Positions 1 through 55,952 of a stretch of DNA of 55,952 bases are shown here, in pieces. Below the pieces are notes generated by a model. That model saw only the letters and a program-made list of their open reading frames with translations. It had not been told where the DNA came from and ran no database searches. The first letter of the stretch is position 1. Each line of letters opens with the position of its first letter. Origin of the DNA: Folioceros fuciformis (taxonomy: Eukaryota); assembly GCA_049999805.1 (NCBI GenBank), contig JBNGIO010006279.1, positions 154,533 through 210,484 of the forward strand, written 5' to 3'. Both the position numbers and the translations under genes were made by a program.

Positions 1-2445
1 TCCCAGACTAGACGCTGCGGTGCGGCGCATAGCCGGAAACGGGCTGCTGCAATCGGGGCACCTGCAAACTGGGCGAAGCGGGTGGGCTATCGGTTTCTGG
101 GCTGGCTGCAGGACGAGTGGGACACTTCGGATGCACTCAGGCCTGTGGTCCGATTCTGGAGCAAGCACGTCACATTTTACCGTCTTCATCTCACCTACTT
201 CATCGTCATCGCCATTGTGGGCACCTTGCTGGTGTGGGTGTCCCCCAAGCGGAATGGCCATGTCCCGCTCATCGACGCGATCTTCGGCGTCACCTCCGCT
301 CTGTGCGTGACGGGCCTCTTCAGTATGAAGATGGAGCAGTTGTCGGTGTTCGACGAGTCGGTGCTCGTAGTGCTGATGCTGCTGGGGAGCCAGGTGTTCA
401 CGTCCCTGTTGCCGGTTTTTGTGAGACGCTTTTATCTCCACCGCTATTTGAGGAAGTACATACGTGACAAGGGCAGACTGGACAAGGGTGCCCTGACTGA
501 CCTGCAGGAGAGTGAGAAGCCTGTGCCGCAGACCCAGAGCCTGGGGCGAGGCACAGCTGTTGGGTTGGAGTCTCCCAGGTGGTCCGAGGATGAGCACATT
601 CAACAGGAGATAGTGCACCACACTTGGTCTGGGGAGATGTCCAGGAAGGAGGCCCAGAAGTTGGCCATGGTGCGGAACATCTCCAAGGCTCTCAGTGCCC
701 GGCTGGCGGAGAGGGAAACAGGCGTCAGGAGTTCCAAGAAAACGCAGCAGGGTGGACAGGGTAACGAGGATGACGAGTTTATGGATCTGTCGACAGCCAA
801 GACTCTGGAGCACGAGGCTTTGACGTACCTGAGCTGGCTGGTTCCTGTTTACTTCTTTGGAGTCCAGGTTGCAGGGTTTTGTACCGTTCTTCTCTACTTC
901 ATTGGTGCACCTCATGCTCGGCAAGTTCTCAAGGAGCGAAACGTGAATCGCACCTTTTTCGCCATGTTCACGTCTGTGTCTGCGTTTGCAAATGCTGGGC
1001 TTACCCCGATTGACGAGAACATGGTGCCGTTCAGGAAGTCGGTCCTCCTGCTCGTGAATTACGCGGTTCTCATTCTGGTGGGCAACACTCTTTTCGCACC
1101 TGTCATGCGGTTGTTCATCTGGGTGCTGTCCCGTGTGGCCAGGAGCAAGAGCAGGGCTGTGTGCAAGTATCTTCTGGAACATCCTCGGAAGTGTTACACT
1201 CACCTGTTCCCTCGAGATCAGACCCTGTGGCTTGTCCTCACGGTCATGGCGTTCAATGCAATTGAGTTCACTGCGTTCTGCGCTCTGGACTGGAGGTCGT
1301 CTGCCCTGAAAGGCTTGGGGCCAGGCTACAAGGTGGCTGATGCCCTCTATCAGTCCATCAACACTCGCAGCTCAGGCTTCCAAGTGATCAATTTGGCCCA
1401 GCTCTCCTCCGCCATGCTTGTGCTCTATGTGGGCATGATGTGAGTCCATGCCAATCCAATGCCTGGTGCCTCGTTCCCATACTATGCGGATGTCAACAGT
1501 TAGCTCATCTTGCTGGACTGCTTAGTTCTTCGATGCTGCCAAAGATGACAAGAAGTTTGTCGTGTTTCAGGTACATAGCAGCTTACCCTGTCTTCTTGTC
1601 TCGACAGAACACGAAGGCAGCACAGGAAGTTTACGACGAATCCGACCTTGGCGTGTACGCCAGTAACTGGGAGTCAGAGTTAGTGGGCAGCAAGATATCG
1701 GTTCAAGCCAGGAATCTTCTAGCACGCGATTCAGCTTACTTATTCGTGTCCGTGTTCTTGATCTGCATCCTCCATAACAAACAGATCAAGAGCGATCCTC
1801 TCAACTTCTCCATCTTTAATATCATTTTCGAGGTGATCAGGTGAGTTGCAGCCTCCTCTGGGCAACACCAGCTGCAGTCATGTCGTGTAACTTCATCCGC
1901 CTCACACTCTCTTACTGGTGCTTCAAATATGCAGTGCTTACGGAAACGTGGGACTGTCCGTGGGCTATAGCTGCGATCTAGCAAGAAAAGCGAAGCAGAA
2001 CATTGACTGCAAAGACGTACCCTTCAGTTTCTCCGGCAAGTGGAATTCAGGAGGCAAGGCTATACTTGTAGTGGTCATGTTCCTGGGTAGACATAGGGGC
2101 CTGCCAGACAACATCGACTCCGCAGTGAAGCTGCCTCGGCGTAAGGAGTTCGATGTCAAGAAGACCCGAAGCCTTTCAAGGTTTAGGGATCCCGTGGTGT
2201 GGACTTCAATGCAAGGGAGAAGTTCGCATGAAGGCTTCGGCATGAGTGCACCACCAGGAGAGACCGCCACCACGGAAGCTTCCTCACCCCGCCAGAACAA
2301 CTCCCCAAACCTTAGGCCTGCTCATACCCTAGACAACGAACTCAGAGAGGGCAGCAGGAGCCCATGCATCCAGTCAAACCCTGAGCTGCCTGAGGTGACC
2401 GCTTGCCGTGATCATGCCATTTCCATGGGGAGTACCACAGCATAG
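1..2445 (+). CDS. HKT: HKT/Trk-family cation (K+/Na+) transporter; 3 exons (<1-1439, 1571-1840, 1935-2445); frame is open to the window edge, so the start may lie upstream
   Basis: Four MPM pore-loop motifs: CVTGL, SAFANAGL, NTRSSGF and SAYGNVGLS, plus C-terminal MFLGRHR. GT-AG introns at 1440-1570 and 1841-1934 join ORFs 82..1443, 1440..1844 and 1918..2445 in frame (MM|YIA, EVIS|AYG), matching the two 3' introns typical of plant HKT genes. Confidence 0.92.
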
Positions 2446-2879
2446 GAGTAGGTCGAGGTTTCCTGCTTTAGTTTCCTCAAAGTAGGAGACCATGCTGTAC
2501 ATGCACGGGCCTCCGACACCGTTCCAGACCATGATCCGGTATCAGCCGGTCGTGACCACGTTATGTTAACTAGTGCCTAGGAGCATATGATATAGATACG
2601 CCAACGGATGAGGCCAACGTTAGAAGTTCAATTCTGACAAGAGGTCCATATCCTGTGATCGTGCCATAGTTAATGCCTTGAACAAATAAAATAGACCCGG
2701 AGTTTAGCACGTTTGCACGTCGCAAGCGTCAAGAAGTTGGGTTCAAAACTCCAGTGCCTCGTCGAAGTTTACCAGCACCAGAGGATGCTACGAAGTCGAG
2801 CTGATCAAGGGATCCTTCCAGCACCGACCCACCAAAAAGTAGCTCACTTGCGATGATGAAGTAGCGTCATCCGTGATGC

Positions 2880-6314
<3,435 letters not shown>

Positions 6315-6758
6315 TGTCGAAGCGTGTGCTGCGGCCACCACCAAGGCCACGACAAACAGATTCCTCCACTTCAGCGAGTCTCAAAAGGGAAGAGCAGGCC
6401 ACTTCGAAGGCACAACAGGTTGCCAAGCGGGGAACGAAGACCTCTAATGACCTGGAAGACCAAAGCGGCCGCTGCTTCCTCCTCTTGGGTCCGGTACGGT
6501 CTGGTATGAATAGGATTATGCACACTTGTCACCGTCCTCAGAGCTCAACAAACACGCTAAGGGGAGCTTTCCGAATATTCCCCCCCGTTCCGTTCCCGTG
6601 GGATTTGGGGATATGCGATGTAGGGTTAGCAATTCCAGCATTGGGCTGCCATCGCTAAGGATGATGGCGATGGATCGAAAAACCTCCACTCAATGGGGGG
6701 AGACTTGAATGTTGTGGGGCAGGGCCAGCAGAAATGTAATGCAGTTTGCTTCGCAAAC

Positions 6759-8021
6759 TCACAGCAACCTCTCTGCCGCACGAATTTTGCTGTAGCCATC
6801 TATGATATGCCACAATGCGGAAACAGTTTCGTCCATCTCCTTCTCCTTGGCTCGCAGCTCCTTCCTCACCGAGTCCAGAGCTTTAGTAGTTTCCTTGAGC
6901 TCTCTCTTGAGGTTCTCCAGGTCCTCGTGCTGCCGCCGTTCCTGTTCCTGTTCCTCCTCCTCACGCTTCCTCTTGGACACCTTCAGATTCAGTTGCCTGG
7001 AGCTGGGGCTGGCTTCAAGCTCCTGGCATGCGGTCGAGCCATCGGAGATGAGCCAGGTGGACCTCCGGAACCCCTGCCCTGGAGTCGGAGTGGGGCCTTG
7101 GCGGGATTGAGCTTCGGGCCTCTGGGCGTCCCACTTCGTTCCTTACCCGATGCCATGGCAGCCACGCAGGGCAGAGCAGTGGAGACGTAGGTGAGAAGAA
7201 GGTGCTTGGCGGAATCGGTGAGGGGTCTCCAGCTCTCGTTCGTCAGCCTCGTCTTGATATACTCCACCCTGTGCCTGGCCCAGTCGAATCCCGTCTTCTG
7301 GAACATGCTCTTGCCGAAGGCATACAAATGACAGGCACAACCGAAGCCTGGCCTGTCAAGAAGAGCCGTTTCCTGTGCAGCTCGATGTACTCCCTCAGCG
7401 ATGGAAGTATGCTCTTCATCAACACCCCCTTACTGCTGTTCCGACACCCATCCCGTACACTTACCCCAGTCAGGTAGCTCTCCACTCCCAGCCTATCCCC
7501 CGTCACCGGCACCTGTTTCCCTCCACTACCGATCCCCAAAACTCTTCCTACAATCTCAGGCTCCAGAGACAGCACAGTCTGCCCGTTAATCTGTATCATG
7601 CCAGGCTGGCCCCCCTCTTCATCGCAGAACCCAGTCACCCTGTACCCTGCATTCAGCCTCACCACCCTCCCTTTCCCCTTACAGATGAAAGGAAACGGAC
7701 GCCCTCGAGTGGGATCAATGCAGCCGAGCTTCATCAAAAACCGCTCGTCAGTCTTCCAGGCATCGTCGACTTCGTAAGTGGGAGCATAATCAGCATTCTC
7801 TATTTTCCTTTTCTCATGTCCTCCTCCGCCAGAAACCCGCCCACCCTCTTCTCCGCTTTCCGAACATGCCCGCTTCCATCTTCATCCGACGAGGTCTCCG
7901 TGGTCGACACTTCGGAGTCCTGGGTGTTGTTCCTTCCATATGCAGTGTCTCCGCCCGTCACCCCTTCTTCCACCTTCACATTCACCATGTTCTCCAGATT
8001 CATTGCTCCATTCTCCACCAT
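6759..8021 (-). pseudogene. Frameshifted ORF relic, probably transposon-associated (plant mobile domain / retrotransposon accessory ORF-like) with a C-terminal coiled coil
   Basis: Four consecutive minus-strand ORF pieces (7800-8021, 7243-7737, 6989-7327, 6759-6980) read as one protein if three frameshifts are allowed. Motifs INGQTVLSLEPEIVGRVLGIGSGG and GFDWARH resemble plant transposon accessory proteins; the last piece is a Glu/Lys-rich coiled coil. Confidence 0.45.
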
Positions 8022-8934
8022 GATTCCCCTGCACAGTCAAGCAACCCGCTAGTGTGCCAACTCCATCACCTAATTCACCTTCCCAGCACCGTCAAAACCA
8101 CAACTCTCACCACACACAATGCTCCAAGAAAGCAAACGCTCTTTATTTCTCTTCTCGAAGCAGTCCTAGAGCTATACATCAACTTCATGCAATCGGGCCA
8201 GCAGTCTGGGCAAGAATTGAAGACTAGCATCAAATCTTTCAAGACTCACATCACCAGGCCGTGAGGTCTAGGCTGGCGGCGCCTGTGCTTCATTTGATCC
8301 TGAGCGAGAGAGCCGCGGCACAACCCAACACAACTGAACACATCAATTGTCAGGACTGCGGGTTACTGTGACACTCGTTCTCCTCCAGGTTCTGCCTGCA
8401 TGGATCTCATTGTATGTACATACATACGTCCATGCTTAGCCAAATCGATAACGACGTAGCACGCAGCAATTTGGAAGCGGGATCGACCAGATCAACAACT
8501 GAATTCTCATATTTCAAATCGGGAGTGAAAAAAATGTGTACAACGCAGAGAGAGGACCAGATCCCAGGACAATCCATGCCCCTGGACCTGACCTGCCATC
8601 TGGTTCACCCACACTGCCTAAACCAGGAATGTGGATGTTTCTAGTACCTCGGGTTCAGAAGAGGACGACGAAACGTAAGGTCACGAGGCAATATATACAC
8701 CACATGGCAGCTTTATCTTTGCTCCAGTGGTATGTGACAGAACTTCCGTCTTCAGGTCCTGCTCCGACCTGCGAGATCAGGACGTTAAGTTGCTGACTCC
8801 TCTCCGAGTTGGCGGGACATGGAGCACAGAGAAGATGAACGGACCTGGGTGGAGCAAGCGATGTGAATTCGGTACAATTCTAGAGAGGGGAGTGTCAGAA
8901 CATGGGGGAGCCCCGGGCATGATCACTCTATGCG

Positions 8935-11900
8935 TTAGTCGAAGATTTCCTGCACCTCGATTCTGCTGTGCTGGCTGCACAGGCGCGAGTAAGCAAGCGT
9001 GAGAGTGACGAATAGGGTTGGGCATGGGAGTGGAGGAATGAATGAAGGACCTACTGGTCGTCTTTCGTGATGCGGTAGTACCGCTCCGCGTGCTGCCGTT
9101 GTCCGATGAGCTGGGCGAAGCGTTCATCGTGGGTGATGACGATGAGCTGGAAGTTTTCCTGGGCTTTTCTGTCTTCGATTATCCTGGTGGGCACAGAGAT
9201 GATGCGTCAGAGCAACGGCTCTGACTAGAGATTGGGATTAATGGGTGCAAAGACTAGCGTGACGTTGTCAGAACGTTCGTTACCTGAGTAGAGCAGATGC
9301 CAGGCTCTCGGCGTTCGGGGTGTCGAGGTTGGTAGTGGGCTCGTCTAGAGCTAGGATTCCGCAGTTGAGGCAGAATGTTTCTGCCAGAGCTAGCCTGATG
9401 ATGAGGGATGCCAGGACCTGTGAGAATGTTCAAGATGCACATCAGCCGATGCCATGACTCAGCGTACGCCTGTGGCAAATCGGTGCAGCATGGTCGGAAG
9501 GAGACAGACCTTCTGACCAGCACTACATCGACCCCGCATTTCCAGTTCAGCGTCCCCGCTGCGCATTATGACCTGCACAAACAGATCCTTGAGTCGTCAC
9601 TCATCCACAAGGTCATACAGTCCAAAAGGATGTTGCCATGGTTGTAGTCTCGTACCCTGTAACTGTAAGATCTGGTCCCAACACCCTCTGCGTCAGAGCG
9701 AATTTCGATATAGTCTATATCTTGACCACGGTAAGTTTGCTGCCAAAGCTCCTTGATTATCTTGTTGATCTCCTCCATTTTGAGAGCATGAAATCTCATC
9801 AAAGCCCTGCAGAGGAACGTTAGCACAGGCAAATGAAAAGGAAAGTGGGGTAGTTCACAGCAGCATAGGTCAATCACACGTGATTACTTGTCCAGTGCGT
9901 TGTAATATTTGTCCAGGTCCTTATTCGCCATCTCGGTGGTCTGTTGAACTAGCATCAAAGTATGTCAATCACAGGTCTGCCCCAAAGCGAGAGAAACCAT
10001 AAAGCCAACATCGACGACAAAGACGCACCTTCAGCTGTATGAGCTGGCTGCAATATCGTTTGTCAATGTCTTTGTACTTAACTTCTTTGAGCTCCACCTT
10101 GCTTTTCCCCATGTTGCTTTCAAAGACAGCCACGCTGCCTCGGCTCCTGTTAAGCTGCAAGACGGAGTAATCTCAGGAAAAATCTTTGACCCATAGTTCA
10201 CACAAGCAGGTACTTTTTCGAAGCCTTACGCTTGACAGTAAAGACTGCTCCTCTGCGGCCAGCTTCTTGAGATCGTTTTCCACAGTTTGTGGATCACCAA
10301 TCTGCAGCATGTCTCTCTCCAGTGAAGCTATCTCGTCGCCCGCCTGCTTTTCTGATTGAAGAGTTTGCCTGTAACTGATGTTATCATCAATGTTTCGTTT
10401 GATCTGAGCCTGATTGCCCAGTAATTCTCGCTTCTTGTTGAGTTCGGTAGAAAGCTCTTCTCTCTCGTTTTCACGGACCTTCTGCTTAGCCTTGATGTCG
10501 GACAGCTTAACGTTGACGTCTATTAGTTTAGCTTCCGTTTCACTATCATAGTACCTGACAGAGAAAGAAGCAGTGACGATGAATTGAATATCTGTCACCT
10601 CTAGTCCAAAGCACAGGCAGAGGATAGATAGATATCCTACTCCGTGGCCATCCTGTCATGAAAGGGGGTTATCCTTACTTCTTAATACTGATCGCCGAGG
10701 CTTGTAGCTTGTCCACCCCCCGCTCAAAAACTCGGACATCCTTCATGCGATCTTCCTCCTCTGCTGCAACCTTGCGTTTGCAGGCCTGAAGCTCCCGTTC
10801 TAAACTCTGGATTCTTCTCGCTAATGGCTCCCTTTCACTTTCCAATGCCTGAGGACCATGAACGTTCAGAGAGCACTGTCATACCATCTTAAATCCCAAA
10901 GGTGCCCACAAGGTTAACAGACTAGAGTATCTTCAGAGCAGGACTAGGGGTTTGCCCAACCCAAGCATACCGTCATAGAATTGTCAGCCAGCATAGCTTG
11001 TTCTTTTAACTCCTCAAAGTCTTTTTGCTTCTGACTCAGTGTCTCCTGTTTTCCAGCCATTTCAAGCTTCCTCTCTCTGGCGCGCTGCCAGCGACTCTTG
11101 ATTACGGCCAAGTCATCATTAGCATGTCGTTGCTCATCCAGTAGCTTTTCCATATTCCTCCTCACCTCCTCCCTGATAACAAAAGACGAGGCACTTAAAA
11201 TGCTATTACGTTCCCGCACAAACTGTCATGGAGGAATATGTGGTTCGAAAAATGAAAGTAGCTCACCATTGCTCAGTCACCAAAGCAAGCTTGCTGTTAA
11301 CTTCATCAAGGCTCTCAGTATTCTGAGACACAGCTTCAAGACTCAGTTCCTGGTCCTCCACTAGCTTCTTAAGAGATTGAATCTCTCTCTGAAGTCTGTC
11401 GACATCATTCGAAGGCACCAGGAGGCTCTCTGTAATTTCCAACTGTACATTTGCGTGTGCTAACAGACCTATTTGCTGACAAGAACAAATTCCACGATCA
11501 GAAACATCCATGGATACCCGTGCCATCTTGCTCAACAACCTGAAGAATGCAGGCTAGAAATCGAAATACAAGAAGCAAATATAGTTTACTACTACTCCTG
11601 TGCTTACTCACATCATCCTGAACTTCCTTCAGCTTTTCCACCTCGGAAGACAGCTCTTCCACAATCTTCTGAGCCGCAATTATCTCTGCAGAAAGTCTCA
11701 TGTATTCTTCGTAGGCTGGCCGCAGCTTCTCCAACTCCGTGGCTTTTACTTCGGCATCAAAGCACAAAGCTTGGTATTCTCGCAAATGGTCCTCTGAGCG
11801 CGACTGTAGGTCTCGTTGCTAGTAGAGGAATGCTTAGCTCAGAACAAGACTAACCAAACAGCAACCAATTCTAGGTCTATGAAAGTTATCCCCCACCTTG

Positions 11901-14900
11901 TTGACAAATGTGTCTTCTTCTTCGGTAGTGAAAGGCCTGTCACAACAAGGGCAAACATGATTGCTCCTTGCAGTTGTCTGGAAGGGCTCATAAAACCTCC
12001 TCATTCCCTCAAGTGCGGCACGGTCCCTGTAGAAGTAAAGCATTAGGATCCCTCGGTCTCCCTCCATGTTAGAGAGCAAACTGCAGACAGTCTCATTCTA
12101 AAGAACCAAGGACTAGCGAATGCGGCACACTTAAGATGTGCTAAGCACTATTGCCAGGTAGTTTTGAATCAAAAGGACCAGGGTGGAAATTCTTTTGTAT
12201 ATGTACCCACTTGAAACGTTTCTCCTTCAGCTTCACAGCCTCCTCTAACTGTCGTGGAAACGCAGAAACATCTACGTTTAACTGAAGATAATTCTTCAGC
12301 CCGTTGAACAGGAATTTTTTCTTGGCTGCGAGATCATGAACAGAGTACGTTACTGACATTCTTAGGAAGACTCAGCTTTGAATGCACGTCATGGCCATCA
12401 CCCATTTCCAACATGAGGTCTAATGCTTACCGTCTCTAGCTGCTTCATGCTTCAGAATTGTATTTTTGGTTCCTTCAAGCCTTGATGAGACCTTAACAAC
12501 TTCCTGCTCGGCTTCCCTGACGTCGTCCTGTAACCCGGCCACAATTTCCTTGTGCTTGCTAGAACCAACCAAGGACTAACGAGGTTAGTGCGCTACCTGA
12601 TCAAATGCCACAGGAGACACACTGTCCACATATTGAGCACCTGATTAAAACTTCGACATCGCTCTTGAGATTCTTGGGATCGGGTGCCCTAGCTCGTCCC
12701 AACTTTTTGTACGTCTCGTGAATAACTTTCAGTCTGCAGAAATTAGAGCTATGAGTGGTTTCACGCTGTAGACAGCACAGTCGAGCAGAGTGCACTAGGA
12801 AAGTGATTGGTTGTGTAACAGACCTTTCACTGAATGTGTTCTCTCTTTGAACCAGAGTTTCCTTCCTGATCCTCAGTGCTGCTCTTTCGGAAGATGCACT
12901 CGCTATGTCATCTTTCTTCCGCTGAAGACTTCTTCTCTCGCCCTCTAGTGTCACGGCCCGCTCTTTTGCAGTCTGTATCTTGGACTCAAAACGACTTTCC
13001 AGAAGCTGTTTAGAAGCTTTTGAAGCTTCCTCTCCCTGTATTTGCACACTGTCAGCATAAAAGCTCTAATAGACAAGTACCACGACAGATACCACACAAG
13101 GAGCGACCACATCATTTTTCTGTAGCTCGTTTCGTACTGACCAGCGCTTTCTCTGTCTCGTCTGCCCTGTCCATCTCTTGTTTGTTGACCTCCATTAACA
13201 GTAGCTCAATTTCCTCAGATAACAAGCTATACCTGCTTTGATCCCTTTTCTGAAGAAATGTTTGCCCAGATAATGACCATCAGCACATGTCTACCAGCAT
13301 AACTAAGCTAACCACAGCACTTCAGACATCAAGGATACCACCTGCTGCTCTTTGGTTGCCCTGATATTGCTGTCCACTTCTATCTTCTTTGTCACCTCCC
13401 GTTGTACAGTTTCTCGCAAGTGCTCAACCTCTCTGCTGTTCTCTTGCTGCAGCATAAATGACCACCATTAGATTTTCAGACCAAACAGTGATCAATTTTT
13501 ATGGACACAATTGCAGAGCTGAAAGCAACCCAAGCAGCACCTGCAATTTTCGGAAATTCGCCTTCAACTCGTCCAAGCGTTCAGAAGCTCTGGAGACATA
13601 GCCAATGGCTGTGACGTTGTTTAGTGGAAGCGTGTCAACCACGCCTAGATTCATCTCGGAGAAAAACTGCTGAATATGTGAATCATGCTCCCTTTTCAAC
13701 TTCGCAAATGCCTTCAGGTACATGGAACATAGAAAGTCAGCCAGACTATGAAAAAGAGATCCTAAGGAAATCACAAAGGGATCCTATCTAGAAGCTCGCA
13801 AATATTTGGTACCTCCTTCTCAGCCTGCAGCCTGCCTTGTATCTTGCACGTGTTAGTGTATTCTTCCCCATGAGTCTCGATTTCAATAGTTGCTGTTTTG
13901 ATTTCCCTCTCAATCTTCTCAACGGCCATCCTTAAATCACCAATGTTCTCTTCAAACTTGACTTGCCACGTTAGGAGTTCCTCATCCGTGTCTGGCAAAA
14001 CGAAAAAAACCAGTCACGCCCCATCTGTGGAATTGTTTGACCCGTCACAGAGACTCACAATCAAGAGAATTAAAGCATATTGTACCTTCACTTTCTTCCT
14101 CGAGATCGTGCAATTGTTTTACTCTGCGCTGTGTCAGCATGTCTTTCATGGCCTTCTTTGTGCTGATTTGAGATTGCAACTTCCTCAGGTCCTTCAATGA
14201 GCTTTCCGTGGAATTCATCCTGCTCCGCAACTCCTCAATTGTCTTCTCAAGTTCTCGATTTTGCATATGTAAACGGGCAGCTTTCTGTTTGTCGCTCTCT
14301 ATACTCTCTTGCAGCTGCACACGAGCAACCCTCGAGAGTTTGTATAATCTCTTCAGCACAAACTCTGTGATATCCCTTGACAAGCTCCCGCTCTCATCAA
14401 TCTACCTTGTAAGCAGCATCTTTCACTATCTGCAGGTTCTCCAGTTTTAACTTGAAAGTCTTGATGTCTTGTGCTTGTTCTTTGTGCAACTTCTTGATGA
14501 CTTCCAGTGCCTTTGTGTACCTAAAACATGTTGTGAACCGTTCCAATCATCTTCCACAGGAAACAACGTTAAAATCACTCATCATCACATACATAACTTG
14601 AGTTGCCCTTGCAAATCCGGATTCCACCTGCCACACTAACCTAAAACAAGCATTCTGGATCAGAACCCAACACTCACCTCGTGGCAGAAAAGATGTCATC
14701 AAACTTTTTCTTGAGAGTAGCCGGCTCAGCAAGCGGCCAATTGGCCTCATCCTGGTGCACGAAAATAACATTCTCTAAGACTGCCTTGGAAACCCCCATC
14801 AACGTAGGAACCTCCCTGTCCATGTCCGCACATCGGTAGCTCAGACTAACTTTCTGCAAGAGTAATTATTAACACACTGTTAATTCTCAACAGACTATAC

Positions 14901-15537
14901 ACCAAAATATGCTTGCAAACACGAGTCTAGAGACTACCGCACCTACCTCACCAGTCTGAGCATTAATTGTCTGAAGAACACTTTCAATGGCCTTATACTC
15001 CATCTTGGATGCCTTCTGAGTCAGCTGGAAAGAGCGTACGCAAACCACATCTTTTCCAGCTGCAGTCTTAAACCTGAGTTTAATCTGGCCTTTGGTTTCC
15101 GTTTCCCCAGCAACCTGAGACGCACCCAAGAAACCCATCAAACCCGACACCTCCAACATCCAGAGCAAAACCGAAAGGGCAACAAAATTCCCGAACAACC
15201 TTCGGATCATGAACAAAAGTTTGACCGGATCTGGAGTTCGGAGGCAGCTCTCCGGTGCACGCATTCTTCAAGCACTCAATTACAGTCTACATGCGAGCGA
15301 GCGAGGATGTCAAACACGGATTATCATCAAATCCAGTGAAACAATAAAATTCCAATCACGCATGATATGCCCAAATTCACTCTCTGCCCAGCATAAGATG
15401 CAAGAATTGCTCACAGTTTTTCCTGCTCCGTTCGGTCCAACTATCAGAGTAAGGGGCCGGAAGAAGGTGAGAACAGTGGTGTTCTCCGGGTCGAAGCTGC
15501 GGATGCCCTTTATGAGCATCTTGTCTACGGTACTCAT
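8935..15537 (-). CDS. RAD50: DNA repair protein RAD50 (MRN complex), many exons
   Basis: N-terminus [17 protein letters not shown]; Walker [20 protein letters not shown]; zinc hook CPCC; long coiled coils; signature [10 protein letters not shown]; Walker [23 protein letters not shown]; ends IEVQEIFD-stop (TAA at 8935-8937). Confidence 0.97.
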
Positions 15538-16203
15538 GGTGACAGTTTTGCTTGACGTCCGTCCACCCAACAACGCCTCAACCCACAACCTTACTGGCGC
15601 ATGTGCTCCACTGAGACCTCGAAGTCTTTCGAAGTTGCTCTACAGAAGAATTCACGGAACCCCGACCAACCCAGCAATCGGGCAACAGCCTACTGGCTCA
15701 TTTCCCACAAACATCACGCTCAGCTGCGTGAGCACATCGAGAACCTGGCTCCCTCCAAAGGCAAACATGCCGTCATCCCCGCTCTTCGGAAATCAAGCTC
15801 CGTTTCAAGTTCTTCGCCGCACTGAGCCACCCTACCGAACATTAGCATTTGGGTGTCACTATTTTCCTCAGTGCAAATTGGAATCATTATCATTGTGGAA
15901 GAATGAAGGGACTTTATCCAAATCGGAAGTTTGGGTTCAGGGTTTAAGTTCGCCAGTTTTCTTGTAATGCTGGAATCGAATCGCGGGTAGGTGAAGTTGC
16001 CGATTTGACGCTAGCCTTTGCCCCATTCTGACTGATGCGAGGAACTTAGTTTTCCAATTCCACCGCTCTATCGAAACAAGGGCAAGGCGTCTGGCAGGAA
16101 CTCCTGTTGCTAAGATCAAATGTTGAGATTCAAATGTGGTGGGTGCCTCAATGGCAGCTTCGCGATTAGATTATCTAGATCTACAATATGAGCAGTTCAT
16201 TAC

Positions 16204-17687
16204 CTACGCAAGGTACTTCTCGAGCTTCTCGACCTCTTCCACGCTGCCTACATACAAAGGAACCCTTTGGTGCACCTGCATACAGGCAGAAGGGGGGCGT
16301 GTAAGACGGAAAGAAGAATGATGGCGGAGAGGCACATCAAAAACTGCACCTGCAACCGAAGAAGCCTCACCTGCTCGGGTTGGATGTCAAGGACTCGGTT
16401 GCGACCATCAGACCCCTTGCCTCCAGCCTGCTCAGCTAGGAAGCTCATGGGAGCACACTCGTACAAGAGCCTGAGCTTCCCGTTCTTGCTCTTCTTGTCT
16501 GATGGATACCCATAAATACCACCATAGAGCATCGTTCGGTGGAAGTCACCCACAAGGCTGCCGATGTAGCGAGCAGAGTATGGCTTTCCGGATGGGCCAG
16601 GGTCCTTGAGATCGTCGATGTACTTCTTCAGCTTGTCATCCCACAGAGCGTAGTTGCCTTCGTTGAAGGAGTAGATCTTGCCCTTCTTGGGAATCTGTAC
16701 CTCCCTGTGTGTGAGAACAAACTCCCCGTACAGAGGATCCAAGGTGAAGCCGTAGACGCCCTTGCCCACCGACAGCACCAGAATCACAGAGCTAGAGTAC
16801 ATGCAATAGCCCGCAGAGAGCAAATTGCTCCCTGGTTGGCAGACGTTCACGACGCAGTTCTGTTCAATCTGGTCCAACTGCACGGCACAAAAGAATGTAT
16901 CATCACAGCCCCACGGTAAGCGCGACAGGGGAGGAATGGAATGCACATAGTCCGAGACCATCTTCCAGTTCGATTGAATTAGTACCGTAGGACTATCCCC
17001 GAGGTCGGCCAAGCACTCCTCATTGGGCTTGTAGATGCCGAAGATGGAGCCTGTGGACACGGCGGCATCGATGTTGGAAGAGCCGTCCAAGGGATCGAAC
17101 ACCACAATGTAGTTCCCGGAGTAGCTCTCCTCCACCGCGACAGGAGTGTCCTCTTCCTCCGACGCGATGATGCCTGTCCGGCCACTGGAGCGGAGGCAGC
17201 TGGAGAAAACCTGCAAGTTCCGCACACAACAGACCAAAATGTGAGACGGGGAGAGACGCGAGCTTGGTAATTGCGCCCTTCCCATGCCGCACGACAGGAA
17301 GCCAGACCTCATTGGAGACGACATCCAGCTTCTTCTGGTCCTCTCCCTGCACATTCGTTGCGCCCTGCACTCCGGTGAGGTTGGAAATGCCGGCTCTCTG
17401 CACCAGGGATGCAATCTGCTTACAGGCGAGGGAGATGCTGGAGAGCACGATGGTGAGCTCGGCGTCGATCACGCCGGCCTGCTCCTGCTGCAGCAGCCAG
17501 GTGGTGAAGGTTTGGATCTCGTACTGGCTTCGCTTCTGTTTAGGAGGCTCTACGGACACCGCAGCCCTTGCGCAACCAGCTCCATTTTGCTGCTGCTCCT
17601 GCTGCTTGGAGGAAACAGAGGCGACAGACAATCGGCGCGAGCCCGGGAACGAGGAGTGCGAGAAGCTGAGCTGCGGGACAGAATTCG

Positions 17688-17725
<38 letters not shown>

Positions 17726-17793
17726 GCTCTGCAGCTAACCGAAGCTCCCAAGGCCACGCAGCAGCGGGAAAGGGCAGCGGTGGACGCAGCCAT
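16204..17793 (-). CDS. FBP: Fructose-1,6-bisphosphatase, chloroplastic (redox-regulated type), 4 exons
   Basis: Ser-rich transit peptide; GEDQKKLDVVSNE; FDPLDGSSNID; regulatory Cys loop EECLAD...NCVVNVCQPG; RYIGSLVGDFHRT; KLRLLYECAPM; last exon VHQRVPLYVGS...EKYLA-stop. Confidence 0.96.
17688..17722. repeat. (TGC)11 microsatellite encoding a poly-Ser tract in the FBPase transit peptide
   Basis: Perfect tgc repeats read directly from the sequence. Confidence 0.95.
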
Positions 17794-18398
17794 GGCGGGA
17801 AAATGCGACCTCTCCTGCCCGCACCTCGAAAGCGAGCACCGCTAAGCTACCGCTGACGGCTTCCTCAACATTCCAGATCGACCGCCCTCACCTGGAATCG
17901 CTCACAAACTTTCTCCTCGATCGTGAAGCTTTCTTGCCGCATTCCTCCGGCCGCGATTCCAGTGCCCGACTCCTATGGAGCCTTGTCAGTGTGGATGAGG
18001 AGGAGCAGAACCATGCGATCCTGGTTCCATTCTGTCCCCTTCCACACATGTTTCGTCGCTTCATATTTCCGCACTACATGGACCTCGTGGCCGGCAAGCT
18101 GCCACGTAAGTGTTCAGGGGTAACGGCATTTGCAGTTCGATTTTGTCACTGGTTTGGGAATGGGGATGGAGCGTTTGGAATGGGGCAAGTAACTTTTTTT
18201 GCTCCCTTGGTGTTTCCCAGTCGGAGTTTTTGTGTGAAGTGGACCATTCATGCTTAGACTAGCTTTTGCAAACTCCTATGAATTAGGTTTCGTTGGCATT
18301 ACGTTGGAAGAAGAGTTGGGGACAGTTAGCTCAAAGTGTGAAGTGTGACAAAAACCCTAAATGAGTGAAGTCTCTAGAGGAGCAAGTAGTGGAGAGCC

Positions 18399-20207
18399 AT
18401 GGCTATTCCCATAGATCAACTCTTGGATGATCATGCGACGCTCCGGACTTTAGGTCGCACTCCTATAGGTCGACGAAGGAGTCTGAGTGTGGATAGGTTA
18501 ATTGATCGTCCTATTATCAGCGGGTTGGATATGGGAAGGGAGCCTCCCAAGGCAATGGCGGCTGCGGAAAGAGGAGGCCGTCCTCCTGCTAGCATTGATG
18601 AATCTGAAAGAGTGAAGGTTACCGTGCGATTGAGGCCGCCACCTGCTATAGACAACAACCAAGACGATGGTGCACCTTTCATTTTTCTTGATACAGAAAA
18701 TAACACTGTCATCCTCCGTAGGAGAGGTAGTTTCACGGATTTCACAGAGTTCAAATTCGATGCCGTGCTACCACAAACTTGTCAGCAAATGGATGTGTAC
18801 AACGTAGCTGCAAAGGCTGTTGTTATGGATGTTTTGGATGGTTACAACGGCACCATTATGGCTTATGGACAGACAGGAGCTGGTAAGACATATACCTTGT
18901 TCGACAGTCATCACAATCTTGGAGGCTCTCAAATTGATGAAGGTATAATTCCGCGATCAGCAGCAGAAATTTTTGACAGGGCAAAACATGATAAGGATCA
19001 TGAGTACCATGTCTCTATGTCATATATTCAAATATACATGGAACAAATTCAAGACCTACTGAGACCAGAAAGTTGTAACATGCAAATCCGAGAAGGTGAG
19101 AGTGGTGTATATGTATCTGGAGTTGAGGAGGTTCAGGTCAAATCAGTGGATGACTGCATGAAGCTCTTGATGCTTGGTGATCGCAATAGAAATTTTGCTT
19201 TCACAAAGCTCAATGCGCATTCGTCCAGAAGTCATGCAATTGCCATGATCACTGTGGAAAAGAAGGCCTTGAATACGAAACAAAAAAAGGTTACTGATAG
19301 AAGAAGAAGAAGTTCCATTGCATTTCTAGAAAGTGAGAAGATTTTAGTAGGAAAGTTGCATCTTGTGGATTTAGCAGGTTCAGAAAGGTTAAAGAAGAGT
19401 GGTTCTGAGGGTCAAAGAGCATCAGAAGCTATGAGCGTGAATCTATCTTTAACTGTGCTAGGAAAATGTATAAGTGCAAGAGCAGATCCAACTAAGACAC
19501 ATGTTCCATTTCGTGATTCTAAACTTACTCGTCTTCTTCAAGAATCTCTAGGAGGCAATGCTAAAACTTCATTAATAATCAATCTTGCTCCGTCTAGTGA
19601 GTATCTACAAGAATCATTGTCTTCATTAACCTTTGGGTCCAGGGCTATGAAAGTATCCACGAGAGCAATTGTAAATGTGGAGGAAGAGTTTAGAGTTATC
19701 ACTAGAAACTTGCAAGAAGCCTTAAATCTTCAAGACGAGAGATTGCAATCTCTCGAGGCTGCAGTACTTTCCAAGGATGAAGAACTCTTGGAAGCACGAA
19801 AAAGTTTAGAGTTCCAAACAAAACAAGTTGAGAAGCTTAAGGAACAACAAAAAGAACACTCATTTCACAGCCAATATCAAGACAACTTAGAGGACACTGA
19901 TTGGAAGACAGCCATGGATGAAGCTAATTCAGCAGCTACAAACAGTTTAAGAAAAAGAATAGGCATTCTACAGGATGAACTAAAAAAGCTAAAAGGCTTA
20001 AGTGGTGGTCCAAATGTCATGAACAACACATTAGCCAGAGATTATGCGGCTCGGATCATCCAAAAGGCTTATAGAAGGAGATACGCAATCCATTTACAAG
20101 AAGAGAAGAAAAAAATGGAAGCAATTGCAAGCTATCAATTAATGGCAAATTCAGCTACTAGAGTGCTAAAAGCCATGAGAGTTCTTGACAATTACTTCAC
20201 TAGATGA
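18399..20207 (+). CDS. Intronless kinesin motor protein, ARK-like motor without armadillo repeats, with coiled coil and IQ-like motif (602 aa)
   Basis: RVKVTVRLRP; P-loop GQTGAGKT; switch I NAHSSRSH; switch II LVDLAGSER; HVPFRDSKLTRLLQESLGG; coiled coil; AARIIQKAYRR near the C-terminus. Confidence 0.93.
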   Translation: MAIPIDQLLDDHATLRTLGRTPIGRRRSLSVDRLIDRPIISGLDMGREPPKAMAAAERGGRPPASIDESERVKVTVRLRPPPAIDNNQDDGAPFIFLDTENNTVILRRRGSFTDFTEFKFDAVLPQTCQQMDVYNVAAKAVVMDVLDGYNGTIMAYGQTGAGKTYTLFDSHHNLGGSQIDEGIIPRSAAEIFDRAKHDKDHEYHVSMSYIQIYMEQIQDLLRPESCNMQIREGESGVYVSGVEEVQVKSVDDCMKLLMLGDRNRNFAFTKLNAHSSRSHAIAMITVEKKALNTKQKKVTDRRRRSSIAFLESEKILVGKLHLVDLAGSERLKKSGSEGQRASEAMSVNLSLTVLGKCISARADPTKTHVPFRDSKLTRLLQESLGGNAKTSLIINLAPSSEYLQESLSSLTFGSRAMKVSTRAIVNVEEEFRVITRNLQEALNLQDERLQSLEAAVLSKDEELLEARKSLEFQTKQVEKLKEQQKEHSFHSQYQDNLEDTDWKTAMDEANSAATNSLRKRIGILQDELKKLKGLSGGPNVMNNTLARDYAARIIQKAYRRRYAIHLQEEKKKMEAIASYQLMANSATRVLKAMRVLDNYFTR

Positions 20208-21229
20208 TGTGTTAAGTGTGTTTAACACAAATGCTAATAGGCAAGGAAAGAGTTTCTTCGATTGGGATGACCCAACAATGTTTTCTTATGCTTGCAATCA
20301 AGCTGAAGCACAAGCACTTCTGAATCACTGCATTCGTCTCATTGCAAGGGAGGGATTGATGAATTTGGTGAGAACATTAAATTGTGAAGAACCATATACT
20401 CTTAAGATAAACACATGGTCCAACCCAATTTTTGCTACAAAGTGAAGAACAAGGCAACTCACAAATCTTGAGATATCACAATGTAGGCTAAGTCTATTGA
20501 TGATTCATTCACATGCATTTTTCTCAAAATTTATGCAGCAAAGGCGTTATTATCATAAAAGGAGCAATTGAAAATATAAGGTAGATATTTTAAAAATATG
20601 ATTGCTAATACATTTTGATGTGTTCAAAATTATTTTTAATTTTAGGACGTTTTTTGCAGATACAATTTTCAAAATATCACAATATAAGCATCACTAGTGA
20701 TAAAACATAATTCAACTAGAGCTAAATTTTAATAGCACACCAAGGAAATTAATAATCTTCACCTAAGTATTTTATTCTCTTGGTAAGTTAAAAGATATTT
20801 AATATGATATACATATTTTTTTATAAATAATTAAACAATTATTTTTTGCATACCAGGAAATAAATATCATTCATGATGTTTTCTTCATGAAGCCAAATCA
20901 AAGAAGAGAAAAAAAAACACTAGGTAGATAGGGATTCTATAAAATAAAAATAGGTATTCTTCTGAAAGTAAAAGAAAATTCAATAATTTTCAATGTTTTT
21001 TAAAAAGAGAGAAAATAAATCAAAGTATATGTCTAATTGGCCTACATGGGCATGTGTATGTGTATTACAGTTTTAGAGTTGTGGAAGTTTAATACTCGTA
21101 TCCCATTTTTTTGTTGCTGTTTTCCTTGGGGGGCTTATTTTTGTATGCCATTCTTGCTGATGTTTTCCTTCGAGCCTGTAATCCATCCATTTCGTGTTGC
21201 TGCTTTCCTCCGAACATCTCTTCTATTCG

Positions 21230-21455
21230 ATGACTCGGATAGGTACTACATTCTTCTACGCTAGAGACTCTTGGAGCAACAAAATCAAGAGTACGCCCCA
21301 TGCGGGGACTCTATTAGGTACTACATTCTTCCAGGCCGGAAACTCTCATAGCAACGAAATCACACTACGCCCGATCCACGAGTATATAACGTACCTTCGC
21401 GCTGAAGATTCTCGGAGCAGAAAAATAGCACTCTGCTCAAGCCCGATCCATGTTG
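21230..21455. repeat. Degenerate ~75-bp tandem repeat, about 3 copies
   Basis: Recurrent gactc...taggtactacattcttc...actct...agcaac.aaatca...tacgccc and gcccgatcca blocks at ~75-bp spacing. Confidence 0.6.
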
Positions 21456-22119
21456 AAGAGTAGCAGGCTCGATCACATCTGTGCCCGATAAGGCCAATCC
21501 TTTCTTATTAGTCTTCTTGTGGGTACTCTAGTGTTTGTTTGATGTGGTCCATTGTAGAAGTTTGCCCCCTCTTCCTCTTCTCTCGTCCTCTTGTCCCCAG
21601 TCCACTTGGATTCCACCAAATGGACTCCACCATCTATAATCTGGAGCGTCAAGGTCAGCACACCCTCTTTTCCCAATGAACGAACTTGCACCCGCCAATA
21701 TCCAGGCTTCTTTCTTTAGGCAATTAGTGCATTAGTCACATTGAGTGACGATCATAGCTTTGCGTGAATTTCTATAGAAACACAACCACTTGCAGCCTCG
21801 AGGATAATGGAGGAAGATTTACAAATACTGCGAATACAGCTCTAGCGACAAAGGTTGCGGCATGTTTATACAGAGATGGCAAGAGTGGTGTTGTTTCTTA
21901 TTTGCAGCCTCCTTGTGATGGGATCATGGAAACTTGATGAGCTTGTCCATAGGTTCCACTTGCGGGTGTGCCTTGTGACTCTGGAATTGTAGTTACTTTG
22001 CGCAGTTCAATTTGATGCCTCTGAATGTGTGCTTTGACAAGGGAGCAGGAGCACTGGGTTTAGGGTTGATTGTGCTACGCTGCCAGAGTCCAGAAGCTCA
22101 GGGACTTCGAGTTCCAACA

Positions 22120-22977
22120 ATGGCAGCAGTGTCTCTGACTGTGTGCTGTGCAGGAGTTGATCAATTGCGAGCATCCTCACGGACTTGCAAGCCCTGTGCC
22201 TCCGTCTGTCTGAGATGGAAAAGGGAACAGGTGGCACCGCGATGCAGTGATGCAGGTCCTGTGACTAGGGGCGGGGAAATCCAGCGCAGAGTGCTTTCCA
22301 ACGAGGGCAGACAGAAGCTGAATTCGGCTTCAGACCGGGAGTTTTACAGCTTCCCTAGATTTGTCAAGCATGTGGACGACGCCTTCCTAGCTTCCCTCAC
22401 ACAGCTCTACAGGGAGAGGGTGCCGGAGGGAGCTGAGGTGCTAGATCTGATGAGCTCCTGGGTGAGCCATCTTCCTCCTGAGAGACGCTTCAAGCGAGTC
22501 GTCGGCCATGGCCTCAACGGCGCGGAGCTTGCTCGCAACCCCAGCCTCGACCATTTCTTCATCAATGACCTGAACCAGGCGCAGGAGTTGGCTGCGGCTG
22601 ATGGTAGCTTCGACGCAGTGCTGTGCGCTGTGAGCGTGCAGTACCTCCAGCAACCTGAGAAAGTGTTTGCAGAAATCTACCGGGTTCTGCGACCCGGCGG
22701 AGTGTGCGTCGTGAGCTTCAGCAATCGCATGTTCTACGATAAGGCAGTGGCAGCTTGGCGGGAGGGCTCTGCGTACAGCCGGGTGCAGCTGGTGGTGCAG
22801 TACTTCCAGTGCGTTGCCGGGTTCACACAGGCAGAGGTGGTGCGCAAGCTCCCCCAGCCTCTCTCCGACGAGAATGAGGGCTGGTTGGCGGGACTGAGGC
22901 GATTCCTGCAGGGTGTGGCAGCCGGCAGAGACCCCTTCTATACTGTTGTTGCTTATCGCAATTTCAAGCCGATGTAA
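22120..22977 (+). CDS. Class I SAM-dependent methyltransferase (Methyltransf_11-like), probably plastid-targeted, intronless
   Basis: DREFYSFPRFVKHVDD; VLDLMSSWVSHLP; GHGLNGAEL; FDAVLCAVSVQYL; RVLRPGG; SFSNRMF. The N-terminus from ATG 22120 looks like a transit peptide. Confidence 0.88.
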   Translation: MAAVSLTVCCAGVDQLRASSRTCKPCASVCLRWKREQVAPRCSDAGPVTRGGEIQRRVLSNEGRQKLNSASDREFYSFPRFVKHVDDAFLASLTQLYRERVPEGAEVLDLMSSWVSHLPPERRFKRVVGHGLNGAELARNPSLDHFFINDLNQAQELAAADGSFDAVLCAVSVQYLQQPEKVFAEIYRVLRPGGVCVVSFSNRMFYDKAVAAWREGSAYSRVQLVVQYFQCVAGFTQAEVVRKLPQPLSDENEGWLAGLRRFLQGVAAGRDPFYTVVAYRNFKPM

Positions 22978-23829
22978 CTGTCTATATCTGTCACGTTTCA
23001 TGAAGAAGACGGTATGGTTTATTGCAATGTTGGTCTTCAGCAAGCAACAGTGATGGCGACCAGTCTGTCTGATTCCTGCAAATTCGTGTCCTCGGCAGGT
23101 ATCCTCATACACGTCATGACACTTAACGACAAGTACTGTATGATTTGTTGCGATGTTCTGTTCTCTATGAAGCAACAGCGAAGCGGAAAAGTTCGTCTGA
23201 CCCTGCGATTTCCTGTGCTTTGCAGGAAGCATCACGTTTAGTGTAAGACTAATGCTGACCGTAGTCAAGATCCATGAATGTCTTAGGACGACCATGGCAT
23301 ATGGCCAGCACGAGGCAGAGCAAGAGCATCCCGCCATCTGCTTCCAGGTCATCAAACTTCATAGTGTGAAAGTATCAAATCTGCAAGGACTGAGGCTCCC
23401 AAACTTCCCCAAGGATATCGACGCATGCTCAACGTTGGTCGGGCTGTGCAGGGGATAATTCAACCTTCAACAATTCTGAATACAATTGCAAAGGGGCCGT
23501 GCACATGGCTGCCTGCCCTTCTTCTCGGCTTCGGATTTTGGGATTGGCCACGCTTTCCTTTGCTTCACCTTCACCTCCTTGGCAAGGTTAGCTCTGATGC
23601 TTCAGATGGCGAGGTTGCTTTGACTTCCTTCAGCTTCGTTTTGGCCCGGCCCTGGAGGCTTTGAGGCTCCAGGTGGTGAGGTCCAAGCTGTGAAAGCTGG
23701 TTGCTTACACGTCCCGACGGCATTGCCGGGGCTCATCCATCACCTTGAGCAGTTACCCCGCTGCTGCACAGAGGTCGGCTTCCCGTGGAGGAGACTGCGT
23801 ATTAGCTGCCTCGCCATAACCAGGGTAAA

Positions 23830-26800
23830 TCACGATTCAATAAGGGATGCCACATGCGGCCTGAGGCTGTGCGCCAGTCGTTCAAAGCTCCTTGCAAGCT
23901 GTACGTCGTCCAGGCTGAGCGAGAATGTGCCATTTCCAGCCGCCGCCATGGCCTGCAAGGTTTGCATATCGGTTCGACTTCCAAACAGGAGGGTGTGGAC
24001 CATCAGACGTGGGTGGTCTTTCATCATTTGCTGAACGGCTTCTATCGGGTTGACACTGCGGTTTCCGTTGCGACCGTCGCTGAAGAAGATGATGACAGGT
24101 GCAGAATTGGCTTCCCTTCTTCGTCCGAGGACTGTGCAATTCAGTACGTCGCTTGCTCCAAGTAGTCCGCTGGCGTAGTTGGTGCCGTATCTTGGAATTT
24201 TCTGCAGGAGAAGCTGGAGGAGAGTTTCTGGTTTGTTTTCACTTGTCTGCGCCACTATATCTGTATTGTCATCAAAGAGTACGATGGATACGATGTCCTG
24301 GTCGGCTCCTTTCTTGTAGGCTGCCCTCCTCCTCGTCTGCAGGAAGTTGTAAATGGCCTCAAAAACAGCTCCCAGCCTGTTGCAGTGAGTGGTTTCCAAC
24401 AGCCTGAGGGTGGGGAAAATGTCGCATCTTCCCATGGACCTGGATTTGTCTATCACAAAGATGATATGCTGGACGCAGCTTGCGGCATGCTTGCAGTCGA
24501 ACACATGACCGTCTTCTGTAACATATCCTGAGGTCAGGGCACCTTTGGCCACAGGGAGATGCCACATCGGCTGACTGCAGAAAGACCTGCCGTCAGAAGT
24601 ATCCGGGTGTTCCTCCGAGCGGCAATAGTGGTTACAGAGTTCAAATTCCAGGCGATGCTTCTCGGGGCAGGGATCCTTGAAGCCCAATTCCTCCCAATAG
24701 GCCTGGTGTGTCAACTCATCTTTGGCGACGTGAAAGTCAGGGCCGTACGGCGATCTTTCATGCCTGGCGCCTTTGTACTGCCTTTGACATGTTCCAAATG
24801 CATTGGGCTCGCATTTGGCAAGATGGATATGACCCCTGCCCTGTTTCTCGCAGACAAGCATGCACAGCTCGGCTACTCCCGAGTCACCCCATGCGTATTG
24901 ACGACCGCTCAGCTCGATCTCCTCCTTTTCCGACGCAAACATAACGTTCCTCATATTGCCATGCGTGGTATCGTGTTTGCCTCGATGCCCGATTTCTAAA
25001 TGGCACAGGTACCCACATGCTTTACACCTCTCCTCACAGCCGTGTGGCACATTCAGGTTGGTGCTGTGACAGTGAGGCCCTTCATGCTGCTCCTCCCCTG
25101 CCGGAATGGGGAAGCAGCACGTCTTCCTCACACCATGCTGCTCGGATACCTGCTCAATCTCAAAACAACTCCTCTTGCCATTGAAGGTTTGGTTATGGAT
25201 CACTTCGGTATGTATATTACACCATCCTCGTGCTGCACACGGGGCGTTACATGCGTGTTCTTGGTCACACAGATGTTTGTCGGATTCCAGCGCGTGAAAG
25301 TGATCGGATGATCCGCATGTTCTGGTACACCCTTCCATTGAACAGGTGATGGGACACATCTTCTCGCGGCAATGATGCCGATTGTGGTCCGAGTCCAGAG
25401 CAATATCGCACACATTCACACAATACGGCAAAGAACATTTCTCTCCACACAGGTGGTGGCTGGTGTTACATCTGTGCTCTCCAACATGATCTGGCTTCAA
25501 GGCACAAGCGTGGGCGCAGTTCTGAGACTGCCCCTTGAACCTGCATTCCATCCCACAGCAATGGGTCCTGATTTTGCAGTCATGGGCGCCGTCGTGCCCG
25601 CTCGGATGCGTGCATGGCTTCTGCTCCTCGCATCCCTCTTGGATGCAGTATGTACAGGACTTGGCACATACATGGCTTCCCATACAGCTGTGTCCGCCGA
25701 AATGCGCCTTCCCCAGAACGCAATAAAGGAGGCAGTCCTTGCATTTGCAGCTGCAGAGAGTCAGGGATTGCTTCAGCCCAGCGAGCGTGGAGGCGGCTTC
25801 GAGGCGCAGGTTCTGGACATCGCTATTCAGTGCGAATTCTGCCGTGTTGCAAGCCAGCCAGTCGAGAACTCTACTGCGGCGTCTGTTTGCCAGTAATAGT
25901 AGAAAATTGTTGAAGCGTTGGTGCCACTCCTCGTTCCTCTCCCCAGACCTCTCCCAAACGGTCTCGAACTCTGGTCTCAGAGTCTGGATTGTGCTGCCAG
26001 AGTGCGCTTGCTGGTCAGAATCCGTGAAGAGCTCCAGGCCTGCATCAGGGATGTCGAATATGTGGCCATCGATGTTGACAGGCATGTCCGGCACCGCCTC
26101 GTCTGTGTCGAGGTTGGTCAGAGGAATGTCCTTCGACAGAGTTCCAAGGTTGATAGCTGTTCTGACGTGTTTTCTCAGAAGATCCAGTTTCAGGGCTTCT
26201 CGCTTTACATCAGATGGAGACCAGTCCCTGGTGCTGATTTGAGCTGTGATAAGCTTTAAGTCCGCGGAGAAGTGTCTGCCGCTAGGAAAACCGGTTTGCA
26301 GGTCTTCCACCTCCTCTGCAATTTCCTGCACGTTTTCGTGGTACTCGCTTCTCTGAATTGGGGACATGGCAGCAACCACGAGACCGCTTCCATACATTTT
26401 TGTAAGAAAGCTTTCCTCAGCCTTTCCTTGTAACAGATCTATCTTTTGGATGAACTCATCTTTCAGCTCATCTACATCTGACAACACCACATCTTTGATG
26501 GCAATGTAAAATACCCCTTTGAAAAATCTAGTGTCTGCCTTCACAAGGCTCACAGCCTTCTGGAAGCGCTGAAACAGCGCCTCCGTATCTTTATCGAGAT
26601 TGAAATCCTGCGGGAGGTGGAAACGTTTTCAGTCCACAGAGTGAAGAAGTATGCACGATAGTCAGCCACGAACGCAGAGCTCTGCTTCAGGGCCTCATAC
26701 CTTTTTGTTGAAGATGGTGATGTTGCTGACGGCAGCATTCAGGACAGACAGTAAGACGTCCTCTTGGTCACTCCTTTCGAAGCTGCCTAATCCTTCAAAA

Positions 26801-29800
26801 TCCAGCAGTACATACAGGCAGCCCGGAGAGGGCCGCATTGTCATCCATATGCCATCGGTGCAACGTCCTCCAGCCACGTCCAGTATCGACCCACTGAGGT
26901 GATTCAGCAGGTAAGATTTGCCGCTACTCTGCTTGCCCATGGATGATATGACCTTCACGGGCTGTCTCCAGTTTTCGAGGACAGAATCATACAGGCCGAA
27001 ACGGAGGCTGTTGGATAGGGACACAGCATCATCGTAGTCTTGATTCGACGACATTTGCAGGCCGTCAATCAAGGGAGTGAGTGTGTTGTTTTCTGCCCTT
27101 GCTATTTGGATGGGCACCAAACAAATCAGCAGACGTATCCAGTCTCCCATGACCATGAGGTTCCTAGGTCCCAAGCTGTCCTTCAGCTCATTTCCAGCAA
27201 CATAGTGGGCTACTGTGTCCGAAGCCACAGAAAATTTCAGCTTGGAAAAGCTCTTGCCCTCCTCAGTCTCGAGCCTGTTCATCAAGGACGTCACACATAC
27301 CTCACACTTTTTCCGAAGCCCATCTGTCTCCGATTCAGGTCCGTCGCCTCCCAACACCACATGCAGGTGGAAGTCTCTGACCCTTCCCACAAGTGGAGGG
27401 CTGGTTGAGTACTTGTCAAATATCTGGTATACATATTCAAGCTCTGGGCAGGTTGCTTGAATCGCAACAGGCGTTTCCGGCTCTCTTGATCGGACCTTTC
27501 CCACTTTCTGCAACCGACGAACTTCCGCTGTCACACTGATCTTCATGATGTGCGACTGCAGTCCTTTGGCTGGATCTGACGTATCAAGCAAAATAAGGTG
27601 TAGCTGAGCACCAAATGCAACGACAGCGGCATCTATTCTGGCAGTGCCCAGCATAGAGTGCTCAAGCGGGATGCTGTTCAAGTTCGCCATGCTGTCGTCC
27701 AGAAAGTAGACATCCAAACTAGAAACGTCTTCAGGTCCCGCAGCATCAGCATCCAGGCTACCAGGTCCGTGGAAGACGAGAAGGCATGATCCATCCAGCG
27801 AGACCTTGGCAAGTGCAAATGGACGTCGAAGGCAAATGGCTCTGGGTCTGATCACGGTAGCACCTTCGAACTCCAAGACTCGCACTTTCAGTGCATCATC
27901 TATGAGAATAAGGGCTCTCTTGTCCGGAATGAACATCAAAGCAGTGAGATTCGTGCTTCCGGTGTACTCAGAAAGTAGCAAATCATGGTCCACCCAGTGA
28001 AGCTTTCGATAGGAGTCACAGAATCTGAAGATGCTGATCTTACTCGAAGTCTTGTCATACAGAGCCAAACATTCCAGGCATTCATCGTAAGCTACCAGGT
28101 CATAGCCTCTTTTGAATGATTTGACCAGGTTGGCAGGTGTGATCTCAGAACCCATCTTCCTGGTTACATAGACGCTCACAGTAGAATCGTTTTTGTCTTT
28201 GACCACCACCAGGACTTCACCTGTTTTGATGAGCACGACAAGCAGGACTGTCTCACAGCTTGCATCCAGGTTGATCAACTTGGTAGGTGGAGAACACTTA
28301 GGCACAATGACCTCGTCTTTAACAGTCAGCTTGTCAAGATCTTTCTTCATTGGGGTAAGCTCAATCACGTTCCACGTTATTCGCTCGGGCAGAGTGACCT
28401 CACAGGTGTATTCCAAAGCCAAGCTCACGAGGCCTCTCTTCTGGGCATACTTGCCGACATCAGTCTTCCTGGCTGGCGAGCAGGTTGTTACGGTGAGGCT
28501 TGGCCTTCCCGCTTGTGAGCACAGCTTCACTTTGTCAACTGTGTCCAAGAACTTTGCCTCCTCTTCATCCAGCGACTTCAGCAAAGAAGAGGTGGATTGC
28601 TGCTTCAGAAATTGCATTCTGGCTCGCAGAGATGGCAGAATGAACTTCTTCGCTGCCCTCATAAGCCTGACATTAGTATCGAACCAGGCACGCGTGTATA
28701 CAGCTCTGACGGCTTCTCGAGCTTCCACGCCGACGAAGGCGTAATGCGCTTGGGACTCAAAGGCGGTGTTTTGTAGCAGCTCACTAAGTCTCTCATCTGG
28801 GAAATGTTGATTGAAGAGGTTAAGCGCATCAGCTGAATCCAAGATTTCCTGAGCTTCTAGAACCAAGGCTTCGGACACGGCACGAGGAACGTCGTCAACA
28901 CCGGACGTTAAGTAGGCTAGCTTCTTTGATCTCTCCAAGAGGTTGGACACATCAATGTTGATGGATGCCTTGATCCATTTCACGATCCCTGAGTGCCCCA
29001 CCACCTTGAGCTGAACGACATGGCTGGAATTGTCCTCACCTCGTCTTAGATTGCACCGAAGAGACTGAGATGTAGGCACGGGACCTACTGGGCAATCTCC
29101 TTCAAGAGCGGCGACAACTACTCTGTGGCTGATGTTCTCATCTCTATTACTCAACACAAAGTCCTGACTTAGGAGGACAGGGCCTGCACGGCTTCCGTTA
29201 GCAGCTTCTACAACAAACACCTTACCCTCTGCCCATAGAGGAGGGGGACTAGCATCTACAGACTCAACAATCACTTCAGAGCCCAGAAAGACCAAAGCCG
29301 AGGGCAATTCCGTTGCATCGGGATGCTTCTCACTTCCCGCCCAGGCATCGAAAAGTTGGACACTTGCGTTGTCGAGAAAATCTGAAGCAGTGTACTCTCC
29401 CCAAGGATGTGGTCCTTGGAGAGAAGTAACGTCGCCATCGGCATTTTCTTCCCTTTTTTGTAGTGAGCTTAGCTTCAGTCCTTTTTCTTCATCAACATAG
29501 TGAACCACACGATATGCTTCCACACAGCTCACAAGAATGTCCCCAATCAGTTGTTGCTGTTCCTGTACTAGTGTGCCCACCTCACCAGCTAGGTGCTGGT
29601 CAGCAGCTCTTCTGCTATTGGCTTCTTTGAGCAGCTTGCAGTAATCTATACTTTCCGGGAGACCAGCATGTTGAAGAAACAATGACAACTCGTGCTTTGA
29701 AAGTCGGCTTATATCGACGTTGTTATTGGTCAGCCAGTCCCTCACTACCTCACGCAGCTTCTCTGTTTTGACAGTCATGGAGGCAATACGATGAATCTGT

Positions 29801-30954
29801 CGCGATGGATGGAAGAGTGAGTACAGCAATGCAGCACGCTGCCTCCCTTCACAGAGCTTCAGCATCACGGGAGTCCCGTCATGGGCATAACCTGGAAGCT
29901 TTGGGTGGACATCAAACCCTGGGTGCAGACTTAAAGCGTTCTCTGAATCTTTGACTATAGCCACCTGCAGCCTTTGAGTTCTCTGTTTTCTCTTCAGTTT
30001 CATGGCCTCTGCAATAGATAAGTGGGAGGCATCCAGTGCCGAGGCGTCGAGGCAGACATAAACTGTCTCACAAAGGTCAGCCACATATCTGATGAAATTG
30101 CAACACTGCTTGGAGGCTGGTTGGAGGCATTGCCCGTGGTGCCAATAAAACACATAGAACGTCCTGCCATGGTGAATGCCGTATAGGCCTGTCTCCAGCC
30201 CGTCAGAGGTCATTAACCTTGCAAGGGTTTCATCAAGAAGCTTGAGCCTCTCAAGCATACTAATGAGTACCACCTTGCTCCCATAGAGGCCAACCACATG
30301 CAGGGCAGCACCGTTGAGGGAGTCAAAGTCCAGGTTGATTGTCGCATCCTGATAAGATGCCGAATTTTCCAAGATGCCTTTGCATAATTCAACGATCTGG
30401 TCTGGAGAAACAAGCAATTTCTCCACGAAGGTTGCATCTACCCTATCAGCCTTGACCTGCATCAGATTGTACAGTCTTGTTTCAACGCCACCAACACAGG
30501 CATGCTCTAACTTTGCAGGCACAAGCTTGGGGTCAGAGCTCGTCACGTGCCCATCTTGTGAACAGCCAATCCTTATTTCCTCGTCCCTGTCAACACATCC
30601 CCGCATCTGCATCTTAGCCTCAGTACGAACTGATTCGGAGGGTAAAATCACGTTCGTATCATAGGCCGCATCAGATTCAGGCTCAACTAAATTTATGCCG
30701 GATGAGGCAGTGTCATGGCCCAAGTCTGCCTTCGACGCACACTCCAAGGGCGTCGAAACACATTCCACCTCAATGACATCGGCAGACACTGACACAGCAA
30801 TCGCTGTGTCTTGCGTCTGCACACTCGGAGACGACAATATCGTCCATACATCGCCCTTCTCCTCGTTCTCACCTAACTCTACCGCTCCGCAGTCTTGTGC
30901 ACCATACCACGGGGAAAATTCATCCACAACACACAAGTCCTCTCCTCCTCCCAT
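23830..30954 (-). CDS. Giant (~2343 aa) GBP/VLIG-like P-loop GTPase with Cys/His-rich repeats and C-terminal VWA domain; 2 exons (30954-26701, 26607-23830)
   Basis: A 93-nt phase-0 GT-AG intron (26608-26700) joins the 1419-aa and 907-aa ORFs in frame (FNKK|DFNLDKD). G1 GKQSSGKS, G2 RCTDGIW, G3 LLDFEGLG; repeated C-x3-C-x5-H-x-G-x-H-x-C units; VWA with MIDAS IIFVIDKSRSM, GTNY and IIFFSDG. Confidence 0.85.
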
Positions 30955-33517
30955 GTCCTCCTTAGAACCCTACCTCACAGCCTTCTTGTATACGCTAATC
31001 TGGCCAGCAAAGACAAGAAAGATTGTCAACAACTAGAGAAACAAGGGATACCGGTACATGTCTACCCACGTCGCTGGATGCAGGCAGACCTTCTTCTCTG
31101 CAAGTACAGCCCTCCGCTGTACGAGCATCCACCAAGGCTCCCGATGTACCACACTGACACGAACTCAGCTACGTGCTCAAAATGCCAAGCCTTAGGGCAT
31201 CAAATGCGACCACTTTTGAAGGACGTCCCATCTGTCACCATAGCAACAAATGATGTCGCGCCTCATACAACATGCACTGGCCTAATACACGATCGTTCTC
31301 AGCAAATGCCACGTTTTGAAAATCTACCGTCTTCCCATGCCGATTGTCACCAGCGAAGGCAGACATCTATGGTACGGTCCCCACCTCAAGGGACGGGACG
31401 TAACCAGACGACGTACGAACAATCGAAATGGCAAATACGTATCGCCACAATGTCTCCGCCCTTCAAAAACCTAAAATGTTTCAACCGAGCACCAGTTGCT
31501 ATCCCAACGGCCAACTGCCACTGTCATGGTATAAGGAAAGAGGAACTGAGTCCATTTCTCAGTCTGACATTTACGGAAGGGTAGACAATGGAGACTTTAT
31601 TATGTGCACTCGCACATCTGAATCCTGAGACGGAGAATTCAGCGTCTGTTTTCCTGAATGGATAGAAATCACCAAATCTGAAACACTTTGTGCCCAAATA
31701 CAGAGAGCCAAGGGTGAAATCATGGACTCCACAGCTGCTGTTGCCCGTTCATCTGCACAGATTTTCATGCACAAGTGATGCAGTTTAGGTAAATTGAAAC
31801 AAAGATTGTCATGAAAGCTCGTTGTGCACAGAGTAACAACACGCCTACACTCACACCACACTGTAAAGTCTCAAGCACCAAAGTGCAGAGTTTCGTCTGA
31901 CGACTGCGCGCTAGAGACAAAATCATTATCCTCATATGCTAGCACGGATGCATGATTCTAAGTGCCTAGGCCCCTCAAGAACCGTCTGTCTGATGCCTTT
32001 CGTAAGTCCTCCACAATTGCAAGTATCGACGAGCTTTCCTGCAGCCATGGCTTCCAATTTCAAGGAGAAAAATTCCCGGTGTGGTGGAACCGGGAACGCG
32101 CTGCGGAATTAGGCCTGTTCCCGCCGGCTCGCCCCCTCCGCATCGGCGTGCAACAGCTGCACGCCCCAACGGGAGTGGATGAGAAGGGAAAGCCGGACTC
32201 CGCAGGAAGCCGAAGTCCGGGAAGCGAGGGAGGGAACCGCGAACCCCACAATCCGGACGAGCATGTCGCGGAACCGAGAGCCTCCGGCCCGCACCTGGAT
32301 CACTGGGAAAGTGTCCGCCGAGACTTTCATCATACGGGTTTCTCCGCGGCGTTGGGGTTGGTGTATGACTAGCAGCTGTCGTTGAAGATGAGAATGGAAG
32401 AAACCGCGAGAAGGGCGCCCAGCACCGGGTTGACACTCTGGGTGGCCGCACACTAAAGTCCGAGCGCCGGTTCGCCGATGCTGTCCACGGGGATCGTCAC
32501 CGCCGAGGAGGTGCAAGGTCTACCCGCTGCAAAGCGCAAACGGCAGGCGCACGAATCGACTTGTTGCAGCCAGCCTCAGCCACATGCAAGGAATTCAGCT
32601 GGTTCTGAAAACCGTTGGGCACCCGTGCACCGCAGCCACAAGCCTGCGCTTTCGGCAAAGAAGATTCAGGGGTCGAAGGCATCCAGCACCCGAGGCACCT
32701 TGCCCTATCGGCAAAGCAGAGCCTGAGCTTGGCATCGAGCCGCAGGCCACTTGGTACGCTTTAAACTTGTGGCTCACGTGAGTCACAAAGTTGACCTAGC
32801 AAACATGTCTGCGAGCAGGGCCACAAAAACTCAGACCAATAGCGAGGCCTGACACGAGGTGCTCCCCACCCGTGCTCGGCGAGCTCTAGGGGACAGCAGA
32901 TTTTTGGAACGACACCACGGGCGCTCATCACAAGCCTGTTACGTGCTTCGCTGCTGGTGCCTGCTGGTCAGGACTGTCTCGAAGGCGTTAAGCACCGGCG
33001 GGGGAGGTATGAAGATGCTGGCAAACCTCAGTTGGGCTGAAAAGCAGGGACGTTGGAACCTGAGGGCTCGTGGATTCGGGAAACAGCGCAGCGCTAGCCA
33101 AGCGCACAGCGGGTTGCTCGAATCGAGACTGGCAGTGGCGGGCTCCAGCCACCCAGTCCTCCAAGCAACAGATCGAGGACGCAGGCCGCTGCTGGAACCG
33201 GTCCCACCCTGTCGTCCAATCGTCACCTCTAGCACGGCCCGCGGTCTCCAATGCACACTGGACACCTGTCCAGAAGAAACGCAGTTTCGGTTGCAGCAAA
33301 TAGCTCTGGCAACCTGAAGACGAGGGTTCGAATCGCGGTAATTTCGGCCGGATTCCGCCACAGATCACACACCAGAGTACAAAAGTACTGGGAGATCCCA
33401 CGGTGGAAGGCTATACAAAAACCCTGCGAGAAACCCGAAACCCTGCCAAAAGAGAGCATGCGATTATTTCATCAAGGCAAGTAATCGAAATACTTTGTAA
33501 ACAGATACCGTACTTAA

Positions 33518-33617
33518 NNNNNNNNNNNNNNNNNNNNNNNNNNNNNNNNNNNNNNNNNNNNNNNNNNNNNNNNNNNNNNNNNNNNNNNNNNNNNNNNNNN
33601 NNNNNNNNNNNNNNNNN
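33518..33617. other. Assembly gap (100 N)
   Basis: Run of exactly 100 N. Confidence 0.99.
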
Positions 33618-34319
33618 CGTACTTAATATTGGATTTGATGCGGATAACTGAAATATATATATCGAAACGAATCATTGCAATGGAAGATGGAGAAAGCTGA
33701 GCGAGGAGAAGTTACTGACTGGCTTTGAACTTTTTGGGTTCGGCCTTCCCCGGGTTGTTTCCTTGCGGGGCAGTGGATGAACCCGGTAGGGAAGTCGGCG
33801 GGCGGCTGCGCACTGCATTCTAGAAGTGGAGCAGGCGGAGTCCGATTCTGTACCTACTTTGTCTAGAGAAAACTCATTGCCTTTCCTGAGAGTTCCTTGG
33901 AGAAGACAAATTCGGAGAAGGTGCAGCTGGACCTGGCTTCTGCCTTTGGCTCCAGGCCTTGGCCTTGCCTGATGCGATCGCACTTTTGTCTGGAGTACAT
34001 CGAGATCGGACCTCAAACCGCTGCTTCCAGCCTCATGTGATGATGGGTATTCGTGATGATTCACACTGAACCGCGCACTTCCTCCGTACCCCGGATGGCA
34101 TTGGATTTGCGTGCAACGGCCGTCCATGGCTCCCGCCTTTTGATGGACAAATTAGAAACCGAGTTTTTGTCGGTTATTAGGAACGTGTCCTGGCTTCACA
34201 TTCCATTGAGGTCACTGGGAAAGCGGAAGATGCCTCCCCACGAGGCGTTGTATAAGAATCCATGTTGCCGCGGCCTTATCTCAAACAACCCAACCCGGTG
34301 CCTTACTCCCGACCTTGAC

Positions 34320-36337
34320 ATGGCGAGCCCGAATGTCGTGCGTGTGACGAGTGGGATTTTCATCGTCCTAGGCCTCACTCTTGCAGCACTACAGCTGAAG
34401 TCAGGTACATGCTGCTCCAGCCTCCTGTGCTTTGGGGCGGTACCGGTGCTGGTTTTGACTGAGACCAGTTTTGGAGCATGATCGGGTAGTAGTGCTGTGC
34501 ATGATTCTGTCCCTGGGTGATGGTGGTGACACTGTGTGGAATTTGTTTTGTGACACGTGCAGTGGCGGCGACAGCACCTGCAGCCGCCGGGCCTTGCAGC
34601 TCCTTCATTATAACGTTGCAGGTCTCCAATGTTGCTCAGATCGCTACCCGTCTCGACTACAGTCCCAACCAGACCGTCAACATCGTGCTGCTCCAGGACA
34701 TTTCCCTCACCTCCAGTCTCATCTTCGACAGCAATTACTCCTGCACCATCTTCACTTCCTTGAAGAACACGAAGCGAAAGATCCGAGCTACCAATAACAA
34801 ATTCCCCACGTTCCAGATCCGTGGTACAAACAACGTGCTGGTGCAGAACGTGGGGTTCGAGATCCCGCCCACCCCCGGCACGAATCTTCCTCCCTGCCCT
34901 GTGTTGCTGCCCAATGACATGAACACGCGCCTGCATTGCCCCGCCGTGTTGATCCACGAATCCTGGGGCATCCAGTTGGTGCAGGCGGTGATTAAGGGCA
35001 GAATCGACATCCGCGAATCCCCCCATACCACTCTCGACTCGCTACAAATCACGTCGTCCACGGCCGAGAAGGGCATGGTCCAGGTCTCTCAGTCTGGCGA
35101 CGGGCCCAGCAGGACCAGATCCGAAATCGTCATATCCAACTGCAACTTCACGGGCTCGCAGATTGGGTTGCTGCTGGTTCGGGGTGCCGTGGGAGTCACG
35201 GTGCGCAACAATTACTTCAGGAATCAGAACTTCACAGGCGTCCAGTGCGGGGCGGGAGTGGTTAATGTGGGTGACTGCATGCTTGGCACCTTCGTCAACA
35301 ACTACTTCACCTTCACGCCGGACTTCACACCGCAGGCCGACTCTAGTGCCATGTACTTCGGCACTCACTGGGTGAATCCTGGCAACTACATCTCCTGTAA
35401 CTACGTGGTGGGCGGGAAACAGTGCCTCTACCTGGACTACGCTTCCAGCGGCACTACCGTGGACGGCATGGTGTGCATCGGACTGCCATCGGGATTGAAG
35501 CTCAACACCGGCCACTCCAACGCCGTCTCGAGCTTCATCACCATCGGCGCTCGGCTGCCTGGCTGGATCAGCTGTCAGAATTACTTCATCAACAACTGTA
35601 ACCAGACTGTTGGGGCCTACTGGGACGCCACCAGGCTCGCTTACTACGACTCTCCAGACTGGGAGCGGGTAAGACATGAGCAATCGCCTACAGACTTTGA
35701 TTTGCTGGCTTCCGCTCAATGTTTTGCACCGATCTGATCACGTTTCTGGTTGCATTCATCATTCGCAGGACTATCCTTGGCTTAACAACTTCTGCGACCT
35801 CACCTCGTTCAACGGCCAGCCCTGTAATCCCGATGGCAGCATATCAGCCTCAATTACAGGAAGGTGCAGCGGCCTACCCACAGGTAACCTCCTCCTCTCT
35901 TCGCACGCTTTGAAATTCCTTGTTCTCCAGGACCGCATACCAGACATGAATGAAAGCAAGATTTGATAACCCAGAATCGCTAATTTCTGCTCTCACCCTT
36001 CCTCCTGGCAGGTAATAGTGTCTCAATAGTGAACGTGGACCCAATCAGCAGAAACACGCCCACCTACTTGAGCTGTACCGGGGTGACGTCAGTCACATCC
36101 GGATCCCTGAACGACATGGACTGGTTAACCTTACCTTCAGCTCTGGCACTGTTCAACAACCCCAGCCAGCAGGACTACGGAGTAGATAACAAGCTGTCAC
36201 CCATCTACCTCAAGTATCCAAACTTCAAGTCGTGTCCCAAGTCCCAAGTGGGCATCAAGTCCGTGAGCTCCTCAACGTACATGGCCAACTTCAATGTGCC
36301 TCCAGGTCCTGCAGTTCCTCCATTCCTCCTCACCTGA
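34320..36337 (+). CDS. Secreted right-handed parallel beta-helix (pectin-lyase-fold) protein, ~543 aa; predicted exons 34320-34404, 34563-35668, 35769-35883, 36012-36337
   Basis: Signal-peptide-like first exon (MASPNVVRVTSGIFIVLGLTLAALQLKS). Three GT-AG introns keep the frame (1632 nt total). Asn-ladder beta-helix repeats IVISNCNF, VTVRNNYF, GTFVNNYF, GNYISCNYV and LYLDYASSGTTVDG. The first exon is inferred; ATG 34520 is an alternative start. Confidence 0.72.
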
Positions 36338-37247
36338 TCCTCTCACACCTGCTCCCATTTATAGCCTGCCAAGAGGTACAATAATCAGCACTAGGCTAGC
36401 TAGACTCACGGTTGAAGTGACAGTGGCTGGACTTGGTGCATATGGTATAGCTCTCATTACTGCTTATGATCCTGCTCCCAGCTTGGCTGCCAGCCACTCT
36501 CCTTCACAGTGCGCCTCCTAATAAAATGAAGCAGGCCAGCTGTACATAGAGGTGGTCCGTTACACCATGCCTATCTAGTAGGTCGTGGACTTGGCCAAAC
36601 ATAGTCCACACCTTGCTTTTGTAGCCCCCTAAACCTGTCCCTTTTCTGCATCGCCGAAAAGGATGTGGGCGTTAAGTTAACCCCAGAGGGAAACAACAGC
36701 CTCATTTTGAATTGGTGAGGCTATTTTTTATATTAATTTTCATTTTCATTTTTAACTATGTCGACCTTTGAGTCAACTACCCTGAAGGACGCGGCAGTTT
36801 TACCGCATAATATAGCCGGTAGGGACAAGAAAACGAAGTCCATTTGCCTTTAGGGTTTAGGGGTGTGGTGGTGCTTAGCTATTTTCATAATTGAAGTTTT
36901 TGTTTAGAAATCAGGATGGTGATTTGATTATGGTGATAGTTTGTGTGGAGGGACAAGGGAGAAGAGTTGTTTGTGAAAGCTTGAGAAAGCCTTCGTAGAC
37001 ACCTTTAATGGTCCCGCGGACGTCCCATTACGGACGAGGCCAAACTCAATGTGAGTAGGCCTTGATAGAATAATTGTTGTGAAGGATACCGATCAGAAGA
37101 GACGGGGTTGTCGATGTCAGTTTCAGTGGAACATGTGGGTACTACATACAAAACTGTCTGCACCTTCGAGGCTTCGGGGAGTGTGGTCAAGAATAGTTTA
37201 TTGGACGATCTGCGATGGTCCGTCCTTAGACTCGTCGTCCCACAAGG

Positions 37248-40200
37248 ATGGCTGCAGTATGGCAACCAGACCCGCTTTGGACCCAACAAATTGGTGTGTA
37301 TACAGGGATTCTACCAGGAGCTCCTTCTCATCTCGTCTCAGGCAGTCTACCTCTGTCATACAAAGCCTCCAGGGGCTGCAGCAGTGTAGGGAGCCCAGGA
37401 CTGCCACTTCCGAAGACGTGTGTGACTTGGGACCGGTCGTACAGCGATGCTAGTTGCCATGGGCAGCAGCACTGGCGGAAGCAATTTTTTCTTCTGGATA
37501 CTACCGTGTGGTGGGATAACAGGCGAGGTAAGAAGAGATCCCGTTTCCCTGACTTCCGGCGTAATGGGTCCGGTGAGATGCTGTTGTCAAACAACATGTC
37601 CAAGCCAGCTTGGGTTGATGACCAGCTTGTTTCCTGGGATATGGAGATGGGTATTGGTGCGTCTCCTGTGGGATCCAGCTCTCCTAGTAAGCCTGGACTT
37701 GACAGGCTTGCAGGTTCGGAAAGTGGCATCGTACCTGCTGTGACCGTGAGCACGTTATGTCAGCAGGGGAAGCTTTCCGAGGCTGTGAGAGCTCTGGAAT
37801 CTCTGGCGCAGATACATTCTGCTGTTTCTCCAGCACTGCTTTACTCTGTGCTGAAACTATGTACAGCTAGGAAGGATATGGTTTTGGGGCGACGAGTTCA
37901 TGATCTCTGTGTCAAACTTGGGTACGAGTCAAATGCGTACTTGGGGAACCATATTTTGCGTATGTATGCATGTGGAGGTAGGCTGGAGGAGGCCATGACT
38001 GTGCTGCGCAGGGTGGGCAGACCAGATGCCTTCATGTGGTTTTCCATAATCTCCGCTTACACTAAGCATGGCAGACCGAAGAGGGCCATTCAATTGTACT
38101 ATGAGATGCGTAAGTCAGGAGTCAAGGCTGATGCTCACGTCTTTGCAGCTGCCCTTCAAGCTTGCGCATTTGCTGCTGACTTGCAATCTGGCAGAGAAGT
38201 GCACAGTGATGTGTTGAACAGTGGCATTGCTGCCAACTTGTTTATTGGCAACTCCCTAGTGGACATGTACGCAAAATGTGGCGAACTGGAAGATGCACGC
38301 CAGGTTTTTGACAGAATGGCCTCAAAGAATGTGGTGACCTGGAATTCACTGATAGCCGGGTATGCCAAGCAAGGGCTCGGACACGAGGCTCTTGTTGTGT
38401 ATGGACAAATGGAACAGGAAGGGCTGCTTATGGCTGATGAGTTTACTTTTGCTTGCCTTGTGAAGGCTTGTGCAAGCATTGGTGCGCAGGCCTTGCAGAA
38501 GGGGAGGGAGCTGCATTCGCAGATAGTCAGACGAGAACTGCTGGAGAGCGTTGTGTTGGGCACCTGCCTGGTGGACATGTACGCAAAATGTGGCGAGCTG
38601 AGAGATGCACGCCAGGTTTTTGATAGGATGGCCAAGAAGGATGTGGTGACATGGAATGCCCTGATATCTGGGTACGCGAAATGTGGTGAACTGGAAGATG
38701 CACGCCATATTTTTGACAGCTTAACCACAAAAGATGTGGTGACATGGAATGCCCTGATTGCTGGGTATGCACAGCAAGGACTCGGCAAAGAGGCGCTTCT
38801 TGTGTACGGAAAAATGGAGGAGGCGGGCCTCAGTTTGGCAGACCATGTGACTTTTGTTTTCCTTCTGAAGGCCTGTGGAACCACTGGTGCTCTTCAGAAG
38901 GGCAGGCAGCTGCACTCGAAGATTGGCGAAAGAGGGCTCTTGCATAACGTAGTGGTGAGCACCAGCCTGGTGGACATGTATGCGAAGTGTGGTGAACTGG
39001 GAGATGCACGCCAGGTTTTCGACAGCTTGGCCACAAAGGATGTGGTGGCATGGACCGCCCTCATTTCCGGGTACGCACAGCAAGGGCTTGGACATGAGGC
39101 GCTCGTTTTGTATGGAGAAATGGAGGAGGCGGGCCTCATTCTGGCTGACCACGTTACCTTTGCTTGCCTTCTGAAGGCCTGTGGAAGCACCGGTGCTGTA
39201 CAGAAAGGCAGGCAGCTGCACTTGCAGATTGTTGAAAGGAACCTTCTGGATGACATAGTGGTGGGCACCTGCGTGGTGGAGATGTACGCAAAATGTGGCG
39301 AACTGGAAGATGCACGCCAGGTTTTTGACAGCTTGCCGAAAAAGAATGTGGTGACATGGAATGCCCTGATAGCTGGGTATGCACAGCAGGGACTGGGCCA
39401 AGAGGCCCTTCTTGTGTATGGTGAAATGGAGGAGGCGGGCCTCATTGTGGCTGACCATGTTACTTTCTCTTGCCTTCTGAAGGCGTGTGGAAGCACTGGT
39501 GCGTTGCAGAAGGGCAGGCAGCTGCACTCACAGATCGTGGAAAGAGGACTGCTGGATAAAGTAGTGGTGGGCACAAGCCTGGTGGACATGTATGCAAAAT
39601 GTGGTGAACTGGAAGATGCACGCCAGGTTTTCGACAGCTTGGCCGCAAAGAACGTGGTGACATGGAATGCGCTGATTGGTGGGTACGGTACCTGCGATGA
39701 AGGTCACAAGGCACTAGCTTGTTTTGAGGACATGTTAGTTGCCGGTATTCAGCCCGATGATGCTACTTTCACGTGCCTTCTAGTAGCCTGCAGTCATGAG
39801 GGACTGGTCCATGAGGGTCTCAGGTACTTCGATTCCATGGCTGCACAGCATGGCATCAAACCTACTCTCGAGCATTACACTTGCATGGTTGATCTTCTGG
39901 GGCGTGCAGGCCATTTGCAAGAAGCTGAGAAGATGTTGCAATCATGCGAGGGCCACAGTAATGTTGTGGGCTTGACGGCTTTATTGAACGCTTGCAAAAG
40001 TCACGGGGATATAGAGAGGGCTAGGAGGTGTTTTGAAAGCATCGTCAAGCTGGACCCTCAAAACACGTCTGCGCATGTGCTCATGGCCAGTGCCTTCGCA
40101 GATGCAGGTATGTGGAAGGATGTAGACAGGATAGAAACACACAGAATGGTAGCAGGAGCTAACAAGAAACCTGCAGTGGCAACCGTTGAGGTGAACAAGC

Positions 40201-40568
40201 TGGTCCATAGCTTCATGGTCGGAGAACGGAGAGAGGACATCGCTCTCAAGGTAGAGAGCACGAATGCTCGTGTGAAGCAGGAAGGGGGCCATGTACCGCA
40301 GACAAAATTGGTGTTGAAGCCCCTGGGTGAGCAGGAAAAGGAAGATGCACTATGTGGGCATGCTGAGAAGCTGGCGCTGGCGTTCGGTCTGTTGAACACT
40401 CCGAGAGGGACACCTCTGGTGGTAACGAAGAATCTACGCATGTGCAGCGATTGCCACAGTTCCACGGAGGTCATGTCAAGGCTTGAGCAGAGAGACATTG
40501 TTGTAAGGGATGGGTACCGTGTGCATCGATTCTCCAGTGGTGGTTGCAGTTGCAAAGGTCGAGCGTGA
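37248..40568 (+). CDS. PLS-class pentatricopeptide repeat protein with E1/E2 and DYW:KP (GRP-type) deaminase-like domain; intronless; start codon uncertain
   Basis: Tandem P-L-S motifs (VVTWNALIAGY / HVTFACLLKAC / TSLVDMYAKCG); KKPAVATVEV in place of the PG box; HAEKLA; KNLRMCSDCH; C-terminus CSCKGRA. Confidence 0.95.
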   Translation: MAAVWQPDPLWTQQIGVYTGILPGAPSHLVSGSLPLSYKASRGCSSVGSPGLPLPKTCVTWDRSYSDASCHGQQHWRKQFFLLDTTVWWDNRRGKKRSRFPDFRRNGSGEMLLSNNMSKPAWVDDQLVSWDMEMGIGASPVGSSSPSKPGLDRLAGSESGIVPAVTVSTLCQQGKLSEAVRALESLAQIHSAVSPALLYSVLKLCTARKDMVLGRRVHDLCVKLGYESNAYLGNHILRMYACGGRLEEAMTVLRRVGRPDAFMWFSIISAYTKHGRPKRAIQLYYEMRKSGVKADAHVFAAALQACAFAADLQSGREVHSDVLNSGIAANLFIGNSLVDMYAKCGELEDARQVFDRMASKNVVTWNSLIAGYAKQGLGHEALVVYGQMEQEGLLMADEFTFACLVKACASIGAQALQKGRELHSQIVRRELLESVVLGTCLVDMYAKCGELRDARQVFDRMAKKDVVTWNALISGYAKCGELEDARHIFDSLTTKDVVTWNALIAGYAQQGLGKEALLVYGKMEEAGLSLADHVTFVFLLKACGTTGALQKGRQLHSKIGERGLLHNVVVSTSLVDMYAKCGELGDARQVFDSLATKDVVAWTALISGYAQQGLGHEALVLYGEMEEAGLILADHVTFACLLKACGSTGAVQKGRQLHLQIVERNLLDDIVVGTCVVEMYAKCGELEDARQVFDSLPKKNVVTWNALIAGYAQQGLGQEALLVYGEMEEAGLIVADHVTFSCLLKACGSTGALQKGRQLHSQIVERGLLDKVVVGTSLVDMYAKCGELEDARQVFDSLAAKNVVTWNALIGGYGTCDEGHKALACFEDMLVAGIQPDDATFTCLLVACSHEGLVHEGLRYFDSMAAQHGIKPTLEHYTCMVDLLGRAGHLQEAEKMLQSCEGHSNVVGLTALLNACKSHGDIERARRCFESIVKLDPQNTSAHVLMASAFADAGMWKDVDRIETHRMVAGANKKPAVATVEVNKLVHSFMVGERREDIALKVESTNARVKQEGGHVPQTKLVLKPLGEQEKEDALCGHAEKLALAFGLLNTPRGTPLVVTKNLRMCSDCHSSTEVMSRLEQRDIVVRDGYRVHRFSSGGCSCKGRA
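38260..39690 (+). repeat. Near-identical ~306-bp tandem units (P-L-S triplets) inside the PPR gene
   Basis: ggacatgta(c/t)gc(a/g)aa(a/g)tgtgg(c/t)gaactg...gatgcacgccaggtttt recurs at ~38261, 38573, 38972, 39278 and 39584 (spacing 312, 399, 306, 306). Confidence 0.9.
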
Positions 40569-41051
40569 AGGAACAAAAGGGGGAAGTAATTGCCGCCAAG
40601 CCTACTTTGTGCTACTCCTGAGCGTTATTTTCTTTCTGGAGAGTGGACATGCTAGCTTGACTCCCGTAAGGGCGCACTAATCAACATGGGTGACCTCGAG
40701 AAGCTACACCTTGCCATTTCTTAGCCCAATCTTGAAGACCTTTTATAGTTAGGCCTTTCTTAGTGCCAAAGAGAGCAGTAATTGAGAATCAATGTACAAG
40801 ACCACCAAGGAATGCTGAAATCAGAGAAGGTTTTGCGTCGTAATACGTAACTGGAGTTCCAATGCCACAGACGCATCTGTCGCATTTCCTTGTCTTTTTT
40901 TGTTCTCTTCTTTGGCCTCTATGAGGGACTCCCCTTTTTTTTTGCTTTCTTTGAAACACAATCTGGGAGAACTGAATACTTTGGCTGTCACATGATTAGT
41001 GTATACATAGATATGGAGATAGACGCGGGCTTAAAGCATTTTATTGTTGTA

Positions 41052-41173
41052 AATGGTACAAGTTGTGAAGAACCAGCCCCATTTTGCTGCTGTCAATGGT
41101 ACAAGTTGTTAAGGACCAAGCCTGCGACTTTGACTGGTACAAGGTACAAGTTGTTAGGCACCAAGCCCACGAC
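41052..41173. repeat. Short degenerate tandem repeat (~44-bp period, 3 copies)
   Basis: ggtacaagttgt(g/t)a(a/g)g(a/g/c)acca(a)gcc occurs at ~41055, ~41098 and ~41143. Confidence 0.7.
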
Positions 41174-41734
41174 ATTCAATATTATCTACGCGGGTTGTTA
41201 AGGAGCAAACTCGCGAGGGAAACCATTCTTAGCAAATTTCAATAAAATCATCTGCTTCGCACGCACAACGGAAAGAGTCCCATAGAAGCCTATGGTATAT
41301 GAATTTAGGTCCCCCGAGATATCACTGCCTTCTTCCTTCAACAAATACCATACATTACCAGCGTAACTGGACGGACCCACCCCGACCTCACCGAAACAGC
41401 CACCTAAGGCCGTTCAGGGGAAGATTGCAGAACTTTTAAGCATTATGGAGGAAATACCCCTTTCTCACATGCGAAGAGATTTGACGAACAGAGGGCCCAC
41501 TTCAGGTTACTCTTCTACATACCGGCCTACAAAATGTTCCACTGTTACCCTCTATTGTACACGTTACCTGATGGTGGGTCTTCATGCTTTCACAAATCCG
41601 AAGCTTAAACAGCCTTTACGGCTGAAGGAACCACTGCCAATGTACCTCGACAGAAGGAGCGATGTTAGATGCTATCACGTTGTAATGCTGACGAAGCAGA
41701 TGTCACGTCGGAAGAAGCTGCTCACCTCTACAGG

Positions 41735-44700
41735 TTAAAGAATCTGCTGTAGATCAGCATCCTGCCGTGCAAGCTCAAGCAACATAGGATCATCGAAGAA
41801 CTTGTTGATGCTCACGTCTTCACTCATGCCCTGGTCGTACAACACACGAGTTATAAGTTGGATAGGTCGGAGAGTGTGTTTGGCGAATGACAAGTTCTGC
41901 CAAGTATACCTTGCGTCTCCTTGTTTTGACCATGAACTCCCGCGCAAGATGTTGCACTGGAGCAGGTTCAAGAGGTCGCAAGACCACAGATTTATCAAGA
42001 GGATCGCCAGGCACAATAGACCAGTGGTCGAACACTGACAAGCAGAAGGCTTGTCCTTGGGTATGGTATCGCAGATCCGTCTCAAACCCAAAAGACTCTA
42101 TTACTGGTAAGAAAGCCTGCACACAAGATCAACCCATTCAAAGTGATATCGCGTAGTCATTTACTCCCACAGCCTCTTAGATAGAAACAGGGAACACACT
42201 GGCAGACCTTCACGATGTAGGATGGGGTCCCGGGTTTTGGGACATCTGCCGTAACATGCCCTCGACGACGGGCTAGCACGGTGTGAATTGCTGACATGCA
42301 ATCAGCAGGCGTTTGAATCTGTAAATCAGCACAAAGTGGGGTAAGCAAGACAAGTAGAGGGCCATCAAACGTTGAAGGTCCAGGTAAATACAAGGTGCAG
42401 TTGCCAACAAGCACTGGACACTACCTCAACAGCATACACAGGTTCCATTAACCTTGGTGTGGCCATGAGGAAAGCAGAATAGGCAACACGCCTTGAGGTG
42501 GGAATGATTTGCCCGCCACCCCGATGAAGAGGTTCTTGAGCGATTGTGGCATCAAGGATCTTGAACTTAACATTCCTAATCGGTTCATCGCAGAGGGGAC
42601 CTTCCCGAGCTCCCCATTGGAATCTGCAGTGAGGCAAGAAGAGTATGAACAACGAAAGTCGATTCCAATGTAAATAAAATCCAGAAACAAAATTCCGCAA
42701 ATGATAACACGCACCCTTGGACAATTGAATCCTTGACTGCAGTCAGTAGACCTTTATCCACTTCACTTGGCAGCGTATCGTCAAGAAGAATATTAGGTCC
42801 CTAAAAGCAGTAAAAGGAAAAATGCAAAAAGTGAATATTACTCTACGGCATCAAATCTAGATAGCACCAACCGAGAAAATCCTCCATAGCAGACACTTTC
42901 TGGAGGACACTACCTGCTTATCTGGTCCAAATGCCCAGATGGAGCGAGCAGCTAAGAGATCCCATTCGTACTTTGTTTGAAAGAAGTCGCCGAGCCTTTT
43001 TCTTGGCCAATCCACGCACACAACTCCATTCTCGATGTCCTCAGCCAGACCCTTCTCCAACGGCTCTGCTATCTGATAAAGATCAGAATCACTGTCAATC
43101 CAGCAACTTGAAGTCAAAATAACCGGTATAAGGTGCTCCACTTGGGACAGGAGGCAATGCTGCGCTTTCACCTCACCACTTCCCAAAAATGAAATACGTG
43201 GACGAGAATCCATACCATTGTAAGTTTGTTCTTTTTGTTCGGAGTCTCTGCAAAGCACTTCAGGGACGAGGTTTCTACAACTGTCTCACAGAAAGATACG
43301 ACTGGATCCGCCACCTGCACAGATACACTTCCACAGTTTGAAAACAGAGACGACAACTTGCCTGTAATACATCTTCGAAACCACTGCTGACCTTAACTTC
43401 AACTTCTGAATAGAGCTCCCGCAAGTCCTTCATGATAGAATCCAGAAATATCTCTCCAGTGCCAAGAATAGTGTGCTCTCCAGATTCTTCCACTTTAGTG
43501 ATTGCCAGTGGATAGCTTTTGCTAATCTTCCTTAAGCCTTCTACCATCTTAGGAAGTTCACTAGGATTTAGGGGTTCTGTAGCCGTCTTCACTATGGAAA
43601 GGGTATTAAACTTCAAAGGGCGAAAGATATACACATCCTCAGGATAATCCTTTAGACACAAAGTCGCAGTTTTTGTGATGGATGCATCAACCCCTTCAAT
43701 AAGAACCCACGAGCCAGCAGGTGCTTTGCTGACTGGTATTCGGTACCGGGCTTGATACACCCACAACTTGGTTACCTCCTTCACAGCCATATCCTCCTCA
43801 TCATCAGGAGAATAGTTCTCACCCAGAACTCTGACAGATTGTCCAGTATGAATAGTTCCACTCACAACTCTGCCAAAGGAATCAAACACACTGCAGTCAC
43901 TTTTTGGATACAACTTAGTGACATTCACCATAAGAGGACCTTTCGAGTCACAATCTTTCATGGACCGCACAATCTTTGAATCAAGCGGACCTGTATAGGT
44001 GTGCTCCACTTTTGTTACAGCCGCATCTTTGGCAGAAGGTATATGTCGCACCAGCATATCTGTGAACCCAGTAGCAGCACCGAAGACTGCACTACATGCC
44101 AGTTTCAGCAAAGGCTTAACATTCAACTTGTATGCAGAGTTGCTTAACGTCACTCCTAGCTCTTCCAATGTCATCTCTACGCTCTTCCTGTGCTCTCCTA
44201 TGACCTGGCTGTAGATTTTATACAGAGGTTCCAGAACGAATTGTACAAAAGTCCTTTCCACACCTGTACTAGGGGGCTTCCTCTTGAACGTCCGTGAATC
44301 GCGATGATAATACATATCTCCCCATAACTTAGCCGCAAATTTGTCAGAATCAAAAGGGATCCCATGGAGCTTCACATACAGCTTTGAAAACGATTGCAGA
44401 GTGAAGGACCAGCCAGCAGTCGCACTAGCAAAGCATACATTTCCCAAAACAGGATCCACGGTCTTTGGTCCATCCACTCCACCTGAATACAAAGACAACA
44501 AGCTGTTCACGTCTTCAAGAGTGTGGCGCAACTTGTGGTACGCATCAGTAGGAGGTAACTTCAACTCAGTGATCAACCTATCGACCTGCATTGGAACGGA
44601 CAATGCATGCATTTTTTAAGGTTCAGACTTGACAGCTCCATATATGCAAAACACGATATGAAGGCTTCCAGTGGGTACCTTGTTAATAACCAACACAATC

Positions 44701-45719
44701 GGCAACCTCTCTTGCATGGCATGCTTCATCGCCCTCTCCGTATTAAGCTGCCACATCCAGGGGCTGAGAATCAGCAACAAGCAGTACAGCACAGATGACC
44801 AAGGCTCGTGGCTACAACACCAGTAGAGAAACAAACAGACCACCACGGGCACTCATCGAGCAGACTTAGAACCAAGCATTCCAACAGCAGCAAACAAGGA
44901 CTCCCAAAACCCTAGACGGGGTTTAAGCTCCTCTCCCCTGGCCTGAAGCATTACCATAACTCCCTCCACCGCATCCACAACCAACACGGCCCCGTCCGCC
45001 AGCCGCAACGCGGCTGTCATCTCATCCGAGAAATTCACGTGCCCCGGTGTGTCCATCAAATTGCACAGATAGGACTTGCCGCCACTGTCCTCCAACACCA
45101 GCGACATCGGCATGCCCTTAATGGAAATTTGTCGCTCTTGCTCATCAATCCTAGTATCCGTGTACCGCAGATGCTTCTCGCTGTTAGGGTCCAAGGTGGT
45201 AATGTCGTGCGTCTGCTCCACCAGCATGTCCATTATCAGCGTCTTGCCGTGGTGCACGTGGCCGACCAAAGCCACATTGCGCACCAGCGCTGGGTTGGCC
45301 AATAGGCCGAGCAGGAAGTCCGTCTGCACGTAAGTGCTGAGCCCCTCCCGCATTGCCACCTCGAATTTCTTCGCCCTCACCGGCTTGATGATAGGCTCCT
45401 CCAGCGGCTGAGCGTCCTCGTCCATCACCAGCGTCTCCACACCCTCCCCGTACACCTCCATCGCCGTCGGGTAGTACTTCTTGTCCTCCGCCAGCACCAC
45501 CGCGCCGCTGTTCTCCACCTCCATGTCGTCCTCCTGCTGCTCCGACCCATCCAGCCTCGCCAGCCATGCCTCGTCTGATCCCCCGTTCTCCGCTCCTACC
45601 CCTCGCCTCTGCCTCTGCCTATCCTCCTCCTCCTCCTCCTCCGCCTCCGACTCATTATCATCGGACTCGATTTCCGGCCCGATGTAGTTCCCGAACTCGT
45701 CATACAAACTATCGTCCAT
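41735..45719 (-). CDS. GFA1: U5 snRNP 116-kDa GTPase Snu114/EFTUD2 (GFA1/CLO orthologue), multi-exon
   Basis: [110 protein letters not shown]; ends DLQQIL-stop. Confidence 0.96.
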
Positions 45720-46111
45720 CTCGCCTGATTCACCTTCTGTCCCGGGACTTCGTCGATCTATCAACGCTGCGCTCTCAGTGGAGCTCTCACCCGAGCTCGC
45801 TCGTCGGAGCGGCCTCGCTCGAATGACCCCGTTCCCGCGCAGGCAGCTACCCTAACCGTGGTTGGGTCATGTTAACCAGCCTGTGGTCGCTGCTTTGATA
45901 CGCATGTACACACATACGTCGCTTCTTCTGTACGAACATTGAATAAAATAGGTACTCTACTCGTCTCCCTCTGTTGGTCGTCGTTTGGTTGCTGGTGTTC
46001 TCGCAGCGATGGGAGGAGACAAGCAACCGCGGGGCTGAGGCCGTGGGGCGGAGAAACGGCGCGGGAAGATGTTCAAGAGCGTTGGAGCGTGAAGCGGACG
46101 GATTTGAAGCG

Positions 46112-47598
46112 ATGGGAATGGAGGGTGGCTTGGAGGGCTTCGAGCCGGTGTACGGGCGGGCGGAGGGGCTGGAGCCGGAGGCAGCGGTACCGCACGCGAT
46201 GCTGCCCTTCATCTTTGCGCTGCGGTGCCCAGACTCGGGGCACGTGCAGGTGCAGGCCACTGATTTCCATTCCAACACCTGGCACGCGCTCAAGACGGTG
46301 GAGCAGCTGGAGTGGCTGGTGAGGGCTGAACCTTGTTTCGGTAGTTTTCAGTGGTGAATTGGCTTGGAGAGCAGGCTGATGGAGGGCGCAGGTGTTGTGA
46401 TTGGTTGCAGAGGGACGAGGTAGGAATTGGAGGATCGTGGAATGACTTCCTAGGATACTTGCGAGCCGCGTTTGGATCAGACAATGTGAAGCTCGTCCTC
46501 GGGGGCTCTTCTAGTGCTGTTGGCGGCCATGGTGCCTCTCCACCCATGTATGAAATGATGGAGTTTGGAAATCTGCTACAGGTGCTTTATGGTGTGATCG
46601 TGTGTGTGTTGACGCCACCCGTTGATGCTGTGTGGGGTTCGAGGTAGTGTGTGTTTCAAGAGAGTGGGAATGTACAGCTTGAATTTTGTTCTATTGCGGT
46701 AGAGTGGGTTTTCTCTTGTTCTCATGTTCGCGTTTGCGCTATGTATTGTGTGTAGGTGCCACCTCGGCCAAAATAGTTGCTCAGAAGGCAAAGGGATCAC
46801 CCAAAATCACTCTAACTCTGACTAGACTCGGGGGACCTTCGGCCAAGGATGTGATGGGGCAGATTGCCCTCGAGCTTTCGCAGTCCTACCGAAGTCAAGC
46901 TCAAGCCCTTGAAGATGGTCTGCTTGATCGCCAGTCTTGTAGTTTGATCTGATAAAAGCAATGGGGCGAGCTTGGCTAATCTTGTCTTTGCAACGTTGAC
47001 AGAAAAGAATCGAGCCAATTCCTTGGCATCTGCTCTAGCAGATGAGAAGGTAGATATGCTTTGTCACGTTATCCGAGCAAGCTTGTACTAGTTGTGTGTT
47101 TGAGGAATTTGTGACTCTTCTGCTTGTTTCTTGTGCTCGCAGGAAAAGAACGACAAACTTCAACAGCAGATTGAGGCAACCACTTTCACTGGCAAGAAGC
47201 GGAAGCTGGGATCAGGTTCGCCAATTGCAGCCTCTCAAATCGCAGAGGAGTCCAATGGCTCATCCCTAAAGGCCTCGTCCCAGGCACCTGAAGTAGGTGG
47301 GACTTTGTACTAACTTTTGGACTGCATCAGGTTCAGGCGCTCGTGTTTCTTCTGGATCGTCTCACACTTCTTTTTTTTTTCTTGTAGGAAAAAAAGAAGA
47401 GGAACCTTCCAAGCCTCCCTTAGGTCGACAGAAGATGAGATTGATCCCACCTTCTGCGAGGAGGTATGGCATGCTGTCTGCCGTTCGGTGAATCTTGCGA
47501 GAGTACCGCTGCTGTTTAGTTGAGCGTGTTGCTTCTCTTCTTTCAGGGGTAAACGGAAAGGAACAACAATAGCCGCTGATGACGTCGAGGAAAGTTGA
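46112..47598 (+). CDS. Plant PAXX-like NHEJ factor (At5g64010-type family), multi-exon
   Basis: FEPVYG...QVQATDFHSNTW...L|RDEVGIGGSWNDFLGYLRAAFGSDNVKL...AKIVAQKAKGSPKITLTL matches the recalled family consensus (RDxVGIGGSW; QKAKG). GT-AG introns at 46319-46410 and 46532-46755; basic C-terminal RR|GKRKG tail and TGA at 47596-47598. Confidence 0.7.
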
Positions 47599-48687
47599 CT
47601 TGGCTGGTAGAGAGGGCCAGTTTCCAGAGAACTGGCAAACTGTGCTTTTCTGGTAGTTTGCCAGTGCCGGAGATTCACGGGTTGCAAAGGCCCGAGTGAG
47701 CTTCCCCTGCTGATATCACGTGCTCACGGTTACATTTTTTGTGAAGGCCATTTCCGCTCCTGCTAGGCTCAGGCTCACCATGATCCATCTCAGATCCAAG
47801 GATACGAGGTGCTCACCGACCCAAGCTGGCCTGAACTTGTTTAATCACAGCACCTCGCCGGTCCGTAACGCTGAAGTCAGAAGCCCGGAAGCTTTTCGTG
47901 TCTCGTCTGATGTCCCACCATATGGGTAGGGTCCAGGAGAAGAGTTTGCTACAAAGTGCTCCGACACCCGGACCATGGTTGGTACCCTGTCCCCACCATG
48001 GCCAGGTGGAATCGAGAACTCCTGCCGAACCGAGAAGTATCCGTTTGTGAGTCCGTCGGTTTCCTCCAAGGACTTCTCATTGGTCGGCTTTTGTGACATG
48101 TGGACTGTTTTTGCCTCTGCTTTCTGCTTCCGTGTCTTTGTCTCAAATTTTGGATCAAGCACTGAGGTGAGTGTAGGAAATTTATCATCAAACCGACAGC
48201 ACAGTGCATTCGACGATGTTGAGGGTTCTGGTGAAAGGCCTCTATGTACCGTGCCTCTGATGTGGTTGAGTGATCGTCTTTATCAAGCATTGCGCCAGGT
48301 CTTTGCTTGCTCCAGTTAGCGTAGAAGCAACAGTTTACTCTTGGATCAGGACAGATGGAAGGTAACAAGTCTGATCGCGCCATTGCTCTGTCAGGGCAAA
48401 TTAACGTTCCCATCACGATCCAGAGGCGATCCATATCCTCCGCGAACAAAGGATTGTAAGCACCTGAACAACTGCTGAGCCGCTCGACCGTGAGGCCTGC
48501 AGGGCAGCAGGCGCCTGATGAAGAAGAGCATTTGCTTCACTCTTGTGTGTTTCGATTCACGGGGCGTACCTTCACGAACACCTGATTTCCAGCTCATCCT
48601 TTCCTCTTGCAGAAGAAGGATGACGTCGCGGGAAGACCTCGACCTTCCGCAGCAAGAACGGACATGTGAAATGCTTGTACCACCTTG

Positions 48688-49225
48688 ATCAATCCGCGCT
48701 CTTACCGGACCTCTGCGATCCGTTCCCCGTGCAGGCAGCTGCCCTGACCGTGGTCCAGTACGGCGGGTTGGTTGTTGTTGATTGCTGCTTCCCTTGCAGC
48801 GACGACAAACAGGCATGCGATGGGGATGGAGGGAGCTTGGAAAAATTCGAGGCCGTGGACGGGCGGAACTGGGAATTCGTGGTTCGTGGCATGATTTTCT
48901 AGGGTTTGTCCGAGGCGCGGCGCGTTTGGATCAGATCATGCGAAGCTCTTCCCTGCTTGCTCTTCTCGTGCTGTAGGGGGATCGTAATCCCGCCCTACCA
49001 TGCATGAAACGATGAAGTTAGCAAATCTGCTACAGGTGCGTTTCGGTGTCATGGTCTGTATGTTAACCCGCCCTTTGATGCTGTGTGAAGTTTGAGGTAG
49101 TGGGGATGCACAGCATGGTTTGCATTGCAGTAACGGTTGTGTGTCAAGCTTTTTGAGTTCTTTGTTGTTCGTATGTTCTCGTCTGTGTGGTGTGTGTTGT
49201 CTGTATAGGTGCCACTTGGCTAACT
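48688..49225 (+). pseudogene. Decayed partial tandem duplicate of the Snu114/PAXX-like intergenic region and the 5' part of the PAXX-like gene
   Basis: Colinear similarity to ~45757-46775, e.g. ccgttccccgtgcaggcagctgccctgaccgtgg vs ccgttcccgcgcaggcagctaccctaaccgtgg; gcgtttggatcaga; aaatctgctacaggtgc; taggtgccac. It includes intron sequence and has internal deletions. Confidence 0.8.
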
Positions 49226-49686
49226 TAAAGACCTTGCCATGTTCAGGTGTTTTTCTTGGGAAGAACAATCCAGGTTTCTTTGCAGAAGGTACGTATGGCA
49301 TGCTGCTCTGCAGATTTGTGAGGAGAGGCCGAGGACTACAGCTGCTGTTTACTGAACCGGGATCTTTCCCTCCTTGCAGAGGTGGACGGAAGGAAACAAC
49401 CATAGCTGCTCATGATCCCTCCAGTACAAGGAAGTAGCGCTTTCAACCTTGAGGACGATGCTTGGTGTCCACGTTCTTGCTTCTGGTGAACAGATCTTGC
49501 TGTCTTCAGCAGGGAACTGCACAGTTGGCGAAGGTGGTTCGACACACCTGCACCTTTCGGTTTTCAGTGTAATACATGGAACCAAACGTCGAGTATACAG
49601 ATGGAGAATTGGCAGGCTGAGGGGCATTGCAGTATTGCTAATCTCTTGGCTATGGCTGTCAGCAGCATCTTAAGATCAGTTCGTAG

Positions 49687-51675
49687 CTAGTGCCTAGACT
49701 GCTTTTTATCAACAACCAGTTTTCCCGACGGCGTTCTAGTGAAGAGCCGATTGATAACATCATCCCAGTTGGTCTTGCTGGGAGCTTTGTCAGCAGCGAG
49801 CTTATCGCCGTCACCCACGAGACGACCCCTCTCGTTTGGCTCGCCCGTGTCATCGGGTACAGTCACATTTACGCTCTGCGTTCTTGGATCTTCAGAAAAC
49901 TCGCCGGATACTTGCCCCGGCCCTATGGCGATAGAGTTCTCGCTGCCGTCCATCTCATATCTGTCTGAATCAAATGTACCGTAGGAGGGGGAGAAGGCGA
50001 AGGGGACCTTGAGCGACACTGCCGTCTCCAAAGCTGTCTTGTGAGCCTTCTTATGCTCCTCGACCGTGGACTGCTGCCTCTCTACCTTCAGTGGTTGTGG
50101 CGCCTCCATGTCCACATCCGATTCCATCAGCTGCACGAAAGGCGAACTCAGCCCCTGCGACAATACCACATCCTTCCTTCCCCTTGCTGTCAGAGGCCCT
50201 AAGAAGCGTTACCTCCAGAGCTTTCTGACACTCCCTTTCGATGCATATGATGGAATGGTCGGAAGTTGCATTGCAGGACAGCACGACATGCTCGAACCTC
50301 CCCTTAACAGGGATGTCGCACTTAACCACAGGATCTCCACGCCCGCAACTGCATGCCGGCCAGGGCCTCCGTATCACAAAACTATCCCGAGTTCCTTCCC
50401 TCTGCACTAACCAACATAAGGGAGGAGCTAACATGCTTGCGCTTGCCTGCAAAACTTGCGCTCCACAACATGATAGACTCGTCCTGGCACATACAGCCTC
50501 CTCGGGTCTTTGAACATCCTCTCTTCGGAGATGCAAGTGTCCCGCACGCAACGGAAGCACAACAAGCAAGGCAAACTGTTCAACGCCACCAGGAAAACAA
50601 CAAGGTTGACAAGTTTGTTATCACGAAAGTAAAACAAGGAGCCCTGTTGCTCCACCTCTCTCCCTGCAAAATCAGTACAAACAAGAGTGCAAGCGGCCAT
50701 TACTGCTTCGAATTCCAGCTGAATCATGCCCTTTAATCAAGCACACAAAAACAGTCCGCCGCACGTACCAGAACAAGGAGCTGAAGATGTCCTCCAAGGG
50801 AGTAGAAGTGCGAGGCAGAAAATCATCCTGCCAGGACCACAACAAAATCCCAAAGTCCTGACCACGCAAGAGGACTCCAACAGCAGCACAAACTCCTGAT
50901 ACCCTTCCTCTCCTCTTGTCTCCTCTGACCACCATCCCTCACTCACCATGCTTGCTTACAAGGGACGCACCTGCAATATGACGGAGTTGATGACGTCCGC
51001 ATGCCGAACAGCCAGATTGAGCGACATACACCTGGGAGGAGCCAGGGCAAAGGCCCGGAGCCTCTTCCTGGAGATCTTGCCCAACCTATCCCTGTTACTG
51101 GCAACGACCAAGGTGGCCAAGGACGCGACCCCAGCTCCCAGCGAGTGCCCTGCTATGGAAACCGTATAATCCGGGTAGTCTCCGATCAAGGCCTTGAGGG
51201 TCTCTCCCTCCTGGTTGAGGAGCCAGGCGGCGGCCTTGAGCAAGCCGTTATGCACGTAGCCACCATCGAACATCTGCTTCCCCAAACTGTTATCCAACAA
51301 CATAGCGTAATCGCTTTCCTTGCCCAGATTCAAGCCCCGGATGGCCAGCACGATGTCCCTGTGATCGTGGTCCAGGTACAGCAGATAGGGCGGCGCATTC
51401 CCCGTCGTATCCGCATACTGCGCCTTCTTGAGCACGTTCTCCGGCTTCATTCTGTAGCCTCCCGGGGGCGCCCACTCCGGATTGGCCAAATCCTGCTCGT
51501 ACACCGCGAGAATGTAGCGGCACATCCGGGGCACGGGCTCGAACTCCTCCGCCTTTGCGGGCATCCACTCCTCGCTATCCAGCGCTCCCGTGTACAAGCA
51601 TCTCCTCCAGACCCACCTGGCGCAGCCCAGCACGTACACGCATTCCAGCAAGGGAATGCCGATCGCCAGCGACAT
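49687..51675 (-). CDS. Class 3 lipase (mono-/diacylglycerol lipase family with N-terminal domain), 5 exons
   Basis: IPLLECVYVLGCARW; LAIRGLNL; GYVHNGLL; nucleophile elbow GHSLGAG; APPRCMSLNLA; DDFLPRT; GRFEHVVLSCNATSDH. Confidence 0.9.
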
Positions 51676-52851
51676 GGCTGGCCGCGGAATTGACCAACAT
51701 GCACCACCCGGACTCACACACTGCGGGATGCGGAAAGCGGGATGCGAAATGCACAATGCGGAACGGCAGGCCAGGAGCGCGGAACCCCGATCCTTTCCTC
51801 CCCCACTCAGCTGGTTCTAGGAAGATTCCTGGAACTCCTGGCGGGCTGAGGCGAGGTGATGAACAGTGAGGTGTGCTGCCAGGTCGGCGTCGACGGAGCC
51901 GCGTAACCCGACTCGCCTCGCCTCGCCGGTCCCCCGCCCCACAGTGAAAGATTGCTCCACACGGCACTGCGAGCCGCCACCTTCCGCTCCTCCCACACAT
52001 CCCAGCTATCCACACTGCAACGCTCGGGCCGACACGCCGCGCGTTTCATTCCGCCAACCCGCAGATGCAGCCATCTCTCCGCCTCCGGTAATGCGAGGCG
52101 ATCTGTGTCCCATGGGCCCCTGCCTCCCCTAATAATTGGTGCCCGCTTTCTCCGCCTCTCGTTCACTCATGCCCACATCATGCATACAGCTATGTATATA
52201 CATGTATGACCTGAGATGCCTTTTTTACATGAAGATCAGTTTTTACTTCAAGACACACAGTCAGACATTCATCTACAAGTTACAGTTATTTTGAAGTAGG
52301 TAACCAAAGAAAGATGAATCAATCACAGATACTCCAGTCAGGAAATTGAAGGGGACAGAAGCGAACGCTGATGCTCTGCGATGGCAAAGATGCCTCCGCT
52401 ACATGATACAAGTCAGAAGAGGTGACACGTCCTCGGGAAACGGGATGCGAAGGGCCCGGATTAACTGCTGAGCCGCTTAACCTGTGTGTTGCCGGGCTCA
52501 GGGCGCCTGGTGAAGCGAACCGTTTGTTCGTCTGTTTTTCGAATCACCGGGCGGCCTCTCATGACCCGCTCACTTGCACCTCCACCGTTCTACCTGCACT
52601 GGACTGAGGTCTCAGGAACACTTCGTCCTTCTGAGCGATGCACTTAAGGAATGAATAATGTTGGACCAGCTCACAATAGGCCGAGGTAGAAGTGCCTTCC
52701 GCAGTGGCATCTTTGGTCCCACGTACACGAAATAGGTTAGGGAGGTGCGTCTTCAAGTTTCAACACACGTGTTTGCTGGCAAGCAATAGCTCTGTCCCTC
52801 CTGTCCCTCACAGGCAACGTTTGGCGCTGGCGTGGAAGGTACCAGATACAT

Positions 52852-55800
52852 TCAACCTGCTTCCTTACTGGTGAGGACCACTTTCTTGGCTCCAACGTCT
52901 TTCGAACCCAAATATTTCCGGTGTTTGGAGGTCCAGATCCTTTTGGCTATGGCGCCGGGATCCACAGATGGCCGCTGGGACTTGTTCCCCACAGGGAGAA
53001 CCTGGAATTGTCCTCGGGTGAACTCCATGGACACCTTCAGATTTATCCAAACTTTAAGCGCACTGCTCAGCTGGGTGATGCGTTTGCTTTTCCAAGACCT
53101 CAAGTAGTCAAACATAGTGGTGTCCACCCTCAACGTAACTTGAGGCCATTTCTGAGCTCCAAGGTCTGCTCCTTGACTTGATGGGTTTCCTTCAGCTAAA
53201 GAGCGCTGAATGGCTCGTTCAATCTTGGAAAGAGTGGTCTCACGAGCTTCAACACGACCAGCACCCCGGCAGCAAGAGCATGGGTCACTAATAGTCAGAG
53301 TCACACTGGGTCTTACTCGCTTTCTGGTCAGTTCCATCACCCCGAATTGCGAAATGTCCGAAATATACACCTTGGATCTGTCACGAGCGATAGCCTTCTT
53401 CATTTCCTCAACTACCAACGATTCATGTTTTTCGTCCTCCATGTCAATGAAGTCCACAACTATAATACCTCCGACGTCTCGCAGGCGCAGCTCCGTAGCA
53501 ATCTGCCTTGCAGCAGCAAGGTTGACTTCTAATATAGCATCTTTCTGGGAGGTAGAGACATTGAGCATCCCAATCCCACCATTCACATCAATTGACACTA
53601 AGGCTTCAGTCTCTTGAACCACCAAATACGCACCGTTGGACAACTGCACTCTTTCACTGGAAAACTTGTCTATCTGAGACTCAATATTGAAGGCATCGAA
53701 GATGGGCTGTTTCCCTGAAAATAATTCCACACGGTTCAACAAGTGTGGAGCCACTTCGGCCAGGTAACTCGTAACCTCCTGATAGCACTGGGGAGAGTCA
53801 ACTACCATCCTCTGTACTTTGTCATTGAAAAAATCTCTGACAACAGTCAACGTCTGCCCCATAGCTCTGTGAAGTAGAACAGGTACAGCATCCTCTACCC
53901 CATTCTCGGCTGCGGTTGCAGCAGCTTCAGCTCGTTCCATCACATCATTCCATGTCTCACAGAGGCGAGTTATATCCTTCTCAAGTTCTTCCGAAGTGTG
54001 ACCCATCGCTTCTGTCCGTACAGTCAATCCAAAATTTCCAGTTTGCAAATTTTGGGCCACCCCTCTCAGCCTTGACCGTTCTGGACCTGAGATCTTTTGC
54101 GAAATGCCCACACAATCACCGTTGGGGACAACTACCCAGAATCGTCCAGCCAATGTCGGATATGCAGTTAGACGAGGTCCTTTCTTCCCCATAGCTTCCT
54201 TTTTCACCTGAACAATAATCTTCATGCCTTCCTCAAGGTTCCTCCACCTGCTGAACTTTCTACCAAAATTCACAGTCAGCGGTCTCGCCCCTCCAGCTAT
54301 CGGAGTGGGCGTGTGTGGCCCCTCACCTACCATATCCTCCCCTTCAGACTCTCTGCCAGGACGCCCATTCTGACTACCAGGAGTGACATCTACATCCTCC
54401 TCACCTTCATCATCTCCGAATGTATGCTCTGGCTCAAAATCTACCACCTCATGATCCCCAACTGCTTCGTCCGTCACGGTCACAATGTCTTCCTCATCAC
54501 CAGTCGGCTCCAGATCCTGATCAGCCCCATGATCATCATTCTTTTGAGAACTAAGGGCAGGGAAGGTATAAGGTTGTACGTTTCTTGTGATATCGAGGAG
54601 AGCCATACGAGGGCTTCCAATATCAACAAACACACCAACCATGCCGGGTAGCAACTGTTTTACACACCCAAGGTAGATGTTTCCCACCTGCACTTTGGAA
54701 TTTACCGGTTCCAGCAGCAACTCCACAAGTTTGCCGTCCTCGAGTATTGCCATCCTCTGCATCGTGCTTTCAGGTGCGTTAATAAGGATCTCAACCATTG
54801 TCTCCAGCTCTTTTTCAGTCCTTTGTTCCTGCACTTCTTCCATATCACTCCCTGCCGCTTTGGCAGCTTGCTTCTTCTCATCTAAAGTTCTCAAGAACTC
54901 CTGTCTTTCTGCCAACAGCTCAGACTCGAGCAACCAAGGCTCTTCTCTGGGTAGAACCTTCCTTCTAATCTTCTTCTTCAGCCAGTCATCAATAATAAGA
55001 ACATTTGCCTCAATTTGCCGGGTCACTGGGACAGGCAAATCTGGTCCTTTGCTTGCACTGCTCAGTTCCAACTCTTTCCCTGAACTGTCAGGCAATTCCA
55101 CAACCAATCCCTCCTTCTCAACGGCTGGCTTCTTAGCCAGCTCTTCATTCAAAGTCGATCTTCCATTCACAACCGGGTCAGCCTTGGAGCTCCCAGATGC
55201 ACCAACTTCATCCCACCACTTCCCCCATAACAGGGATGATACATTTTCAGGCGTATTTAAAGCCCATACGTCCTGCAGAGCCACAACCTGCGGACCTGAC
55301 TTCTGATCGCCAGGGACTTGAAACTGAAACCGGCCTCCGGGCCTCCACACAATATCAGCAGTCCCATCCCCCGAACCTACAAAATAGTTGTACTCCACCG
55401 CTGCGCCACACTCAATTCTCCGCTTAGCCTCCCAAACTCCTTCTTTATTTACCCTGACCATCTGAACAGCTAACGAGGGATCCCATGCCCCAAGCTCCGG
55501 TACAGATCCGCACAGAAACAATCGTTGCCCCACCTTCAGCTGTGCCTGCACAGACCACTCCACACTGCACCTGGCCTTCGCCGCAAACATGACCTTACTC
55601 TGGCCCTTCTTCTTCCTCTTTTCCCTCTTCATACTCGACGACCCTTCCTGTCTCACGACCTGATCTGCTGCCTCTTCATCCATCACTGCAACAGAGCCAG
55701 CTCCCTCAGCCCGATACCCCTCATCCTCCACAAACTCACCGCTCTCCTCCACGCTAACATCTGAGACAGCAAGATTTACATCCTCTAGCTCGCTTGTTGC

Positions 55801-55952
55801 AGTAGCTTTCCTCCTACCCCTCCTTCTCTTCCTCCTCTTATCCTGGTCCACACCTCCCTCCCCCTCTCCCTCTGCATGTCCTGCCAACTCATTTTCACTC
55901 ACGTCACTCTCCGCTTCAACATCGTCCACTCCAATCACTCCTGCCTCCTCCT
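52852..55952 (-). CDS. RNE: Plastid ribonuclease E/G-like protein with N-terminal CBM20-like domain; 5'-truncated by the window edge, no introns in the visible part
   Basis: S1-domain VGNIYLG...LPGMVGVFVDIG; VQVKKEAMGKKGPRLT; TEALVSIDVNGG; LRLRDVGGIIVVDFIDM; GVMELTRKR; Zn-link CSCCRGAG; CBM20-like LFLCGSVPELGAWDP. The frame is open to position 55952. Confidence 0.95.
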   Translation of the reverse strand, partial: EEAGVIGVDDVEAESDVSENELAGHAEGEGEGGVDQDKRRKRRRGRRKATATSELEDVNLAVSDVSVEESGEFVEDEGYRAEGAGSVAVMDEEAADQVVRQEGSSSMKREKRKKKGQSKVMFAAKARCSVEWSVQAQLKVGQRLFLCGSVPELGAWDPSLAVQMVRVNKEGVWEAKRRIECGAAVEYNYFVGSGDGTADIVWRPGGRFQFQVPGDQKSGPQVVALQDVWALNTPENVSSLLWGKWWDEVGASGSSKADPVVNGRSTLNEELAKKPAVEKEGLVVELPDSSGKELELSSASKGPDLPVPVTRQIEANVLIIDDWLKKKIRRKVLPREEPWLLESELLAERQEFLRTLDEKKQAAKAAGSDMEEVQEQRTEKELETMVEILINAPESTMQRMAILEDGKLVELLLEPVNSKVQVGNIYLGCVKQLLPGMVGVFVDIGSPRMALLDITRNVQPYTFPALSSQKNDDHGADQDLEPTGDEEDIVTVTDEAVGDHEVVDFEPEHTFGDDEGEEDVDVTPGSQNGRPGRESEGEDMVGEGPHTPTPIAGGARPLTVNFGRKFSRWRNLEEGMKIIVQVKKEAMGKKGPRLTAYPTLAGRFWVVVPNGDCVGISQKISGPERSRLRGVAQNLQTGNFGLTVRTEAMGHTSEELEKDITRLCETWNDVMERAEAAATAAENGVEDAVPVLLHRAMGQTLTVVRDFFNDKVQRMVVDSPQCYQEVTSYLAEVAPHLLNRVELFSGKQPIFDAFNIESQIDKFSSERVQLSNGAYLVVQETEALVSIDVNGGIGMLNVSTSQKDAILEVNLAAARQIATELRLRDVGGIIVVDFIDMEDEKHESLVVEEMKKAIARDRSKVYISDISQFGVMELTRKRVRPSVTLTISDPCSCCRGAGRVEARETTLSKIERAIQRSLAEGNPSSQGADLGAQKWPQVTLRVDTTMFDYLRSWKSKRITQLSSALKVWINLKVSMEFTRGQFQVLPVGNKSQRPSVDPGAIAKRIWTSKHRKYLGSKDVGAKKVVLTSKEAG

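Follow-up and report, generated by a model that had tools for sequence, protein, structure and literature searches.

In animals, large GBP-like GTPases play a central part in cell-autonomous immunity, and in flowering plants the GBPLs do likewise. Intracellular modules in which a VWA domain is joined with zinc are also familiar, the plant VWA-RING ligases RGLG1/2 and WAV3 being examples. A further comparison, drawn by description only, is with DFCP1 (ZFYVE1), which according to the available text of PMC10329651 is likewise large, combines a GBP/atlastin-like P-loop domain with zinc-binding modules and dimerises in a nucleotide-dependent way, but which differs from the protein described here in being an ATPase with FYVE domains. 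The gene that we analyse, from Folioceros fuciformis, is a member of an ancient eukaryotic family of giant multidomain GTPases that are cytosolic as judged from sequence, and its product may act as a GTP-gated assembly scaffold with an input, a switch and an output, a reading to which we give a probability of about 0.5.

The window, which is the whole 55,952-nt stretch of DNA that was analysed, carries this gene on its minus strand at 23830..30954, where open reading frames, splice join and homologue alignment give two coding exons, one intron and a product of 2343 residues. Coding exon 1 (26701..30954, minus strand; aa 1–1418) starts at the first ATG, at 30954, within a stop-to-stop frame of 1424 aa (26695..30969), and coding exon 2 (23830..26607, minus strand; aa 1419–2343, with the stop codon at 23830–23832) falls within one of 932 aa (23830..26628). 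The intervening intron (26608..26700, minus strand) is 93 nt long, with a GT that begins at 26700, an AG that finishes at 26608, a polypyrimidine tract and an in-frame stop inside it. Joining 30954..26701 to 26607..23830 yields the 2343 aa plus stop, and the junction, SNITIFNKK/DFNLDKDTEA, is gap-free in alignment with all 25 full-length homologues compared, in agreement with a sequence-only reading of this DNA that had called one gene with a single 93-nt intron. An in-frame stop lies 5 codons before the first ATG; the 5' end is predicted from genomic sequence, and a further exon upstream may be conceivable.

That the model is read from genomic sequence alone, with a predicted 5' end, is the one point in favour of there being no working gene here at all, but a pseudogene, two mis-joined reading frames or the passenger of a mobile element. 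We regard this as hardly credible, since the frame is open over 7 kb with one canonical intron as its sole break, the catalytic and metal-binding residues are all retained, and the product is colinear with its homologues through the junction and to the C-terminus. The window also holds no further copies, the sole tblastn match in its 56 kb being the gene itself. The gene is intact.

Domains were assigned by Pfam, profile searches and AlphaFold2 models; a search of NCBIfam returned 0 families, and Pfam at E≤10 gave nothing meaningful on the N-domain, the middle, the propeller or the pre-G segment. The protein opens with an acidic, weakly conserved tail (aa 1–150; 30505..30954, minus strand, as for all features below), in which 30 Asp/Glu stand against 9 Lys/Arg, bearing out the acidic N-terminus described earlier, and for which coverage and identity among homologues are low. 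A conserved α/β N-domain follows (aa 161–414; 29713..30474), in which a strand leads to GLYGSK and a helix at aa 222. This is possibly a degenerate G-like (P-loop) fold, which we treat as a lead only: when the N-domain profile was compared by hhalign with that of the family G domain, the probability was 0.2%, with 0.1% and 0.3% for the N-domain/VWA and G/VWA controls, and this comparison provides no sequence evidence of internal duplication. A predicted complex of the N-domain with the G domain scored 0.00, but with the G domain represented by two exon-encoded halves and the partner poorly folded, this score weighs neither for nor against their pairing.

The long middle of the protein had been described as propeller-like. 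Residues 819–1150 (27505..28500) are predicted to adopt a β-propeller fold of about 24 strands in six or seven blades. Residues 420–810 (28525..29697), the most variable region of the protein, are predicted to form long helices with a low-confidence β stretch. Fold searches of two large models were filled in one case by propeller matches and in the other by VWA matches. No WD40, NHL or Kelch family matched the propeller in Pfam (the best model was Beta-prop_Rol-3, E 0.083), and the family profile reached the WD40 protein Prp19 at only E 5.4e-4.

The G domain is interrupted by the intron between G3 and G4, so that aa 1170–1418 (26701..27447) comprise a pre-G α/β extension together with half of the domain, the other half lying at aa 1419–1523 (26293..26607). 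The first half carries GKQSSGKS (G1) at aa 1340 (nt 26914–26937), RCTDGIW (G2) at aa 1364 and DFEG (G3) at aa 1385, exactly as had been read from the sequence, and the second carries a G4-like AIKDV at aa 1454, of which D39 and V40 (exon 2 numbering) are nearly invariant. The residues of G1–G4 as a whole are nearly invariant across 44–53 sequences. Sequence comparison supports the assignment of this domain to the GBP/atlastin-RHD3/VLIG-URGCP clan. The Pfam GBP model (PF02263) scores 30.1 bits, above its gathering score of 21.1, although over positions 14–112 of 264 only, because the intron splits the domain and the sequence has diverged; 11 of the 20 homologues match the same model at E≤1e-4. 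A PDB search finds GBP1/2/5 at E 2e-7, the family profile finds GBP2 at E 5.6e-12, and the P-loop GKS, the switch I T-x-G-[IV]-W-M and the G3 D-x-E-G-L-G align residue by residue with GBP2/GBP5, the G-domain matches being confined to the G1–G3 half.

The likeness to GBP1/2/5 and to the plant GBPLs extends to the helices that come after the G domain. The helical linker noted from the sequence is present as a stalk at aa 1524–1699 (25765..26292), corresponding to helices 110–281 of the exon 2 model, with pLDDT about 80–97 (the mean for the whole exon 2 model is 87.6). In size, however, it exceeds the GBPs about fourfold, and it has a propeller, a zinc array and a VWA domain; it has no match to the helical GBP_C domain (PF02841) in Pfam at E≤0.1, and it ends in LIES after the VWA domain, with no CaaX box. 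The family consensus GkQStGKS aligns with GLYRTGKS of GBP2/GBP5, but the P-loop arginine is replaced by Ser/Thr; the GBP arginine finger, G-x-x-R-x-GKS, is absent from the Folioceros protein, which reads GKQSSGKS, so that the GBP catalytic mechanism may not apply to it. Nor is GTP specificity to be taken as given, since DFCP1, with its GBP/atlastin-like P-loop, binds ATP rather than GTP (available text of PMC10329651).

URGCP and GVIN1, of the VLIG type, are likewise of giant size and carry the G domain in mid-protein. Among G models URGCP (PF25683) scores best for the query and also for 17 of 20 homologues, and 18 of the 20 match it, but the query scores 32.3 bits against a gathering score of 55, a threshold reached by 1 of the 20. 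The query match covers positions 187–283, and the matches span only about 185–297 of the 396-position model. To our knowledge, URGCP and GVIN have neither a zinc array nor a VWA domain. The GBP/atlastin/VLIG affinity suggested earlier thus survives at the level of the clan, whereas the label 'VLIG-type' is too precise.

A housekeeping membrane-tethering or -fusing GTPase of the RHD3/Sey1/atlastin kind might be suspected from the RHD3_GTPase match, which begins at position 1 of the profile, is found in 19 of 20 homologues and outscores the other G models in 3 of the 20, and from the family profile's match to Sey1p at E 4.7e-9; the Q-S-x-GKS-x-LLN P-loop, too, presumably resembles that of RHD3/Sey1. 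We consider this very improbable. The query scores 20.6 bits against an RHD3 gathering score of 42.4, which none of the 20 homologues reaches. The C-terminal half consists of zinc array and VWA domain in place of a three-helix bundle and membrane anchor. Kyte–Doolittle values (window 19) exceed 1.6 only at aa 216–234, 898–920 and 1266–1285, all inside predicted folded domains, with no RHD3-type C-terminal transmembrane hairpin. Since no hydrophobic segment was found at the C-terminus or outside these folded domains, the protein is, as judged from its sequence, cytosolic.

A Cys/His array spans aa 1703–2123 (24493..25755); over 450 aa it holds 49 Cys and 42 His, and H-x-C-x3-C occurs 5 times, whereas 2000 shuffled versions averaged 0.475 occurrences and never exceeded 4. 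Across an alignment of 53 sequences Cys or His is invariant at 42 columns, none of them lost from the query, so that the array of about 420 residues first noticed in the sequence is upheld. Its first part is a tandem series of four or five knuckles, each about 36 aa long and of the form H-x-C-x3-4-H-x-C-x3-C, and its second part is a distinct β-rich Cys/His module in the exon 2 model. These features support a zinc-type array, judged by sequence pattern.

Such an array could belong to a regulator directed at nucleic acids, binding DNA or RNA in the manner of NFX1 with the GTPase gating the binding. Tandem Cys/His knuckles with an H-x-C-x3-C core are shared with NFX1/NFXL/ZNFX1, and with their period of about 36 aa we take them to resemble the NF-X1-type finger, whose consensus is assumed here. 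In NFX1 itself, according to the available text of PMC8067315, the Cys-His repeats bind DNA and are combined with an E3 PHD/RING in the same protein. However, the array (aa 1688–2128) matches no Pfam family at E≤10, zf-NF-X1 (PF01422) and other zinc fingers included, so that the description 'NF-X1-like' reduces to a likeness of motif; the ESM Atlas gave no usable match among named clusters (VWA and G families skipped). Pfam found no R3H, helicase or other nucleic-acid module, and the array is not notably basic (9–13 Lys/Arg against 9–16 Asp/Glu per 100 aa). We therefore rate a nucleic-acid role as improbable, although less so than a membrane role.

The VWA domain that completes the protein (aa 2129–2337; 23851..24477) is above cut-off for PF00092 / PF13519, has a Rossmann-like fold and carries a complete MIDAS, as the earlier description had it: the D-x-S-x-S motif is DKSRS at aa 2138 (nt 24436–24450), accompanied by a Thr and an Asp, and D720, S722, S724, T809 and D844 (exon 2 numbering) are nearly invariant. 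TFIIH p44/Ssl1 also combines an intracellular VWA domain with zinc, but the matches to it are generic, extracellular VWA domains scoring equally, and the query has no RING.

The family to which this protein belongs is old and widespread among eukaryotes, and the query is one ordinary member. Searches returned 1171 cluster representatives at E≤1e-3, 622 at E≤1e-10 and 298 at E≤1e-30; among the best 150, 86 are at least 1800 aa long, 133 have at least three H-x-C-x3-C motifs and 120 have D-x-S-x-S-M. The exon 1 product aligns over 89–92% of its length with Ginkgo, Selaginella and Cryptomeria proteins of 2121–2352 aa, and the exon 2 product aligns end to end, at 30–48% identity, with the C-terminal halves of proteins of 2000–2600 aa. 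By alignment the query is a full-length colinear member, with N-domain, propeller, G domain, stalk, array and VWA domain. Members occur in liverworts, mosses, lycophytes, ferns, gymnosperms (Ginkgo, Taxus, Cryptomeria) and algae, and also in oomycetes, amoebae, dinoflagellates, an acoel, a sponge and fungi (Ambispora, Diversispora, Cantharellus), the fungal relatives agreeing with the sequence-only reading. Its proposal of a module of seed-free plants does not hold, given the gymnosperms, the protist lineages and the two animals, whereas its remark that the architecture is not known from a characterised angiosperm gene agrees with the named matches listed (51-, 8- and 90-row listings and 20 clusters), among which no flowering plant appears.

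Horizontal sharing had also been suggested. In a quick IQ-TREE search (LG+G4, 38 chosen rows) the 18 land-plant rows, the query and 17 others, form one clade with SH-aLRT 100, within which the query lies in a group of bryophytes and Selaginella (SH-aLRT 98); the fungi form a clade of their own (SH-aLRT 100), and neither clade is nested in the other. Inheritance therefore looks vertical in land plants, and with a GC3 of 0.56 against 0.50–0.55 in neighbouring genes, nothing in tree or codon usage appears to point to recent transfer. An AU test did not reject land plants and fungi as one group (p 0.26), so that ancient transfer between kingdoms may be compatible with the tree. Exact query peptides, a probe for close relatives only, had no match in viral contigs.

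Accessory domains vary among lineages. A zf-RING_2 is present on 12 of 90 relative rows, with one further row bearing an N-terminal RING and B-box; a C-terminal RING follows the VWA domain in 2 of the 20 homologues scanned, B-box N-termini occur on P0026 and P0062, and a Gonium homologue is named in the database as a RING-type protein. Neither RING nor B-box is recognisable in the land-plant proteins, the query included. For the family as such we found only automatic names, 'VWFA domain-containing protein' and, on a Riccia member, 'VLIG-type G domain-containing protein'. No account of the family was found in a literature search whose scope was main texts outside subscription journals, and four homologue locus tags gave no literature mention. 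In the available text of two conflict-system papers, PMC7159879 and PMC8195603, term searches found no VLIG, GVIN or URGCP; GBP is absent from the former by the same means, and in the latter it occurs twice, once where fusions of a GBP GTPase with animal TRADD-N domains are mentioned and once in the reference list.

How might such a protein work? As a GTP-gated scaffold, it would receive its input through the variable helical region and the propeller, which would bind a ligand or partner, a role suggested because propellers usually bind partners and because this part of the protein varies. The switch would be the G domain, which presumably binds guanine nucleotide through its intact G1–G4 motifs and probably dimerises across the nucleotide face, moving the helical stalk, as in GBP1, atlastin and Sey1p. 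The rigid multi-zinc array and the C-terminal VWA domain would then provide an output platform, on which the MIDAS metal could capture an acidic residue of a partner protein. This output would most likely be coupled to ubiquitin-type marking or to the recruitment of such enzymes, because RING and/or B-box modules are found at one end or the other of relatives from several lineages; since the land-plant proteins have neither, the ubiquitin link is borrowed from those other lineages. The N-domain, if degenerate and G-like, may regulate the active G domain.

What process this serves is a more tentative matter. Stress or defence surveillance is our first guess, offered at somewhat less than even odds and plausible because of the RING/B-box fusions and the gymnosperm expansion. 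A stricter alternative sees in the protein a receptor and effector dedicated to cell-autonomous immunity against pathogens or symbionts, with a propeller sensor, an oligomerising GBP/VLIG-like GTPase and a zinc/VWA effector. It draws on the immune GTPases GBP1/2/5 in the clan and on plant GBPLs, which function in defence (available text of PMC9005921). Lineage-specific expansion would fit it, Cryptomeria having 16 clusters, of which a single chromosome-scale contig carries 14, and three Ceratopteris rows having neighbouring locus tags, as would the TRIM-like RING/B-box, SAM, C2 and ankyrin accessories of other lineages and a patchy distribution that omits flowering plants among the named matches listed. 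Nevertheless, the core is strongly conserved between kingdoms (non-plant rows are 35–60% identical in the G domain and 36–44% in the array), and divergence among the Cryptomeria paralogues peaks in the helical middle (identity 0.51–0.55) rather than in the propeller, which at 0.62 is unremarkable. Some Cryptomeria rows are probably partial gene models, and the window has one copy amid adjoining housekeeping genes. We consider the dedicated immune receptor unlikely. Against our own first guess, too, it counts that an arms-race gene would explain the very high core conservation, the single copy in the window and the housekeeping neighbours no better than a conserved cellular role would.

Unlikelier still is a bolder reading, in which the family would be a fourth, LECA-age branch of the clan, uniting GTP-driven self-assembly, a zinc-array and VWA output that would recruit a ubiquitin-type ligase or be one itself, and pan-eukaryote cell-autonomous defence, its degenerate G-like N-domain acting as a built-in pseudo-partner that inhibits the G domain until the propeller is engaged. 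It might then have escaped notice through its apparent absence from flowering plants and the standard model organisms. The lineages that this reading spans are bryophytes, ferns, gymnosperms, oomycetes, dinoflagellates and early animals.

The interest of these results lies in the family rather than in the gene of this window. That family is a distinct giant branch, conserved from protists to gymnosperms, in which a GBP-like GTPase is joined with a propeller, an array of many zinc sites and a VWA domain that bears a MIDAS, and mosses, liverworts and Ceratopteris, all with homologues, are tractable hosts in which to study it. Should the GTP-gated platform be real and be tied to ubiquitin signalling or defence, the dynamin superfamily would gain a new mechanism, and the platform would represent an immune or stress component kept by non-flowering plants and seemingly lost from flowering plants.

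The giant GTPase gene (window 23830..30954, minus strand) is intact and carries the conserved nucleotide-binding motifs of the GBP/RHD3 clan of the dynamin superfamily. An ORF scan with translation gave two long open frames arranged head to tail on the minus strand: an upstream frame of 1424 aa (26695..30969), whose first ATG, at 30954, lies 5 codons past an in-frame stop, and a downstream frame of 932 aa (23830..26628). The boundary DNA between them reads AAG/GTATGA...CCCGCAG/GAT, giving a GT..AG intron of 93 nt (26700..26608, minus strand) that contains a polypyrimidine tract as well as an in-frame stop, and joining 30954..26701 to 26607..23830 yields 2343 codons and a stop. The sequence-only reading had proposed these coordinates, this intron length and this protein length, and the open frames, the GT..AG boundaries and the joined 2343-aa product bear out all three. 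Across the junction, SNITIFNKK/DFNLDKDTEA pairs residue for residue with SNLTIFNKKDFHLDKETEA and variants of it in 25 aligned full-length homologues, all of them ungapped at the point where the exons meet; because the homologues align in this way, the splice junction appears more than merely plausible. Query and homologues also end at the same C-terminal position.

The window is ordinary nuclear DNA of the land-plant kind, with housekeeping genes. Pfam matches on its other long frames comprise an HKT/TrkH transporter, fructose-1,6-bisphosphatase, a kinesin, a methyltransferase, a class-3 lipase, a PPR protein, the spliceosomal GTPase EFTUD2/Snu114 and an RNase E/G with a starch-binding module. 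The PPR protein is one unbroken 1112-aa frame (37230-40565, plus strand) with PPR repeats, an E motif and a C-terminal DYW deaminase (PPR 356 bits, DYW 111 bits), and is a land-plant-type organellar RNA-editing factor. EFTUD2/Snu114, the U5 snRNP GTPase, is represented by two adjacent frames (43278-45851, minus strand), presumably exons of a single gene, which cover its N-terminus, GTP-binding domain, domain 2 and domain III. A 1032-aa open frame at 52855-55950 (minus strand), continuing past the window end, has a CBM20 starch-binding module followed by the RNase E/G catalytic domain and looks like a chloroplast-type RNase E. Overlapping long frames on both strands at 34196-35737 (410 aa on the plus strand, 281 and 231 aa on the minus strand) have no Pfam match. 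The GTPase gene has a GC3 of 0.56, similar to the values of 0.55 for the PPR gene and 0.50 for the RNase E gene, compared with 0.34 for the kinesin motor exon (18390-20204, plus strand); the window is at its most AT-rich around this exon, at 18-22 kb (GC 0.37-0.43). A tblastn search with the protein found only its self-match, and thus no further copy within the window. About 2.6 kb upstream of the start codon is an assembly gap of 100 N (33518-33617), where promoter-distal sequence of the gene may be missing.

Homologues colinear with the query form a family with an N-domain, propeller, G domain, stalk, Cys/His array and VWA domain. In the query, an acidic tail (aa 1-150; 30 D/E compared with 9 K/R) shows little conservation, and a region of long helices and a poorly predicted β stretch (aa 420-810) is the most variable part of the protein, with identities of 8-24% among plants and 0.51-0.55 among Cryptomeria paralogues. 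A propeller is predicted. The G domain with its N-terminal extension (aa 1170-1523) spans the end of the exon 1 product (aa 1-1418) and the start of the exon 2 product (aa 1419-2343), and is followed by a helical stalk (aa 1524-1699), the Cys/His array (aa 1703-2123) and a VWA domain (aa 2129-2337) with a complete MIDAS.

The array is of a multi-zinc type with invariant ligands. It holds 49 Cys and 42 His in 450 aa, and its five H-x-C-x3-C cores outnumber those of every one of 2000 shuffles (mean 0.475, maximum 4). H-x-C-x3-4-H-x-C-x3-C units begin at aa 1724, 1760, 1796 and 1863, a period of ∼36, after which the second half is β-rich; Cys or His occupies 42 of the 44 invariant columns in a 53-sequence alignment. 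The structure predicted for the exon 2 product (mean pLDDT 87.6, pTM 0.69) gives the array chiefly short strands and loops, as zinc-held knuckles would. This pattern resembles that of the NF-X1-type finger, an assignment that we dropped because Pfam returned no family whatever for the segment at E ≤ 10 and an ESM Atlas search gave no usable named neighbour.

What kind of GTPase is this? Against Pfam, the exon 1 product scores 32.3 bits for URGCP_GTPase (cut-off 55), 30.1 bits for GBP (cut-off 21.1) and 20.6 bits for RHD3_GTPase (cut-off 42.4), all over aa 1326-1416. In a scan of 20 full-length homologues at E ≤ 1e-4, the URGCP model matched 18 (one reaching its cut-off) and was the best G model in 17, the RHD3 model matched 19 (none reaching cut-off) and was best in 3, and the GBP model matched 11. 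The only solved structures matching by sequence, among the 13 of 14 sequences listed, were GBP1, GBP2 and GBP5 (E from 2.3e-7), and the family profile matches GBP2 at 5.6e-12 and Sey1p at 4.7e-9. In alignment with GBP2/GBP5, the family's GkQStGKSylLNhL pairs with GLYRTGKSYLMNKL, RcTdGVWm with HTKGIWM and LDFEGlgS with LDTEGLGD, a motif-by-motif pairing by which G1, switch I and G3 correspond. At the position of the P-loop arginine finger of GBP, however, the family has Ser/Thr. A G4-like [IV]KDV lies in exon 2, its D39 and V40 (exon 2 numbering) being nearly invariant. A grouping with the housekeeping RHD3/atlastin proteins is opposed by the Pfam scores and also by the protein's lack of their membrane anchor, since there is no hydrophobic segment outside the predicted globular domains or near the C-terminus. 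A search with aa 1300-1418, of a kind that finds only relatives sharing exact words, returned 90 proteins from 194 candidates (37-78% identity), all with the family's own architecture or fragments of it and none an RHD3, GVIN or URGCP protein. We read the G domain as a member of the GBP/RHD3/URGCP clan, yet one that probably forms a branch of its own.

A full scan of the exon 2 product against 1.84 billion cluster representatives gave 1171 matches at E ≤ 1e-3 (the weakest probably to the VWA domain only), 622 at 1e-10 and 298 at 1e-30, the best at 65% identity. Most strong matches are proteins of 2000-2600 aa whose last 900 residues align with the exon 2 product from end to end. Among the best 150, 86 are at least 1800 aa long, 133 have at least three H-x-C-x3-C cores, 120 have D-x-S-x-S-M and 89, fragments being numerous, have G-x-Q-S-x-GKS. 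Members occur in liverworts (Calypogeia, Riccia), a moss (Ceratodon), a lycophyte (Selaginella), ferns (Ceratopteris, Adiantum), gymnosperms (Ginkgo, Taxus, Cryptomeria), green and red algae (Mesostigma, Botryococcus, Gonium, Galdieria), oomycetes (Phytophthora, Peronospora, Plasmopara, Lagenidium, Aphanomyces), fungi (Ambispora, Diversispora, Cantharellus), Amoebozoa and a malawimonad (Dracoamoeba, Gefionella), dinoflagellates and a chromerid (Symbiodinium, Durusdinium, Effrenium, Chromera), a foraminiferan and a ciliate (Reticulomyxa, Stylonychia), and animals (the acoel Convolutriloba, the sponge Oscarella); no flowering plant or vertebrate is among the named rows, which are limited lists and no census. 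Of the 16 family clusters from Cryptomeria, 14 sit on a single chromosome-scale contig, and some of the 16 probably represent partial gene models. Accessory domains vary by lineage: an N-terminal B-box, SAM, or RING with B-box, C2, ankyrin and AAA modules, and, in oomycetes, a C-terminal RING after the VWA domain. Three homologues in unnamed or protist records (P0206, P0062 and P0026) carry TRIM-like N-termini (RING and/or B-box) on the same GTPase core. A Mesostigma homologue of 3438 aa (P0070) has the family architecture and then, after the VWA domain, three AAA ATPase modules with AAA lid domains, reminiscent of MoxR-type AAA and VWA pairs; this tail is either genuinely fused to the rest or an artefact of gene models having been merged.

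Descent was examined in a tree of the G-domain-to-VWA region (IQ-TREE quick search, LG+G4; 1065 columns) with 38 rows, the query and 37 homologues, picked for being named or nearly full-length, none being dropped. Inheritance within land plants looks vertical, since all 18 land-plant rows fall in a single clade (SH-aLRT 100), made up of ferns, gymnosperms and a bryophyte and Selaginella group (98) that includes the query and an unnamed relative 64% identical to it. Fungi, oomycetes, red algae and chlorophytes each form single clades (100 in every case), and Mesostigma groups with oomycetes, not land plants. Nothing in the 38-row tree points to a recent exchange with fungi. Its deep branches are weakly supported, and a constraint joining land plants with fungi lowers the log-likelihood by 10.8 units (p-AU 0.26); ancient transfers are possible.

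In GBP1, atlastin and Sey1p, nucleotide binding leads to G-domain dimerisation and stalk movement. By analogy with these proteins, and with DFCP1 (PMC10329651), nucleotide binding would do the same here. From the roles of the domains, the propeller and variable middle region would form the input side, and the zinc array and VWA domain a binding surface, with an acidic residue of the partner reaching the MIDAS metal. Output is probably tied to ubiquitin-type ligation, because other lineages show recurrent RING and B-box fusions: of 90 rows, 12 carry zf-RING_2 and one more has RING with B-box, and there are further B-box or RING cases among other homologues. No land-plant family member has a recognisable RING. 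The absence of the arginine finger from the family calls for caution over the mechanism, and DFCP1 is reported to have a GBP-like P-loop able to prefer ATP (PMC10329651). We put the probability of this GTPase scaffold mechanism as a whole at about one half; a defence or stress role, given that mechanism, is a tentative suggestion that we hold somewhat less likely.

Hundreds of family members are already in the databases, named automatically, and the gene in this window adds one. Literature searches, with supplements and subscription journals outside their scope, found no paper on the family or any member, and a term look-up in two conflict-system papers found no description of it. In our rating the protein is a large GTPase of the GBP/RHD3 clan whose architecture is deeply conserved and as yet undescribed. 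The strong conservation of its core is as compatible with a basic cellular role as with an immune one.
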